64,000 bases of DNA from Chitinophagales bacterium (GTDB taxonomy: Bacteria > Bacteroidota > Bacteroidia > Chitinophagales > UBA8649): the NCBI GenBank assembly GCA_020635995.1, contig JACJYS010000001.1, positions 370,191 through 434,190 on the forward strand, read 5' to 3'. The translations under genes and the position numbers were made by a program. The number at the start of each line of letters is the position of its first letter. The first letter of the stretch is position 1. This document shows, in pieces, positions 1 to 64,000 of the stretch. The notes beneath the pieces are model-generated. The model saw only the letters and a list, made by a program, of their open reading frames with translations. It ran no database searches and was not told the DNA's origin.

Positions 1-417
1 ATCGCAATAGCTTAAATACATTTTTAACAAATCTCCAGCAAAAATACTGGCTTCATCTCCTCCTGTACCCGCACGTATTTCTAACATTACATCTTTGCTG
101 TCTTCAGGGTCTTTGGGTACTAATATTACTTTTATTTCCTCTTCTAAAGCTTCTTTTTGTTCGTTTAGCTCATCAAGTTCCATTTTAGCCATTTCTCGCA
201 TTTCTTCATCGCGTTCGTTAGCCAAAATTGATTTTGTGTTTTCTAAATTGCTAATTACATTTTTGTACTTATCATATATATTTTTTACTTCTTCAAGCTC
301 GGCATATTCTTTGCTTAAGCGGGTAAACTCTTTTATATCGTCCATTAAAGAAGGGTCAGACATTTTTTGCCTTACTTCTTCAAACTTAATTACTATGGGT
401 TCTAACTTATCTAACAT
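1..417 (-). CDS. prfA: peptide chain release factor 1, N-terminal 139 codons (3' end lies left of the window)
   Basis: Absent from the ORF track because no stop lies in the window. My minus-strand translation from the ATG at 417 reads [44 protein letters not shown]...[29 protein letters not shown]. This shows the RF1 N-terminal layout and the RAGTGGDEA motif, and it is in frame to base 1. Confidence 0.85.
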
Positions 418-423
418 CACGTG

Positions 424-431
424 CAAATATA
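424..431 (-). promoter_or_regulatory. candidate Bacteroidota -7 box (TATATTTG) upstream of prfA
   Basis: Minus-strand TAnnTTTG match 6 nt before the prfA ATG, implying a near-leaderless transcript. No -33 TTTG seen. Confidence 0.25.
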
Positions 432-514
432 CGGTTTTTGCAATTTACGCTTTACTTAAATTAACAGCATTTATTTATTTTTAGTTTTATATTAGCTCCT
501 TTATTTTGTGTAAC

Positions 515-1378
515 ATGAAAACATTAAAAACAACTATTATTTTATGGCTTGTATGCCTTAGCAGTTTTGCTCAAGATAAAGGCTTGCTGTGGGAAATAAG
601 CAAAGAGGGCTATCACACTTCATACTTATTTGGCACTATACACTTAAACCACGATAAAGTATTAGAAAACGACAGTGTGGTTTTACAAAAAATAAGCGAG
701 TGCAGTGCTTATGCAGGCGAAATTATACTGCAAGAAGAAGATATGATAAAAATGATGGGGTTTATTTTTGAAAAAGATAGTGCTAAGCAATGTCAAAATA
801 TTTTCACTAAAAAAGAGCTAAAAGAAATTAGTTTAGTTGTAGAAGAAAAAAAAGGAGCTATTATGGCAATGTTTGTTCCAAAAATGTCGCCATATATTGT
901 TGCTACTATACTTTCTATTCCGGATGAATTGGGTGCGGCAAGCGGAACTGCTTTTTTAGATATTTATTTACAAAACTTTGCCGATAGTTTGGGTTTAGCA
1001 TTAATAAGTTTAGAAAGTGTGGAGAGTCAAATGGCATATTTAAGCAATATTCCTATTGCAGAACAAAAAGATCATTTGCTGAGTATAGTAAATAATATAG
1101 ATGCTAAAGAGGAGGAAACAAATGATATAGTAGAACTTTATAAGAACGGAGATTTACAAAAAATTGAAAATATGATTATAGAAATGGCAGGCACAGACCC
1201 TATTATGAATGATGATTTTATGATAGAAAGGAATATTATTCATAAAAATGGAATGATAAATGCCATGAAACAGCAAGCTACATTTACGGCAGTAGGTGCT
1301 GCTCATTTAGCTGGCGAGCAAGGTATTATTAACTTGCTAAGAGGAGAGGGTTTTAGTGTTGAAGCGGTACAATTTTAA
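515..1378 (+). CDS. TraB/GumN family protein, secreted
   Basis: Signal peptide MKTLKTTIILWLVCLSSFAQ. 'LFGTIHL' and C-terminal 'VGAAHLAG' are typical of the GumN/TraB family. I prefer the ATG at 515 over the track's TTG at 506. Confidence 0.7.
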   Translation: MKTLKTTIILWLVCLSSFAQDKGLLWEISKEGYHTSYLFGTIHLNHDKVLENDSVVLQKISECSAYAGEIILQEEDMIKMMGFIFEKDSAKQCQNIFTKKELKEISLVVEEKKGAIMAMFVPKMSPYIVATILSIPDELGAASGTAFLDIYLQNFADSLGLALISLESVESQMAYLSNIPIAEQKDHLLSIVNNIDAKEEETNDIVELYKNGDLQKIENMIIEMAGTDPIMNDDFMIERNIIHKNGMINAMKQQATFTAVGAAHLAGEQGIINLLRGEGFSVEAVQF

Positions 1379-1419
1379 TATATGAATCTCTAAAAATTTA
1401 TTCCCTCAATCTTTATCCT

Positions 1420-1427
1420 TATTTTTG
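1420..1427 (+). promoter_or_regulatory. candidate -7 box (TATTTTTG) upstream of tyrS
   Basis: TAnnTTTG match 22 nt upstream of the tyrS ATG. This is the same spacing as at several other operon starts in this window. Confidence 0.35.
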
Positions 1428-1449
1428 CAAAAAAAATTAATTGTAATAC

Positions 1450-2745
1450 ATGAATTTAGTAGAAGAATTACGCTGGAGAGGTTTAATACACGATATGATG
1501 CCGGGAACAGAAGAACAACTGGCAAAAGAAAGCACTACGGCTTATATTGGCTTTGACCCAACGTCTGACAGCTTGCACATAGGAAGCCTTGTGCCTATTA
1601 TTTTATTAATGCACTTAAAAAATTATGGACACCGACCTATAGCTTTAGTAGGTGGTGCTACGGGTATGATAGGCGATCCCAGCGGTAAAAGCGATGAAAG
1701 AAACCTGCTAAATGAAGAAGAATTAGCTAAAAATGTGGCAGGAATTAAAAATGTATTATCCCGATTTTTAGATTTTGATTCAAGCAAAGAAAATGCTCCG
1801 CTTTTAGTTAATAATTACGATTGGATGAAAGATTTTACTTTCATAGCATTTGCCAGAGATGTGGGAAAACGCATAACTGTTAACTACATGATGGCTAAAG
1901 ATTCCGTAAAAAAACGCTTAACAGGCGAAGCAGGTAGCGGTATGTCTTTTACAGAGTTTACTTACCAATTAATTCAAGGTTACGATTTTTACCATTTGCA
2001 CAAAACCTACAATTGTGTGCTACAAATGGGCGGTAGCGACCAGTGGGGAAACATAACTACAGGCACTGAGCTGGTACGCAGAATGAACGATGAGGAAACC
2101 AAAGCTTTTGCTCTTACTTGCCCTTTAATTACTAAAGCCGATGGGAGTAAATTTGGCAAAAGTGAAGGAGGCAATGTTTGGTTAGATGCCGACAAAACTT
2201 CTCCGTACAAATTTTATCAGTTTTGGCTAAACGCTACAGATGAAGATGCCGAAAACTATATTAAAATCTTTACGTTTAAAACACAAAATGAAGTAGAAAA
2301 ACTAATAAACGAACATAAAGAAGCTCCTCATTTACGTACTTTACAAAAAGCATTAGCAGCCAGTATTACCGAAATGGTACATGGCAAGGATGCTTTAGAA
2401 ACTGCCATTACTGCAAGTGGTATTTTGTTTGGCAAACCCAATGTAGATGAACTTAACAAACTAAGCGAAAAAGATATGCTTGAAGTTTTTGAAGGTGTGC
2501 CTACTTTTAGTTTGGCTAAAGATGAGCTAAAAAAAGAAATTCCTATTGTAGATTTTTTAGCAGAAAAAACAGGAATTTTGCCAAGTAATGGCGAAGTAAG
2601 ACGAGCCTTAAAAGAAAACTCTTTAAGCATTAATAAAGAGAAGATTAATGATGAAAAAACCATAAGCCAAGCCGATGTGCTTAAAAATGGTTTTATATTA
2701 GCTCAGCGTGGTAAAAAGAATTACTTTTTGGTAAAAGTATCTTAA
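1450..2745 (+). CDS. tyrS: tyrosine--tRNA ligase
   Basis: Class I motifs 'DSLHIGSL' (HIGH) and 'KFGKS' (KMSKS). Also 'GGSDQWGNI' and an S4-like C-terminus. 431 aa. Confidence 0.95.
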
Positions 2746-2831
2746 TCAGCGTTTTCTTTAATATTTATTTTTTTATCGTAAATTAGCAAATGCAATGCGT
2801 GCATTGTATTTTTAAAACCAAGCTAATTTAT

Positions 2832-4289
2832 ATGAATCACTATAAAATAATCATTATAGGAAGTGGATTTGGTGGACAGTGTGCCGCCATCAACTTGCTA
2901 AAACAGCATATCAGTGACTTTTGTATATTAGAAAGGCGGTCTTTTATGGGTGGCACGTGGTGTCAAAACACCTACCCCGGTGCGGCTGTAGATGTTCAAT
3001 CACCATTATATTCGCTTTCTTTTGAGCCTTATAATTGGTCGCAAATGTTTGCAGAACAAAAAGAGCTAAATGAATATACCAACTATGTAATAGACAAATA
3101 TAAACTAAGAGAAAAAACAAAAATAAACACCAATGTAGAAGAAATAAAATGGAACGAAAACCAAAGTAAATGGGAAATTTCTACAAATAATGGTTTATTT
3201 TCTGCCCAGTTTATTATTAACGCTTCCGGTCCGCTAAGCACGCCTACTATTCCAAATTTTAAAGGTAAAGATTCTTTTAAAAATGAATCTTTTCATACTA
3301 ACGATTGGAATTGGGACTATGACTACAAAAACAAAAAAGTAGCTGTGGTAGGTAGCGGAGCCAGTGCCGCACAGGTTATTCCTACTATAGCTAAAGATGT
3401 TAAAGAACTACACGTTTTTCAAAGAACGCCACATTGGGTGATGCCACGGCACGACCATGTTTTTACTAAGTTTGAACGCAAGCTTCTCAGCAATAAATTT
3501 ATCTACAAAATTATTAGAACCACAATTTATTGGGCATTAGAATCCAGAGTTATTGGCTTTAAATATTCCGATTTTTTGCTAAAAATTGTAGCTCAGAATA
3601 AAGCGGAAAAACTCATTAAAAAAACCTTTAAAAATAATAAAGAATTGCAAGAAAAAGTAACGCCCAACTATACTATAGGTTGCAAAAGAATTATTCTTTC
3701 AAATACTTTATACCCTACTTTTAATCAAAAAAATGTTTTTTTACACGCTAAAACAGGTGCCATTGCTGAAATAACTGAGAATGCTATTATCACAACTCAA
3801 AACGACAAAATAGATTTAGATTTAATAGTTTATGCCACCGGCTACGATGCCACAGATGGTGTTATTTCTTATCCGGTTATAGGTAAAAACAATATACTTT
3901 TACAAGATTATTGGGAAGCTTTTCCCCGGGCATATTTAGGCACTACTATTCCAAATTTTCCTAATTTTTTTGTTGTTACAGGCCCTAATACCGGCATAGG
4001 GCACACTTCTGCTATTTTTATTATAGAAGCTCAAATGCATTACATATTAAAAAGTATAAATGCCGTAGATAAACAACAAAAACAATTTATAGAAGTAACG
4101 CAGGAAGCAGAAGCTAGATATACCGAAAATATCCATAAAGAAATGGAAAAAACCGTGTGGCAAAGTGGTGGATGCAATAGCTGGTATAAAAGTAAAAGCG
4201 GGCATGTTATTGCTATGTTTCCAGGTTTTAGTTTTACCTATTTAAAACTGGCTAAAAATTTCAAACTTAAAGACCATAAACTAACATGA
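2832..4289 (+). CDS. FAD/NADPH-dependent flavin monooxygenase, Baeyer-Villiger type
   Basis: FAD GxGxxG 'IIGSGFGGQ' and a second dinucleotide motif 'VVGSGASAAQ'. BVMO-like fingerprint variant 'FKNESFHTNDWN' (FxGxxxHxxxW with G replaced by N). About 485 aa. ATG at 2832 preferred over the track start at 2790. Confidence 0.7.
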   Translation: MNHYKIIIIGSGFGGQCAAINLLKQHISDFCILERRSFMGGTWCQNTYPGAAVDVQSPLYSLSFEPYNWSQMFAEQKELNEYTNYVIDKYKLREKTKINTNVEEIKWNENQSKWEISTNNGLFSAQFIINASGPLSTPTIPNFKGKDSFKNESFHTNDWNWDYDYKNKKVAVVGSGASAAQVIPTIAKDVKELHVFQRTPHWVMPRHDHVFTKFERKLLSNKFIYKIIRTTIYWALESRVIGFKYSDFLLKIVAQNKAEKLIKKTFKNNKELQEKVTPNYTIGCKRIILSNTLYPTFNQKNVFLHAKTGAIAEITENAIITTQNDKIDLDLIVYATGYDATDGVISYPVIGKNNILLQDYWEAFPRAYLGTTIPNFPNFFVVTGPNTGIGHTSAIFIIEAQMHYILKSINAVDKQQKQFIEVTQEAEARYTENIHKEMEKTVWQSGGCNSWYKSKSGHVIAMFPGFSFTYLKLAKNFKLKDHKLT

Positions 4290-5107
4290 GAGATTTTAAA
4301 GATAAAATAGCGGTAATAACCGGAGCGGGTTCCGGCATGGGAAGAGCTTATGCTCTTGAGTTTGCAAAGCTCGGTTCAAAATTAGCATTAAATGATTTTG
4401 ATAAAAATGGACTTGAAGAAACTGCCAATTTGATAAAAAACAATTATCAAAATGAGATTTATACGGAATGTTTTGATGTTTCAGATACAGTAGCTATGCT
4501 AAATTTTGCTCAGAATGTAGCTCAACAGTTGGGCAAAGCACATGTAGTAATAAACAATGCTGGAATTGAAGGCTCGGTAGAAGCATTTTATCATACTGAT
4601 GTGGCGGATATAAAAAAGGTAATGAACGTCAACTTTTATGGCGTGGTAAACGGATGCAAAGCATTTTTGCCACAGTTAGTAGAAAATAATGAAGGTGCTA
4701 TTGTAAATGTTTCCAGTATATTTGGCTTAGTAGGTACGCCTAACCACAGCGATTATTGTGCGAGCAAATTTGCCGTAAGAGGTTTTACTGAAGCTTTGTG
4801 TGCTGAATTTGTAAACAGCCCAATTAGCATAACTTGCTTGCATCCGGGAGGTATTGATACCAACATAGTAAGAAAAGACGGAGGAAAAGCTTTTTCTAAA
4901 AAATATTTGAGTACTCCACCCGAAAAAATAGTAAAACACGTAATTAAAAGCATAAAAAGGAAAAAAGTAAAGATAGTTTATGGCAAAAGTTCATTTAAAA
5001 CATGGTTAGGTTCTAACATTGTACCACAGGGAATTTTAGTAAAAATAATTTGGAACGAAATGAAAAAAGTAGTTAACACCAAAAAATACAGTGATTTTAT
5101 TAAATAA
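4286..5107 (+). CDS. short-chain dehydrogenase/reductase (SDR)
   Basis: 'TGAGSGMG', 'NNAG' and catalytic 'YCASK'. Its start overlaps the monooxygenase stop (ATGA). Confidence 0.85.
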   Translation: MRDFKDKIAVITGAGSGMGRAYALEFAKLGSKLALNDFDKNGLEETANLIKNNYQNEIYTECFDVSDTVAMLNFAQNVAQQLGKAHVVINNAGIEGSVEAFYHTDVADIKKVMNVNFYGVVNGCKAFLPQLVENNEGAIVNVSSIFGLVGTPNHSDYCASKFAVRGFTEALCAEFVNSPISITCLHPGGIDTNIVRKDGGKAFSKKYLSTPPEKIVKHVIKSIKRKKVKIVYGKSSFKTWLGSNIVPQGILVKIIWNEMKKVVNTKKYSDFIK

Positions 5108-5113
5108 AGCAAA

Positions 5114-5932
5114 ATGAAAGATTTTAAAAATAAAGTAGCGGTAGTAACGGGCGGTGGCGGTAGCGGAATAGGAAATCATTTAGTGGTTGAATTAGCTAAA
5201 AAGGGAGCAAAAATTGCTTTTTGTGATATTGCGGATATAGAAAAAACTTTAGCGGATATTAAACCGTACAATACGGATGTTTATAGTGAAAAAGTGGACA
5301 TGGGCAACAAAGAAGCCATAAAACGCTTTGTTCAAAATGTAATCCATCACTTTGGAGGTGTTAATCTATTAATAAATAATGCCGGAATAGCACTTGGCGA
5401 TATTTCTTTTGACAAGGTAAGTGAGCAAGATTTTGAGAAAATAACCAATATCAATTATTGGGGAGTTGTATATAGCACACAGTTTTTTTATCCTTATTTA
5501 TTAAAAGAAAAAGAAGCCGCTATTGTAAATTTATCCAGTTCGCAAGGTATTTTAGCTCTTCCGTATTTAGTGCCTTACTGTACCACAAAATTTGCGGTAA
5601 GGGGTTTTACAGATGCATTAAGAGTTGAAAACAGTGTGAGAGGAATTAAAAATGTAACCGTACACACCGTTCATCCGGGGAGAGTAGCCACGGATATTAC
5701 TTTGCATGCTGATTATAGTGGCCCCAGAACAAATGCTTTTCATAATGAACTGCAAGCAGGCACTTCTGCTCAAAAAGCTGCCGAAATAATATTAAAAGGC
5801 GTACAAAAAAATAAAGCCAGAATTTTTATAAGCGATGGCAAACTACAAGATTTAGTTGCCCGACTTTTTCCCAGCCATGTAGATAAAATAGCTAAGTTTG
5901 TTATGAAGCTTAAAAAGTTGCCAACAAACTAA
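5114..5932 (+). CDS. short-chain dehydrogenase/reductase (SDR), paralog of the preceding gene
   Basis: 'TGGGGSGIG', 'NNAG' and 'YCTTK'. Same N-terminal 'M(R/K)DFK(D/N)K(I/V)AV(I/V)TG' as the upstream SDR. Confidence 0.85.
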   Translation: MKDFKNKVAVVTGGGGSGIGNHLVVELAKKGAKIAFCDIADIEKTLADIKPYNTDVYSEKVDMGNKEAIKRFVQNVIHHFGGVNLLINNAGIALGDISFDKVSEQDFEKITNINYWGVVYSTQFFYPYLLKEKEAAIVNLSSSQGILALPYLVPYCTTKFAVRGFTDALRVENSVRGIKNVTVHTVHPGRVATDITLHADYSGPRTNAFHNELQAGTSAQKAAEIILKGVQKNKARIFISDGKLQDLVARLFPSHVDKIAKFVMKLKKLPTN

Positions 5933-5943
5933 CTATCAAGAGC

Positions 5944-6906
5944 TTATAGTATAGAATCTATAATTTTATCGGTGCTAAAACCTTCGGCTTCGGCTTTGTA
6001 GTTTTTAAATATACGGTGGCGTAATACAGGTTTTGCCACAGCACGCACATCTTCTATATCTGGGCTATATTTTCCTCTTAGTGCAGCATGGCATTTTGCT
6101 CCTATTACTAAATATTGGGCAGCTCTGGGTCCTGCTCCCCACGCTACATAATCGTTAATTAACTGCGGAGCACTTTCTTTGCCTACTCTTGTTTTGTTTA
6201 CTAATTTAACGGCATATTCCAGTACATTGTCTGCTATTGGTATTCTTCTTACTAAACCCTGAAAAAAGATAATTTCTTCTGCACCTAAAAGTTTATTTGC
6301 GGTATTGCTTGTTCCAGAAGTGGTAGCTTTTACTACTTGTACTTCTTCTTCGTAGCTGGGATAGTCTAAAATAATATTAAACATAAAACGGTCAAGCTGA
6401 GCTTCCGGAAGTGGATAGGTGCCTTCTTGTTCTATGGGGTTTTGCGTAGCTAATACAAAAAATGGATTAGGCAATTTATTTTCTACACCATTTATAGTAA
6501 CAGATTTTTCTTGCATGGCTTCTAATAATGCTGCCTGTGTTTTGGGTGGCGTACGGTTTATTTCGTCTGCTAAAATAATATTAGAAAATATAGGTCCTTT
6601 TGTGAATTTAAAACTTCTATTTTCATCTAAAATTTCAGCTCCTACTATATCGCTGGGCATTAAGTCCGGAGTAAACTGAATTCTGTTAAAACTCAAATCT
6701 AACACTTCTGAAATGGTATTAACCAACAAGGTTTTAGCCAAACCGGGTACACCTACTAAAAGGCTGTGTCCATTGCTAAATATTGAAGCTAATACAAAAT
6801 CTACTGCTTCGTTTTGACCTATTATTACTTTTGCTATTTCTGCTCTTAAATCTTTATACTTTTGTGCTAATGCATCTACTGCTTCTACATCATTTTTAAA
6901 ATTCAT
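5944..6906 (-). CDS. MoxR-family AAA+ ATPase
   Basis: Walker A 'GVPGLAKT' and Walker B/AAA_3 stretch 'ILADEINRTPPKTQAALLEAMQE'. 320 aa. Confidence 0.85.
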   Translation of the reverse strand: MNFKNDVEAVDALAQKYKDLRAEIAKVIIGQNEAVDFVLASIFSNGHSLLVGVPGLAKTLLVNTISEVLDLSFNRIQFTPDLMPSDIVGAEILDENRSFKFTKGPIFSNIILADEINRTPPKTQAALLEAMQEKSVTINGVENKLPNPFFVLATQNPIEQEGTYPLPEAQLDRFMFNIILDYPSYEEEVQVVKATTSGTSNTANKLLGAEEIIFFQGLVRRIPIADNVLEYAVKLVNKTRVGKESAPQLINDYVAWGAGPRAAQYLVIGAKCHAALRGKYSPDIEDVRAVAKPVLRHRIFKNYKAEAEGFSTDKIIDSIL

Positions 6907-6929
6907 ATACTACTACTTTGTTTGTTAGA

Positions 6930-8267
6930 TTAGTTTATTATTAAATCGCAATGTTGATAATCTTCGTTTACTTTTATATAGATATTTTCAGCTTTTTTGG
7001 CTAACCATTTTTCCATTTCTGCATTTTGTTTAGCTTGTTTTGCCACGGCTTTTATTTTGCTATAATCTGTATTTATATTGGCTAAATGTGCCGGGCTTTC
7101 CGACTGCAAAAATAAAATTCTATACCCTGTTTTTCCGTCTAAAGCGGTATATGGCATTACTGTAGATATATCTCCTACTTCCATATTATCTAATGCCAAT
7201 GCTACGTTTCCGTCTAACTGGCTCATTTCAAAAAATGTATTTCCTGTGTTGGGATTGGTCATTAATCCACCATTTTGCTTGCTCTGCTCATCTTTTGAAT
7301 ATTTAGAAACTGCTTCTTGGTACGTGATTTTTTTGTTTATTAAATCATCATAAATTTCGTTTGCTTTCTCTTCTGCATTAAGTAAGTTTTCATTATCAAT
7401 ATCGGGAGTTATTAAAATATGTCGGGTACTTATTCTATCTCCTTTTCTGTCTATCATTTGAATAATATGATAACCAAATTCTGTTTCTACTACTTCTGAA
7501 ATTTCATCTTTTTTTAGTCTAAAAGCTACCGCCTCAAATTCGGGTACAAACTGCCCACGCTTTACATAGCCTAATTCTCCATCATTATTTGCCGAGCCCG
7601 GGTCATCGGAATACAATAATGCTTGAAAACCAAATCCGCTTCCATCTAAAATATCTTGTCTTATTTTCTCGGCTTTTTCTTTTGCCGCACGTTTTTGTAT
7701 AAGTGTAGGTTCTGCATAAATAACTATTTGTCCCACTTCTACTTCTGCATTAAAATATGGCAAACTATCTATAGGAATTGAATTGTAAAACTCCATTACT
7801 TCTTCCGGAGTAACATCTAAGTCTGCAAAAGCTTGTCCTCTCATTTTATCCGACAACAATTGCTGATAAATATCGTCTCTAAATTCTTCTTTTAAATCAA
7901 ACAATGATTTTCCGTAGTATTCTTCCAGTTTTTCGCTAGAACCAAACATATTTATAAAATATTCTATTCTTCTATTTAATTCATTATCTACCTCATCATT
8001 TGTTACTTCTATACTGTCTATTCCTGCTTGCACTACAAATATTTTATCTATAATAAGCTGGTTTAGCACTTCGCAGGTTAAATCTTCTGTTAGGGTATAA
8101 TTTTGCTCTTTTATTTGCCCCAGTTGTATATCTAAATCAGATTTTAATATAACCTTATCATCTACAACAGCCACTATGCCATCTATAACTTGTGCATGAG
8201 CACTGCTATACAATAAAACTACTAAAAGTAGATACCTGGCAACGTTATTTATATATTTCAATTTCAT
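6930..8267 (-). CDS. SurA-like periplasmic peptidyl-prolyl isomerase/chaperone
   Basis: Signal peptide, SurA-type N-terminus 'IDGIVAVVDDKVILKSDLD', and parvulin core 'FGYHIIQM'. Confidence 0.8.
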   Translation of the reverse strand: MKLKYINNVARYLLLVVLLYSSAHAQVIDGIVAVVDDKVILKSDLDIQLGQIKEQNYTLTEDLTCEVLNQLIIDKIFVVQAGIDSIEVTNDEVDNELNRRIEYFINMFGSSEKLEEYYGKSLFDLKEEFRDDIYQQLLSDKMRGQAFADLDVTPEEVMEFYNSIPIDSLPYFNAEVEVGQIVIYAEPTLIQKRAAKEKAEKIRQDILDGSGFGFQALLYSDDPGSANNDGELGYVKRGQFVPEFEAVAFRLKKDEISEVVETEFGYHIIQMIDRKGDRISTRHILITPDIDNENLLNAEEKANEIYDDLINKKITYQEAVSKYSKDEQSKQNGGLMTNPNTGNTFFEMSQLDGNVALALDNMEVGDISTVMPYTALDGKTGYRILFLQSESPAHLANINTDYSKIKAVAKQAKQNAEMEKWLAKKAENIYIKVNEDYQHCDLIIN

Positions 8268-9051
8268 TATTTTTTTGAGTGTTTAAAAACAAATCTTTTT
8301 GCTTTTTATCCAATATTTTATTTGCTTTTTGAAATTCTAAGATACTTATTATTTCGCTACTTACTAATTCTAAAGGCATTAGTTCGCCTTTATTTCTTTT
8401 ATCTGTTATTCTGTACAAAAGTACTTTTTCGTCATTCAAATAAAATGATTGGAATTTTACTTTGGTTACCCATAAATATTCCGGCAAACCTATTTCAGTA
8501 ATTATATCTTCGCTAATCCACGTTGGGCTTAATATACAGTCATTAGGATGCTGCGAACATACTTCTGAAACAAGTACATTTTCTTCATTTCTATTTAAAG
8601 ATTCTAAGACTTCATCTATGTTAGATATTTTACTATCTAATTTAACAAACTCTATCTTGTAAAGATTATCTAAATTTTGATACTTATTATTATTTTCTTT
8701 AAAATATTTTACTATTTCGTCATCGCCTACGGTTATATTGTTTTCCTTTACAAATTTTTCTTTGTAAGTGGTTATATAAAGGCTTTTTTCATATTGTTTT
8801 ACCTTTTCTTCTATATCGGTAGTGTTTTCCAGTTCTTTTTTGGCTGTCAAATACCAAAGTTCATTATTTACCCAACTATCTATTTGAGTACTGCTTATTT
8901 GCTTTACATCTTCAGCAGTATAGTCTTCGCCCAATATGGTTGAAGGATAAAGATACTCTCCCTTCACTTTTGCCAAAGGATTTTCATCTTTTTTGTGGCT
9001 ATTATTACATGAAAATAACAATATAGATAATATGAAAATAAACCGCCTCAA
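8245..9051 (-). CDS. lipoprotein, SurA/PpiD-like chaperone scaffold without a recognisable parvulin core
   Basis: Lipobox 'LLFSC'. Chaperone-like segments ('LAKVKGEYLY', 'DEIVKYFKENNNKY'). Sits between two PPIase genes with a 1-nt gap and a 23-nt overlap. Confidence 0.45.
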   Translation of the reverse strand: MRRFIFILSILLFSCNNSHKKDENPLAKVKGEYLYPSTILGEDYTAEDVKQISSTQIDSWVNNELWYLTAKKELENTTDIEEKVKQYEKSLYITTYKEKFVKENNITVGDDEIVKYFKENNNKYQNLDNLYKIEFVKLDSKISNIDEVLESLNRNEENVLVSEVCSQHPNDCILSPTWISEDIITEIGLPEYLWVTKVKFQSFYLNDEKVLLYRITDKRNKGELMPLELVSSEIISILEFQKANKILDKKQKDLFLNTQKNNEIEIYK

Positions 9052-9052
9052 T

Positions 9053-10987
9053 CTACTTTTTTATTAACGATTGAAAAACGTCATTATTTACCGAAACTTT
9101 ATACTTGTTTTTAAGTGTGTTTATCCAGTCTTTCTCCAATTTGTTTTGATAATCAGATATAACATAGCCTTTTGTTTCTTCCAAAGCTTTTGGTTCGGGC
9201 TTTAAAATTTCATTTACTTTATACACTACTTTTTTGCCGTTTTCTTCTGTTGTAACCGTGCTTCCTGTTTTCCATTCTAAACCTGCTACATTAAAATGTT
9301 CTTTTTCTGCTTTAACGGTTTGAACGCTAACTTGTTTTTCTTTTTTATTTAGTTTTTTGCTTATGGCTTCAAAGTTTTTGCCTTTATCAAGTAGTTTTAT
9401 TCCTTTATCGGCAGCTGTGCTGTTTTCAAAAGTATATTTACTATAGCTCACTCTATCTTGCCACATATAGTTGTTTCGGTGTTCTTTATAGTATGCTTCA
9501 AGCCCAGCGGTGTCTTCTACTGCTTTATTCCAAACCTCTTTATTGGTAAGTTCAAAAAGCAAAATTCCATCATGGTATTCTTGCAATAGATTTTTGTAAT
9601 CTTCATTTATTTGAGCTAAGTTTTTCTCTCTGTATTTTTCTATTTTATCGTTTCTAAAATCGTTAAATTGATTGTGCAAAACACTTTCAATTGCATCATC
9701 ATTTTTAATTCTAGGTGCTTCTCTTTTTGCATAATCTATAAATAAATTATTGGTAATAGGTGCTGTTCCTATTTTAAACAGAACTTCTTCTGGTTGATTT
9801 TCAACACTATACGCTTTGTTTTTGTATGAATTGGCTAACAACGATATGGTTTTATCTATAGCTTTTCGGTTTTCGGTGTATCCAAATTTATTTTTAGAAT
9901 CTTCTATGTTTTTTTGCAGAGCAACATTAGAACGCATATCTCTTGATACACTCATTTCCAATATTTTTTTGCTTTCATTGTAAGGCAAAATCTCTTCTTT
10001 TGAAATTCTTTTAATAATATGCCACCCAATAGCAGACAGAATAGGTGCGGCTATACCGCCATCTTTTTTAATAGAAAAAGCAGCATCGGCATACTCGCTT
10101 AGCATTTCTGCCGAACTCAAGGCAGGTAATACTCCTCCTTGATTTTTGGTTTTAGTATCCTGCGAATATTTTTTGGCAGCATCTTCAAAATTAATTTCTC
10201 CCGAAGATATTTGAGCATATATTTTTTGAGCTTCTTGCTTGGCTATTGCTTTATTTTCCGGGGTATCGGTTTCTTTGCTTTTTATCAATATGTGTGCTGT
10301 GGTTATTTTTCCTCTGGCAGGTCTTTTATCGTGTACCAGCACTAAGTGGTAGCCAAACCTTGTGGCAACGGGTTCAGATATTTTGCCAATAGGCGTGTTG
10401 TACATGGCATTTTCAAAAGGATATACGGTTTGAAAAACGGTTAAATAGCCTAATCTGCCATTATTTTCTTTTGCAGAAGGGTCTTCTGACTTTGCTTTGG
10501 CTATTACAGCAAAGTTTTTAAGTGTTAATCCTTTTTTTATGTCTTGTATCTTTTTTAAGGTAGTAGCAGTATCTTTAGCCGAAGGATAATCGTTTGGCCA
10601 ACGCACCAATATATGGCTAACATCTACTTCTTCGGTACTTCTGTCATAAGCTTCTTTTACTAATTCTTCTGTTACTTCTTTATCGTTAATATAACTACTT
10701 ATTAGCTGCTTATTATATGAATTTAACTCATTTTTAATAGAAGTAATCGTGTCCATTTGCAATTGTTCTGCTTCTTTTACTTTTAGTTTGAAATTGATAA
10801 ACAAATCTAAATATTCATCAAGAGAAGCTTTGCTATAATCTGCTTGGTTGTTTATATTGTTTTTTGTGTAAACTCTTTCAAACTCGTCAACATATACCTT
10901 GTCATTATCTATAGTAAAAAGGACTTTGTTGTTTTGAGCATTAGCTAATTGGATAAAAAGTGGTATTAAAAAAACTAATTTCTTCAT
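9053..10987 (-). CDS. PpiD/SurA-like peptidyl-prolyl isomerase, 644 aa
   Basis: Signal peptide 'LFIQLANAQ' and two parvulin-like cores 'FGYHLVLV' and 'IGWHIIKR'. Confidence 0.8.
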   Translation of the reverse strand: MKKLVFLIPLFIQLANAQNNKVLFTIDNDKVYVDEFERVYTKNNINNQADYSKASLDEYLDLFINFKLKVKEAEQLQMDTITSIKNELNSYNKQLISSYINDKEVTEELVKEAYDRSTEEVDVSHILVRWPNDYPSAKDTATTLKKIQDIKKGLTLKNFAVIAKAKSEDPSAKENNGRLGYLTVFQTVYPFENAMYNTPIGKISEPVATRFGYHLVLVHDKRPARGKITTAHILIKSKETDTPENKAIAKQEAQKIYAQISSGEINFEDAAKKYSQDTKTKNQGGVLPALSSAEMLSEYADAAFSIKKDGGIAAPILSAIGWHIIKRISKEEILPYNESKKILEMSVSRDMRSNVALQKNIEDSKNKFGYTENRKAIDKTISLLANSYKNKAYSVENQPEEVLFKIGTAPITNNLFIDYAKREAPRIKNDDAIESVLHNQFNDFRNDKIEKYREKNLAQINEDYKNLLQEYHDGILLFELTNKEVWNKAVEDTAGLEAYYKEHRNNYMWQDRVSYSKYTFENSTAADKGIKLLDKGKNFEAISKKLNKKEKQVSVQTVKAEKEHFNVAGLEWKTGSTVTTEENGKKVVYKVNEILKPEPKALEETKGYVISDYQNKLEKDWINTLKNKYKVSVNNDVFQSLIKK

Positions 10988-11009
10988 GATTTTAATTTAT
11001 TTCGGCAAG

Positions 11010-11038
11010 CAAATATAAGGGTTTAGTCTTTTACCAAA
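11010..11038 (-). promoter_or_regulatory. candidate -33 (TTTG) / -7 (TATATTTG) promoter of the chaperone-MoxR operon
   Basis: Minus strand: TTTG at 11038-11035, a 17-nt spacer, then TATATTTG at 11017-11010. The -7 box ends 22 nt before the ATG at 10987. Confidence 0.45.
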
Positions 11039-11107
11039 CATTTTAAAAGTTGTCTTATTTAATATTAAGTGCTAATATTTATTTGATTTTCATATAATTT
11101 AACGTTA

Positions 11108-11971
11108 CTACCATTTAAAAGAAGCAAAAATAGATAGGTGGTCGCTTAAATTTCCGTTTAGTTTTGCGGTTCTTTCTACTGGAGATTTAAACCAAAGCAC
11201 TTCTTTATTTGTAGCGTGGATATTTGTACCGTTTTTTCTTAGAAATATGTAATCTATTACTGTTTTTTCTTTTCTAATTTTTGCTGTTGTGCTTTTTTGT
11301 GCACTTCGGGTTACAATATCTTCTACACCTAACATTTCTATCATTTCATTGTAATAAGCCGTGTCTTCTTTGTGTGTATTCATATCGCCACAAACTATCT
11401 GTGGCACGTTTAGCAGTTTAAACTCATCAAGTAGTGTTCTCATTTGCTTATATTGTTCTTTTCTTATCCACTGTGGTCCACCAGCATTAAGATGCGTTCC
11501 TAATATTTGAAATCTATTTCCATTATAATATCCCTCTAAAAGTGCTGCTCCTTTTTTAGCAAAACAATCGGCTCCATTGCAAGTTTTATATTTTACTACA
11601 TCTAAAACTTTTAAGGGTATTTTGCTAACTATAAAAACTCCGCTACTTGTTTTTAAAGATGCTTTGCTTGGGTTAAAAGGTCCATATTGATATGGGAAAG
11701 TTTCTTTTATGCCATTACTTAGCACTTTTCTTGCCGGGCCAAAAAATGCTTCTTGAAATACAATAATATCGTAATTGCTTTTGTTTGCCATTCCGGCAAT
11801 TTCTGTAGCCCTGCCTCTTTTATCACTTTTTTTAATGTCTTTAGAAAGATTAGTTATGCCCGGTAGCATATAAATATTCCAACTTAATATTTTTAAATCA
11901 TCTGCTTGTGTTTGAGCTTTTATATTTAAGCTTATTAGAATTAGAAGTAATGAAATTATTTTTTTTATCAT
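11108..11971 (-). CDS. endonuclease/exonuclease/phosphatase (EEP) family protein, secreted, sphingomyelinase-like
   Basis: Signal peptide. 'ILSWNIYMLPG' N-terminal EEP motif, 'VCGDMNT', and C-terminal 'LSDHLSI'. Confidence 0.7.
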   Translation of the reverse strand: MIKKIISLLLILISLNIKAQTQADDLKILSWNIYMLPGITNLSKDIKKSDKRGRATEIAGMANKSNYDIIVFQEAFFGPARKVLSNGIKETFPYQYGPFNPSKASLKTSSGVFIVSKIPLKVLDVVKYKTCNGADCFAKKGAALLEGYYNGNRFQILGTHLNAGGPQWIRKEQYKQMRTLLDEFKLLNVPQIVCGDMNTHKEDTAYYNEMIEMLGVEDIVTRSAQKSTTAKIRKEKTVIDYIFLRKNGTNIHATNKEVLWFKSPVERTAKLNGNLSDHLSIFASFKW

Positions 11972-11973
11972 TG

Positions 11974-12342
11974 TTAAAGTAATTTTTCTAAGTAAAAACC
12001 AAGGGCTATAGCACCTACAGAAAGCAATATTGAAAGTAAAATATAAACAATATTAAGTATTAAATATTGTGTGTTTAAAGTATATATTTCTAATGCAAAA
12101 GTTGAAAAAGTTGAAAAAGCACCGCAAAAACCTATTAACAAAAAATATCTCAGCCAATGATTTTCTGGAAACTTAGAAAGTAATAATGCCGAAAAAAAGC
12201 CAAGCACTAAAGAGGCTAAAACATTTACTAAAAAAGTGGATTTAGGGAAATTTACACCATCAAAAGGAAATAAAACATTAAACATATATCTTAACAAACT
12301 TCCTGCTGCTCCGCCTAATGCAACATAAATGAGTTTAAGCAT
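11974..12342 (-). CDS. crcB: fluoride channel CrcB/FluC
   Basis: 122 aa with four hydrophobic helices. 'GGAAGSLLRY' N-terminus and 'GFCGAFSTFSTF' motif. Confidence 0.85.
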   Translation of the reverse strand: MLKLIYVALGGAAGSLLRYMFNVLFPFDGVNFPKSTFLVNVLASLVLGFFSALLLSKFPENHWLRYFLLIGFCGAFSTFSTFALEIYTLNTQYLILNIVYILLSILLSVGAIALGFYLEKLL

Positions 12343-13417
12343 TTTCGTGTCGTTTTTTTCCTATATTATAAACCACTTGCATTATACCAAAAACTAAAAA
12401 GAAGTATGCGTAAGATAAAATAGTTGTAGTAAAAGTCCACGGAATAATGCCAACATAAAGCAAACAAGCTAAAACTCCCGAAAGAATACCAATACTAATT
12501 AAAATAAGTGCTGTTTGTTTTTCTGTAAACCCAAAAAAAACTAATTGATGTGTTGTGTGGTCTTTTCCTCCTACAAAAGGAGATTGTTTTCGCATTAGTC
12601 TTCTTACGGTTACCGTTAGTGTATCCATTAGTGGAACGGTAAAAATTAAAAGCGGGAGTACAAATTGTTTTAGCTGAATAATACCAGAGTAGTCAGATCT
12701 TTCCCCCCAAATAGTTAATATACTGGCTGCGGCCAAAAAAACGCCTAAAAATTGGCTACCGGAGTCGCCCATATACATTTTTGCCGGATTCCAATTAAAG
12801 TATAAAAATCCTAATAATGCACCTATTACTCCTAAAATTAGGACAACTGATGTGGTTTCATAAGCTCCTTTTGATAAGATAAAAGAGATGCTTGCTAAAA
12901 TGGTTAATGATGCAGTTGTAGTTATAGCATCCATATTATCTAACATATTAATAGAGTTCATGAGCCCTACTACCCAAAGTGTAGTTATAAAATAATCAAT
13001 GGCTAAATTGCCTGTTGCTTCAATATACAAATTGCCTAAAATTAAAATAAAAGCACAGGTAAATTGCCCTATAAACTTTACCAAAGGATTGGTGTTATAG
13101 GCATCATCTGCTAAGCCTATTATAAAACCTACAGTAGTGGCTACAATAATGGCTATTAATTTTTGGTTGTAAAATAAATTATCAGTATTGCTTGGTAAAA
13201 ATCCGGCAATGGATACCGAAAGTAAAAAAACTAAGAAAAAAGCTATGCCTCCTAAAGCGGGTTTTTCTTGAGCCGCCCATCTAACTTGTTGGTTATCAGA
13301 GTTTTTATTTCTTATTCCTAAATTTTTAGAAAATTTTAATAAAATCCAGTTTAGCACTAAAGAAATAGCCGTAGAAAAAACAAGGGCAAAAACAAATACT
13401 GAAATCATTTTCTCCAC
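12335..13417 (-). CDS. polyprenyl-phosphate HexNAc-1-phosphate transferase (MraY/WecA/WbpL family), initiating enzyme
   Basis: Polytopic, 360 aa. 'GLADDAYN', 'NSINMLDNMD' and 'MGDSGSQFLG' are motifs of the family. Confidence 0.8.
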   Translation of the reverse strand: MEKMISVFVFALVFSTAISLVLNWILLKFSKNLGIRNKNSDNQQVRWAAQEKPALGGIAFFLVFLLSVSIAGFLPSNTDNLFYNQKLIAIIVATTVGFIIGLADDAYNTNPLVKFIGQFTCAFILILGNLYIEATGNLAIDYFITTLWVVGLMNSINMLDNMDAITTTASLTILASISFILSKGAYETTSVVLILGVIGALLGFLYFNWNPAKMYMGDSGSQFLGVFLAAASILTIWGERSDYSGIIQLKQFVLPLLIFTVPLMDTLTVTVRRLMRKQSPFVGGKDHTTHQLVFFGFTEKQTALILISIGILSGVLACLLYVGIIPWTFTTTILSYAYFFLVFGIMQVVYNIGKKRHENA

Positions 13418-15822
13418 TTTTTGAATTTTCTTAAAATCCGTTTAACAAAATTATCGCTTTCATGTTTATCATCAGAATAATAACCACCACCATATCCGTA
13501 GCCATAACCATATCCGTAGCCGTAACCATATCCGTAGCCATAACTTGAAGCACCCACACCATAGTCATTTAACACCACTGAAAGATTAGAAATTTTATTA
13601 TCAAATATCAGCTTATTGATATTTTCCAAATATTTTCTTTCAGAATAGCCTGTACGTACCACATATATAGGGCAATCTGCTCTTTTTAATAAGTCTAAAG
13701 AATCTGTAACCACTCCAGACGGAGGTGTATCAATAAAAATATAATCGTATTTTTCTTTAAGCTCATTTAAGAGTTCATCTACTTCTGGTTTGGCTATTAG
13801 TTCAGATGGATTAGGTGGCACAGGTCCAGAAGTAATAAAATCAAGATTAGTGATACCCGAGTTACTTATACAGTCTGTTAATGTAGTTCTACCAATCAAA
13901 TAAGTGCTTAATCCTTTTTGATTATCTACACCAAATATTGAAGCTATTCTCGGTTTTCTTAAATCAAAATCAAGTATAATTACTTTTTTATCTAACAAAC
14001 TGTATATGGCCGCTAGATTTATCCCTATAAATGTTTTGCCTTCTCCTGGAATGGTAGAAGTTGTAGCTATTATCTTTGCTTTATTATCAGAATTTATAAA
14101 CTCTAAACTAGTTCTTAAAGATCTGAATGACTCGGAAATACGAGATTTAATATTATCAGTAACAACAACTTTGCTATTATCCATTTCATTATTATATTTA
14201 GGTATTATTCCTAAAATATTAGCATTTGTGTTTTCCTCTATTTCAGCTAAGTTATAAACTTTTTGGTTAAGTAAATATCTTATTGCTATTAATGATAGTC
14301 CAAGGAAAAATGCTAAAAATAATGCTACAGCCCAAATCATCATATCATTTGGAGCTATAGGCTTAAATGGCAAATTAGCTCTTTCTAAAATTATATAATC
14401 TGAAATTATACCTGCCCTTGATATGTTGTACAAATTTCTTTGTTCTATTAAATTAAAATAGAATTGTTGTTTTAAATCACTCTCTCTTTTAATCTTAGAA
14501 AAATCTATTTCTTTATCGGGAAGAGTATATAAAGAAGCATATAAAGTATTTATTTTATCTTGTATTTCTTTTCTTCCACTTACTGATTTATTTATAGCTA
14601 AATCTACTTGATTAATCAAATTAGATTTTAGTGCATTAATTTCTTTGTTTATGAGTATAATATCTGGATGATCTGGAGTAACGTTTAGTAGTTTCAAATT
14701 TCTTTTAGACTGTAATGCCGTAATTTCTGAAATACTATTTTCAAAAATCATATTGTTATCAGGGAATACTAATTGAGTTAAATTAGAAATATCATTTTCC
14801 GATTTCAAGAATGATTTAAGCCATTTTAGAGAGCTATCATAGGCATCTATTTCTATTTTATTTCTTTCTAATTCTGTTATTTCTTCAATGTTTTTTTGAA
14901 TTTGTGCATTGGGCTCAATAAACCCTGTTTCAATTTTAAACTTTTTTAGTGTGTCTTGAGTGCTATAGTAATCTTGTCCAAAATTTTCAATTTGTTCATT
15001 TAGAAAGGTTAATGTTTTATCTATACTTTCCGCTTTCCTTTCGGTGTCAAATTTTATGTAATAAGTGGCTATTGCACTAATTATATCTTGGGCTTTTTGA
15101 GGAATAACACTCTCTATAGAAAGGCTTACTGTATTAGAATTAAAGTTTATTGGTGTAATAGTTAAACTTTTGCTTATCTCATTAACTACATCATCAAATT
15201 TTCTTTGTTTTATTATGTATGTTGTAGCACTATTTAGTTTATCTTTATCAAAATCAACAAAAGTTATATCCATATCTAAATTATGAATACCCGAAGCAAG
15301 TGTGCCTTTAATAGTTATTTCTTCTCCTAATTTATCGTATTTTAATGTTACATCATTATTCCTAAATGTAAGTTCTAACTCGTTATCAAATAATTGAGTA
15401 TTTAAATTACTTAGTTTAGCTTCAAAAGGCACATTTTTATATAAAGCTGTTTTACTAATTTTTCCTTTTGTATAATATTCTGCTTCTAAAGGCAAATCTT
15501 TTATGGCTTCTGCTACAACCAATTTGGACTTTAAAAGTTGTATTTCTATATCTATTTCCGATTTATCTTCCTCAAACAAGTCTTCTACTCCTAAAAGTTG
15601 AGTTTGTTTTACTGTCTTACGCATTAATGTGGAGGTAGATTTATAAATATCTGGTGTGTGTCTCAAATATAAAAAAGCAATAATTGCAGCAAAAATCAAC
15701 ATTAATATAATCCAAATAATTGATTTTCTTGTTTCAAAAAGTAATACCTGTAAATTAAAATCCTCTAAAGTACTTTTAACCTTTTTTCTTTCTACTTGAT
15801 TATTTATATTACTTGTACTCAT
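13405..15822 (-). CDS. wzc: polysaccharide co-polymerase / tyrosine autokinase (Wzc-like)
   Basis: Two TM segments flank a long coiled periplasmic region. Walker A 'PGEGKT', A' 'ILDFDLRKP', Walker B 'IFIDTPP'. Tyrosine-rich tail (YG)9GGYY. Confidence 0.85.
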   Translation of the reverse strand: MSTSNINNQVERKKVKSTLEDFNLQVLLFETRKSIIWIILMLIFAAIIAFLYLRHTPDIYKSTSTLMRKTVKQTQLLGVEDLFEEDKSEIDIEIQLLKSKLVVAEAIKDLPLEAEYYTKGKISKTALYKNVPFEAKLSNLNTQLFDNELELTFRNNDVTLKYDKLGEEITIKGTLASGIHNLDMDITFVDFDKDKLNSATTYIIKQRKFDDVVNEISKSLTITPINFNSNTVSLSIESVIPQKAQDIISAIATYYIKFDTERKAESIDKTLTFLNEQIENFGQDYYSTQDTLKKFKIETGFIEPNAQIQKNIEEITELERNKIEIDAYDSSLKWLKSFLKSENDISNLTQLVFPDNNMIFENSISEITALQSKRNLKLLNVTPDHPDIILINKEINALKSNLINQVDLAINKSVSGRKEIQDKINTLYASLYTLPDKEIDFSKIKRESDLKQQFYFNLIEQRNLYNISRAGIISDYIILERANLPFKPIAPNDMMIWAVALFLAFFLGLSLIAIRYLLNQKVYNLAEIEENTNANILGIIPKYNNEMDNSKVVVTDNIKSRISESFRSLRTSLEFINSDNKAKIIATTSTIPGEGKTFIGINLAAIYSLLDKKVIILDFDLRKPRIASIFGVDNQKGLSTYLIGRTTLTDCISNSGITNLDFITSGPVPPNPSELIAKPEVDELLNELKEKYDYIFIDTPPSGVVTDSLDLLKRADCPIYVVRTGYSERKYLENINKLIFDNKISNLSVVLNDYGVGASSYGYGYGYGYGYGYGYGYGGGYYSDDKHESDNFVKRILRKFKKWRK
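13489..13542 (-). repeat. nine tandem TAYGGN hexanucleotides encoding (Tyr-Gly)9 in the Wzc tail
   Basis: My codon read: tat ggc tac gga tat ggt tac ggc tac gga tat ggt tat ggc tac gga tat ggt, followed by ggt ggt tat tat. Confidence 0.9.
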
Positions 15823-15823
15823 T

Positions 15824-16630
15824 TTACTTTAAGTTTTTAACAAGTAATACTACTGTAGTTAACGATGTAATTAAGGCTAAAAAAGGTGTTATTTCTTTTA
15901 AGAAATTTTGAGCGACCCTCAATCTTTGCTCTATATATATAACATCATTAGTTTGAACTATCAAATCTGCATTTTTTAAACCTTCTAATGTAGATAGGTC
16001 AACATCTATAATTTCCGGAGCTTTTAAATCTCCCCTTATAACTTTTATCTTATAAGCTTTAAGGTCTTGTCCTATTCCTCCAGATTTTGCAATGACTTCT
16101 AATAATGTTGTTGGTCCTTGGTTTAAACTAACTACAGCTCCTTCGCTACCTTTAAACACAAATGCTCTTCTGTTTTCTACTTTTAAAATAGCATAAGGAT
16201 CATTAAATAAAGAACTACTTCTTTCTTCAATATAGTTTTCTAATTCGTTTTCGGTTTTGCCTAAAACATAAGTTCTACCAAACAAAGGCAGTTCTACATA
16301 TCCATCTTGCTCAACTAAATAAGAAGGTATCCTATTCTGATTTTGACTACCGCCTCCTCCTTGTACTCCAAGTTGCCCACTTACGCCTCCTCCTGTTTCG
16401 TTGGGTAGTACGTCTATTAAGTCAAAACCTTCTCTTGAATATATTTGTAAGGAAAGCAAATCGCCTTTTTCTATAGTATATTGCTCTATTGCTTGCCTTC
16501 CTACGCTAAAATATTCATAGTTCCCTTGCTTAAACATTCTATTAGGATACATTAATTTACAGGAATTTAATCCAAATAATAAAAATGCTATAAATAAAGG
16601 AATTATAAACGTGTTAGTTATCTTTTTCAT
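15824..16630 (-). CDS. wza: polysaccharide export outer-membrane lipoprotein (Wza-like)
   Basis: Lipobox 'GLNSC'. Poly_export-type 'YTIEKGDLLSLQIY' and SLBB-like 'VIRGD...DLIVQTNDVIYI'. Contains a Gly-rich insert 'GGGVSGQLGVQGGGGSQ'. ATG at 16630 preferred to the TTG at 16633. Confidence 0.8.
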   Translation of the reverse strand: MKKITNTFIIPLFIAFLLFGLNSCKLMYPNRMFKQGNYEYFSVGRQAIEQYTIEKGDLLSLQIYSREGFDLIDVLPNETGGGVSGQLGVQGGGGSQNQNRIPSYLVEQDGYVELPLFGRTYVLGKTENELENYIEERSSSLFNDPYAILKVENRRAFVFKGSEGAVVSLNQGPTTLLEVIAKSGGIGQDLKAYKIKVIRGDLKAPEIIDVDLSTLEGLKNADLIVQTNDVIYIEQRLRVAQNFLKEITPFLALITSLTTVVLLVKNLK

Positions 16631-16670
16631 CAAAATGAAATAGTCTTTAAAGCACGAATATAGTTATTTC

Positions 16671-17858
16671 TTAGGTTTTTTCGTTTAATAAACGATGATA
16701 AAGATTATTCATGTTTTTGCACAGTGTATTATAGCTAAATGTGCTTTTAACATGTTCATATCCTTTTTCGCTCATTTCAGCTCTCATTGTATCACTTTCT
16801 ACGAGTTCTAAAAGCTGATTGGCAAACTCATTAATATTATTGTTTTGGGCAAGTAACGCTGTTTTATTTTCTATAACTATATCTTCTATTCCCCCTACTC
16901 TTGTAGAAACAATAGGCACATTAGCCGCCTGAGCTTCTATTAAACTTACCGGAGTGCCTTCGTTAAATGAGGTAAGACAAACAATGTCTAATCCGGGCAA
17001 TGCAATTTCTATTTGTTTTATCCAACTTGTAAATAATACATCTACATTTTTTACATCATCTGCTGAGTAACTTAAATTATTTTCTTTTACATAATTTTCC
17101 ACTTCAGCCCGACTTTCTCCGTCCCCAATAATAATTGCTTTTATTTTTTTCTTTGTTTGATTCTTGGCTTTTGCAAATGCTTTTATAAATAATTCATGAT
17201 TTTTAATAGGTACTAACCTACCTATAATTCCAATAGCAATTTCATCCTCCTGCAAGCCATATTTCTTTCTAAATGCTTGCCTTCTTTCTTCATTATTTTC
17301 TTGAAATCTATCTAAATCAAACCCCAAAGGAATTACTTCACATTTAGATAAAGGTGCTACGTTATATTGATTGCACAACTCTTCCTTTTGGATATTGCTT
17401 ATGGCTATTGTTCTTGACGTTTTTTTAGCTAAATATCTTTCTATGGTTAAAAAAACTTTGGTTTTAACAGGATTAAAATAAGAATGAAATACATGGCCAT
17501 GAAAGGTGTGCAACACAACCGGAACGCCACTATTAATGGCAGCCAATCTACCTAATGCACCAGATTTGGCAGCATGAGTATGTACAATATCCGGTTTAAA
17601 ATCTTCAATTATTTTTTTTATTTCTTTATATGCTTTCCAATCGTTTAAGGGACTAATTTCTCTATACATATTTTTAATATAATGAGGTTTTAATCCCAAG
17701 TTTTCTACTATAAACTCCGAACTGGCTTCACTTTCATCTTTCATGCCTGCCACAAGAAGTGTTTCAAACTCATCTCCTATATATTTGGAAAGATATGCTG
17801 CATTGTATGTGGGACCACCTAAGTTTAGGCGGTTTATTATACGGAGGATTTTAGGCAT
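16671..17858 (-). CDS. glycosyltransferase family 4 (GT-B)
   Basis: 'RLNLGGPT' N-terminus. C-terminal 'SFNEGTPVSLIEAQAANVPIVSTRVGGIEDIV' is an E(x7)E-type GT4 motif. Confidence 0.8.
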   Translation of the reverse strand: MPKILRIINRLNLGGPTYNAAYLSKYIGDEFETLLVAGMKDESEASSEFIVENLGLKPHYIKNMYREISPLNDWKAYKEIKKIIEDFKPDIVHTHAAKSGALGRLAAINSGVPVVLHTFHGHVFHSYFNPVKTKVFLTIERYLAKKTSRTIAISNIQKEELCNQYNVAPLSKCEVIPLGFDLDRFQENNEERRQAFRKKYGLQEDEIAIGIIGRLVPIKNHELFIKAFAKAKNQTKKKIKAIIIGDGESRAEVENYVKENNLSYSADDVKNVDVLFTSWIKQIEIALPGLDIVCLTSFNEGTPVSLIEAQAANVPIVSTRVGGIEDIVIENKTALLAQNNNINEFANQLLELVESDTMRAEMSEKGYEHVKSTFSYNTLCKNMNNLYHRLLNEKT

Positions 17859-17887
17859 GAATTGTATATGATTCTATTTTAAAGTAC

Positions 17888-17895
17888 TATTTTTG
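17888..17895 (+). promoter_or_regulatory. candidate -7 box (TATTTTTG) upstream of the 17909 membrane-protein gene
   Basis: TAnnTTTG 13 nt before the ATG. A TTG lies 23 nt further upstream. Confidence 0.3.
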
Positions 17896-17908
17896 CCCAT
17901 AATAAACT

Positions 17909-19237
17909 ATGATTATAAAAGACATAATAGTATCTATAGGTTATTTTGTAATTATCATAATAGTTGCAAATCTAATTAAAAAACACTTTATAAAAGAAAA
18001 GTTAAAAAAACATTTTATTTACGGATTATACTTGAAACTTTTAGGGGCAATTTTCACGTATATAATTTATTTTTTTTACTACGGGACTGGAGATACCGTT
18101 TATTATTTTAAACGATCAGAATATATTAAATTTATTTTAAGCAATAATTTTAATCTTGGATTAAAATTACTCTTTAAAAATCCTCAAGTCTATGATCCCG
18201 AAACATACGGAATATTTATAGGTCTTCGGGCGTTTGATGCAAGTTCATACATCGTTGTTAAAATTGTTACTATCTTTAATTTATTCTGTTTTGGTAGCTA
18301 CCCTGCTATAGCACTATGCTTTGCCAGTCTTTCCTTTTTTGGCATATGGAAGTTATTTAATGTTATTTATGAAACTTACCCAGAGCACATAAAGGTTTTA
18401 TCTATATCATTCTTATATTTACCTTCGTTAATCTTTTGGGGATCTGGTATTTTTAAAGATACAATAACTATGGGGTTTTTAAGTCTTTTAGTATCATATT
18501 TTATTCAGTTTATTTTCTTTAAAAAAATAACTATTAGAGGTATATTTTTTTGTTTTATTTCTGTTTACATTATAGGGGTCATTAAAAGTTATATAATAAT
18601 AGCTATAATTCCTGCTTTAATGTTCTTGCTATTTCTTAGTTTAAGAAATAAAATATCAAATTCAATTATAAAGAATTTATCTACTCCAATCTTTATCATT
18701 GCTATTATTTCAATAAGCTTAATAAGTTTAAATATTTTGAGTTCAGTATTTACTAAATTTAATATAAACAATTTAGAGGATAGAGCTAGTGATATGCAAC
18801 GGTGGCACACATATAAAGTTGAGGTACTACAAGGAGGAGACGGCTCTGCATATTCGTTAGGGCAAATAGACTATACTCCGATAGGTATAATTAAAAAAAT
18901 ACCATTGGCAATAAATGTTGCACTTTTTAGACCATACTTATGGGAGGTTTCTAATCCTCTCATGCTTTTATCTTCCTTTGAAAGTTTATTTTTTTTAATA
19001 CAAACGTTATTTTTTTTATATTATGCAGTAAGATCTCTTGGTAAATTATTTAACATTTTAAATAACAATTCCATTATCGTTTTTATGATGTTATTTTCAT
19101 TAATTTTTGCTTTTGCAGTTGGTTTTACAAGTTATAATTTTGGAGCTCTTTCAAGGTATAGAATACCTTTACTACCGTTTTATATTTCTAGTATTATGAT
19201 TTTAACTGAAAAATTAAAAAGTCTTAAACAAAAATAG
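17909..19237 (+). CDS. polytopic membrane protein, candidate Wzy-type repeat-unit polymerase
   Basis: 442 aa with about 10 or more hydrophobic helices. One large hydrophilic loop 'NNLEDRASDMQRWHTYKVEVLQGGDGSAYSLGQIDY'. No family motif recognised. Assignment rests on context only. Confidence 0.4.
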   Translation: MIIKDIIVSIGYFVIIIIVANLIKKHFIKEKLKKHFIYGLYLKLLGAIFTYIIYFFYYGTGDTVYYFKRSEYIKFILSNNFNLGLKLLFKNPQVYDPETYGIFIGLRAFDASSYIVVKIVTIFNLFCFGSYPAIALCFASLSFFGIWKLFNVIYETYPEHIKVLSISFLYLPSLIFWGSGIFKDTITMGFLSLLVSYFIQFIFFKKITIRGIFFCFISVYIIGVIKSYIIIAIIPALMFLLFLSLRNKISNSIIKNLSTPIFIIAIISISLISLNILSSVFTKFNINNLEDRASDMQRWHTYKVEVLQGGDGSAYSLGQIDYTPIGIIKKIPLAINVALFRPYLWEVSNPLMLLSSFESLFFLIQTLFFLYYAVRSLGKLFNILNNNSIIVFMMLFSLIFAFAVGFTSYNFGALSRYRIPLLPFYISSIMILTEKLKSLKQK

Positions 19238-20276
19238 TTCTGTAAAATGATTCTTTATTCTTTTTAATTGAGTATTTATTTAATACTATATTCCTTCCAT
19301 TTATACCAACCTCCTTTCTTAGCTCAAAGTTTTCAATTAGTTCTGATAAAGTATGAATCCATTCATCATCTGTCAAGCACAGATATCCTCCTTCATTATT
19401 TTTTAAAATATCTTTATTTACGCCCACTGGAGAAAGAATAGCTGGAATCTCCATAGACATATACACCAAACCTTTAAGTCCACATTTCCCTTCACTCCAT
19501 TTATCATTGGGAAGTGGCATTAATCCAATATCAATCTCTTCTAAATTTGATTTTTCTTTTTCATACTTCCACTTTTCACCTTTAATATCAAGTACTTTAT
19601 TGTAATAATTTTCATCGCCTATAACTTTAAAACATATCTTTTCCTTATATTTTTCTTTTATATCTATAAGAACTTCACTTAGCAAATCAAAATGTTTTAT
19701 TGTTGTTTGGCTTCCACTCCAACCTATACATATATTTTCTTTATTAGAATAAGGAATACTCCGTTTATATTTATCGGTATCTACACATGTAGGAATTATT
19801 TCAACCTTTTGGTTATATTTTAGAGCATACTTTTTTAAAAATTCATTTCCTACTATTACTTGATCGGCAACCATAATAATCTGTTTTGTTTTATCTGAAT
19901 TTTTTAAAAAGGCAAACTTTTTATTTCCCTCAGATACATCTCTCATCCATATTGCATCATCAAAATCATAGACTAATTTTGTTTGTTTTGAAATTAATTT
20001 CTCAAAAATAGGAGGACCTATAAAAAAAAGCTCTTTTTGTATAAAAGCTCTTTCAAATTTTTTTACTTTAAATATAACTAAATACAATAATTTGAAAAAT
20101 GATTTTAGAATCACAAAGATTTTTTTAAAAAAAACCTTATTACTATAAAAAATTTTATCGTCTTCTTTATTTAACAAAAAGACATATTCATAACTTACAT
20201 CTTTACTCTCTAAATAAGGTAAAAATTGTTCTACTCTATACCGCTGAGAAGGAGACCTTTTCGGTCTGTGTCTCAT
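19224..20276 (-). CDS. glycosyltransferase (GT-B, group 1-like)
   Basis: 'SPSQRYRVEQFLPYL' N-terminal motif is seen in Bacteroidota GT-B enzymes. C-terminal 'GLKGLVYMSMEIPAILSPVG'. The start may be mis-set (see findings). Confidence 0.7.
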   Translation of the reverse strand: MRHRPKRSPSQRYRVEQFLPYLESKDVSYEYVFLLNKEDDKIFYSNKVFFKKIFVILKSFFKLLYLVIFKVKKFERAFIQKELFFIGPPIFEKLISKQTKLVYDFDDAIWMRDVSEGNKKFAFLKNSDKTKQIIMVADQVIVGNEFLKKYALKYNQKVEIIPTCVDTDKYKRSIPYSNKENICIGWSGSQTTIKHFDLLSEVLIDIKEKYKEKICFKVIGDENYYNKVLDIKGEKWKYEKEKSNLEEIDIGLMPLPNDKWSEGKCGLKGLVYMSMEIPAILSPVGVNKDILKNNEGGYLCLTDDEWIHTLSELIENFELRKEVGINGRNIVLNKYSIKKNKESFYRTIFV

Positions 20277-20346
20277 TATAAAAATAATATCTTTTTTATT
20301 TTTTATTGTCCTATTTTTTAAGTTTAAGTAAGATACTTTTTATGTC

Positions 20347-21213
20347 TTATTCTTTTACGTAATACGCTTTTATTTTATCCCCTTTATTTAACAAAGTGAA
20401 TATATAGTTTACCCCTTTCTTAATTATTTTCCAGTACCATATATATTCCATCTTATTCCTAAGCTTTTCATCTTCAGTATCTGCTGCGATATATTTCTGT
20501 TCAGTCTTTTTTGTAGCTATTTTGTGCCTCGTCAAACTAAATCCTGTAGTTTCAACATTTTGTTTTTTAAATTTTATCTTCTGCATCAAATTATTTAATG
20601 TTTTAGGAGTATAATAGCATAGGTGTTCAGGATATGCTATAACAGTCCAATTCTCTTCAAGTAAATTTCTAGATATAGAATTAAAATTAGGTGTAGTTAT
20701 GTAAACTAATCCTCCCTTTCTCAGTATTTTATTGAAATTACTTATTTCTTCTATGGGATTATTGATATGCTCTATAACTTCAAATGAAGTTATTACATCA
20801 AAAGAATTAGAATCATAATTATTAGGGTTTAATTTGCCCTCGTGCATCTTAATTCCTTTGCTTTTGCATATTTCAATTGCTTCTTTTGTAAATTCTGTAC
20901 CATAAACATTCCATCCCCTTTCTATTGCTACTTTTGCAAATAAGCCTATTCCGCATCCTACATCTATTAAATTGTTGTTTTTTCTATATTTTTCAAATGA
21001 ATCTAATATTTCATTATATCTTTTAACCGTTATTGGACTTAAATAATCGTTCCGACCATAACCCTCATAATGTTCTACTAATTCCTTTTCAGTCGGAATT
21101 TTTGATGCAAACGTAAAATTACAATTTTGACATTTAAACATATTGCCTTTTAAATATGCAGTTAATTTTTTAAGATTCTTAGATTTACAAATTAAACATT
21201 CTTTGTGTTCCAT
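20347..21213 (-). CDS. class I SAM-dependent methyltransferase with N-terminal Cys4 zinc ribbon
   Basis: 'CLICKS...CQNC' zinc ribbon. SAM motif I 'IDVGCGIGLF'. 'VITSFEVIEHI'. Confidence 0.8.
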   Translation of the reverse strand: MEHKECLICKSKNLKKLTAYLKGNMFKCQNCNFTFASKIPTEKELVEHYEGYGRNDYLSPITVKRYNEILDSFEKYRKNNNLIDVGCGIGLFAKVAIERGWNVYGTEFTKEAIEICKSKGIKMHEGKLNPNNYDSNSFDVITSFEVIEHINNPIEEISNFNKILRKGGLVYITTPNFNSISRNLLEENWTVIAYPEHLCYYTPKTLNNLMQKIKFKKQNVETTGFSLTRHKIATKKTEQKYIAADTEDEKLRNKMEYIWYWKIIKKGVNYIFTLLNKGDKIKAYYVKE

Positions 21214-21217
21214 ATCA

Positions 21218-22438
21218 TTAATTTAAAATTTCATCATATATCTCTTTGTATCGTTGAACACCGGTACTAAGATCAAAATAATTTATTGCGTATTCTCGTA
21301 ATTCTTCTTTTGTAACGTTTTCTTTTAAAACTTTTTTCACGCTTCTTTTATATTCATCTTCCGAAGCATTAATCCCTTTAACCAAAGCACCTCCTTTAGG
21401 ATAGCTTTTAAGTAAATTAGTTAAATCTCCTATTCCTTCACATGAAAGACATTTTAAACCTGACGCCCAATATTCTCCTAGTTTTGTGGGACTTCTACCT
21501 ATAACAGAAAATCCTGTATTATACATTATCATTCCCACATCTCCTACCATTAAATAATCTCCTACTTCATTATAAAGACATGAAGTTATACGGATAGTAT
21601 CTGTTGTTAAATTTGCTTTTTGTAGTTCCTTATATATAATTGAATGGTCTGAATGAGACAAAAAAAGCAGACAAGTATTCTCTTGTATTTTTTGTAATTG
21701 TTTGTAGAATTTTATAACTAAATCTGTTCTGTAATTTGCCCCAACTGAACCACTGTATAAAAAAACTGTTGCATTTTTATCTATTTTCAATTCCTTTCTT
21801 TTTTGTTCTCTTATTTTCTGGTTAAAAGGTTTAAAAACATCAAAATTTACGCAAGTAGGAATAATTTTAACCTTATCAGAAGAAGAATGTCCTAACTCTA
21901 TAATTTTATTTTTACCAGCATGGGTTAATGAAACTATTATATCTGCTTGTTTAAAATATTTTTTTTCTAGTTTCTTATAATACAAATAAACTGGTTTGTA
22001 AATAATTGAATTCCACAACCCACTTTCCTTTTTTTCATCTGGCCACCAACCTCTCATATCAAAAATGTATTTTGCACTATACTTTTCTTTAAACTGAACG
22101 GCTATACTATTGAGTATATACCCTCTGCAATGGACAATAGTAAATGGACTCTGACTATTTAGTCGTTTTGCCAATTTAGTTGCTCTTTTTATATCATATA
22201 AAGTAGATAAAACAGCTGGTTTTTTTGTATAAGAAAGAGGATGCCATTTAATATTATGGTTCTTTATTAAATTCAAAACTACTTCCTTATTCTTAAAAAA
22301 GTCTTCTTCTTTTTCAAATGAAATTATATGAAACTCTAATTCTTCATTGCTCATTTTTAATAAATAAGAAAGTACCTGACTTTGACCCAAAGGTTCAGTC
22401 ATTCCAGTATAAGAAAGATACAATATTTTATGCTTCAT
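21218..22438 (-). CDS. glycosyltransferase family 4 (GT-B)
   Basis: 'ILYLSYTGMTEPLGQSQVL' N-terminus. C-terminal 'RSPTKLGEYWASGLKCL'. Confidence 0.75.
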   Translation of the reverse strand: MKHKILYLSYTGMTEPLGQSQVLSYLLKMSNEELEFHIISFEKEEDFFKNKEVVLNLIKNHNIKWHPLSYTKKPAVLSTLYDIKRATKLAKRLNSQSPFTIVHCRGYILNSIAVQFKEKYSAKYIFDMRGWWPDEKKESGLWNSIIYKPVYLYYKKLEKKYFKQADIIVSLTHAGKNKIIELGHSSSDKVKIIPTCVNFDVFKPFNQKIREQKRKELKIDKNATVFLYSGSVGANYRTDLVIKFYKQLQKIQENTCLLFLSHSDHSIIYKELQKANLTTDTIRITSCLYNEVGDYLMVGDVGMIMYNTGFSVIGRSPTKLGEYWASGLKCLSCEGIGDLTNLLKSYPKGGALVKGINASEDEYKRSVKKVLKENVTKEELREYAINYFDLSTGVQRYKEIYDEILN

Positions 22439-23393
22439 AATTTTGCAAATACCATTTTTGAAATTTTTTTAATCCATCTTTTAAATTTGTGCTTGGATTG
22501 TAATTGAGTATTTTTTTTGCTTTATCTATAGATGCATATGTAACATTTACATCTCCTGGTTGCATTGGTTTTTTTTGAACGTTTATGGGTTTCCCTGTCG
22601 TTTTATATATTGCAGCTATTAACTCATTTAGTTTTATTGGAGAGTTATTGCCAAGATTTATTGTTTCATATATTTTGTTATTATTTGCTATATACCCTAT
22701 AGCTCCCAATATCCCATTTACTGTATCATCTATATAAGTATAATCTCTAGCCGTGTCTCCATTACCATACATTTGTATTGGCTTGTCTTCATATATTAAT
22801 TTAAAAAACTTATGAATAGCTAAATCCGGTCTTTGCTTGGGACCATAAACTGTAAAAAATCGCAAGTTTATTATATCAATATCATAAATATTATGATAAT
22901 TATAATTCATTAATTCACATGATTTTTTTGTGAAAGCGTATGGAGATATAGGATAATCTGTTGCATCTTCTTCATTGAATGGAATCTTATTATTGTTTCC
23001 ATATACTGATGATGATGAAGCAAATATAAATTTCTTTATATTTTTTTCAACTGCCAATTCTAACAAATTATTTGTACCCTTTATATTCGTATCTATATAT
23101 TCTTGAGGGTTTTTTAAAGAAGGAAGCACTCCTGCTTTTGCAGCTAAATGTATTATTAAGTCAACTTTTGCAGGTATAGAAATAAAGAGTTTTTCTTTTT
23201 CAGTTATGTCTAACTCAAAAAAGTTAAAGTTTTTATGCCTCAAAAAGTTTTGAAGATTTTTTTCTTTAACGTTTCTATCATAAAAATTATCAAAATTATC
23301 TATGCCAATAACATTAAAATTCTTTTCAAGCAAAAATTCTGACAAATTTGAACCAATAAATCCGGCACAACCAGTTACTAGTATATTTAACAT
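22428..23393 (-). CDS. NAD-dependent nucleotide-sugar epimerase (UDP-glucuronate 4-epimerase-like extended SDR)
   Basis: 'VTGCAGFIGSNL' Rossmann motif, catalytic 'YAFTKKS', and 'GIDNFDNFYD' typical of the uronate-epimerase subgroup. Confidence 0.75.
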   Translation of the reverse strand: MLNILVTGCAGFIGSNLSEFLLEKNFNVIGIDNFDNFYDRNVKEKNLQNFLRHKNFNFFELDITEKEKLFISIPAKVDLIIHLAAKAGVLPSLKNPQEYIDTNIKGTNNLLELAVEKNIKKFIFASSSSVYGNNNKIPFNEEDATDYPISPYAFTKKSCELMNYNYHNIYDIDIINLRFFTVYGPKQRPDLAIHKFFKLIYEDKPIQMYGNGDTARDYTYIDDTVNGILGAIGYIANNNKIYETINLGNNSPIKLNELIAAIYKTTGKPINVQKKPMQPGDVNVTYASIDKAKKILNYNPSTNLKDGLKKFQKWYLQNYEA

Positions 23394-23463
23394 GCTTAGT
23401 TAATTGAAAGGTAAAAGTAATTAAAATATAAAAGACCAAGAAACATGTAGCTAAAAGTTATTG

Positions 23464-25329
23464 TTAACCTATGTTTTTTTCTAACCATTGATTCAATATT
23501 ATTATTTGCCACAATTTGTTATATAAATAATCTTCTCCTGCTTTATATCTCTGTTCTATAATTTTTACCTCTTGTATATCAAAGATATTATACTTATTTA
23601 ATATTTCTATACTCAAATACTTATCCATTAAGTAGGATAAGTCTTCCTTTAACCATCTTTTTAAGGGTAAGCCAAATCCTTTTTTGGGTCTATCAAAAAA
23701 CTCTTTAGGTAAATACTCATACAACAACTGCTTTAACAAGTATTTACTTTCTTTATCTTTATACTTTAATTTTTCGTCTAAATTAAGTGTATATTCTACT
23801 ATTCTATGATCAAGCAGAGGAACTCTACTCTCTAATGAGTATTTCATACTAGCTCTATCTACTTTAACCAATAAATCATCTTGCAAATAGTATTGCAAAT
23901 CAAAGAAAGCTTGTTTTTCTGATTCTGAAAATATACGGATTAATTTGGAATTTTGGTCTATATGTAATTCCTTAGAATATTCTTCTTTGTTTAAAATGAT
24001 CTCTAATTCTCTTTCTGAAAAATAATACTGCTCTACAGAGTAAATATTACTAATTAGTCTTTCTTCATCTTTATATCTAAAGTGTTCTGCCACTCTTTTC
24101 CTCTTGTTATTAGACTTTGATAAAGCCCATGCAATTGGTTTTCTTAAATTCTTTAATACCGGGTTCTTTAGCCTATTTGCCCACACATAACTTCCATAAC
24201 CCATAAATTGCTCATCACCTCCATCACCAGAAAGTGTCATTTTAACATGTTTTCTTGCTAATTTTGAAACAATCATTGTCGGCACTGTTGAAGAATCAGC
24301 AAACGGCTCATCATAAACGTCTATTATGCTATCAAAACCATCTATAACATCTTTGTGTGTAACCTCCAGTTCATGATGATTAGTTTTTAAGTAGTCTGCA
24401 ATTTTTCTTGCATATTCAGATTCATTAAAGTTTTCATCTTTTATAGCCAATGTAAAAGTATTTATTGGTTTATCAGAAATGCTCTGAGCTATTGCTGTAA
24501 TGATAGAAGAATCTATCCCACCACTTAAAAATGTACCAAAAGGCACATCGCTAATTAAACGGTACGAAACACTTGATTTTATTAAATTATGCAGTTTTTC
24601 TTTAGCCTCTTTTTCGTTTTGTATTGTATTTGGAGTTATTTTCTTTTTAATATCCCAATATTTTTCTATGTTGATGCCACTTGTTGTTACAGCTATGTAG
24701 CTTGCAGAAGGCATTTTTTTTACTTCGTTAAAAATTGTATTGGGCGTAGGAATATATCCAAGTCTTAAATATTGAGTTACAGCTTCTTTGTTTATGGTAA
24801 AGTTTTCCAACTTATCTTTTATGCCATTTATTGCTTTTAATTCCGAAGCAAAAATAAATTTACTGTCATCTAAATAATAATATATGGGCTTAATTCCCAT
24901 TCTATCTCTAAAAAGCCAAAGTATATTTTGGGCAGTATCAAAAATAGCAATGGCAAACATGCCGTTCAGTTTATACACAAATTGTTTTCCCCAAAGGGCA
25001 AATGCTTCTAACAAGACCTCTGTATCTGAATTTGTTTTCCAATTTATCTTAACATTGGCTTCAATATCTGCTTTTATCTCCTTATAATTGTAAATTTCGC
25101 CATTAAAAACCATAGCATAATTACCACAAGAAGATTGCATGGGTTGATTGGCTCCGGATGACAAATCTATAATACTTAAACGTCTATGACCTAAAACGCA
25201 TTGTCTGTTTTGGGAAACAGCAAAACCTTCCGCATCCGGTCCACGATGCGAAAGTTTATTGGTCATTTCTACCACCCAATCTTTAGGCGTTTCAGAAGAA
25301 AACGAAAATATTCCTGTTATTCCACACAT
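23464..25329 (-). CDS. asparagine synthase-like glutamine amidotransferase (WbpS/WbtH-type)
   Basis: Ntn 'MCGI' start and PP-loop 'SGGIDSS'. 621 aa, inside a glycan locus. Confidence 0.85.
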   Translation of the reverse strand: MCGITGIFSFSSETPKDWVVEMTNKLSHRGPDAEGFAVSQNRQCVLGHRRLSIIDLSSGANQPMQSSCGNYAMVFNGEIYNYKEIKADIEANVKINWKTNSDTEVLLEAFALWGKQFVYKLNGMFAIAIFDTAQNILWLFRDRMGIKPIYYYLDDSKFIFASELKAINGIKDKLENFTINKEAVTQYLRLGYIPTPNTIFNEVKKMPSASYIAVTTSGINIEKYWDIKKKITPNTIQNEKEAKEKLHNLIKSSVSYRLISDVPFGTFLSGGIDSSIITAIAQSISDKPINTFTLAIKDENFNESEYARKIADYLKTNHHELEVTHKDVIDGFDSIIDVYDEPFADSSTVPTMIVSKLARKHVKMTLSGDGGDEQFMGYGSYVWANRLKNPVLKNLRKPIAWALSKSNNKRKRVAEHFRYKDEERLISNIYSVEQYYFSERELEIILNKEEYSKELHIDQNSKLIRIFSESEKQAFFDLQYYLQDDLLVKVDRASMKYSLESRVPLLDHRIVEYTLNLDEKLKYKDKESKYLLKQLLYEYLPKEFFDRPKKGFGLPLKRWLKEDLSYLMDKYLSIEILNKYNIFDIQEVKIIEQRYKAGEDYLYNKLWQIIILNQWLEKNIG

Positions 25330-25332
25330 TTA

Positions 25333-26301
25333 TTATCTGTTATTAAACGGGTGCGAAGTTAGTGGAAGTTTTGCAAATGGATGATATTCTCCTTTCAATC
25401 CTATTGGTGTTTGATTTCTAATATCATGAACAACTTTTATGGCATTTAAGGCTTCTTTTATCCTAAACCCACCACCGGCTAATATATCTTTATAGCTTAA
25501 GGTATGCAATTCTGTAAATCCATCACTAAATTCTATTTCTTCGCCCTCTAAAGTCATACTTCGGTATGTTGTTTTTCCTTTTTCTATAGCTTGTTCTGGT
25601 AATGTATCACTATTGATGCTTAAAAACCAACGTACCCTTGCTCTATCAAATTCTAAATAGCCAGAGGCTCTATCATGGGTGTGTATATGTACTCTATTTT
25701 CTTTAACATTACCAAAAATCCAGCTTAGCATATCGTAAAAATGTACACCTATGTTTGTAGCTATGCCTCCCGATTTTTGAGCATCGCCTTTCCAGCTGGT
25801 ATAATACCATTTTCCTCTGGATGTAATATAGGTCAAGTCAAAATCAAAAATTTTATCTTTTGGGGCTTGTTCAACTCTCTTTTTTAAGGCAATAACACTT
25901 TCGTGCAAACGTAGCTGAAGGATATTGTAAACATTTTTCCCCGTTTCTTTTTCCATATCCATTAGTCCTTCTACATTCCAAGGATTAAGCACTAAGGGTT
26001 TCTCACAGATAACGTTTGCTTGATTTCTCAAGCCAAACCTTATATGCGAATCATGTAAATAATTAGGCGAACAGATAGAAACATAATCAACTTGATTTCC
26101 GGTTCGTTTTAGTTTATCTATATGACGATCAAAACGTTCAAATTCGGTAAAAAAATCGGCTTTAGGAAAATAGCTATCCATTATTCCTACACTATCAAAA
26201 GGATCGTATGCTGCCAACAAATTGTTGTCAGTATCTTTTATAGCTTTTAAATGTCGGGGAGCTATATAGCCGGATGCTCCTATAAGGGCAAAGTTTTTCA
26301 T
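25333..26301 (-). CDS. Gfo/Idh/MocA oxidoreductase (WbpB-like nucleotide-sugar dehydrogenase)
   Basis: 'FALIGASGYIAPRHL' Rossmann motif and 'CEKPLVLN' motif. 322 aa. Confidence 0.75.
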   Translation of the reverse strand: MKNFALIGASGYIAPRHLKAIKDTDNNLLAAYDPFDSVGIMDSYFPKADFFTEFERFDRHIDKLKRTGNQVDYVSICSPNYLHDSHIRFGLRNQANVICEKPLVLNPWNVEGLMDMEKETGKNVYNILQLRLHESVIALKKRVEQAPKDKIFDFDLTYITSRGKWYYTSWKGDAQKSGGIATNIGVHFYDMLSWIFGNVKENRVHIHTHDRASGYLEFDRARVRWFLSINSDTLPEQAIEKGKTTYRSMTLEGEEIEFSDGFTELHTLSYKDILAGGGFRIKEALNAIKVVHDIRNQTPIGLKGEYHPFAKLPLTSHPFNNR

Positions 26302-26302
26302 A

Positions 26303-27577
26303 TTATTTTATTAGGTTAACAAGTTTTTTTATTTGAAGCTCAGAAGAATATTTTCTAATTTTGATCCAGTTGGGGTTATAGTTATCAAAGGTATAAATTT
26401 CTTTCAAAGAAGAATAAACGCCCTCCTTATCCTCGCAAATATAACCAGTTTTAGTCTGTAAAATAATGCTTTCCATTATATCATTGTCCGAAGGAGCTAA
26501 TATTATAGGAACATCTGTCGTTATATATTCAAAAAGTTTTGAAGTAGGGATTCCTTTTAAATTACCATAGGATGTTAAAAATAAAACATTACTCTCCTTG
26601 AGTTTCAAATAGGCCTCACTCCAAGGCAAGCGATCCGATATCTCTATATCAAAGTTGTAATTATTATTAGAAGAATTAAATTCTTTATTCTTAATTTTAA
26701 ATCCTTTGGCTCCAATAAACTGCACTTTAATATTAAGTTTAGGATGGACTATTGCAAATTTATTTACACCTTCAAATAATATGCTAAAATCTTGACTTTC
26801 ATATATTGATCCAGAATAACTAATAACAAATTTATCACTATATTTTATAATACTGTTTTTTGGGAAATCCATTATCTTGTCGGGAAATCCATTCATAACA
26901 ACGTAGACCTCTTTTTCATGTAGCTTTGCTAATCTACTGGCATATAAATTAGATACGGTAATTATTTTAGATGAACTTTTTAGCCATTTCAATTCAAAAT
27001 GCCGATTATACCTATTAATTACCTTATATAATGGAGAATTTTTCTTATATAATTCATTGGTAGTCCAATCATCCCTATAATCTGCAACCCATTTTAAATC
27101 GGGAAATTCCTTTTTTAATAAATATCCAAAATAAAACTGCTCAAATGGGTTACCAGAAATAATTAAAGTTTTTACATCTTTGTTTTCCTTCAAAAAGTTT
27201 TGGATATAATAATACAAATTATTATATGGTATTGCTTTAATAGTAAAATTTTGAAGCACAGTCATTAAGGTTGTTAATAATTTACTAACTAATGCAAAAA
27301 ACTTGTTGTTTTTTCCTTTTACAAAACAGTTATCTCGCCAAGAGGCTTTATATGGTAAATAATGTACTTCAGAGTCTTCTTTTTTTTCTACTCTTATTTC
27401 TTTTCCTGAATCCATTAATCTACTTTCTTCAGTAAGTTCATTTCCTGTCCAATTTCTAGTAATAACAATGGGATAAAAATTATTTTCAGGTAAGTACTTA
27501 TACCAACCGCCTATTCTATTAGCTGCCGTAAGATTGCAAGGGGGAAAATAATATGAGAGGATTAAGACTTTTTTCAC
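26303..27577 (-). CDS. glycosyltransferase (GT-B, family 4-like)
   Basis: 'KKVLILSYYFPP' N-terminus. I prefer the GTG at 27577 to the track's TTG at 27616, which would leave only 3 nt to the divergent gene. Confidence 0.65.
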   Translation of the reverse strand: MKKVLILSYYFPPCNLTAANRIGGWYKYLPENNFYPIVITRNWTGNELTEESRLMDSGKEIRVEKKEDSEVHYLPYKASWRDNCFVKGKNNKFFALVSKLLTTLMTVLQNFTIKAIPYNNLYYYIQNFLKENKDVKTLIISGNPFEQFYFGYLLKKEFPDLKWVADYRDDWTTNELYKKNSPLYKVINRYNRHFELKWLKSSSKIITVSNLYASRLAKLHEKEVYVVMNGFPDKIMDFPKNSIIKYSDKFVISYSGSIYESQDFSILFEGVNKFAIVHPKLNIKVQFIGAKGFKIKNKEFNSSNNNYNFDIEISDRLPWSEAYLKLKESNVLFLTSYGNLKGIPTSKLFEYITTDVPIILAPSDNDIMESIILQTKTGYICEDKEGVYSSLKEIYTFDNYNPNWIKIRKYSSELQIKKLVNLIK

Positions 27578-27597
27578 AACAACAAAAGTAAAATAAT

Positions 27598-27605
27598 TAC
27601 TTTTG
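27598..27605 (+). promoter_or_regulatory. candidate -7 box (TACTTTTG) upstream of the 27620 glycosyltransferase
   Basis: TAnnTTTG 14 nt before the ATG at 27620. Confidence 0.3.
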
Positions 27606-27619
27606 TTTCCTAACAACTT

Positions 27620-28798
27620 ATGGATAATAAAACTTTAATTTTTCTAACAGATGGATTTCCTTATGGGAAAGGAGAGACCTTTGTAGAAAATGAAATTAAG
27701 TTTTTATCTGAGCGTTTTAGCGAAATTGTCATTATTACTTTCTCTAAAAAAGATCAATTACGTTTAATCCCCAAAAAGATCAAGGTGCTTTCTTATGAAA
27801 AAGGAAAACCTCATTTCAATTTATTGTTTTTTTTTCAATTTGATTTTATCAAAGAGTTCTTTTCCAACTTAATATCTAATCCTTTTAAAAATAAAATTGC
27901 TATTAAAAGCTGGCTTCAAGCTCAAAGAATTAAAACTTTCATACTAAAGCAAGGTTTTCCTAAAAACAGTATATTCTACTCTTATTGGTTAGATGACAAA
28001 GCAATTGCTTTATCCTTATTGAAGGAAAAACATCCTAACATGGTTTATATTTCTAGAGCACACGGATGGGATGTTTATCAAGATAGACATCAGTATAGTT
28101 ATTTACCTTTTAGAGAATTTTTAGGAAAAAAACTTGATAAAATTTTGGCGATTTCTTCTAATGGTTTGAAGGAGTTAGAAAAGCAAGGAATAAAAAACAC
28201 CCTTATTTCAAGACTGGGAGTTATACAAAATGAAAAAATATCTTTTGAAGTGGAAGGCAAGACTTTTAAAATAGTGTCTATTGCATCAATTATTCCTTTA
28301 AAACGTATTTTGCTATTAGCAGAGGCGTTTCTACTTATAAATAATACTGATATAGAATGGCATCATTTTGGAGATGGAAATCAAAAAAAGGAACTTTTAA
28401 AAATTATGGAAAATGATACAAGATTTCATTTTCATGGTCATTTGGATAATAGTGCGATAAAAACATGGCTACTTGAAAACAACCATAACACACTCCTTGT
28501 TAATACAAGTACAACTGAAGGTATTCCCGTATCTATGATGGAAGCAATGAGTTTTGGGACTCCTTGTATAGGAACTAATGTAGGAGGCGTTTCTGAGATT
28601 ATAGAGGATGGAGTTAATGGTTTTTTATTAAGCCCAAACCCAACACTTCAAGAAATTGTGGAAGTAATAGTTAAATATCAAGTTTTGCCCATTAAAGAAA
28701 AGAAAATATTCAGACAAAATGCATATAATACTTGGCAAGAGAAATATAATGCTAAAACAAATTACACAAAATTTATTCAATCTATTTTGAATCTATAG
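27620..28798 (+). CDS. glycosyltransferase family 4 (GT-B)
   Basis: 'FLTDGFPYGKGETF' N-terminus. 'STTEGIPVSMMEAMSFGTPCIGTNVGGVSEII' E(x7)E region. Confidence 0.75.
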   Translation: MDNKTLIFLTDGFPYGKGETFVENEIKFLSERFSEIVIITFSKKDQLRLIPKKIKVLSYEKGKPHFNLLFFFQFDFIKEFFSNLISNPFKNKIAIKSWLQAQRIKTFILKQGFPKNSIFYSYWLDDKAIALSLLKEKHPNMVYISRAHGWDVYQDRHQYSYLPFREFLGKKLDKILAISSNGLKELEKQGIKNTLISRLGVIQNEKISFEVEGKTFKIVSIASIIPLKRILLLAEAFLLINNTDIEWHHFGDGNQKKELLKIMENDTRFHFHGHLDNSAIKTWLLENNHNTLLVNTSTTEGIPVSMMEAMSFGTPCIGTNVGGVSEIIEDGVNGFLLSPNPTLQEIVEVIVKYQVLPIKEKKIFRQNAYNTWQEKYNAKTNYTKFIQSILNL

Positions 28799-29912
28799 CT
28801 TCTTGGTAAAGCGTTAATAGCTTAGTGCAATATTGAGTAATATCATAGTTCTTAGCAAATTCATTTGCTTTTACGGATATTTGATTCATTAATATTCTAT
28901 CTTTCCATAGCTCTATAATCTTATTTGCAAATAAAATAGCATCCTGCTCTTGCAACATATATCCATTTTCTCCATCTACCATTATATCTCTATTTCCTTT
29001 TCCATCTAGAGAAACTACCGGCAAGCCTGCCGCCATGGCTTCTAAAAGAACAAGACCAAAAGGTTCGTAATATGCCGAATGAACATAAAGATTCGACTTG
29101 TTTAAATACTCGGAGACATTAGAAACATTGCCTTCAAAAAAAACTTGGTTTTGCAATCTTAATTTTTGAACCTTTTCTTGAATATTAGATTTTAGTTCTC
29201 CATCTCCTAAAAATCTTAACTCAAAATCTATTTCTTTATCTTTTAAAACTTTGGCGATATCTACTAAAAATTGTTGGTTTTTCTTGGGTTGGAAACTACC
29301 TATATTTATTAACTTTAATTTAGTTTCTTCTAAAAAATTCCTTTTGCAATAAAAATTATCATAATTAATAGCATTTTTAAGATAGTTGATTTCACAAATA
29401 GGGGTCAAAACTTTTTCCCCATATTTTAAGGTGTCTCGAGAAATAGCAATAAAGCTATTTCCTCCATTGTTTTTATACTTTTGTAGAAGCCATTGTTTTT
29501 CGTAAAAATTGATTAATTGCTTTTTATTTAATAATGTTTGTAATGATAAATTCCTTAATTGCGGCATATTGTCATGCAAATGACTAAACCATTTAGCTTT
29601 ATGATAAAAACAACTTCGCGATATGATTTCAGCTTCAAATAAATGAGTGTGTATAATGTTTGGTTGAAAATTGTCAATAATTTTTTGAAGTTTTTGAGCA
29701 AAAGGATAATATCCTCTTAAAAACCGCAAATTACTCTTTTCATTAAGAATTATCCAATCAATATCCTTTATTAGTTCTCCATATCCATTATGATTTCCAA
29801 AACTTATGAGTTTTACTTCACATCCTTTATTTTGTAGTGCATTACAAATATCTATTGTCAATCTTTCTGCACCTCCATTTGTTAGATTTGGAATAATTTG
29901 AAGAACTCTCAT
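28782..29912 (-). CDS. glycosyltransferase family 4 (GT-B)
   Basis: 'LQIIPNLTNGGAERL' N-terminus. 'YYEPFGLVLLEAMAAGLPVVSLDGKGNRDIM'. Confidence 0.8.
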   Translation of the reverse strand: MRVLQIIPNLTNGGAERLTIDICNALQNKGCEVKLISFGNHNGYGELIKDIDWIILNEKSNLRFLRGYYPFAQKLQKIIDNFQPNIIHTHLFEAEIISRSCFYHKAKWFSHLHDNMPQLRNLSLQTLLNKKQLINFYEKQWLLQKYKNNGGNSFIAISRDTLKYGEKVLTPICEINYLKNAINYDNFYCKRNFLEETKLKLINIGSFQPKKNQQFLVDIAKVLKDKEIDFELRFLGDGELKSNIQEKVQKLRLQNQVFFEGNVSNVSEYLNKSNLYVHSAYYEPFGLVLLEAMAAGLPVVSLDGKGNRDIMVDGENGYMLQEQDAILFANKIIELWKDRILMNQISVKANEFAKNYDITQYCTKLLTLYQEAIDSK

Positions 29913-29919
29913 TGATTTT

Positions 29920-30774
29920 TTATTTAAGAGTTTCTAAAGTAAATAGTGTAGCTCCATACTTATTTAAATGTTCATTATCTGCAAACATTGTATCATTTAA
30001 TATAAAATTAGTAAAATCAAATAATTTTGCCTCAGAAAATTTTATGTTTTTCAACTCATAATAGCTATTCTTTGTATTTTCACTCACCTGCTTTTCCCAT
30101 TCATAAATAGGTGTTGCTATAAGATTAATTTTCACATCGTTTTCTACACAATATCTATATATTTCATTGAGATAATTTATTTGTAAGTCCGAATACTCTC
30201 CATTGTCTACAAAAGTAAATTGTAATTCTTTTCGTCTTTTGTTTTGCAATGCTTTATATCCACCCCATTCTAAGTCTGATATGTTTTTATTTTTAAGTAT
30301 TCTTAAAGCATTATGCTTAATATATTCTGGAATTGAAGCAATAAATTCTTTTGGATTTAAACTAAAAACTTTTATCAACTCTTGATTATTCATTTCCATT
30401 AAATATTTGGATACCTTATAGTTAACGTATTGATCTTCATAATACCACTTATTTTGATATTTTAAAATATTAAAGTATGAGTATGATAAAAATACTGTTT
30501 TAATTTCAGGGTTATTTTCTATTAACTTTCTAAGTTTTATAAATGTATATAAATAATTATCTCCGCTTTGAGCATAATTTACAGCATTAGAAATTAAGGT
30601 GTCATTTATGGCACATTCTACATGTGAATCTCCAACAAATAAGGTATTAATATTCTCGGGTATTTTATAAACACTATCTTGTACAGGATAATATTTAACA
30701 GCTAAAAATAAAGAAAGGAAAAGTATAAATACAAACAAGCTAAAATATATGGTATGTTTTAGAAACTTTTTCAT
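29920..30774 (-). CDS. membrane-anchored SGNH/DltD/AlgJ-like protein, probable O-acetyltransferase partner of the MBOAT
   Basis: N-terminal TM anchor. Block I 'FVGDSH' and C-terminal 'DNEHLN' (DxxH). Lies immediately downstream of the MBOAT gene. Confidence 0.55.
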   Translation of the reverse strand: MKKFLKHTIYFSLFVFILFLSLFLAVKYYPVQDSVYKIPENINTLFVGDSHVECAINDTLISNAVNYAQSGDNYLYTFIKLRKLIENNPEIKTVFLSYSYFNILKYQNKWYYEDQYVNYKVSKYLMEMNNQELIKVFSLNPKEFIASIPEYIKHNALRILKNKNISDLEWGGYKALQNKRRKELQFTFVDNGEYSDLQINYLNEIYRYCVENDVKINLIATPIYEWEKQVSENTKNSYYELKNIKFSEAKLFDFTNFILNDTMFADNEHLNKYGATLFTLETLK

Positions 30775-30777
30775 TAT

Positions 30778-32214
30778 TTAAAATTGAAAATAAATAAATT
30801 CTTGTTGTTTTCCTGCAAAAAAAGCAATTAGAAAAATTAATATCAAATATAAACTCCATCGTAAAACAGAGGGAAGTTTAAAATATCTCAATTCTAAACC
30901 AAACAACGATTTTCTGTTAAGCCATTCTAAAAGCAACAAAACACCTACAAATAAAAGTGTTTTAACAGGAAGTATTGATGGCATTGAAAAGAGTTTTAAA
31001 GAAAATAATCTCGTAGTATATTCCATGCCTATTGACACGCTATCTGCCCTAAAAAATATCCAAGCTATAATTGTTAAAAAAAATGTTAGCAATATTTGTA
31101 GTCCCTCTTTAAAAGTTGGCAAAAAAGAAGATGATGCCACTATATCTATATTACTTCTATTTTTATTAAATATCAATAAGGGCAAAAAATAAAAAGCGTT
31201 AAGTGCACCCCATACAACAAATGTCCAATTTGCCCCGTGCCAAAATCCACTAACTAAAAATATAATAAATGTATTTCTAATTTTTTTACCCATTCCACCT
31301 CTACTTCCCCCTAAAGGAATGTATAAATAATCTTTAAACCAAGAGGATAAAGAAATATGCCAACGTCTCCAAAACTCGGCAATATCTCTTGAAAAATATG
31401 GAAAAGCAAAATTTTGCATTAAACTAAATCCAAAAAACCTGGCTGTTCCTATGGCAATATCCGAATAACCAGAAAAATCACCATAAATCTGAAAAGCAAA
31501 CAGTATTGCCCCTAATAACAAAGTGCTCGGTTCTTGAGAGGAATAATTATTAAATATTTGGTTAACGTATGTGGCACAGTTATCTGCTACCACCACTTTT
31601 TTAAATAAGCCCCACAATATCTGCCTTAAACCTAATACAGATGAATAGTAATCAAATTTCCTGTTTTTATAGAATTGAGGAAGAAGATTTTGTGCCCGCT
31701 CTATGGGACCCGCTACTAGTTGAGGGAAAAAACTAACATAAGCAAAAAATGAAACTACATCTTCAGCCGGCTTCATTTGCTTTCTATAAATATCAATAGA
31801 ATAACTTAATGTTTGAAAAGTATAGAAACTAATTCCTACAGGTAAAATTATGTGTAGCGGAGCTACGTCAATAGGATGTCCTAAAAAAGTGAAAACATCA
31901 TTGAAACTGTGTATAAAAAAATTGAAATACTTAAAGAAGCCCAAAAGTCCTAAATTAACAATCAAACTTATAGACAATAATATTTTTCTTTCCCCCTGTT
32001 CTTCAACTTTAACAAGTTGATTTCCTACCCAATAATCAACAAAGGAGCTTATGGCTATTAAAGATAAAAACTTCCAGTCCCACATGCCGTAAAAAAAGTA
32101 GCTGACTACTAATAAAAAGAAATTTTGGAGTTTTAGGTTTTTATTAAAAACAAACCAATAAAGTAAAAATACTATTGGCAAGAATATAGCAAAATCAATA
32201 GAGTTAAAAAGCAT
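30778..32214 (-). CDS. MBOAT family O-acyltransferase (AlgI/DltB-like)
   Basis: Polytopic, 478 aa. 'FWRRWHISLSSWFKDYLYIPLGG' and 'SGFWHGANW' with the conserved His. Confidence 0.85.
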   Translation of the reverse strand: MLFNSIDFAIFLPIVFLLYWFVFNKNLKLQNFFLLVVSYFFYGMWDWKFLSLIAISSFVDYWVGNQLVKVEEQGERKILLSISLIVNLGLLGFFKYFNFFIHSFNDVFTFLGHPIDVAPLHIILPVGISFYTFQTLSYSIDIYRKQMKPAEDVVSFFAYVSFFPQLVAGPIERAQNLLPQFYKNRKFDYYSSVLGLRQILWGLFKKVVVADNCATYVNQIFNNYSSQEPSTLLLGAILFAFQIYGDFSGYSDIAIGTARFFGFSLMQNFAFPYFSRDIAEFWRRWHISLSSWFKDYLYIPLGGSRGGMGKKIRNTFIIFLVSGFWHGANWTFVVWGALNAFYFLPLLIFNKNRSNIDIVASSSFLPTFKEGLQILLTFFLTIIAWIFFRADSVSIGMEYTTRLFSLKLFSMPSILPVKTLLFVGVLLLLEWLNRKSLFGLELRYFKLPSVLRWSLYLILIFLIAFFAGKQQEFIYFQF

Positions 32215-32986
32215 TTCCCTTCTTTAATTTACATATAAAAAAAACGCTACTTGAATATTTGAAATTCCTTTTCATTTTAAAAAATTGAACAAAATCGGGG
32301 TAAGGATAAAAACAAGGAGTTATTATTTTTCCAATATTAAAAACGCCTCCTACAATTTTTTCCCAATTACTTATTTTATAGTGTTTAAGATCATACCATA
32401 TATACTTTGCCCTTGGTTTACTGTGAGAACCCAAAATGAATATATTTTTAATTGGATAATTAAATTTCAGCGTAATAATAGACTTTAAAAATCTATAAAT
32501 TCTAATGTGGGTTAAAAAGAAAACTTGCGAAAACAAATTAATTCCTGCCATTGCGGCTGTTGGCATTCCTATAATAAGTGTGCCATCTTGCTTGAGTACT
32601 CTTTTCATTTCCTCTAAACTTTTTTGTTCATCATTAACATGTTCTAAAACATGGGATGAATAAACCACATCAAATTGTTCGTCCTCAAATGGAAGATTTT
32701 CTGAAAAGCCTTGAAGAATTTCTGTATTTTCTGTTTTTAAACCATTATATCTTCCCACACCATGAGCCCCCGGTTCGGGATCTATCCCAACAACTTCACA
32801 TTTTCTATTGTTTTTTGCCTTCATTAAACTATAACCAGCTCCGCATCCTACGTCTAAAAATTTTGAAGCAACAGGTATATATTGCTCTATGGCTTCCCAT
32901 TCTTCATCTCTTATTATCTCTTGATATTTTTCTACTTTATCTTTTGATGAAATTGGCCAATAAATAAGATTCCCAATTAATCCCAT
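32204..32986 (-). CDS. class I SAM-dependent methyltransferase
   Basis: Motif I 'LDVGCGAGYS', 'DVVYSSHVLEHV' and 'GTLIIGMP'. Confidence 0.8.
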   Translation of the reverse strand: MGLIGNLIYWPISSKDKVEKYQEIIRDEEWEAIEQYIPVASKFLDVGCGAGYSLMKAKNNRKCEVVGIDPEPGAHGVGRYNGLKTENTEILQGFSENLPFEDEQFDVVYSSHVLEHVNDEQKSLEEMKRVLKQDGTLIIGMPTAAMAGINLFSQVFFLTHIRIYRFLKSIITLKFNYPIKNIFILGSHSKPRAKYIWYDLKHYKISNWEKIVGGVFNIGKIITPCFYPYPDFVQFFKMKRNFKYSSSVFFICKLKKGNAF

Positions 32987-33867
32987 ACTTTTTTATTTAA
33001 CAATAGCTTGGTAAAAATAACTATTTTTTCTTTTGTCTTATAATTAGGCAACTCTATAATTGATTTAATTGTAGTTGAAATGGCTTTTGTTTTTTTGCCT
33101 TGGTAATAATAATATTTAATTATCCCAAAATTACACTGGTTAATAATTTTTTTGCACCAAGATTTACGTATAACGTTTGAATTACTGTTTTGCAATATTT
33201 GCTGCAATACCTCTTTTCTTTTAGCGTAAGCATTATATTTTTTATAATTAACGCTATTGTCTTCATGTATTTTATATAATACAGTGTGTTCATTTGTTGA
33301 AACAATTTTAGGGTACTTATTCAGTATTCTTACAAGCAACTCGGTGTCTTCAGAAATGTTAAGGTTTTCATTAAAAGGAAACTCTAATAAAATTTCTTTT
33401 TTTACGCATATTCTACTAGGAATTAAAGCATGTTCAAAAATATTGTCTAAAAGTGAAGCCTCTTTTTTTAATATATATTTATTCTTATTATTTTCATTGT
33501 TTATGCAAAGTTCAGAATAATATACTGCTTTTTTTCCTCCTGTATTTAATATGCTATTATATAACGCCTTAAGATGGTTTGGCAAATATTCATCATCACT
33601 ATCAATAAAACAGATATACTTTCCCGTAGCATTTCTTATTCCATTATTTCTAGCGGCACTTCGTTCTTGATTTTCTTGATAGATATATTTTATGCGAGAA
33701 TCTTCAAATTGAGCTACTACTTGTTGTGTGTTGTCCGTTGAGCCATCATCAACCACAATTAATTCCCAATTTGTATATGATTGGCATAAAACACTATTAA
33801 TAGCTTTTGACAACATGTTTGCCCTATTGTATGTAGGCAAAACTATAGAAAAAAACACTTTATCCAT
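32977..33867 (-). CDS. glycosyltransferase family 2
   Basis: 'SIVLPTYNR', 'VDDGSTD' and 'IDSDDE' (DxD). Confidence 0.85.
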   Translation of the reverse strand: MDKVFFSIVLPTYNRANMLSKAINSVLCQSYTNWELIVVDDGSTDNTQQVVAQFEDSRIKYIYQENQERSAARNNGIRNATGKYICFIDSDDEYLPNHLKALYNSILNTGGKKAVYYSELCINNENNKNKYILKKEASLLDNIFEHALIPSRICVKKEILLEFPFNENLNISEDTELLVRILNKYPKIVSTNEHTVLYKIHEDNSVNYKKYNAYAKRKEVLQQILQNSNSNVIRKSWCKKIINQCNFGIIKYYYYQGKKTKAISTTIKSIIELPNYKTKEKIVIFTKLLLNKKVWD

Positions 33868-34769
33868 TATTTAAAATTCAATAACATTTTTCTCCCTTTA
33901 TTATAAAATGGAAGTATTCTACTTTCAGTAAACCATAATTTTTTAATTCTACTAAGTTTTAAGTCAATTTCAATCCCTAAAGTGTTTTCTATAATATTTT
34001 TATAAAAACCTTTATCGTAAGCATTGGGGTATCTTAACGGCAACTTTTCGTATTGCCAAGATTTACTACCCCCAGTTGCATGTACAAAAAGCGGTTTCTC
34101 AAAAAAACCATATTCATGAAAAGGATTTATTGATGTAGCCGTACCTATCCAATCAGGGAAACCAAATGACAGTATTTCATCTGTTTCCATATTTTGTAAA
34201 ACTAAATTTAATATATCTTGGTCTGCAAGAGGAAATTCATAACAGCATTTAAAATACTTTCCTGGCTCAATAAAATCATTAATATAAGTATCCCATTCTT
34301 TAAGATTTGTTTTATGCTTACTAAACAACCCAGCTACAAATCCGCCACTATAATAATAATTTGATTTTGGATTACTATTTATCTTTGCTTTGTCATTCCA
34401 AATTCTTCTGCGAATATCACTACTGGGGAGTATGCCTTCATTTGAAACTATTAATTTTTGATGTTTTTCTAATGAGTTGTTTATGATTTTAAAAAAATTT
34501 GTATTTAAAATCACAATATCTGGGTCTAAGTATATAAATTTATCTGAAGGATTATCAAGTATAATTTTTGCTTTTAAACAGCCAAAAATATGATTAGTGT
34601 GAATTATTTTTTGATACACATTCTCTAAATGATTCAATTCTTCAATTTCTTTATTCGTAGCTACATATATTTTTCCTTTAAAATTACACTTAGCTATACT
34701 ATTTAATAAAGCAAACAATCCATATTTATAGTTGCCCGTGCATACTGTGTAAATTGATAATTCTTCCAT
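33867..34769 (-). CDS. GT8-like nucleotide-diphospho-sugar transferase (putative)
   Basis: 'YLDPDIVIL' (DxD), 'SGGFVAG' and 'DQDILN' resemble the three GT8 motifs. No TM segment. Confidence 0.5.
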   Translation of the reverse strand: MEELSIYTVCTGNYKYGLFALLNSIAKCNFKGKIYVATNKEIEELNHLENVYQKIIHTNHIFGCLKAKIILDNPSDKFIYLDPDIVILNTNFFKIINNSLEKHQKLIVSNEGILPSSDIRRRIWNDKAKINSNPKSNYYYSGGFVAGLFSKHKTNLKEWDTYINDFIEPGKYFKCCYEFPLADQDILNLVLQNMETDEILSFGFPDWIGTATSINPFHEYGFFEKPLFVHATGGSKSWQYEKLPLRYPNAYDKGFYKNIIENTLGIEIDLKLSRIKKLWFTESRILPFYNKGRKMLLNFK

Positions 34770-34774
34770 AAATA

Positions 34775-35656
34775 TTACAGATTTCCAATGTAATTTTTCA
34801 AACTATTTTTATAGTCTATCTTCATAATTCTTTTTAGTTTGGAGTCATCAAATATAGTATCTCCAGATTCTAATTTCAAAAAACTTTCTTTCCAAGGCAC
34901 AAAACAAATTTCAGCGTTATACTTTATAGAAATCATTTCTGCAAGACTTTTTAAACTTATGTTATCATTACTACCAATGTTATAAATTTCATTTTTTGTT
35001 GACTCAATTAGTGAAGCTTCTGTCATTATTTTACATATATCTTCAACGTGTGTAAATGTTCTATAAATTTCACCATTTCCAAAAAGTGTTATTTTTTTAT
35101 CTTTTTTTGCTTGATTTGTTAAAAATCCCATTGTCCCATAAGAATATTTGTTTTCTATAATGTGTCCATACGGAACACATATTCTATATATAGTATAATT
35201 TAATCCATAATAATTACTCCATGAGTTTATTACATTTTCTGCAAACAATTTATTAGCCGCATAAATAGTTTTTGTTTCTTTTTGGTCATTTTCTTTTAAA
35301 GGTGTTTTTTCAATACCCTTATAAATAAGTCTTGTAGAAGGATATACAAACCTTCCACTAAATCCTTGTTTTATAATTTCTTGTAATGTTTTTAGCAAAA
35401 GTATTTCGTTTGATTTAATATATTCCTCATATTCGTCAAATCCATCTATAGTTCCTGTTTTTCCAGCCATAAAAAATATTAAATCTGCTGAGTTAAAATT
35501 TATTTGTTTTATCTCATTACTGTCAAAAAAATTTATTTTTGAACGTCTATCATAGCTATCAACATCACCCCCCATTTTTCTTAAGTAAAATTCTAAATTA
35601 GAACCAATGTATCCACTCCCACCTATCACAATTGCTTTTTTGTTATAGGACTTCAT
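34775..35656 (-). CDS. NAD(P)-dependent extended SDR, candidate NDP-4-keto-sugar reductase
   Basis: 'VIGGSGYIGSNL' Rossmann motif and catalytic 'YAANKLF'. 293 aa. Last gene of the three-gene deoxysugar set. Confidence 0.65.
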   Translation of the reverse strand: MKSYNKKAIVIGGSGYIGSNLEFYLRKMGGDVDSYDRRSKINFFDSNEIKQINFNSADLIFFMAGKTGTIDGFDEYEEYIKSNEILLLKTLQEIIKQGFSGRFVYPSTRLIYKGIEKTPLKENDQKETKTIYAANKLFAENVINSWSNYYGLNYTIYRICVPYGHIIENKYSYGTMGFLTNQAKKDKKITLFGNGEIYRTFTHVEDICKIMTEASLIESTKNEIYNIGSNDNISLKSLAEMISIKYNAEICFVPWKESFLKLESGDTIFDDSKLKRIMKIDYKNSLKNYIGNL

Positions 35657-36617
35657 TTATAATGCTTTTTGTTAATATTTCATTTTGTAAAAAACTTTGA
35701 TTCTTGATTTCATCAATCGCCTCATTAAATTTTTTATCAATTATTTCATCATAAAAAGAATTTAAAATATTATTGAAATGATTGTCTGAGTTTAAACTAA
35801 GTTGTTCAATTTTATTATCTGTTTCTATAGTTATACTTGGTTTTACTCCTAGTCCCGCAGTAAAACTTCTATCAGTAGTTACTTTTCCTTTTGTGCCTAA
35901 AATTTCAATTTGACATTGATAAAAATTATCAAATCCCCAAGTTAGATGTATTGGGATATTTTGAGAAGATAAAAAATGAGCACTTCCTGTTATATCTACT
36001 CCCTTGTTGTTTACATTCATTGTGCTAGATAAGTGTTTTATTCCTTTTCCTAAAACCATTTGTGCTGCTTTTATTGGATATGCCCCTGCATCTAATAAAG
36101 CACCTCCGCCAAGTTCTTTACTATATCTAAAATTATTGTTGTTTAAAGGGGGGAAACAGAATGAAGATCTAAAACTTCTGATGTTTCCAATAGTCTTATT
36201 TTCTATTAAGTTTAGTAAATATTTACTTTGTGAATGGTATGGGAACATAAAATTTTCCTTAACCACACATTTTTTTTGCTTTGCTTTATCTAATATTTTT
36301 TTAGTAACAAAATAATTAGGGGCAAAAGATTTCTCTACATAAATATGTTTTCTTTTTTCTAAGCAATTTAAAATCCACTCTTCATGAAGTCCTGTTGGGA
36401 GGGGCATATATACCGCATCAATTTCTTCATTTAATAAATTTTCGTAACCAACTATGGGTTTTACATTAAACAAAGATGCAAATTCATTAGCCTTTAACTC
36501 ACTTCTACTAGCTACCGCTACTAAGTTAAAATTTTGATTACTTATAATTGTAGGTATTACTGACCTTTTAGCAATATTAGCACATCCCATCACTCCTATG
36601 TTAATTTTTTCTCTCAT
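35643..36617 (-). CDS. Gfo/Idh/MocA oxidoreductase, candidate NDP-hexose 3-ketoreductase
   Basis: 'IGVMGCANIAKR' Rossmann motif and 'YVEKSFA' (EKP-type motif). Directly downstream of the 2,3-dehydratase. Confidence 0.65.
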   Translation of the reverse strand: MREKINIGVMGCANIAKRSVIPTIISNQNFNLVAVASRSELKANEFASLFNVKPIVGYENLLNEEIDAVYMPLPTGLHEEWILNCLEKRKHIYVEKSFAPNYFVTKKILDKAKQKKCVVKENFMFPYHSQSKYLLNLIENKTIGNIRSFRSSFCFPPLNNNNFRYSKELGGGALLDAGAYPIKAAQMVLGKGIKHLSSTMNVNNKGVDITGSAHFLSSQNIPIHLTWGFDNFYQCQIEILGTKGKVTTDRSFTAGLGVKPSITIETDNKIEQLSLNSDNHFNNILNSFYDEIIDKKFNEAIDEIKNQSFLQNEILTKSIINEVL

Positions 36618-36618
36618 T

Positions 36619-38034
36619 TTATTTAATAGATAATACTGACAATAAGCTACGAGCTTCTATATTTACATTGTTACTATATTCCATAAATTTCAATAGTTGA
36701 TTTAGTGTCATCCACTTATAGTTAGTATGTTCCTCTATCTTAACATTTTCATCTATTTTCACTATCATGTTCCTATTCTGATTTTCAAAAAAACGACCAC
36801 CTTCTTCAGAAAGCATTACGTCATGCATAATATTTTCCTTTTTTGCGTTCAAAACTAAATCCAGATACTTTACTTCGTATTCATTTTCTCCTTTTCTAAA
36901 ATTTCCAGTTATACATTGAACCGTTGGTGCAAGCTCAACGATATCTAAATTTCCTATCTCCAGTTTTGCTTGTACTAAAAAATGTAGGATTCCATCAATT
37001 TCTTTACATATAAAAGCTACAATTCCTTCATTAATTGGCTTAATAATAGGTTGAGTCCAATTAGCAACTTCTCTATTTTCTATTTTAACATCAACAGCTA
37101 TAACTTCAAAATATTTATTGTTTTTATGATAAATGCTATTGTTTGAAATTATCCAATCCTTTACATCGTTTAAAGGAATCAAATTAACTTTTAAATCATA
37201 ATTGCTTTTTAACTCTGTTAGCCAAGAATGTATTTGGTTCAAAGTGTAAAGCGATTTTTCCTTATTAAGAATAGACAAAAAAACTTTTCTGTTAAAATCA
37301 TTTTTATCTTGAGTTACAACAATGTTAATCAATGAGCAAATATCGTTGTTAAAACTTCCATAATTCAATCCTGATATTACAGTTCTAGTATCCATATTAA
37401 CAAGGTTGTCATAAGTCAAAAGTTCCTTTATTTGGCTTAATGTAACCCACATAAAATCTTCAAACACTTCTATATCTTCATCAATTTTAAGTATGATATT
37501 CCTATTTCTCTTTCTATAAAAACGGGCACCTTGCTCTGATTGAAGTTGGTCAATAATAACTTCTCCTTTTCGCTCTTTGAAATAATTCAAATATGTTGGC
37601 TCTTTCCCTTTATGTACTTTTGTGAAATTACTCCTTGTGGCTTGTATTGTTGGAGAAAGTTGAACTTTATTTACATTCCCTGGTTCAATTTTAGCCTGAA
37701 TTAAAAAATGTAATACACCATTAAATTCCTTTGTCAAAAAACCCAAATAACCAATCTCTGGTTGGTTAATTATTGGTTGCGACCATGTCTTACAGTTTTC
37801 TTGTTTTATTTCAATGTTTACACCTTCTATGGTGAAAAATTTTCCTGAATTATGTTCAATATTTCCTGTTTGTTTACTAATGTACCAATTTTTGAGTTCA
37901 GAAAAATTTATTTGAGAAATATTTACTTTAACTTCTTCATTTCTTTCTTTAACCCACGCTATAATTTCTTCAGTTTTGTGTAAATAGGTATCACTAATGG
38001 CAGAATGTAATATGTCAATATTGTGTTTATTCAT
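36619..38034 (-). CDS. NDP-hexose 2,3-dehydratase (EvaA/TylX3-type)
   Basis: 471 aa with two homologous halves. First: 'GKFFTIEGVNIE..WSQPIINQPEIGYLGFLTKEFNGVLHFLIQAKIEPGN'. Second: 'NKYFEVIAVDVKI..WTQPIIKPINEGIVAFICKEIDGILHFLVQAKLEIGN'. This matches the duplicated-domain layout of the family. Confidence 0.75.
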   Translation of the reverse strand: MNKHNIDILHSAISDTYLHKTEEIIAWVKERNEEVKVNISQINFSELKNWYISKQTGNIEHNSGKFFTIEGVNIEIKQENCKTWSQPIINQPEIGYLGFLTKEFNGVLHFLIQAKIEPGNVNKVQLSPTIQATRSNFTKVHKGKEPTYLNYFKERKGEVIIDQLQSEQGARFYRKRNRNIILKIDEDIEVFEDFMWVTLSQIKELLTYDNLVNMDTRTVISGLNYGSFNNDICSLINIVVTQDKNDFNRKVFLSILNKEKSLYTLNQIHSWLTELKSNYDLKVNLIPLNDVKDWIISNNSIYHKNNKYFEVIAVDVKIENREVANWTQPIIKPINEGIVAFICKEIDGILHFLVQAKLEIGNLDIVELAPTVQCITGNFRKGENEYEVKYLDLVLNAKKENIMHDVMLSEEGGRFFENQNRNMIVKIDENVKIEEHTNYKWMTLNQLLKFMEYSNNVNIEARSLLSVLSIK

Positions 38035-39814
38035 TATGTTTCTTAGAAATTAGTTCTTTGTATGTAAATCTATTTACTATCTCACCATCTTTCATTTCTA
38101 ATATTAAATCACATTTCTTTAAAGTTGATATTCTGTGGGCTATCATTATTAAAGTTATGTTTTGAAAATCAATATTATAAATAGTATTCATAACATCCTC
38201 TTCTGTTTTATCATCTAAAGCACTAGTTGCTTCATCTAAAACTATAATTTTTGCATTATAATAAAGTGCTCTTGCTATAGCAATTCTTTGTTTTTGTCCT
38301 CCAGATATTTTTGCGCCAAACTCACCAATGTTAGTTTTCATACCCAATTCACTACTATTTACCAATTCATTCAACTTTACTTTTTTTATGATTTCACTTA
38401 CTTTACCATAATCAATTTCATTTTCTTTTTCACCAAATGCTATATTCTCTGCTATGGTTCCATCAAGCATAAAATAATCTTGTCTTACATATGAAATATT
38501 TTTTCTGTACAATATTATGTTTTTACTATTAACAAGTGTGCCATCTATTCTAATCTTTCCTTCTGTAGGCTCTAACAGCCCTAATATTATTTTGCTTAAT
38601 GTTGTTTTTCCAGAACCCGACTCTCCTATAAAGCCTATTTTAATGCCTTTGGGTATCTCTAAATCTATTTGTTTTAAAACTTTATTTCCTACCCCCTTAT
38701 TATAACTAAATGACAAATTAGACAACACAATACTTCTTTCAAAGGGTAAAGATTCAAGTTTTTTATATTTACTATTTTTTAGTGATTTTTCTATTTCTTT
38801 TGACGGGGGGAACAAGTGGTCAAATATATAGTTAGAGTTATTTATTACCATATTAGCTGAAATAATCTTATTTGTTGAGGGAAGCACTTTGTATGCTGCC
38901 GTTGAAAATAGAACAAGCAGACTTATAAAATTACCTTCCATAAAAAATATAGTGTAAAAAAACAATAAGGACAAAGAAAGAATTGCAATAAATTCAACTA
39001 TTTTAGTTGGTATTGTTTGAAATAATTTTAACAACAATATTTGGTGATAAAAATGCTTTAGATAGCCTATAACTTTCTCTACAAAATATTTTTTTTTTTC
39101 GTACATAACTACGTCTACATATCCATGTATACTTTCATAGAAACTTTTATATGTTAATGGTTGAACCTTGTTTTTTTTCTCACCTATCTCTTTTAGTTTG
39201 TTTTTAGTGCTTTTTGTTGTTATATATACAATAGGTACTATTGTTATTGACAAGAAAATTATTACTTTTAAATTCACAAAAAGTAAGGAAATTAATATAA
39301 ACAACAACACGAACAATTCATTGAAGATTATTGAATATGATTGTAATCTAGCGGTAACATAATCGTATGGAATAACGTAAACATCTCTAACAATGTGATT
39401 TGAATCTGTATTTAAAAAATAGGTGTATTTTTTATTTAATGCTTTTATATACTCATGTTCGGTAATCTGCACAGCTATTTTATTTAAAAATAAATTTTGA
39501 AAATAGGTTAATAAAACTACTAAAATATTCTTAATCAAAAACAAAATCACTAAAATAATAATTATAATGTTTGCTATCTTCTGAGGACTTTCCTTTGGAA
39601 AAAAACCTATTACTAATGCAAACCTATCCTCAGTCCCTAAATCATAATATTTGCTAAATATGTAAATCATCAAAATTATCATAAACAATCCAAACAACTC
39701 TAACATACCTATAGAAATAGAACATATAAAACTATAGATACTTAATTTTAAGTTTCTTCTATTTAATAGAGATAAAGTTTTGGACAAAGAGCTAAAAAAA
39801 GACAAATTAAGCAT
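38027..39814 (-). CDS. fused ABC exporter (TMD+NBD, MsbA/PglK-like)
   Basis: Six N-terminal helices. Walker A 'GESGSGKTT', signature 'ISGGQKQRIAIARAL', Walker B 'IIVLDEATSALD'. Confidence 0.85.
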   Translation of the reverse strand: MLNLSFFSSLSKTLSLLNRRNLKLSIYSFICSISIGMLELFGLFMIILMIYIFSKYYDLGTEDRFALVIGFFPKESPQKIANIIIIILVILFLIKNILVVLLTYFQNLFLNKIAVQITEHEYIKALNKKYTYFLNTDSNHIVRDVYVIPYDYVTARLQSYSIIFNELFVLLFILISLLFVNLKVIIFLSITIVPIVYITTKSTKNKLKEIGEKKNKVQPLTYKSFYESIHGYVDVVMYEKKKYFVEKVIGYLKHFYHQILLLKLFQTIPTKIVEFIAILSLSLLFFYTIFFMEGNFISLLVLFSTAAYKVLPSTNKIISANMVINNSNYIFDHLFPPSKEIEKSLKNSKYKKLESLPFERSIVLSNLSFSYNKGVGNKVLKQIDLEIPKGIKIGFIGESGSGKTTLSKIILGLLEPTEGKIRIDGTLVNSKNIILYRKNISYVRQDYFMLDGTIAENIAFGEKENEIDYGKVSEIIKKVKLNELVNSSELGMKTNIGEFGAKISGGQKQRIAIARALYYNAKIIVLDEATSALDDKTEEDVMNTIYNIDFQNITLIMIAHRISTLKKCDLILEMKDGEIVNRFTYKELISKKHNE

Positions 39815-39836
39815 TGAGGTAAATTTAACACCTTTG

Positions 39837-39869
39837 CAAAACTAAGTAAATAGTTTTTACGAAAACAAA
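39837..39869 (-). promoter_or_regulatory. candidate -33 (TTTG) / -7 (TAGTTTTG) promoter of the ABC-deoxysugar-glycosyltransferase operon
   Basis: Minus strand: TTTG at 39869-39866, a 21-nt spacer, then TAGTTTTG at 39844-39837. The -7 box ends 22 nt before the ATG at 39814. Confidence 0.45.
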
Positions 39870-39916
39870 AAACTACTTAAAATATGTGTTATATTTATGC
39901 TTTAGATTGTATTCCC

Positions 39917-42900
39917 ATGAAAAAATTTTTATCCTCCATAGTACTATTTTTTTGTAGCTCTTTACTTTTGTTTTCTCAAATCAAAGCCCTTTATCCATTA
40001 AATAATGCCGTTATAAATAAAAAAACTTCTGTTGTTTGGACTGAAACAAATCAAAACTCAATTATTGAAATACAACTTTCAAATAATGCGAATATGACAC
40101 CTATAACTTCTTCTTTAAGTGTTAGTGGCATTTATTCTTATGAATTCCTAAACTTAAACTTAGGGGACTATTATTGGCAAATAAGAACTACAAATGGGAC
40201 AGATACAAGTTGGACTGCTATCAGAAAATTTACAATTGTAAACATTGATACAATAAGTGGACTATTAACATGGTTTAAACCAGATTCTGGGTTTATTACC
40301 AACACAAACAATAAAATTTCTGAATGGAGAGGGATAAACAATGTTGCACGGCAAAATATTGAAGCATATAAACCAACACTTAATATTAATAGTTTAAATG
40401 GCTTTTCTTCAGTAGATTTTGATGGGCAAGACGACAATCTGCTTTTCAATAGAGTTTTAGGAATAAGAGATGCTTTTCTTGTTGTTCAGCATAAAACGGG
40501 CAATCAAAATTATACTCCAATTCTTGGAGATGATATTATACAACCAGAATATCATGGAGGCACAACAACAAGATTGTTTAATACAACTTATACAAATCCT
40601 AAAATTGTAAATGGTATTATTAGAGTTAATAGCAATACCGTTTCAGTTTCAACAGTAAATAAGCCAATAAATAAATCTATTGTTTCCATATTTGCGACAG
40701 ATAGCGTTCAAGCATCAACTATTGCTAAGGATAGATACTTTATTGATCGCTCTTGGAATGGATCTTACAATGAGATTATACTTTTTAGTAATAGCTTAGA
40801 CTCAACAAATAGATTTAATATTGAACATGTATTGAAATATAAGTACACACCTTATCCTTATCTTGGAAAAGATACTATAGTATGTGGCCCCAGTATAAAA
40901 ATTGGTTTTCGTAAAGACCATGCTTATTCTTCACGTATTTGGTCAACAGGAGAAACCAATGTTGATTCAATTACCATTACTCAAAACGGCACATACTGGG
41001 TTACGGTTAATAGTTTTGGAATAGTATTAAAAGACACCATCAACATTACAGGCATTGTTCCTCCCCCAACTATCTCTTTAACTAACGACCAAACCATTTG
41101 TTATGGAGATTCTATACAAGTAAATTATACTCCCGTAGCTGGTTTTAGTCCAACTTGGAGCACAGGAGCAACCACTAACCAAATAACCGTTAAAGATTCG
41201 TCTGTATTCGTTCAACTGACACATAGAGATGCCAACAATTGCTACGCTTCATCAGATATATTCTTTGTTAAAGTAGATTCTCTTTCTCTTTTATCTACTA
41301 TTGGCGATGACAGAAATATTTGTGATGGCGGGCAAATTTATGCCACTTCTACTGGAGAAGGTCCTTTCAATTATAGCTGGAGCACAGGAGACACTACATC
41401 TTTCACTATTCCGCCAACACTTGGAAGTCAAGATATTTCTATAGAAATGAGCAATTTTAATAACTGCTATTTTAGAGATACCATATCTGTAAACGCTTTA
41501 AATCTCCCTGCACCTAATGTGGCTTTTGAATATGATACTGCATGCCCTAACAAAATTAGCCAATTTACCGACCTTTCTACTCCCGGAGGAACAGATAATA
41601 TTATTGATTGGAATTGGAAATTTATAAATAACGATACCTCTGATGCCCAAAATCCAAGTTATATTTTTTCTGAAGGTACTTTTAGCGTTAGCTTAACAGT
41701 AGAAACCGACTCAGGGTGCGTGAACACTTTAATTAAACCTTATAAATCGCACCGACAACCGCATGCAACAATTAATAGCTTAATACCTTGTGCAGAAAGT
41801 TCTTCTATGCTGTCAAATAATTCTACTATAGCTATTCCGGATGTAATAAATAATTATAACTGGACTATCGGTACACAAAATTACGCTGGATCATCTCCAC
41901 AAGTTGCGTTTCCAACAGAGGGACTACAAGATGTTACCTTAATAGTTACTTCTAACCGCGGCTGCACCGACACCACCACCAAAACTATAGAAGTTTACCC
42001 TGCTCTGCTACCCGATTTTGAGATAGATAATGTTTGTATTGGCGATTCTACTACTTTTACAGATATAACTCCTTCGTATTCAACTATTTCACGCCTTTGG
42101 AATTTTGGCGGAGGACAGTTTTCTACCGACACTATGCCAACTATTTTATTTACTGATACCGGAACATATTCTGTTACACTTCAAGTTGAAAATGCTATAG
42201 GTTGTCAAAATTCTATTACTAAAACTGTTAAAATAAATTCTCTGCCTATTGCAAGTGCTACAATAGATAATATTTGCGAAAATAGCTTGAGTTTGTTTTA
42301 CAACACAAGCAATACCACAACAAATAACTTTGAATGGCTAATTAATAGTGTTCCATATACTTCAGATTCTGTTTTGCTAAGTTTTAATACGGCAGGAAAT
42401 TATCCTGTTTATCACAAAATTACCGATATAAATGGCTGTGAAGATGATACCTCTTTTAATTTTACTATAAGACCAAATCCTAATGTGAATTTTAATTTTA
42501 ATCCTACTTTTGGGCAAGCACCGCTATTGGTTAATTTTGAAAATGAAACCGATAGTGCTATTTTAAACACTTGGAATTTTGGAGAAAATAATCAGCAGTC
42601 TAATGATGTAAACCCGAGCTACACATATACAGAAAACGGAGTTTATAATGTTACTTTAATAGCCGAAAACCAATATGGCTGTAGAGACAGTATGCTTAAA
42701 ATTATAAATGTTTCTCCTACAGAATTAGATGTAGAATTAAGCAATTTAGATTATCAAATAATAACTTTAGCCAATGGTGATATGGCTTATATTCCTCAAC
42801 TTACCCTTTCAAATGTAGGTACAAGAACCATATACAATATAGATATTTATGTGTCTATTGATGAAGAAAAAAACATTTCTGAGCATTGGCAAGGCACTTT

Positions 42901-43315
42901 AAATGTGGGGGAAAGTATGCAGTATATATTTCAATCTTATTTTATTATTCCTGACGAAGCTAACATAAATTATATGTGTGCCGAAGCTAAAAACACCAAT
43001 GATGATACGGAAGATTTGCTCAGCAATAATAAATCTTGCATAATTTTAAATGGAAAACTTAAAACTTCTAAAATATATCCTAATCCTACAAACAACAATG
43101 CAAATATTGACATAATTAGCAAAAATAAAGGAAATATTAATGTAGGTGTTTATGATATGGCAGGCAAAAAAGTTTATACTGCCGAAAACATAGCTATTCA
43201 AAAAGGGTATAACCAATTGGTAATAGATTGTGTACATTTGCAAATAGGTAAATACATTGTAAACATTACACACCAAGGCGAAATTTATCAATTAACGTTT
43301 TGGGTTAATCATTAA
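39917..43315 (+). CDS. T9SS-secreted multidomain surface protein (LamG-like, SWSTG-motif Ig-like repeats, several PKD domains, C-terminal sorting domain)
   Basis: Signal peptide MKKFLSSIVLFFCSSLLLFSQ. 'VDFDGQDDNL' LamG-like region. Repeated 'WSTGETT/WSTGATT/WSTGDTT'. PKD units ('W.W.F..', 'NPSY.F..G.Y.V.L'). T9SS CTD 'KIYPNPTNNNANIDI...GKYIVNITHQGEIYQLTFWVNH'. Confidence 0.8.
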   Translation: MKKFLSSIVLFFCSSLLLFSQIKALYPLNNAVINKKTSVVWTETNQNSIIEIQLSNNANMTPITSSLSVSGIYSYEFLNLNLGDYYWQIRTTNGTDTSWTAIRKFTIVNIDTISGLLTWFKPDSGFITNTNNKISEWRGINNVARQNIEAYKPTLNINSLNGFSSVDFDGQDDNLLFNRVLGIRDAFLVVQHKTGNQNYTPILGDDIIQPEYHGGTTTRLFNTTYTNPKIVNGIIRVNSNTVSVSTVNKPINKSIVSIFATDSVQASTIAKDRYFIDRSWNGSYNEIILFSNSLDSTNRFNIEHVLKYKYTPYPYLGKDTIVCGPSIKIGFRKDHAYSSRIWSTGETNVDSITITQNGTYWVTVNSFGIVLKDTINITGIVPPPTISLTNDQTICYGDSIQVNYTPVAGFSPTWSTGATTNQITVKDSSVFVQLTHRDANNCYASSDIFFVKVDSLSLLSTIGDDRNICDGGQIYATSTGEGPFNYSWSTGDTTSFTIPPTLGSQDISIEMSNFNNCYFRDTISVNALNLPAPNVAFEYDTACPNKISQFTDLSTPGGTDNIIDWNWKFINNDTSDAQNPSYIFSEGTFSVSLTVETDSGCVNTLIKPYKSHRQPHATINSLIPCAESSSMLSNNSTIAIPDVINNYNWTIGTQNYAGSSPQVAFPTEGLQDVTLIVTSNRGCTDTTTKTIEVYPALLPDFEIDNVCIGDSTTFTDITPSYSTISRLWNFGGGQFSTDTMPTILFTDTGTYSVTLQVENAIGCQNSITKTVKINSLPIASATIDNICENSLSLFYNTSNTTTNNFEWLINSVPYTSDSVLLSFNTAGNYPVYHKITDINGCEDDTSFNFTIRPNPNVNFNFNPTFGQAPLLVNFENETDSAILNTWNFGENNQQSNDVNPSYTYTENGVYNVTLIAENQYGCRDSMLKIINVSPTELDVELSNLDYQIITLANGDMAYIPQLTLSNVGTRTIYNIDIYVSIDEEKNISEHWQGTLNVGESMQYIFQSYFIIPDEANINYMCAEAKNTNDDTEDLLSNNKSCIILNGKLKTSKIYPNPTNNNANIDIISKNKGNINVGVYDMAGKKVYTAENIAIQKGYNQLVIDCVHLQIGKYIVNITHQGEIYQLTFWVNH

Positions 43316-43317
43316 AA

Positions 43318-43914
43318 ATGCAAAAAACACCAATAGCAATATTTGTTTCTGGAAGAGGTAGCAATGCCAAAGCCATAATTGAACAGCAAAATAATCTCGG
43401 GTTTCAAGTGGACTTATTGGTGGTTTCCTCTGCTAAAGCTAAAGCAATAGATATAGCTATTGAAAATCATATAGATTATATTGTTTTAGATAAAGAACAA
43501 TTTTTAAACACTAACGCTATTGTAAATACGCTTACTCAATACAATATTGAACTAATAATTTTAGCCGGTTTTTTATGGAAAATACCGTCCTATTTAATTA
43601 ATGCTTTTCCAGAAAAAATTTTAAACATCCATCCTTCTTTATTGCCAAAATATGGAGGTAAAGGAATGTACGGCATGCATATACACAAGGCTGTTTATCA
43701 AAATAAAGAAAAGGAAACAGGCATCACTATTCATTTGGTAAATGAACACTATGACGATGGAAAAATTTTATTTCAAAAAGCAGTGGAAATAAATAAAGAA
43801 GATACTCCTGAAACCATTGCAGAAAAAGTTTTAAAATTAGAACACAAATCATTTGCTCCAACAATTGAGAAATACTTAAAAACAAAAATGCGAATTGTAG
43901 CTCAAAACCTTTGA
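43318..43914 (+). CDS. purN: phosphoribosylglycinamide formyltransferase
   Basis: 'IAIFVSGRGSN', 'ILNIHPSLLPKYGG' and 'TGITIHLVNEHYDDG'. Confidence 0.9.
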   Translation: MQKTPIAIFVSGRGSNAKAIIEQQNNLGFQVDLLVVSSAKAKAIDIAIENHIDYIVLDKEQFLNTNAIVNTLTQYNIELIILAGFLWKIPSYLINAFPEKILNIHPSLLPKYGGKGMYGMHIHKAVYQNKEKETGITIHLVNEHYDDGKILFQKAVEINKEDTPETIAEKVLKLEHKSFAPTIEKYLKTKMRIVAQNL

Positions 43915-43940
43915 TAAATGTAAGGTAAACAATACCTTTG
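43910..43940 (+). promoter_or_regulatory. candidate -33 (TTTG) / -7 (TACCTTTG) promoter of purH
   Basis: TTTG at 43910-43913, a 19-nt spacer, then TACCTTTG at 43933-43940. The -7 box ends 23 nt before the GTG start at 43964. Confidence 0.45.
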
Positions 43941-43963
43941 CACTTCATTTAATATTTTTTTCA

Positions 43964-45481
43964 GTGAAATTTATAAAATCTGCTTTAATTTCTGTATTCT
44001 ACAAAGATGGATTAGAGAAAATAGCCCAAGAATTAAAGAAAAACAATGTAAGAATTTATAGTACAGGAGGTACTCAAAAATTTTTAGAAGAGCAGGGTTG
44101 TCATGTTATTCCTGTTGAAGAATTAACCAACTATCCTTCTATTTTGGGTGGCAGAGTTAAAACATTGCATCCTAAAGTTTTTGGTGGTATTTTGGCAAGA
44201 AGAGAAAATGAAAGCGATTTAGCCCAAATAGAAGAATACAAAATTCCTGAAATAGATTTAGTAATAGTTAATTTATATCCTTTTGAAGAAACCGTAGCTA
44301 ACACTACGGAAGAACAAGAAATAATTGAAAAAATAGATATTGGCGGTATTTCTTTAATTAGAGCTGCTGCTAAAAACTACAAAGACACTTGCGTGCTTTC
44401 TTCAAAAGAGCAGTATAATGAGTTTTATAATTTATATACTCAGCAAAGTGGCGCTTTAACCATAAACCAAAGAAGAAATTTTGCGACTAAAACTTTTGCC
44501 GTTTCCTCTGCTTATGATGCCGCTATATTTAATTATTTTAATGAAAAAGAAAATATTACAGCTTTTAATCAAGCATTTTCTCAAGCACAAACACTTAGAT
44601 ATGGCGAAAACCCACATCAATCAGCAGAATTTTATGGAAATTTAGAAAACTACTTTGACAAACTAAATGGCAAAGAACTTTCTTTCAATAACTTAGTTGA
44701 TATTGATGCGGCAGTTAATGTAATTTCAGAATTTGAAAAACCTACTTTTGCTATTATAAAACACACCAATACCTGTGGCTTAGCTTCTGCTACTAATAAT
44801 TTAGAGGCCTACAAATTAGCTTTAGCTTGCGATAATGTATCGGCATTTGGAGGCATTTTAGCAACAAACAAAAAAATAGAAAAAGATTTAGCCGAAGAAA
44901 TAAACAAATTGTTTTGCGAAGTAGTTATTGCCCCGGATTTTTCTGCTGAAGCTATAGAAATACTTTCAAGCAAAAAAAATAGAATAATTTTAAAACAAAA
45001 AATATTTAATAAACCCAAAAAACAATTCAAATCTATATTAAATGGAGTTTTAGCACAAGACTACGACCAAAGTTTTGAGCTTAGAAACGAGTTTAAGCCT
45101 GTAACACACAATAAATGTAACGAACAGGAGTTAACTGATTTAGAATTTGCCATTAAAGCTGTAAAACATTTGAAATCAAACGGAATAGCAATAGTTAAAA
45201 ACGAACAATTAATAGGTATGGGTTGCGGACAAACATCAAGAGTAGATGCCTTAAACCAAGCTATTAATAAAGCTCGTGCTTTTAATTTTAGCGTAGAAGG
45301 AGCTGTAATGGCTTCCGATGCTTTTTTCCCTTTTCCAGATTGTGTAAACATAGCCGCCACAGCAGGTATAACCAGTGTAGCTCAGCCTGGCGGTTCTATT
45401 AAAGACCAAGACTCTATAGATGCTTGCAATGCAAACAACATGAGTATGGTTTTTACAGGAAATAGACATTTTAAGCATTAA
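43964..45481 (+). CDS. purH: bifunctional AICAR formyltransferase / IMP cyclohydrolase
   Basis: GTG start. 'ALISVFYKDGL', 'GGRVKTLHPKVFGGIL', 'IKHTNTCG' and C-terminal 'QPGGSIKDQDSI...TGNRHFKH'. Confidence 0.95.
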   Translation: MKFIKSALISVFYKDGLEKIAQELKKNNVRIYSTGGTQKFLEEQGCHVIPVEELTNYPSILGGRVKTLHPKVFGGILARRENESDLAQIEEYKIPEIDLVIVNLYPFEETVANTTEEQEIIEKIDIGGISLIRAAAKNYKDTCVLSSKEQYNEFYNLYTQQSGALTINQRRNFATKTFAVSSAYDAAIFNYFNEKENITAFNQAFSQAQTLRYGENPHQSAEFYGNLENYFDKLNGKELSFNNLVDIDAAVNVISEFEKPTFAIIKHTNTCGLASATNNLEAYKLALACDNVSAFGGILATNKKIEKDLAEEINKLFCEVVIAPDFSAEAIEILSSKKNRIILKQKIFNKPKKQFKSILNGVLAQDYDQSFELRNEFKPVTHNKCNEQELTDLEFAIKAVKHLKSNGIAIVKNEQLIGMGCGQTSRVDALNQAINKARAFNFSVEGAVMASDAFFPFPDCVNIAATAGITSVAQPGGSIKDQDSIDACNANNMSMVFTGNRHFKH

Positions 45482-45486
45482 ATTTG
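45479..45486 (+). promoter_or_regulatory. candidate -7 box (TAAATTTG) upstream of mreB
   Basis: TAnnTTTG overlapping the purH stop codon, 41 nt before the mreB ATG. Confidence 0.3.
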
Positions 45487-45527
45487 ATATAGAGAATGAT
45501 GATTATTGACATAGAAGAAACCAAAAT

Positions 45528-46559
45528 ATGAGTTTATTTAATTTTTTTACCGAAGAAATAGCTATTGATTTAGGTACTGCCAATACCTTAATAATACACA
45601 ACGATAAAGTAGTGGTAGATGAACCTTCAATAGTAGCCATAGACCGAAAAACAGACAAAGTAAAAGCTGTGGGAACTAAGGCGATGATGATGCACGAAAA
45701 AACCCACGACAATATAAAAACCATTCGTCCACTAAAAGATGGTGTTATTGCTGATTTTCAGGCAGCAGAAAGCATGATACGCGAAATGATAAAAATGATA
45801 TACGAAGGAAAAAGAAAACCTATATTTCCTCCTTCGTATAATATGGTTATTTGCATTCCAAGTGGTATTACAGAAGTAGAAAAACGTGCTGTAAAAGATA
45901 GTGCCTTAAATTCTGGTGGCAAAATGGTAAAAATGATACACGAGCCAATGGCTGCCGCTATAGGAATAGGAATAGATGTAGAAGAGCCAAGCGGAAACAT
46001 GATTATTGACATAGGCGGAGGAACAACAGAAATTGCCGTTATTTCATTGTCGGGAATTGTAAGCGACCAATCTATTAGAGTGGCGGGAGATGAATTTACC
46101 TCAAACATAGTAAACTATATGAGACGCCAGCACAACATGATGATAGGCGAAAGAACGGCTGAACAGATTAAAATAAATGTAGGTTCAGCTTTATCAGAAT
46201 TAGAAACTCCGCTTGAAGATTTTGCCGTAAATGGCAGAGATTTAATGACGGGAATCCCTAAGCAAATAATGGTAACTTACTCAGAGGTGGCTCATGCTTT
46301 AGATAAATCTATCTCTAAAATTGAAGAAGCTATTTTAAAGGCTTTAGAAACTACCCCGCCCGAATTGGCTGCCGATATATACAAAACAGGTCTTTATTTA
46401 ACAGGCGGAGGAGCACTACTTACAGGCTTAGATAAACGTATAGCCAGTAAAACAAAACTTCCTGTTCATGTAGCAGAAGATCCATTGAGAGCAGTAGTAA
46501 GAGGTACAGGTATTGCCCTTAAAAAAATGGATCAATATACTTTTTTGATGGACGATTAA
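45528..46559 (+). CDS. mreB: rod shape-determining protein MreB
   Basis: Actin-fold motifs 'IDLGTANT' and 'IDIGGGTTE', plus 'LTGGGALL'. Confidence 0.95.
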   Translation: MSLFNFFTEEIAIDLGTANTLIIHNDKVVVDEPSIVAIDRKTDKVKAVGTKAMMMHEKTHDNIKTIRPLKDGVIADFQAAESMIREMIKMIYEGKRKPIFPPSYNMVICIPSGITEVEKRAVKDSALNSGGKMVKMIHEPMAAAIGIGIDVEEPSGNMIIDIGGGTTEIAVISLSGIVSDQSIRVAGDEFTSNIVNYMRRQHNMMIGERTAEQIKINVGSALSELETPLEDFAVNGRDLMTGIPKQIMVTYSEVAHALDKSISKIEEAILKALETTPPELAADIYKTGLYLTGGGALLTGLDKRIASKTKLPVHVAEDPLRAVVRGTGIALKKMDQYTFLMDD

Positions 46560-46577
46560 CACACTTAAATAGCCTAT

Positions 46578-47420
46578 ATGTACAATCTATTTAAGTTTAT
46601 AGCCAAATATCATTTTTTCCTTTTATTTCTTCTTCTTGAAATTATTTCGCTGACTCTTGTTGTGCAATACAACAATTACCAAAAAGCAAAATTTATAAAT
46701 AGTGCCAATGCTTTTACAGGAAATATTTATACTATACAATCTAACATAACCAACTTTTTTAAACTTAAAAAGGTAAATGAACAACTTGCCGAAGAAAATG
46801 CCTATTTAAAATCTGTTACCAAAGAAATACACTACGTAGAAGTGCCAATGCTTACCAGCGATAGCATTTTTTTAACCGATACTTTATTTTTAGATACGCT
46901 AATAAGTTTAAATTATATTCCGGCAAAAGTTATAAGCAACACGACTAATAAACAGCAGAATATTATTTTTATAAACAAAGGAAAAAATGACGGCTTATAC
47001 GAAAATATGGGTGTAGTAAACCAAAAAGGAGTAGTGGGAGTGGTAAGAAATATATCTAACAATTATGCCACCGTAGTGCCTATTATAAATACAGGATTTA
47101 ATATTAATGCTAAAATTAAAGATTCAGGCTTTTTTGGCAATTTAACATGGGATGGCGTAAATCCGCTTTATGCCCAGTTGTATGATATTCCCAATCATAT
47201 TTCGCCACAAAAAGGAGATACTATTGTTACCAGCGGCTATTCTAAAGTATTTGAAGATGGAAATATTATAGGATATATAGAAAATGTAGAAACAGTACCC
47301 GGTAAAAGTTTTATAATGATACAAGTAAAACTTGCCGTAAGTTTTGGCAATTTGAATTATGTATATGCTTTGCAAAATAATTTTGATAATGAATTAGATA
47401 GCTTGTCGTATGAAAATTAG
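46578..47420 (+). CDS. mreC: rod shape-determining protein MreC
   Basis: N-terminal TM, then coiled region, then beta domain 'GVVGVVRNIS...ATVVPIIN'. Position after mreB. Confidence 0.8.
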   Translation: MYNLFKFIAKYHFFLLFLLLEIISLTLVVQYNNYQKAKFINSANAFTGNIYTIQSNITNFFKLKKVNEQLAEENAYLKSVTKEIHYVEVPMLTSDSIFLTDTLFLDTLISLNYIPAKVISNTTNKQQNIIFINKGKNDGLYENMGVVNQKGVVGVVRNISNNYATVVPIINTGFNINAKIKDSGFFGNLTWDGVNPLYAQLYDIPNHISPQKGDTIVTSGYSKVFEDGNIIGYIENVETVPGKSFIMIQVKLAVSFGNLNYVYALQNNFDNELDSLSYEN

Positions 47421-47928
47421 TATAAAAAACATATTATTTTTCTTATTTTTATTGGTTTTTCAACTGCTAATATTAGATCAAACTTCTATAAATATATTCA
47501 TAAACCCATACATTTATCCGCTTATAATTATATTGCTACCTTTTGAGATTAGTGGCTGGCTACTACTCATTTCAGCTTTTATATTAGGCTTTGTAGTTGA
47601 TGTTTTTAATGGCACAGTAGGTTTACACATGTTTGCCACGGTGGGCATGGCAGCATTTCGCCCTTTGTTAATTAATTTATTTTCATTGCAAAAATTAGAC
47701 AACAACAATAGTTTAAACATTAAATCTTTAGGGTTAATTGTATCGGGTTCTTTTATTGGAATATTATTATTTATACATCATGTATTGTATTTTGTGTTAG
47801 AAAGTTTCAGTTTTGCCAATTTCCATTTTCTTATTTTAAGAATTGTATTAAGCACTCTTGTTAGTCTATTATTATGTATGCTTTTGCTGTTAATTTTTAA
47901 AAACAATAACAAAGGCAATGAAAGATAG
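47410..47928 (+). CDS. mreD: rod shape-determining protein MreD
   Basis: 172-aa polytopic protein overlapping mreC and mrdA. Assigned mainly by synteny. Confidence 0.65.
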   Translation: MKISIKNILFFLFLLVFQLLILDQTSINIFINPYIYPLIIILLPFEISGWLLLISAFILGFVVDVFNGTVGLHMFATVGMAAFRPLLINLFSLQKLDNNNSLNIKSLGLIVSGSFIGILLFIHHVLYFVLESFSFANFHFLILRIVLSTLVSLLLCMLLLLIFKNNNKGNER

Positions 47929-49771
47929 ATACAAAAATCGGTCATTAGTTCTGGTTATACTCATATCTATTGTATCGCTAATTTTCATTTTTAAACTGCT
48001 TAGCCTTCAAGTTTTAAATAACAAATATGAAACCTTAGCACAAAAAATTGCACTAAAAAAAATAAATCTTTATCCTAATAGGGGATTAATATACGACCGT
48101 AATAATAACCTTTTGGTATATAACAAAGCCATTTATGACGTATTGGTAGTGCCTCGGTTAATAAAAGACTTAGACACCACTTTGTTGCTTAGCATTGTAG
48201 ATATGGATAAAGCTACTTTTCTTAAAAAAATGGAAAAAGCAAGCGAAGGACTGCATTACTACGGCTCTAATGAATTTGTAAAACAACTTTCTGCCGAGCA
48301 ATATGCTCTTTTTTTAGAAAACAACTGGAAATTTAAAGGTTTTTATGGCGAAACCCGAACTATAAGAAACTATACCAATACAGGAGCGGCACATATTTTA
48401 GGCGATGTGGGAGAAGTTAATCAAAAAGAAATAGACCAATCGGAGGGCTACTACCAAGCAAGAGATTATATAGGCAAAAGTGGCTTAGAAAAAATATATG
48501 AAGAAGAATTACGCGGAAAAAAGGGGTTTAAGTACATTTTTGTAGATAAATACAACAAAGAGCAAGGCACATTTGAAGACGGGAGCAATGATAGTATTCC
48601 CGTTCAAGGACTTACATTAAGCACTACCTTAGATATAGATTTACAATTGTATGGAGAAAAATTATTGCGAAATAAAATAGGCAGTATTGTAGCCATAGAA
48701 CCTCAAACAGGCGAAATACTTGCTTTAGTGAGTAGCCCCACTTTTGACCCCAATTTACTCTGTGGCTCTGAAAGAGGGAAAAATTACTTAAAATTATTTG
48801 ATGACCCACTAAAACCACTTTTTAACAGGGCGGTAATGGCTCAATATCCCCCGGGTTCTACTTTTAAGCCACTTACAGGTCTTATTGCCATGCAAGATGG
48901 TGCCATAACTCCAAACTTTGGTTATTTTTGTAATACCACATACAGAATTCCGGGATATACGCTTCATTGTTCGCACCACCACCCGTCTGCCAATAATATA
49001 CAACAAGCTATTCAGCACTCTTGCAATCCGTATTTTTGGGAAACTTTTAACAGAACTATAAGCAACGATAAGTATAAAACCAGCGAGCAAGCCTATACTA
49101 CTTGGTATAACTACTGTAGAAATTTTGGTTTAGATAGTATTTTAGGTATAGATATGTTGAGTGAAAAATCAGGGAATATTCCCAGCCCACAGTATTATAA
49201 CAAACTATATGGCAAAGGACGGTGGCGTGCTACAACCATTATATCTTTAGCCATTGGGCAAGGAGAAATACAGCTTACTCCATTACAATTAGCTAATTTA
49301 TATGCCACTATAGCCAACAAAGGATTTTTTGTTCAACCTCATATTGTAAAAACCGTAAATAATGAAACCGTAAAATATCCAATCCGTGAAACGCATATTG
49401 ATAAAGTGTATTTTGAAGATGTTTTAGAAGGCTTAAAATTAGTGGTAGATGAAGGAACGGGGAGAAGGTCAAAAATAGAAGGTATTTCTTTTGGTGGAAA
49501 AACAGGGACGGCTCAGAACCCACACGGAGAAGATCACTCCATTTTTGCAGGAATAGCACCATTGGAAAATCCTAAAATAGCTATAGCTGTAATTATAGAA
49601 AATGGTGGTGGCGGTTCTAAATATGCCGCACCCATAGCCAGTTTAATGGCAGAAAAATATTTGAATGATACCATTTCTACCGCCAGAATACCTTTTGAGC
49701 AAGTAATTTTAGATGCAAATTTGATAGAAAACGTATTAGGAACAAATAAAAGTGATACGCTACAACCATGA
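47918..49771 (+). CDS. mrdA: penicillin-binding protein 2 (elongasome transpeptidase)
   Basis: N-terminal TM anchor. 'STFK' ('PPGSTFKPL'), 'SCN' and 'KTGT' active-site triad motifs. Confidence 0.9.
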   Translation: MKDRYKNRSLVLVILISIVSLIFIFKLLSLQVLNNKYETLAQKIALKKINLYPNRGLIYDRNNNLLVYNKAIYDVLVVPRLIKDLDTTLLLSIVDMDKATFLKKMEKASEGLHYYGSNEFVKQLSAEQYALFLENNWKFKGFYGETRTIRNYTNTGAAHILGDVGEVNQKEIDQSEGYYQARDYIGKSGLEKIYEEELRGKKGFKYIFVDKYNKEQGTFEDGSNDSIPVQGLTLSTTLDIDLQLYGEKLLRNKIGSIVAIEPQTGEILALVSSPTFDPNLLCGSERGKNYLKLFDDPLKPLFNRAVMAQYPPGSTFKPLTGLIAMQDGAITPNFGYFCNTTYRIPGYTLHCSHHHPSANNIQQAIQHSCNPYFWETFNRTISNDKYKTSEQAYTTWYNYCRNFGLDSILGIDMLSEKSGNIPSPQYYNKLYGKGRWRATTIISLAIGQGEIQLTPLQLANLYATIANKGFFVQPHIVKTVNNETVKYPIRETHIDKVYFEDVLEGLKLVVDEGTGRRSKIEGISFGGKTGTAQNPHGEDHSIFAGIAPLENPKIAIAVIIENGGGGSKYAAPIASLMAEKYLNDTISTARIPFEQVILDANLIENVLGTNKSDTLQP

Positions 49772-51201
49772 ACAGGAGCGAAAGTTTTTTAAATAACATA
49801 GATTGGGTTCTTGTAAGCCTTTATTTAATACTTTGTATTATAGGTGTAGCTTTTATATATTCTACAGGATATAATACTTCAGATACTATCCGTTTATTTG
49901 ATTTTGGCACTGTGCACGGGCAGCAAATTTTATGGCTAATAGTTAGTCTTGTGGTGGCTTTTGTGGTTGTTATTATTGATTTTAAGTTTTATTCAAATTT
50001 TGCTTACATTATATACGGAGCCATAATGCTACTGCTGGCAAGTGTTTTGTTTTTAGGTGTAGAAATTAACGGTTCTAAATCGTGGTTTGCTCTTGGTGGA
50101 TTTAGGTTTCAGCCGGCAGAATTAGCAAAATTTGCCACTTGTTTAGCTTTAGCTAAAGTGCTTTCTGATATAAATATTGACCTAAGAACTTTAAATGGCA
50201 AACTTAAAGCAGGAACTATTTTGGCTATACCAATGGCACTTATTTTACTGCAAGGCGATGTGGGTTCTGCCATTGTTTTTTCAAGTTTAATTTTTGTACT
50301 TCACCGCGAAGGATTGGAGTCTGCATTTCTTGTTATTGGCTTTGGTTTAATTCTGTTTTCAATATTAGCTTTGCTTTATCCTCCGTTTTTATTGCTATAT
50401 TTTTATGCCGGCATATTGTGTGTTTTTATTTTTTACAATAGACTTCACAAATACCCTATTATAGCACCTACGCTGTCGGTTTTTGCTTTAATTTCAGTAT
50501 TTATTTTGTACAATAAATATTTGCTTCCCCTAAATTCTTTTACCAATTCTTATGCTCCTTTATTTATTTTATCATTAGTGGTTTTAATTGTTGGGTTTGT
50601 TTTACACTACAAAAAGAAAAAATGGATTACACCTTTTATGGCTATATTATTTGTAGTGGGTGTATATACTTTTTCGGTAAGTTTTATTTTTAATAATGTA
50701 CTAAAGCAACATCACCGCGATAGAATTAATTTAATTTTGGGTAAAATAGAAGACCAATCTGGTGCGGGATATAACTTATATCAATCCAAAGTAGCTATAG
50801 GTTCTGGGGGCTTAACGGGAAAAGGATATTTGCAAGGTACGCAAACCATGCTAAATTATGTGCCGGAGCAGTCCACAGATTTTATTTTTACTTCAATAGC
50901 CGAACAATTTGGTTTTATAGGAAGTTTTGTGCTTATATTGTTGTTTACCTTATTTCTGTTGCGTATTATTCAGGTTTCAGAAAGACAGCGATCTGCCATA
51001 GCAAGAATTTATGGCTATGGTGTAGCCAGTATATTGTTTATTCACTTTTTTGTAAATATAGGTATGACTATAGGTATTGTTCCTGTTATTGGTATTCCAC
51101 TACCTTTTATAAGCAAAGGAGGAAGTTCATTATTAAGTTTTACAATACTTTTATTTGTGCTTATAAAATTTGATACCGAACGCTTGAGTTTTGTGAGGTA
51201 A
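49768..51201 (+). CDS. rodA: SEDS glycosyltransferase RodA
   Basis: FtsW/RodA/SpoVE signatures 'GSKSWF..GFRFQPAELAK', 'PEQSTDFIF' and 'PLPFISKGGSS'. At 477 aa it is longer than E. coli RodA, with extra hydrophobic helices mid-protein. Confidence 0.9.
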   Translation: MNRSESFLNNIDWVLVSLYLILCIIGVAFIYSTGYNTSDTIRLFDFGTVHGQQILWLIVSLVVAFVVVIIDFKFYSNFAYIIYGAIMLLLASVLFLGVEINGSKSWFALGGFRFQPAELAKFATCLALAKVLSDINIDLRTLNGKLKAGTILAIPMALILLQGDVGSAIVFSSLIFVLHREGLESAFLVIGFGLILFSILALLYPPFLLLYFYAGILCVFIFYNRLHKYPIIAPTLSVFALISVFILYNKYLLPLNSFTNSYAPLFILSLVVLIVGFVLHYKKKKWITPFMAILFVVGVYTFSVSFIFNNVLKQHHRDRINLILGKIEDQSGAGYNLYQSKVAIGSGGLTGKGYLQGTQTMLNYVPEQSTDFIFTSIAEQFGFIGSFVLILLFTLFLLRIIQVSERQRSAIARIYGYGVASILFIHFFVNIGMTIGIVPVIGIPLPFISKGGSSLLSFTILLFVLIKFDTERLSFVR

Positions 51202-51207
51202 TTATGT

Positions 51208-51825
51208 TTACTTCACTATATAATTATCATAAGGCATACGAGACGAAATAGACCTTGAAAGAGTAATTTCATCGGTATATTCAAGTTCTCCACCAAAAGA
51301 AACCCCACGGGCAATAGTGGTTAGTTTAACATTATATGGTTGCAATAGTTTAGAAATATAATATAAAGTAGTATCGCCTTCCATAGTGGGGCTTATTGCC
51401 ATTATTATTTCTTCTATTTTTTCTTCTTTTACTCGGGTTTCTAAAGCAGTTATGGTTAAATCATCTGGTCCTATGCCGTTTACGGGACTTATTATTCCGC
51501 CCAGCACATGGTACAACCCTCTAAACGTTCCCGTACTTTCTATAGCTATAACATCTCTAATATTTTCTACCACACATATTGTATTTCTCTCCCGCATTTT
51601 ATTGCTACACACATCGCACACTTCTGTATCGCTTAAATTATAGCAGGTTTTACAATATTGTATTTCTTCTCGCATTTTTAAAATATTGTCGCTAAAATGC
51701 TGTACCTTTTCTTTATCTTGTTTAAGTAGGTGTAGCACTAAACGTAAAGCTGTTTTTTCGCCAATACCCGGCAACTTTTTAAATTCTGCCACTGCATTTT
51801 CTATCAATTTAGAAGGGTAATTCAT
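51208..51825 (-). CDS. recR: recombination protein RecR
   Basis: HhH 'LPGIGEKTALRL', Cys4 'CKTCYNLSDTEVCDVC' and a Toprim domain. Confidence 0.95.
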   Translation of the reverse strand: MNYPSKLIENAVAEFKKLPGIGEKTALRLVLHLLKQDKEKVQHFSDNILKMREEIQYCKTCYNLSDTEVCDVCSNKMRERNTICVVENIRDVIAIESTGTFRGLYHVLGGIISPVNGIGPDDLTITALETRVKEEKIEEIIMAISPTMEGDTTLYYISKLLQPYNVKLTTIARGVSFGGELEYTDEITLSRSISSRMPYDNYIVK

Positions 51826-51879
51826 AATGTATTAATGTTCATTTTTAATATCCCACTCAAGGTAATAAATATTTTGTTA

Positions 51880-51887
51880 TAAATTTG
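51880..51887 (+). promoter_or_regulatory. candidate -7 box (TAAATTTG) upstream of the GT2 gene
   Basis: TAnnTTTG only 4 nt before the ATG at 51892. It would imply a leaderless mRNA. Weak. Confidence 0.2.
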
Positions 51888-51891
51888 TTGC

Positions 51892-52605
51892 ATGTCTGTG
51901 AATAGCAATATAGAACTTAGTATAATAACGCCCTGTTATAATCCTATAAAAGGATGGGAGCAAAACTATGTAAGTTCATACAAAAGTATTAAAAATATAC
52001 TTCATGGTATTGAAATAGAGTGGATATTGGTAAATGACGGCTCCGAAAACAATGTTGATGCTACAAATATTGACTTTTTAAAACAAAATATTACTCATTT
52101 TAAATACTTAAGTTATAATGAAAATAAGGGAAAAGGTTTTGCTGTAAGATATGGAGCTAAACACGCCCAAGCAGATAAAACTATATTTACAGATATTGAT
52201 TTTCCGTATTTAGATAAGGATTTGAAAGCTGTTTATGAATTAATAAATCAAGAAAATGATATTATTATAGGTAAGCGTTCTGAAAATTATTATGATAATA
52301 TTTCTACTAATAGAAAATGGATTTCTAAGCAGTTTAAAAAGCTTATAAAACTATTGCTCAATATTCCCATAACAGACACACAAGCGGGTATAAAAGGTTT
52401 TAATAAAAATGGAAAAGGAATATTGCTGAAAACTACTATTAATCGCTATCTTTTTGACTTAGAATTAGTAAAAATAGCAAGTAAACAAAAAGCCAATATT
52501 GTAGAAACAGAAGTTAGTTTAAAACCCAATATAGTAATGCCTAATATGAGTACTAAAATACTATTTTCTGAGTTTATTAATCTCCTAAAAATAATGCTAA
52601 AGTGA
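51892..52605 (+). CDS. glycosyltransferase family 2, polyprenyl-phosphate sugar synthase-like (DPM1/GtrB/ArnC architecture)
   Basis: 'SIITPCYNP', 'VNDGSEN', 'TDIDFPY' (DxD) and 'TDTQAGIKGF'. 237 aa with no TM segment. Confidence 0.7.
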   Translation: MSVNSNIELSIITPCYNPIKGWEQNYVSSYKSIKNILHGIEIEWILVNDGSENNVDATNIDFLKQNITHFKYLSYNENKGKGFAVRYGAKHAQADKTIFTDIDFPYLDKDLKAVYELINQENDIIIGKRSENYYDNISTNRKWISKQFKKLIKLLLNIPITDTQAGIKGFNKNGKGILLKTTINRYLFDLELVKIASKQKANIVETEVSLKPNIVMPNMSTKILFSEFINLLKIMLK

Positions 52606-53883
52606 TTGGCTTTTTAGCTTAGTACTGCTAAACAAATTTAGTTTATAAAATATAACTAAACTTATACCTAAAGGAACTAATTGCAAATAAAGATAAGGCA
52701 CGTGTATGAAACTGTAAAACACCAAAAAGTAAATTTTTAATGCTAATAAGGCATAAAAAGAGTCTTGTTTCATGGTTTTATGCTTCCATACAAAAATCAA
52801 ACACAGTATTAGTGAAACAGCAATACTTAATCCAATATGCCAGTGGCGACACATGGCTACTTTTTCTTCTAAAGTGCCTTTAAAGAAATCGTAAAAATAA
52901 ACAGCAAACCCAAATCCCCGACCTATATGGGATGGATAATTTTCAGCGTTTGAAACCCACTCTCCAACAGCCGCTTCGGCATAATAGGAAAGTCCTCTTG
53001 TAAAAACGTATGGGTCTATGGTCATAAATGGTAAAACATAAACTAATAAGCCAACCACTATTATTCCTATTACAATTTTTAAAGAGGTTTTCCAGCCTTT
53101 TTGATACAATACAAATATCCCGAAAAAAGGAAGTAAAAACAAAAATGAAAAACGGGAATACAAACACAACGAAGTTGCTAAAACTATCCAAATCCACCGT
53201 TTAGAAAATAAAGAAACGGCAAACAATATATAAAATGCCACTATAGTAAGCTCTGTAGTATAACCAAACACATCGGGGTGGTGGTCTTTAAACATCCATA
53301 AAAAGAAAAAAGGGTAAATAAGTTTAATGGCTATTTCTGCTACCGACCATTGTACACTATAAGAACACATGTAAGCCACTAAAACAGCAACATAAAATAT
53401 AAACAAAGCAAACAAGCGATAATCTATACGCAAAAGCTCGGGAATGAGATATGGAATCCACTGAAATGTTAAATAATTTGGATAAACCGTCCAACCATCA
53501 TATTGAATAGGTGCGTATGGGAACTCGCCTTGCAGTAGTTTTTTATTGTAATTCATTAGTGTGGGTATTACATCGGAATAAAGGGAATTTATTTCAAATT
53601 TTTTAATAGATTGACCATAAATAACAATAAAAATAACCGCAAATAACACAAAAACACCAGCTATTATCCATTTGGTTTTTGTTGTGTTTTTTAATTGTAA
53701 AACTACTTTTTCTTTTGTGTGTATTTTGTAGGCAACTGCTACTAACAAAAATCCTGTTAAAAAAATAACAATAGGCGAAACATAAACACCAAAAGCATTA
53801 GTAAAAAATGTATGCCAGCCTAATTCTAACACTAAAAGGAGTAAAAAAAGCCAAGATAAAATGCTTGTTTTTGTTTTTTTCAT
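52597..53883 (-). CDS. polytopic membrane protein, GT-C-like (function unknown)
   Basis: 428 aa, almost entirely hydrophobic helices. Loop 'YAPIQYDGWTVYPNYLTFQWIPY'. Third gene of a co-directional triad. Confidence 0.4.
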   Translation of the reverse strand: MKKTKTSILSWLFLLLLVLELGWHTFFTNAFGVYVSPIVIFLTGFLLVAVAYKIHTKEKVVLQLKNTTKTKWIIAGVFVLFAVIFIVIYGQSIKKFEINSLYSDVIPTLMNYNKKLLQGEFPYAPIQYDGWTVYPNYLTFQWIPYLIPELLRIDYRLFALFIFYVAVLVAYMCSYSVQWSVAEIAIKLIYPFFFLWMFKDHHPDVFGYTTELTIVAFYILFAVSLFSKRWIWIVLATSLCLYSRFSFLFLLPFFGIFVLYQKGWKTSLKIVIGIIVVGLLVYVLPFMTIDPYVFTRGLSYYAEAAVGEWVSNAENYPSHIGRGFGFAVYFYDFFKGTLEEKVAMCRHWHIGLSIAVSLILCLIFVWKHKTMKQDSFYALLALKIYFLVFYSFIHVPYLYLQLVPLGISLVIFYKLNLFSSTKLKSQSL

Positions 53884-53891
53884 TAGAATTA

Positions 53892-55265
53892 TTATTCTTC
53901 GTTTTTAAAAATAAACTTATACTTATTGGGGCTTAAATAAAAGTACGCTTCATTAAATTCGTCCTTTACATTAAAAGTTGTCCAATACACAATAAATGCA
54001 TCTGTACGAGTCAAATCATCTTCGCTAATACTTTCGCTATTTTTTATAACTACTGTAGTTGCTTCTTTTCTTTGATAAGTAGAAAGTATGAGTGTTTCTA
54101 TATCTATAGCCCAAAACCAACCATTTTTCTTAAACGTTACTTCATTATTTTGTACAATGCCTCTATTGGTTTGCATAGCCTGTGTTTTATCAATTAAGCT
54201 ATTAAAATAAGCCATTCTTTCTCTGCTAAATTCCGAACGATTAAATATTTGAACTAAACCCACAACTACAATAAAAGTATATATAATTGCCCATAATGGT
54301 TGCTTAATCTTAAACCCGTAATATACAAATACTAATGCCACTATAAAGCTAACCATTTGGTAAATATGTGCGTGATAATACATATATCCCTGATTGCCTA
54401 ATTTTGACATAGCTAAATAAAGATTAGCATATACAAACAATATAAAAAAGACCGCCAACAGGTATTTTCTTTGTACAATTAAAAACACCAAGGCTAAAGC
54501 AAGTGCTATTAAAACTAAAAAATCATAGTTAATGGTCTGTTGCCAAAACACAAGAAAAGCATCTAAGGGAAAAAATTTCAAGTAGCGTAATTCCAGCATG
54601 TTTTGCGAATCGTTTGGAACAGTAAAAAACAGATATTTACTAAAATAGCAACAAAGAAAGAACAGATAAGTAATACCCCATTTTAAGGTAGCTTTTTCTT
54701 TTTTATGATACCAAACAAAAAGAAAAACAAAAGAAACAAATATTATTATTAGCGGATGAGCATAGCTTATGATTAATAATAGTGGTAACACAACAAACCA
54801 ATACCATTTACTGTTTAAAAAACTATTATTATTTAATATAGCATAAAGCAGTACTGTTAACGTTAATCCCATTTGATACTCGCTAACGGGATAATAAAAC
54901 ATTAAAGAAGATGAAATTAAATGCGAAATCAATAAGATTAAAGTTGCTTCTATATCTTTTAAAACCAAAAGTAAAACCAGTAAAACACCTATGTGAAACA
55001 ACATTAAATTGACACTATATGAAATTAATACCGTTTGGAAAGAAGCATTAAGTTTAATAAGTAGTAGCGGTAGTAATTGAGTGGGAATAGCTATAAACCT
55101 AAATGAACCATAATTAAACGTTTCTTTATTCATTAAGTTGTAAATGTATGTAGCTGTATCGGCACTTAATATACGCTCTAAGGCAAAGTAGTAAGAAAAC
55201 ACCAACAACAAAACAGATGATAGTATAATTAGAATAAAAATATATGGTTTTTGTTTAAACAACAT
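53892..55265 (-). CDS. polytopic membrane protein with C-terminal soluble domain, GT-C-like (function unknown)
   Basis: 457 aa. N-terminal 'ERILSADTATYIYNL' after TM1, multiple helices, then about 100 aa of hydrophilic tail. Its start overlaps the upstream stop (TAATG). Confidence 0.4.
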   Translation of the reverse strand: MLFKQKPYIFILIILSSVLLLVFSYYFALERILSADTATYIYNLMNKETFNYGSFRFIAIPTQLLPLLLIKLNASFQTVLISYSVNLMLFHIGVLLVLLLVLKDIEATLILLISHLISSSLMFYYPVSEYQMGLTLTVLLYAILNNNSFLNSKWYWFVVLPLLLIISYAHPLIIIFVSFVFLFVWYHKKEKATLKWGITYLFFLCCYFSKYLFFTVPNDSQNMLELRYLKFFPLDAFLVFWQQTINYDFLVLIALALALVFLIVQRKYLLAVFFILFVYANLYLAMSKLGNQGYMYYHAHIYQMVSFIVALVFVYYGFKIKQPLWAIIYTFIVVVGLVQIFNRSEFSRERMAYFNSLIDKTQAMQTNRGIVQNNEVTFKKNGWFWAIDIETLILSTYQRKEATTVVIKNSESISEDDLTRTDAFIVYWTTFNVKDEFNEAYFYLSPNKYKFIFKNEE

Positions 55266-56749
55266 TAAAGCTTATAAATATAAACGGAATTATTAAATAC
55301 ATCAACTAAAGGAAAGCGAGAAGAAATATTTAATTCCTCAACTCTTTCTGCTCCCAGTACAAATAAATAGCTTGCTCCTTTTTCTTTATAACGCAACATA
55401 TCTTCTTCTGTAGAAAAACTACTGTATGCTCTTGACCAACCATATCTGTTAATTAAATAAAAAGCCGCACAATAAGATTCTTCTCCATAATACAATATTT
55501 TTTTATCTTGGGTTATACCTAAGCTATCTAAATAATTTTGACTTATATAATAAAAAGGCTCTACAGCCATAGCATACGGGTTTTCGTATCTATAGTGCAT
55601 TCGCCTGTCGTTGTGCTGAATATTAAAAAAAACAAAGACTATGGTTAAACCCCAAAACCACTTTTTATTAATCCAAAGAGCATCTTTAAAAACATAAAAA
55701 AATGCTAAAAAATTAACCATAAAAAATGGCATTAAATTAACCGCATAATAATCGTGGTGGGCAAACTGAGCAAAATAAAGAGCTACAAAGCTTAAAACGC
55801 CAAAAAAATACAATGCTAACGCCATTTTTATATGGAAATTTACTTTTTTGCTTATTAACAAAAAAACAAAAAGAGCCAATGATAAATATATAGTTACTTT
55901 CCAATAAAACTCTGGAAACCAGCCCCAGTTTTGAGTTAATCTGTCAAAAATGAATTTTTTAGTTTCTGCATCTACACTCCAAAAAGGTTTTGTGGCTAAT
56001 AAGAAATAATCATTGCCATTAATACTTTGGTAATGTTTTGAATACAGCACCCACAAACCAAATACAATAAACGGAACTATACTTAAAAAGCTTAACCAAA
56101 TAGTTTTGCCATTAAATAACTTGTGTTCCTTTTTTACAAATAGTAAATCTATTAGCCAAACGCCTATAAGTACACATAAAGGAATTAACGCAGTAACTTT
56201 TATTAGCCCAGCCAATGTAATAGTGAGTAAAGCAATAAAAAAATATTTTTTCTTGTGTTTTGAGTAAAATAAATAAAAATTATAAGTAGCAATGTACGAT
56301 AAAGCAAGTGCCGGTACGTCTGGCAGAAAATTATTGGCATAAAAATTTACAACAGGCGAAGAAAATCCCAATGCTGTTATTACTAAAGCAAAAAAAGTAT
56401 TTTTTAAAAGGGAATAACTTAGCTTAAACAAAGAAAATAAACCAAGAAAAAACAATAAAGTGTTTACTGCTCTAAACAAAAATTCATGATAGCCCAAAAC
56501 TTTATAAAGTTTACCTACTAAATAATAAATAATGGGAAATTCACCTACTGTTTTGCCATCGTTGCCCAATAAATTATGCAACCGAGGTTCTAATAAAGAA
56601 GCATTTTTTTGATAGTATGTTAAAGCAAAAGAAGCTCCGTCCGTTTGTCGCCAAGTATGAGAAGAGCAAGGGCGTTTTAATAAAATTTCATGATAATTGT
56701 AGGTAAATGACAATATTAATATTAGCAGTATAAAATAAACATTTTTCAT
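55265..56749 (-). CDS. ArnT/PMT-like (GT39/GT83-type) polytopic glycosyltransferase, putative
   Basis: 494 aa. TM1, then loop 'HTWRQTDGASFALTYY...GEFPIIYYLVGKLY', then about 11 more helices and a hydrophilic C-terminal domain. Confidence 0.5.
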   Translation of the reverse strand: MKNVYFILLILILSFTYNYHEILLKRPCSSHTWRQTDGASFALTYYQKNASLLEPRLHNLLGNDGKTVGEFPIIYYLVGKLYKVLGYHEFLFRAVNTLLFFLGLFSLFKLSYSLLKNTFFALVITALGFSSPVVNFYANNFLPDVPALALSYIATYNFYLFYSKHKKKYFFIALLTITLAGLIKVTALIPLCVLIGVWLIDLLFVKKEHKLFNGKTIWLSFLSIVPFIVFGLWVLYSKHYQSINGNDYFLLATKPFWSVDAETKKFIFDRLTQNWGWFPEFYWKVTIYLSLALFVFLLISKKVNFHIKMALALYFFGVLSFVALYFAQFAHHDYYAVNLMPFFMVNFLAFFYVFKDALWINKKWFWGLTIVFVFFNIQHNDRRMHYRYENPYAMAVEPFYYISQNYLDSLGITQDKKILYYGEESYCAAFYLINRYGWSRAYSSFSTEEDMLRYKEKGASYLFVLGAERVEELNISSRFPLVDVFNNSVYIYKL

Positions 56750-56772
56750 ATTGTCAGTTCTCTTATTGCTGT

Positions 56773-56780
56773 CAAAACTA
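56773..56780 (-). promoter_or_regulatory. candidate -7 box (TAGTTTTG) for the GT-C-like triad
   Basis: The minus-strand TAnnTTTG starts on the rnc TAG stop codon and ends 23 nt before the ATG at 56749. Confidence 0.35.
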
Positions 56781-57476
56781 ACTTTTTAAATACATTTCAG
56801 AAACTTTTTGCTCTGCATTTTTTATGGTACTACCTTGTGCTTCGTGTTTTTTGTTTCCATTTATATAAAGTCCTACGGTAAATCTGTTTTTATAATCTTC
56901 GGGTATTTCTTTAAGTACTTTATATTTCATATCAAAGTTTTTTTGCTGCGATTTTGACAACAATAAACTTTTATAATCTTTAGTATTTAGTATTTCTTCC
57001 CAGTCAACATGGTTGGCTATTATTTTTTCTAAAATAAATGTTTTGGTTTGGGCAAATCCTTTGTCTAAATATATGGCACCTATTAATGCTTCAAGCACAT
57101 TGCCACCCAAGTTTTCAAAAGTATCTAAATTTAATTTTTTATCACACTGGCAATGCTCATGCAAATAAAGTTTTTCTGATAGCTCATTCAATACATTTCG
57201 GCTAACTAATTTACTTCTTATTTTTGATAGCTCGCCTTCTTTTTTTGTAGGAAATTTTTTATAAATTAATTCACTTACCACAGTATCTAAAACACTGTCG
57301 CCTAAAAATTCTAAGCGTTCATAATTTTTTGATTTATGTAATGATTTATGCCTAAAAGCCATTACATAATAGTCAATATTTTGAGGAAAAACACCTGTTG
57401 TTCTATATATAAATTGGTGAAATTCATCTTTTCTATGAGTAGAAAATAGACCTTTTATTTTCTCAAAAAAATTCAA
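56778..57476 (-). CDS. rnc: ribonuclease III
   Basis: Signature 'ERLEFLGDSVLD' and a C-terminal dsRBD-like region. Confidence 0.9.
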   Translation of the reverse strand: MNFFEKIKGLFSTHRKDEFHQFIYRTTGVFPQNIDYYVMAFRHKSLHKSKNYERLEFLGDSVLDTVVSELIYKKFPTKKEGELSKIRSKLVSRNVLNELSEKLYLHEHCQCDKKLNLDTFENLGGNVLEALIGAIYLDKGFAQTKTFILEKIIANHVDWEEILNTKDYKSLLLSKSQQKNFDMKYKVLKEIPEDYKNRFTVGLYINGNKKHEAQGSTIKNAEQKVSEMYLKS

Positions 57477-57484
57477 AATACTGC

Positions 57485-58735
57485 TTAGATTTTTTTAAAA
57501 ATAACTGAAGCATTATGTCCTCCAAAACCAAAAGTATTGCTCAAAGCAAAATTTATTTCTCTTTCTTGGGCTTTATTTAAAGTTAAGTTCAGTTTTTGGT
57601 CTATTGCTTCATCGGGATGCTTAAAATTAATGGTAGGCGGAACGGTGCTGTTTTTTATAGCCATAATACAAGCTACGGCTTCTATAGCTCCTGCCGCTCC
57701 TAATAAATGCCCCGTCATAGATTTTGTAGAAGATATATTTAACTTATACGCTTGCTCTCCAAAAACTTCTTTTATTGCCAATGTTTCAGAAATATCGCCT
57801 AAAGGCGTTGATGTGCCGTGTACATTTATATAATCAATATCTTCCGGCTTTAATTTAGCATCATTAAGAGCATTTCTCATTACATTAATAGCTCCCAGTC
57901 CTTCGGGGTGTGGTGCTGTTAAATGATGTGCATCGGCACTCATGCCGCCACCTACTACTTCGGCATATATTTTAGCTCCTCTTGCTTTAGCGTGTTCGTA
58001 TTCTTCAAGTATTAGTCCGGCAGCTCCTTCGCCCATCACAAAACCATCTCTTGTTTTGTCAAAAGGTCGGGAAGCGGTTTTATACTCATCATTATTTTCA
58101 GAAAGTGCTTTCATGGCATTAAATCCGCCTATGCCACCTTCGCATATTGATGCTTCTGAACCGCCTGTTACAAACAAATCTGCCATACCCAAGCGAATGT
58201 AATTAAAAGCATCTATCATACTGTTAGTAGAAGAAGCACACGCAGATACTACCGAAAAATTAGGTCCTCTTAAGCCATATCGCATAGATATATGCCCCGG
58301 AGCTATATCTATTATCATTTTAGGAATAAAAAAGGGATTGAAACGCGGAGTTCCAGTGCCCGTAAAAAATTCTGAAATTTCTTGCTGAAATATTTGTATT
58401 CCGCCTATTCCGCTACTCCATATTACACCAAATCTATCTTTGTTTACCTCATTATTATCTACTAATCCGGCATCTGTCATGGCTTCATGAGCTGCTGCCA
58501 TAGCAAACTGGCTAAACGGGTCTAAACGCTTAATTTCTTTACGGTCTAAGTGGTCGTTTATATCAAAGTTTTTAAGCTCGCAAGCAAACTTTGTTTTAAA
58601 TTGGCTGGTATCAAAATGAGTAATGGGAGCAGCTCCGCTAACTCCCATTTTTAAATTATTCCAATAATCATTAAGATTGTTGCCAATGGGAGTAAGAGCA
58701 CCTAATCCTGTAACTACTACTCGCTTCAGCTCCAT
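57485..58735 (-). CDS. fabF: 3-oxoacyl-ACP synthase II
   Basis: Active-site 'SACASS', 'HGTSTPLGD' and 'GHLLGAAG'. 416 aa. Confidence 0.95.
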   Translation of the reverse strand: MELKRVVVTGLGALTPIGNNLNDYWNNLKMGVSGAAPITHFDTSQFKTKFACELKNFDINDHLDRKEIKRLDPFSQFAMAAAHEAMTDAGLVDNNEVNKDRFGVIWSSGIGGIQIFQQEISEFFTGTGTPRFNPFFIPKMIIDIAPGHISMRYGLRGPNFSVVSACASSTNSMIDAFNYIRLGMADLFVTGGSEASICEGGIGGFNAMKALSENNDEYKTASRPFDKTRDGFVMGEGAAGLILEEYEHAKARGAKIYAEVVGGGMSADAHHLTAPHPEGLGAINVMRNALNDAKLKPEDIDYINVHGTSTPLGDISETLAIKEVFGEQAYKLNISSTKSMTGHLLGAAGAIEAVACIMAIKNSTVPPTINFKHPDEAIDQKLNLTLNKAQEREINFALSNTFGFGGHNASVIFKKI

Positions 58736-58743
58736 ACTTAATA

Positions 58744-58980
58744 TTATTTTGTATTTTCTTCTAAATATTTAACAGCATCTCCTACAGTAGCTATAGTTTC
58801 TGCTTTTTCATCTGGAATAGAAATATTAAATTCTTTTTCAAATTCCATTATTAATTCTACGGTGTCTAATGAATCTGCACCTAAATCATTAGTGAAACTT
58901 GCCTCAGCCGTTACTTCAGATTCTTCTACACCTAATTTGTCAACTATTATTTTGGTTACTTTTTCTTTAATTTCTGACAT
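58744..58980 (-). CDS. acpP: acyl carrier protein
   Basis: '[12 protein letters not shown]' phosphopantetheine site. The ATG at 58980 gives the canonical 78-aa ACP (MSEIKEKV...). The track's start at 59013 would cover the predicted -7 box. Confidence 0.95.
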
Positions 58981-59010
58981 GATTGTTTTTTTTGTTTTGA
59001 TTAACTCGGG

Positions 59011-59018
59011 CAAATTTA
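59011..59018 (-). promoter_or_regulatory. candidate -7 box (TAAATTTG) upstream of acpP-fabF-rnc
   Basis: Minus-strand TAnnTTTG 30 nt before the ATG at 58980. Confidence 0.35.
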
Positions 59019-59074
59019 AGGTTTATTTTATCATTTTCCCTATTTTTTTGGTTGCTTTCATTATTTAACTTAAT

Positions 59075-59518
59075 TTGCATGCTGGTTTGGCAAAAGAAAA
59101 AATTACATATCAACCTAAGGTAAAACATTATATACTTGCTTTGGCTTCTACACTTAAAGATTATAGATTAAGCTATTTTATTAATGACATTTTAGCTATA
59201 GAATTGGCTAAAAAAGATGACTTAATTTATGAGAATAAAAAAGAGAGTAAAGCAAAAAAGCACAGCCTTTTTTCTTATTTTGATGAAGAAAATGACTTAC
59301 AGTACTTCCTTTTTCAAAACAAGCTTCCCGATAATGTGATTATAAAATCGTTAAAAAATTTTGATTTTTTGTTTATCATTAAAACTATAGATGAAGAAAA
59401 TCCTTTTGATATAGGCGAAGTATATAACAAGCTTAATAATATAGATGATGTTCAGTTAATATTTAAAGACCCGGCATTAAAACCTGCCGAGCAAAAAATA
59501 ATAGCTAAAGAATTTTAA
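59075..59518 (+). CDS. IPExxxVDY-family-like protein of unknown function
   Basis: 'ILALASTLKDYRLSYFINDILAIEL' and 'LPDNVIIKSLKNFDFLFIIK' resemble my recollection of the Bacteroidota IPExxxVDY family (core DYRL..., IPE...VDY). There is no in-frame ATG near the 5' end, so a TTG start is implied (59075 or 59087). Confidence 0.5.
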   Translation: MHAGLAKEKITYQPKVKHYILALASTLKDYRLSYFINDILAIELAKKDDLIYENKKESKAKKHSLFSYFDEENDLQYFLFQNKLPDNVIIKSLKNFDFLFIIKTIDEENPFDIGEVYNKLNNIDDVQLIFKDPALKPAEQKIIAKEF

Positions 59519-59521
59519 TTG

Positions 59522-59529
59522 TAGCTTTG
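59522..59529 (+). promoter_or_regulatory. candidate -7 box (TAGCTTTG) upstream of pyk
   Basis: TAnnTTTG 28 nt before the ATG at 59558. Confidence 0.35.
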
Positions 59530-59557
59530 CATTGCCAAAAAAACAAACTGAAAAAAC

Positions 59558-60982
59558 ATGAAAATTCCAATTAACAAGGTTAAAATGATAGCCACTTTTG
59601 GTCCTGCTATAAGCACTCCTGAAGTTTATCATCAATTGGTTATGTCGGGAGTAGATGTTATCCGATTTAATTTTTCTCACGGTTCTTATGACGACCACAA
59701 AAAAGGTTTTGAATTAGTAAAACAAACTAACGAAACTTTAGATGCAAAAGTTGCCATATTAGCAGACTTGCAAGGTCCTAAAATAAGACTGGGAGATATA
59801 AATGGAGAAATAGAACTGCAAAGAGGCGATATTATAGATGTATGTGATACCGAATGTGTGTGCACAAACAAAATTTTGTATATCAATTATCTTGATTTGC
59901 ATAATGAAATGCATAAAGGAGAAAGAATACTAATAAATGACGGTAGAGTAGAGCTAAAAGTAGAAGAAATAAAAGGCGATGTTATAAAAGCTAAAGTAAT
60001 AAACGGAGGGAAACTTACTTCAAGAAAAGGAGTGAACCTGCCCGATACCAATTTAACGGTACCTGCCTTAACCCCAAAAGATAAACAAGACTTAAACTTT
60101 GCACTTGAAAATGGAGCTAATTGGATAGCCTTAAGTTTTGTACGAACGGCACATGATATTGAAGAAATAGCTGAAATAATAGGCGATAAAAGAAGTCATA
60201 CTAAAATTATTGCCAAAATAGAAAAACCCGAAGCACTAAAAAATATTAAAGACATAGTTAAAGCAACGGATGGCATTATGGTAGCTCGTGGAGATTTAGG
60301 CGTAGAAATTCCTTTAGAGCAAGTTCCTTTAGCACAGAAAAAAATAATACAAAGATGTATTAAAGCTGCAAAACCCGTAATAGTGGCTACGCAAATGATG
60401 GAAAGTATGATAGAAAATCCTGTGGCTACAAGAGCAGAGGTAAACGATGTAGCAAATGCGGTAATAGACGGTGCAGATGCAGTAATGCTAAGTGCTGAAA
60501 CTTCGGTGGGCAAATATCCCGTAAAAGTGGTACAAACCATACAGCACATTTTAAGCAATGTAGAAAAGACAAATATTATCTACGATAAAAAATTAGAGGC
60601 AAAAAGAAGTTCAGAAACATTTATATCTGACGCTATATGCTACAATGCCTGCAAAATAGCTAAAGAAATAGGAGCTAAAGCTATAATAGGAATGACAAAA
60701 TCGGGATATACATCTTTTATGATAAGCAGCTACCGCCCTAAAGAACAGATTTTTATTTTTACCGACAATAAAAAACTATTGCCAACATTGAGTTTGTTTT
60801 GGGGCGTGCGAGCATTTTACTACAAAGGTTTTGAAGGAACAGATGAAACCATAACCGATGTAATAAAACTTTTACAAACTAAAAACCTACTAAAAGAAGG
60901 CGATATAGTAGTAAATACCGCCAGCATGCCATTAGATAAACGTGGCAAAACCAATACTGTGAAAGTTAGCTTAGTTAAGTAG
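59558..60982 (+). CDS. pyk: pyruvate kinase
   Basis: 'IATFGPA', 'IRFNFSHG', 'IIAKIEKPEA' and 'MVARGDLGVEIP'. 474 aa. Confidence 0.95.
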   Translation: MKIPINKVKMIATFGPAISTPEVYHQLVMSGVDVIRFNFSHGSYDDHKKGFELVKQTNETLDAKVAILADLQGPKIRLGDINGEIELQRGDIIDVCDTECVCTNKILYINYLDLHNEMHKGERILINDGRVELKVEEIKGDVIKAKVINGGKLTSRKGVNLPDTNLTVPALTPKDKQDLNFALENGANWIALSFVRTAHDIEEIAEIIGDKRSHTKIIAKIEKPEALKNIKDIVKATDGIMVARGDLGVEIPLEQVPLAQKKIIQRCIKAAKPVIVATQMMESMIENPVATRAEVNDVANAVIDGADAVMLSAETSVGKYPVKVVQTIQHILSNVEKTNIIYDKKLEAKRSSETFISDAICYNACKIAKEIGAKAIIGMTKSGYTSFMISSYRPKEQIFIFTDNKKLLPTLSLFWGVRAFYYKGFEGTDETITDVIKLLQTKNLLKEGDIVVNTASMPLDKRGKTNTVKVSLVK

Positions 60983-61130
60983 ATAAATTTATTTATATTT
61001 ATTTCTTATTGATTTTGTGTAAAATATAAAATACAATATTTTTTTTTTCACTAAATTTAGATTATAGTATTAAATTGCCATATTAAATTACTACCTTTAG
61101 GCTTTATTTTTAAACTAAAATTTTATTTTG

Positions 61131-64000
61131 ATGAAAAAGATTTACTTAACACTTTTGGGTGTTTTTACATTTGCCTTGTGGCAAATAGGTAATGCCCAAA
61201 CAATTTTATTTTCTGAGGATTTTGCTTCTGGAATACCTGGGACATGGACACTAATAAACAATGATGGACTAACACCTAATTCCAATGTGGCTCAATTTAC
61301 AAATGCTTGGATAGGTGCTGCGGATTTTGATAACACCACAGATACGGTTGCCATGAGTACTTCTTGGTACACACCAGCAGGTACTGCTGATGATTGGCTA
61401 ATAACACCTGCTATTAACCTAACTACAAACAACACGTTATCATGGGAAGCAGAAGCACAGGATGTAGATTATCCTGACGGATATGAAGTAAGAATTTCTA
61501 CAACAACTCCCACAATAGCAGGATTTAACGCCAACCCTCCATTATTTTCAATTGGTGCTGAATCTGGAGGAACATGGACTCAAAGAAGCGTAGATTTACA
61601 AGCAGCTGGTTACAGTAATCAAACTGTATATATTGCGTGGAGAAATAATTCTAATGACATGTTCGTATTAATGGTTGATGATATAGCTGTAACAACCCCA
61701 GCAAATAGTGACTTAGCAATATCTGATGTTACAACTAGTGGCGAATTACAAAATACGGTATTTTCTTCAGATGATTTTATCATAGTTGATTATTCAAAAA
61801 GAACCAATTTTACCGCTGATGTTACTATAGAAAATACAGGTACAGATCCTGTTAGTGTTATATATTTAACTTATGCTTTAGTTGATAATCTTAGTGGTCC
61901 AACCGTTGGGGTAATTTATGGTGATACAGTTAATTTAGGAACGCCTTTAGCTCCTGGTCAAACATACACATATAGCTATGCTCCTGAAAATATAACATCT
62001 TTATTTCCTTCATTAGCAACTGATGGTACTATTGATTTTTATGTGCAATTAGATTCTGCTGCTAACAATACTGTTTTTAACAATGATGATTATTACTATG
62101 GTGCTGTAATTGCACCAACATTATCATATACAGCACCATATAGCACGTCTTATGAAATAGCAGATTTAGTGGCAGGTCAATTTGATTTTAGCCACACAAC
62201 ATGGGGCTGGAAATATTTTGACAATGATAATGACAACAATTCACTCTCTGTAGGAGCATTTTCAAATATAGATGCTTACGATGGGGATTTTTTAGTTATC
62301 GGATCAGTAGTGGGTGGAAGTTTAACTACTGGAGCTCTTAATGAAACTATGCAATCTCCTGAACTTACTTTAACTGCTGGTCAAAGTTACGAGTTTAGTA
62401 TTTGGGCTAGAACTGGGTATGGTGCTACAGGTAGTGTAGCTGCTTATTTGGTAGATGCCTCAGGTACTACAAACACTTTATTAGGGAATATAACTTTGGC
62501 AGCGGGAGATTCAACATATCAACAATTTACATTCCCAACTACACCAACAACTACAAAAAGTGATTACATGGTTGAATTTAGAAAATCAGCTACAGGTTTT
62601 GTTATTTTAGATTTATTTAATATGACTACATCTGTTTCTCCTTGTTCTATCACAGACTTAACTGCCGGCACACAAGGTGCTTGTAATCCTTCTACTAACC
62701 AATATACGCAGCAAGTTACTGTTACTTACAGCAACCCACCTGCAAGTGGTAGTTTAAGTGTTAATGGTCAAACTTTTGCCATTACTTCAAGCCCACAAAC
62801 GGTTACTTTAACAGGCTTAACTTCTAACGGAAGTGCAGTAAACGTTACGGCTAATTTTACAGCTAACACAGCTTGTACTTATACTGAAAACAGTTTATTT
62901 ACAGCTCCTGCTCCTTGTAATGTTTGCTCTATTACAGATTTAACTGCCGGCACACAAGGTGCTTGTAACTCTTCTACTAACCAATATACACAACAAGTTA
63001 TTGTAACTTATACCAATCCACCTGCAAGTGGTAGTTTAAGTGTTAATGGTCAAACTTTTGCCATTACTTCAAGCCCACAAACAGTTACTTTAACAGGTTT
63101 AACTTCTAACGGAAGTGCAGTAAACGTTACAGCTAATTTTACAGCTAACACAGCTTGTACTTATACTGAAAATAGTTTATTTACAGCTCCGGCTTCTTGC
63201 TTGTGCCCTACAATAAACGTATCCGTTAGTACTACAAACGTAACCAACTGTGCTACACCTAACGGAACATTAACTACTACAGTTAGTGGTGGTGCTTCAC
63301 CTTACAGTTATGTTTGGAATCCGGTTTTACCTAACCAGCCAAACCACTCTAATCTTTCAGCAGGAACATATAGCGTAACTGTAACAGATGCCAACAACTG
63401 TCCTGGTACTGGAAGTGGAACTATTAATAATGCTACCGGTTCTTTAAATGCCAGTATATCTACTTTCCAAAACATATCTTGTTTTGGGGCAAATGACGGT
63501 ACTGTTAGTGTAACGGTAACAGGAGCTACTGGTGCAATAAGTTATAACTGGAGTGATCAAGGATTTAACTCTACTATTTCTACTAGAAATAATTTAACTC
63601 CAGGTTCTAAAACTGTAACAGTAAGCGATGCAAGTGGTTGCTCTGTTACGCTTTCTTTCACTATCGTAGAACCTTCTCAATTAACAGCTACATTAGTTAG
63701 TACAACAGATGCTTCATGTAATGGAACAAACACTGGTTCTGTAGATATGACAGTATCAGGAGGTACAGGAACACCTACTTATTCTTGGACAAATACAACT
63801 CAAAACACAGTTGACTTAACAGGTGTAGGTGCTGGTTCTTATACATTAACGGTAACAGATGCTAACGGATGTACAGATACTGAAAGTGCTACAATTAATG
63901 AACCAAGTGCTATAAGTGTAGTAGTAGATAATACTAGTGATGTTTCTTGCTACATGGGTAATGATGGAGCTATAGACGTAACTGTTAATGGTGGAACACC
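61131..64000 (+). CDS. giant secreted adhesin-like protein, 5' part (choice-of-anchor-J/cleaved-adhesin-like N-domain, duplicated 94-aa Cys module, SprB-type repeats); continues beyond the window
   Basis: Absent from the track because no stop lies in the window. My translation from the ATG at 61131 stays open to 64000. Signal peptide MKKIYLTLLGVFTFALWQIGNAQ. 'SEDFASGIPGTWTLINNDG...DDWLITPAINL...YIAWRNNSNDMFVLMVDDIAV'. From about 63204 there are repeats of the form 'C.G..NG...V.V.GG..PY.Y.W'. Confidence 0.8.
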   Translation, partial: MKKIYLTLLGVFTFALWQIGNAQTILFSEDFASGIPGTWTLINNDGLTPNSNVAQFTNAWIGAADFDNTTDTVAMSTSWYTPAGTADDWLITPAINLTTNNTLSWEAEAQDVDYPDGYEVRISTTTPTIAGFNANPPLFSIGAESGGTWTQRSVDLQAAGYSNQTVYIAWRNNSNDMFVLMVDDIAVTTPANSDLAISDVTTSGELQNTVFSSDDFIIVDYSKRTNFTADVTIENTGTDPVSVIYLTYALVDNLSGPTVGVIYGDTVNLGTPLAPGQTYTYSYAPENITSLFPSLATDGTIDFYVQLDSAANNTVFNNDDYYYGAVIAPTLSYTAPYSTSYEIADLVAGQFDFSHTTWGWKYFDNDNDNNSLSVGAFSNIDAYDGDFLVIGSVVGGSLTTGALNETMQSPELTLTAGQSYEFSIWARTGYGATGSVAAYLVDASGTTNTLLGNITLAAGDSTYQQFTFPTTPTTTKSDYMVEFRKSATGFVILDLFNMTTSVSPCSITDLTAGTQGACNPSTNQYTQQVTVTYSNPPASGSLSVNGQTFAITSSPQTVTLTGLTSNGSAVNVTANFTANTACTYTENSLFTAPAPCNVCSITDLTAGTQGACNSSTNQYTQQVIVTYTNPPASGSLSVNGQTFAITSSPQTVTLTGLTSNGSAVNVTANFTANTACTYTENSLFTAPASCLCPTINVSVSTTNVTNCATPNGTLTTTVSGGASPYSYVWNPVLPNQPNHSNLSAGTYSVTVTDANNCPGTGSGTINNATGSLNASISTFQNISCFGANDGTVSVTVTGATGAISYNWSDQGFNSTISTRNNLTPGSKTVTVSDASGCSVTLSFTIVEPSQLTATLVSTTDASCNGTNTGSVDMTVSGGTGTPTYSWTNTTQNTVDLTGVGAGSYTLTVTDANGCTDTESATINEPSAISVVVDNTSDVSCYMGNDGAIDVTVNGGT
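62643..63206 (+). repeat. in-frame tandem duplication, 2 x 282 bp (94 codons)
   Basis: Copies at 62643-62924 and 62925-63206. By hand alignment there are 16 mismatches in the first 267 nt, 13 of them synonymous. The last 15 nt are divergent. Confidence 0.9.

What the first reader, a model, noticed from the sequence alone, without database searches (positions are those of the whole stretch)
34775..38034. Predicted NDP-2,6-dideoxyhexose branch (2,3-dehydratase + 3-ketoreductase + 4-ketoreductase) inside a Wza/Wzc polysaccharide locus
Seen: three overlapping or abutting minus-strand genes. The first is a 471-aa protein with two homologous halves carrying the EvaA/TylX3-type pattern. The second is a Gfo/Idh/MocA oxidoreductase ('YVEKSFA'). 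The third is an extended SDR ('GGSGYIGSNL', 'YAANK'). Established: NDP-hexose 2,3-dehydratases have a duplicated-domain (bi-Nudix) fold. They act on dTDP-4-keto-6-deoxyglucose in 2,6-dideoxysugar pathways. The following 3-ketoreductase can be a Gfo/Idh/MocA enzyme (KijD10, SpnN), and an SDR 4-ketoreductase finishes the sugar. These pathways are best known from actinomycete antibiotics, not cell-surface glycans. Inference: this organism puts a 2,6-dideoxyhexose (olivose- or digitoxose-like) into an exopolysaccharide or glycolipid. The rmlA and rmlB genes for the substrate are not in this window.
Basis: partly seen in the sequence, partly recalled or inferred. Interest (0 to 1): 0.6.

Follow-up and report, generated by a model that had tools for sequence, protein, structure and literature searches.

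The report
Predicted 2,6-dideoxy-sugar genes in polysaccharide operon
Three adjacent genes in an uncultured Bacteroidota bacterium very likely make a rare 2,6-dideoxy sugar for a cell-surface glycan, but the same gene set is common in related bacteria, so this is a sound annotation and not a discovery.

Summary
Three intact minus-strand genes lie at exactly 36619-38034, 35643-36617 and 34775-35656.

- **471-aa protein:** an NDP-hexose 2,3-dehydratase (PF03559, 520 bits; EvaA E=1e-111). It is internally duplicated and keeps both catalytic glutamates.
- **324-aa protein:** a KijD10-type sugar 3-ketoreductase (E=9e-53). The Lys and Tyr matching KijD10 K102/Y186 are invariant in 68/68 sequences.
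- **293-aa protein:** an extended SDR with an intact S-Y-K triad and no characterised orthologue. Its 4-ketoreductase role is inferred. In 53 related loci it and a C-4 aminotransferase are almost mutually exclusive partners of the first two genes (23 vs 23, 2 with both; p=1e-9).

The trio sits in a tightly coupled operon with an ABC exporter, glycosyltransferases, methyltransferases and an O-acyltransferase, upstream of Wza/Wzc. The window has no rmlA or rmlB.

Novelty is low. At least 559 species-representative genomes, mostly Bacteroidota, carry this dehydratase subfamily. It is already annotated in public databases. Tannerella forsythia, also Bacteroidota, has digitoxose in its protein O-glycan.

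The sugar's stereochemistry and its final destination remain untested.

The parts
39837..39869 (-). Candidate Bacteroidota-type promoter (TTTG-N21-TAGTTTTG) in the 69-bp gap upstream of the operon's first gene
   Evidence: Sequence read. The pattern has 8 matches in the window against 3.3 expected, so it is weak evidence on its own. The consensus itself is recalled from my own knowledge.
38027..39814 (-). Fused TMD-NBD ABC exporter (PglK/MsbA-like), first gene of the operon, overlapping the dehydratase start by 8 nt. Candidate flippase or exporter for the lipid-linked glycan.
   Evidence: ABC_tran 113 bits. MsbA 262 bits and PglK 257 bits, both below their equivalog cutoffs.
36619..38034 (-). 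NDP-hexose 2,3-dehydratase (EvaA/TylX3/KijB1 family, duplicated Nudix-like halves)
   Evidence: PF03559 520 bits with 2 stretches. EvaA 4j7g E=1.2e-111. The halves are 36% identical, E=3e-47. E117 and E167 correspond to the EvaA catalytic E139 and E190 and are invariant in 21 homologues.
35643..36617 (-). KijD10-type NDP-3,4-diketo-2,6-dideoxyhexose 3-ketoreductase (Gfo/Idh/MocA)
   Evidence: PF01408 and PF22725. KijD10 3rbv E=8.7e-53 against 1e-27 for the next structure. K96 and Y180 correspond to KijD10 K102 and Y186 and are invariant in 68/68 sequences. An orthologue lies immediately downstream of the dehydratase in 65 of 79 loci.
34775..35656 (-). Extended SDR, inferred NDP-4-keto-2,6-dideoxyhexose 4-ketoreductase
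   Evidence: PF01370 103 bits. No equivalog and no close solved structure. G12, G15, S107, Y132 and K136 are invariant in 34/34 sequences, and an invariant Arg sits where RmlB has Asp-Glu. It is syntenic with the dehydratase-ketoreductase pair and mutually exclusive with a C-4 aminotransferase.
33867..34769 (-). GT8-like glycosyltransferase directly downstream. Candidate transferase for the dideoxy sugar (speculative).
   Evidence: Glyco_transf_8 31 bits. An orthologue (52% identity) occupies the same position only in L004.
32977..33867 (-). GT2 glycosyltransferase
   Evidence: PF00535 126 bits.
32204..32986 (-). SAM-dependent methyltransferase (possible sugar O-methylation)
   Evidence: Methyltransf_11 84 bits.
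30778..32214 (-). MBOAT membrane O-acyltransferase (probable glycan O-acetylation)
   Evidence: PF03062 96.5 bits. Six hydrophobic segments.
29920..30774 (-). 284-aa protein of unknown family with one N-terminal hydrophobic segment. Possible periplasmic partner of the MBOAT.
   Evidence: No family at 1e-3. Only a faint SGNH hit. Hydrophobic-segment count.
17909..19237 (+). 442-aa polytopic membrane protein, Wzy-like polymerase candidate
   Evidence: No family hit. Ten hydrophobic segments.
15824..16633 (-). Wza-type outer-membrane polysaccharide export protein
   Evidence: Poly_export and SLBB_2.
13405..15822 (-). Wzc-type co-polymerase / tyrosine kinase
   Evidence: Wzz, GNVR and AAA_31.
12335..13417 (-). 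WecA/MraY-family initiating phosphoglycosyl transferase
   Evidence: PF00953 93.6 bits. Nine hydrophobic segments.

Best explanation
The three genes encode the last three steps of a nucleotide-activated 2,6-dideoxyhexose pathway. RmlA and RmlB, encoded elsewhere in the genome, would make dTDP-4-keto-6-deoxy-D-glucose. The 471-aa EvaA-type enzyme removes the C-2 hydroxyl, giving dTDP-3,4-diketo-2,6-dideoxyglucose. The KijD10-type enzyme reduces the C-3 ketone, with K96 acting as the acid. The SDR reduces the remaining C-4 ketone. If the 3-ketoreductase has KijD10's stereochemistry (equatorial 3-OH), and given that no epimerase is encoded here, the product is dTDP-D-olivose or dTDP-D-oliose. The genes are translationally coupled to an ABC exporter, glycosyltransferases, a methyltransferase and an O-acyltransferase. 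One of the downstream transferases therefore probably adds the sugar to a lipid-linked cell-surface glycan, most simply the polysaccharide exported by the Wza/Wzc machinery of the same locus. What is shown: family membership, catalytic residues and synteny. What is inferred: the SDR's reaction, the dTDP substrate, the stereochemistry and the acceptor glycan.
For: Dehydratase: PF03559 520 bits, EvaA E=1.2e-111, catalytic Glu pair conserved and invariant, internal duplication. Ketoreductase: KijD10 is the best solved match by 25 orders of magnitude. The K102 and Y186 equivalents are invariant in 68/68 sequences. An orthologue lies at +1 from the dehydratase in 65/79 loci. SDR: intact Rossmann motif and S-Y-K triad, with no dehydratase Asp-Glu pair. 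Orthologues (36-48% identity) flank the pair in about 30 loci from several phyla. In the 53 loci with full flanks, 23 have the ketoreductase plus the SDR only, 23 have the ketoreductase plus a DesI-like aminotransferase only, and 2 have both (Fisher p=1.1e-9). A PglD-like N-acetyltransferase occurs only with the aminotransferase, 9 of 9. dTDP substrate: a true RmlA (503 bits against a 361 cutoff) occurs near the cassette in 8-9 loci, and a true RmlB (473 against 365) in 4 loci. Operon: eight genes from the ABC exporter to the MBOAT are separated by 5 nt or less, or overlap. Surface-glycan context: Wza, Wzc and WecA-like genes are in the locus. The same cassette sits in a capsule-type locus with an EpsG polymerase in Bacteroides heparinolyticus. 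Precedent: digitoxose is present in the T. forsythia O-glycan. Stereochemical logic comes from the digitoxose review.
Against: The SDR matches no characterised 4-ketoreductase. Its best solved relatives are generic epimerases, dehydratases and reductases at about 1e-27 even with a profile, and no NCBIfam equivalog is reached. rmlA and rmlB are absent from the window, and the rest of the genome is unavailable. The glycosyltransferase next to the cassette is not conserved across loci, so the transfer step is unassigned. The mutual-exclusivity statistic is not corrected for shared ancestry, and the loci are the 80 best-scoring of at least 559. No Wzx flippase was detected. Two plus-strand genes also interrupt the 27-kb region, so the operon holding the trio and the Wza/Wzc genes might serve two different glycans. 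No chemistry has been done.
Confidence: 0.75

Rival explanations
1. The pathway assignment is right, but the sugar goes to a different glycoconjugate. That could be a protein O-glycan of the Bacteroidota general glycosylation system, or a lipo-oligosaccharide or glycolipid flipped by the PglK/MsbA-like ABC exporter. It would not be the Wza/Wzc-exported polysaccharide. The region would then hold two adjacent glycan loci.
For: The only chemically proven Bacteroidota 2,6-dideoxyhexose is in a protein O-glycan. The trio is translationally coupled to a PglK-like ABC exporter and lies 19 kb from Wza/Wzc. Two plus-strand genes (27620-28798 and 17909-19237) break the gene array. No Wzx was found. The gene content (AsnB-like, methyltransferases, many glycosyltransferases) resembles the T. 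forsythia O-glycosylation cluster.
Against: All other genes between 12335 and 39814 are on the same strand, and the region has uniformly low GC. In B. heparinolyticus the cassette lies in a capsule-type locus with an EpsG polymerase. Characterised Bacteroidota O-glycosylation loci start with wzx, not with an ABC exporter.
Confidence: 0.25
2. The SDR is not the pathway's 4-ketoreductase. It acts on another nucleotide sugar used by the neighbouring transferases, for example as a 4-epimerase. The 4-keto-2,6-dideoxy intermediate is then finished by an enzyme encoded elsewhere.
For: The best solved relatives are annotated as epimerases. No equivalog is reached. The SDR is absent from about half of the dehydratase-ketoreductase loci.
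Against: Where the SDR is absent, a C-4 aminotransferase takes its place (23 vs 23, 2 with both). This is what one expects if both enzymes consume the same C-4 ketone. The SDR overlaps the ketoreductase gene by 14 nt. It stays attached to the pair in both gene orders and in several phyla.
Confidence: 0.12
3. The product is an L-series or axial-3-OH sugar (L- or D-digitoxose, or boivinose). This would require either that the SDR is a bifunctional epimerase/reductase like GDP-fucose synthase, or that this ketoreductase delivers hydride to the opposite face from KijD10.
For: The SDR has weak hits to GDP-L-fucose synthase (48 bits; PDB 1e6u). The one known Bacteroidota example is digitoxose. Stereochemistry cannot be read from about 35-40% identity to KijD10.
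Against: No Cys or His is invariant among 34 SDR orthologues, so the Fcl-type acid/base pair is missing. No RmlC-like cupin is found among the locus ORFs. In the characterised D-digitoxose pathway the 3-ketoreductase is EryBII and not an OleW/KijD10-type enzyme. That EryBII belongs to a different enzyme family (aldo-keto reductases) is from my own knowledge.
Confidence: 0.15
4. The cassette glycosylates a small-molecule secondary metabolite, as in actinomycetes, and only happens to lie next to polysaccharide genes.
For: All biochemically characterised members of these two enzyme families come from antibiotic pathways.
Against: The window has no PKS, NRPS or terpene genes. The only ketosynthase is a housekeeping FabF 20 kb away. 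The operon partners are polysaccharide-type transferases and an exporter. Neighbours in 79 related loci are Wzx, GT2, RmlA and acetyltransferases.
Confidence: 0.03

Closest known systems
EvaA (Amycolatopsis orientalis) and the TylX3/OleV/KijB1/SpnO family of dTDP-4-keto-6-deoxyglucose 2,3-dehydratases
   Same: Same length (471 aa), the same two Nudix-like halves, and full-length alignment at E=1e-111. The catalytic Glu pair of pocket A is conserved.
   Different: The host is Bacteroidota, not an actinomycete. The gene is embedded in a polysaccharide operon, not an antibiotic cluster. Activity and nucleotide specificity are untested.
KijD10 (Actinomadura kijaniata), C-3 ketoreductase of the dTDP-L-digitoxose pathway
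   Same: Gfo/Idh/MocA fold. It is by far the best solved match (E=9e-53). The K102 and Y186 equivalents are invariant. It is coupled to a 2,3-dehydratase.
   Different: In kijanimicin biosynthesis a 5-epimerase (KijD11) follows, giving an L-sugar. No epimerase is encoded here. The stereochemistry of this enzyme's product is unknown.
Actinomycete dTDP-D-olivose / dTDP-D-digitoxose five-step pathways (RmlA, RmlB, 2,3-dehydratase, 3-ketoreductase, 4-ketoreductase)
   Same: The same three-enzyme logic after RmlB, and the same families for the first two of those enzymes.
   Different: The 4-ketoreductase here belongs to an uncharacterised extended-SDR subfamily. rmlA and rmlB are not clustered with the trio. 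The acceptor is a surface glycan, not an aglycone.
Digitoxose in the Tannerella forsythia S-layer / general protein O-glycan
   Same: The same phylum, and a 2,6-dideoxyhexose on a cell-surface glycoconjugate.
   Different: That sugar is the ribo isomer and is attached to protein. In the papers I could read, its biosynthetic genes and its transferase are not assigned. I could not determine whether T. forsythia carries this cassette.
Sister cassette in other Bacteroidota and Proteobacteria: 2,3-dehydratase + KijD10-like reductase + DesI-like C-4 aminotransferase (± PglD-like N-acetyltransferase)
   Same: The same first two genes in the same order, in the same kinds of polysaccharide loci.
   Different: The third enzyme transaminates C-4 and does not reduce it. 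The predicted product is a 4-amino or 4-acetamido-2,4,6-trideoxyhexose. That variant is absent from this window.

Membership tests
NDP-hexose 2,3-dehydratase (Pfam PF03559, EvaA type) | Family HMM match above the curated cutoff | tested here: met
   520 bits against a cutoff of 25.
NDP-hexose 2,3-dehydratase (Pfam PF03559, EvaA type) | Two tandem homologous Nudix-like domains in one chain | tested here: met
   Two HMM stretches. Both EvaA domains align. The halves are 36% identical, E=3e-47.
NDP-hexose 2,3-dehydratase (Pfam PF03559, EvaA type) | Catalytic glutamates of pocket A (EvaA E139 and E190) | tested here: met
   E117 (AKIEPGN) and E167 (LQSEQG) align to them. Both are invariant in 21 homologues.
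NDP-hexose 2,3-dehydratase (Pfam PF03559, EvaA type) | C-2 deoxygenation of dTDP-4-keto-6-deoxyglucose | not testable with these tools
   Needs an enzyme assay.
KijD10-type sugar 3-ketoreductase (Gfo/Idh/MocA) | Gfo/Idh/MocA N- and C-terminal domains | tested here: met
   PF01408 66 bits and PF22725 66 bits.
KijD10-type sugar 3-ketoreductase (Gfo/Idh/MocA) | Specific relationship to KijD10 and not to other Gfo/Idh/MocA enzymes | tested here: met
   KijD10 E=8.7e-53 against 1e-27 for the next structure. No inositol, xylose or UDP-GlcNAc dehydrogenase equivalog is reached.
KijD10-type sugar 3-ketoreductase (Gfo/Idh/MocA) | Catalytic Lys 102 and Tyr 186 | tested here: met
   K96 and Y180 align to them. 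K102 was located through the K-to-E variant chain 3rcb, and its role is confirmed. Both residues are invariant in 68/68 sequences.
KijD10-type sugar 3-ketoreductase (Gfo/Idh/MocA) | Genetic coupling to a 2,3-dehydratase | tested here: met
   Immediately downstream in 65 of 79 loci.
KijD10-type sugar 3-ketoreductase (Gfo/Idh/MocA) | Equatorial 3-OH product | not testable with these tools
   Needs product NMR.
NDP-4-ketohexose 4-ketoreductase (extended SDR) | Rossmann GxxGxxG motif and Ser/Thr-Tyr-Lys triad | tested here: met
   G12, G15, S107, Y132 and K136 are invariant in 34/34 sequences.
NDP-4-ketohexose 4-ketoreductase (extended SDR) | Lacks the Asp-Glu pair of 4,6-dehydratases | tested here: met
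   The motif is S-[T/S]-R-L with an invariant Arg. No TDEVYG-type motif occurs anywhere in the window.
NDP-4-ketohexose 4-ketoreductase (extended SDR) | Orthology to a biochemically characterised 4-ketoreductase | tested here: inconclusive
   No NCBIfam equivalog is reached. A profile search finds only generic extended SDRs at about 1e-27. Sequences of UrdR, EryBIV and KijC2 were not available for comparison.
NDP-4-ketohexose 4-ketoreductase (extended SDR) | Acts on the C-4 ketone left by the 3-ketoreductase (comparative evidence) | tested here: met
   Mutually exclusive with a DesI-like C-4 aminotransferase: 23 vs 23, 2 with both, Fisher p=1.1e-9. Not corrected for phylogeny.
Complete dTDP-2,6-dideoxyhexose pathway | RmlA and RmlB available to supply the substrate | tested here: not met
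   Absent from the 64-kb window. The rest of the genome could not be examined. Both are present near the cassette in some related loci.
Wzx/Wzy-dependent Wza-Wzc polysaccharide locus | Wza, Wzc and an initiating phosphoglycosyl transferase | tested here: met
   Poly_export; Wzz+GNVR+P-loop; PF00953.
Wzx/Wzy-dependent Wza-Wzc polysaccharide locus | Wzx flippase and Wzy polymerase | tested here: inconclusive
   No Wzx-family hit in any locus ORF. A 10-segment membrane protein (17909-19237) could be Wzy. A PglK-like ABC exporter is present where a Wzx would be expected.

The most novel reading that the evidence does not exclude
This cassette, and its aminotransferase-containing sister, is the general and so far unassigned genetic basis for 2-deoxy sugars in Gram-negative surface glycans. 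That would include the digitoxose of the Tannerella forsythia O-glycan. Such sugars would then be far more common in Bacteroidota capsules and glycoproteins than the structural literature suggests. A likely reason for the gap is that 2-deoxyglycosides are acid-labile and are lost in standard hydrolysis-based composition analysis (the acid-lability point is from my own knowledge).
Probability: 0.3. Interest if true: 0.55.

Novelty: new member of a known kind. Interest (0 to 1): 0.3.

Why it matters
For this window alone, the result is a confident functional annotation. An uncultured Bacteroidota bacterium probably decorates a surface glycan with a 2,6-dideoxyhexose, possibly methylated or acetylated.

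The wider point is modest but real. Reviews still describe 2,3-dehydratases as enzymes of antibiotic pathways, yet this subfamily is widespread in polysaccharide loci of Bacteroidota and other Gram-negative phyla. It is very abundant in host-associated Bacteroidales metagenome sequences.

It comes in two clean variants, a reductase and an aminotransferase, which predict two sugar classes. Linking the cassette to real glycan structures would fill a gap in bacterial glycobiology. It would also supply non-actinomycete enzymes for glycodiversification.

Tried and rejected
1. The first scan of the species-representative genomes with the single protein found nothing, because the peptide patterns were too specific. 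An alignment-derived scan worked.

2. I tried to learn whether Tannerella forsythia carries the cassette by searching with the Bacteroides heparinolyticus dehydratase. The 120 listed hits were all unnamed metagenome proteins at 86-100% identity, so the question stays open.

3. I read T. forsythia and Bacteroidota O-glycosylation papers looking for assigned digitoxose biosynthesis genes. None was found.

4. Taxonomic placement through PurH homologues failed, because organism names were truncated in both outputs. Only the phylum is supported, by a T9SS sorting domain in the neighbouring gene and by the taxonomy of the dehydratase relatives.

5. Neighbour cluster C10 looked like RmlB but is a TviC-like epimerase. 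True RmlB genes were then found through the TDEVYG motif.

6. The window SDR at 22428-23393 was considered as a possible RmlB and rejected: 158 bits against a 365 cutoff, and no TDE motif.

7. A profile of SDR orthologues searched against solved structures gave no specific functional relative.

8. The Aeromonas O-antigen paper that matched '3-dehydratase' concerns a different enzyme class.

9. A literature search for olivose or digitoxose in LPS, CPS or EPS found essentially only the T. forsythia work.

10. I did not run structure prediction. The fold is not in question, and it would not settle the reaction or the stereochemistry.

Full report
**Observation.** The quoted motifs are present. 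The junctions are a 1-nt gap and a 14-nt overlap, and the upstream ABC-transporter gene overlaps the first gene by 8 nt. From the ABC gene (38027-39814) down to the MBOAT gene (30778-32214), eight genes are separated by 5 nt or less, or overlap. This is one tightly coupled operon. A TTTG-N21-TAGTTTTG motif lies in the 69-bp gap upstream of the ABC gene. It resembles the Bacteroidota promoter consensus as I recall it. The pattern occurs 8 times in the window against 3.3 expected, so it is only suggestive.

**The 2,3-dehydratase.** The 471-aa protein scores 520 bits on Pfam PF03559 (cutoff 25) in two stretches. It aligns over both halves with the only solved member, EvaA (4j7g, E=1.2e-111). Its two halves are 36% identical over 209 residues (E=3e-47), which confirms the internal duplication. 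A 2022 review states that mutating EvaA E139 and E190 in pocket A abolishes activity (PMC8987622). In the alignment these are E117 (AKIEPGN) and E167 (LQSEQG) of the window protein. Both are invariant in an alignment of 21 homologues. Membership is met on every testable criterion.

**The 3-ketoreductase.** The 324-aa protein has both Gfo/Idh/MocA domains. Its best solved relative is the sugar 3-ketoreductase KijD10 (3rbv, E=8.7e-53), and the next structure scores 1e-27. The K102E variant chain (3rcb) identifies the catalytic lysine in the alignment, and it corresponds to K96 in YVEKSFA. The same numbering offset places Y186 at Y180 in GAYPIK. A digitoxose review confirms that Lys 102 is the proton donor (PMC11167396). 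Both residues are invariant in the window protein and 67 syntenic orthologues.

**The SDR.** The 293-aa protein is an extended SDR (PF01370, 103 bits). It reaches no NCBIfam equivalog and has no close solved relative, either as a single sequence (best 3.7e-14) or as a 22-sequence profile (best about 1e-27, generic epimerases, dehydratases and reductases). Its role therefore cannot be read from homology. What the sequence does show is:
- an invariant Gly-rich motif and an invariant S107/Y132/K136 triad;
- an invariant Arg where 4,6-dehydratases carry Asp-Glu;
- no invariant Cys or His that could serve as an epimerase acid/base pair.

**Comparative genomics.** I analysed the best 80 loci. They are mostly Bacteroidota. 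They also include Verrucomicrobiota, Desulfobacterota, Alpha-, Beta- and Gammaproteobacteria, Ignavibacteria and Bacillota/Izimaplasma MAGs.
- The KijD10-like gene lies immediately downstream of the dehydratase in 65 of 79 loci.
- The next position is filled either by an orthologue of the SDR or by a DegT/DesI-like aminotransferase.
- Among the 53 loci with enough flanking sequence, 23 have the SDR only, 23 have the aminotransferase only, and 2 have both (Fisher p=1.1e-9).
- A PglD-like N-acetyltransferase accompanies only the aminotransferase (9 of 9).

The simplest reading is that both enzymes consume the C-4 ketone left by the 3-ketoreductase. That supports the 4-ketoreductase assignment. 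The caveat is that the test is not corrected for phylogeny and uses only the best-scoring loci.

A true RmlA (TIGR01207, 503 bits against 361) lies near the cassette in 8-9 loci. A true RmlB (TIGR01181, 473 against 365) lies near it in 4 loci. This supports a dTDP-glucose origin.

**What the window lacks.** tblastn with those RmlA, RmlB and aminotransferase proteins finds no counterpart in the window, and no 4,6-dehydratase motif is present. The SDR at 22428-23393 is TviC/GalE-like and not RmlB. The flanks are housekeeping genes: tyrS, purN, purH, mreBC, PBP2, rodA and fabF. No RmlC-like epimerase is found among the locus ORFs.

**Locus and organism.** The trio sits in a low-GC (26-29%) region. 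Besides the PglK/MsbA-like ABC exporter, the region holds:
- GT8-like, GT2 and several GT4 glycosyltransferases;
- two methyltransferases;
- an MBOAT O-acyltransferase;
- an AsnB-like amidotransferase;
- a second Gfo/Idh/MocA enzyme;
- Wza, Wzc and a WecA-like initiating transferase.

No Wzx was detected. A 442-aa protein with ten hydrophobic segments could be the polymerase.

The divergently transcribed 1143-aa PKD-repeat protein ends in a T9SS sorting domain (46 bits against a cutoff of 27), which points to Bacteroidota. Exact copies of the dehydratase occur only on three metagenome contigs. Attempts to place the organism more precisely failed.

**Mechanism proposed.** RmlA and RmlB, encoded elsewhere, give dTDP-4-keto-6-deoxyglucose. 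The dehydratase gives the 3,4-diketo-2,6-dideoxy intermediate. The KijD10-type reductase gives the 4-keto-2,6-dideoxy sugar. The SDR gives the finished dTDP-2,6-dideoxyhexose.

The review states that D-digitoxose needs an axial 3-OH, made by a different reductase (EryBII), whereas the KijD10/OleW route gives an equatorial 3-OH and needs an epimerase to reach L-digitoxose. With a KijD10-type enzyme and no epimerase, D-olivose or D-oliose is the most likely product. This is an inference and not a result.

**Comparison with what is known.** Three facts lower the novelty:
- The dehydratase is already annotated as 'NDP-hexose 2,3-dehydratase' or 'oxidase EvaA' in many Bacteroidota genomes.
- It is abundant. 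More than 7,000 proteins scored E≤1e-50 against the Bacteroides heparinolyticus copy, and the 120 best are all ≥86% identical and come from metagenome assemblies.
- The Tannerella forsythia protein O-glycan contains β-digitoxose, identified by NMR (PMC4030854, PMC5378307, PMC6120980).

The papers I could read do not assign the genes that make that sugar. They also state that the glycosyltransferases for the core of the glycan, where the sugar sits, are unknown. I could not test whether T. forsythia has this cassette. In B. heparinolyticus the cassette lies in a capsule-type locus with GT2 genes and an EpsG-family polymerase.

**Verdict.** This is a new member of a known kind. The open points are the SDR's reaction (inferred from context), the stereochemistry, and which glycan receives the sugar. 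The most interesting by-product concerns the wider gene family, not this window: the cassette exists in two clean variants, one with a reductase and one with an aminotransferase.

Noticed in passing
Loci L004-L083 (e.g. L037:12379-13473, L033:7884-8588): About half of the related loci replace the SDR with a DesI-like C-4 aminotransferase, often together with a PglD-like N-acetyltransferase. This predicts a 4-amino or 4-acetamido-2,4,6-trideoxyhexose in many Bacteroidota and other Gram-negative polysaccharide loci. The two variants are almost mutually exclusive.
   Followed up: partly
window 38027-39814 (-): A PglK/MsbA-like fused ABC exporter is the first gene of the operon and overlaps the dehydratase gene by 8 nt. 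No Wzx flippase is detectable in the whole locus. In 13 related loci a Wzx-like gene occupies this upstream position instead.
   Followed up: partly
window 22428-26301 (-): A second sugar-modifying module: a TviC-like UDP-sugar 4-epimerase-type SDR (22428-23393), an AsnB-like glutamine amidotransferase (23464-25329) and a second Gfo/Idh/MocA oxidoreductase (25333-26301). This suggests an amidated or oxidised amino-uronic acid in the same glycan. AsnB-like genes also recur near the cassette in several related loci (L006, L008, L010, L028, L046).
   Followed up: no
window 29920-32214 (-): An MBOAT O-acyltransferase is followed by a 284-aa protein with one N-terminal hydrophobic segment and no family assignment (only a faint SGNH hit). 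It looks like a two-component glycan O-acetylation module. An MBOAT orthologue (59% identity) lies next to the cassette in L009.
   Followed up: no
window 52597-56749 (-): Three consecutive large ORFs (428, 457 and 494 aa) have no NCBIfam family. One has a weak PMT_2 (dolichyl-phosphate-mannose transferase-like) hit. They may be membrane glycosyltransferases of unknown function.
   Followed up: no
window 39884-43315 (+): A 1143-aa PKD-repeat protein with a T9SS C-terminal sorting domain is transcribed divergently from the polysaccharide operon. I used it only as a marker for the phylum.
   Followed up: partly
L070 (Bacteroides heparinolyticus DSM 23917) and proteins P0121-P0240: The Bacteroides heparinolyticus version of the dehydratase has more than 120 protein clusters at 86-100% identity in metagenome assemblies. 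Some are seen on dozens of contigs, so the cassette appears to be common in these metagenomes. In the isolate it lies in a capsule-type locus with NeuB-like, transketolase-like, GT2 and EpsG genes.
   Followed up: partly
window 14000-40000: GC content drops to 26-29% across the polysaccharide region, against 32-37% in the flanking housekeeping genes. This is typical of horizontally exchanged glycan loci.
   Followed up: no
window 11108-12342 (-): A CrcB fluoride channel gene and an endonuclease/exonuclease/phosphatase-family gene lie between the WecA-like transferase and the PPIase genes. They probably mark the end of the glycan locus.
   Followed up: no
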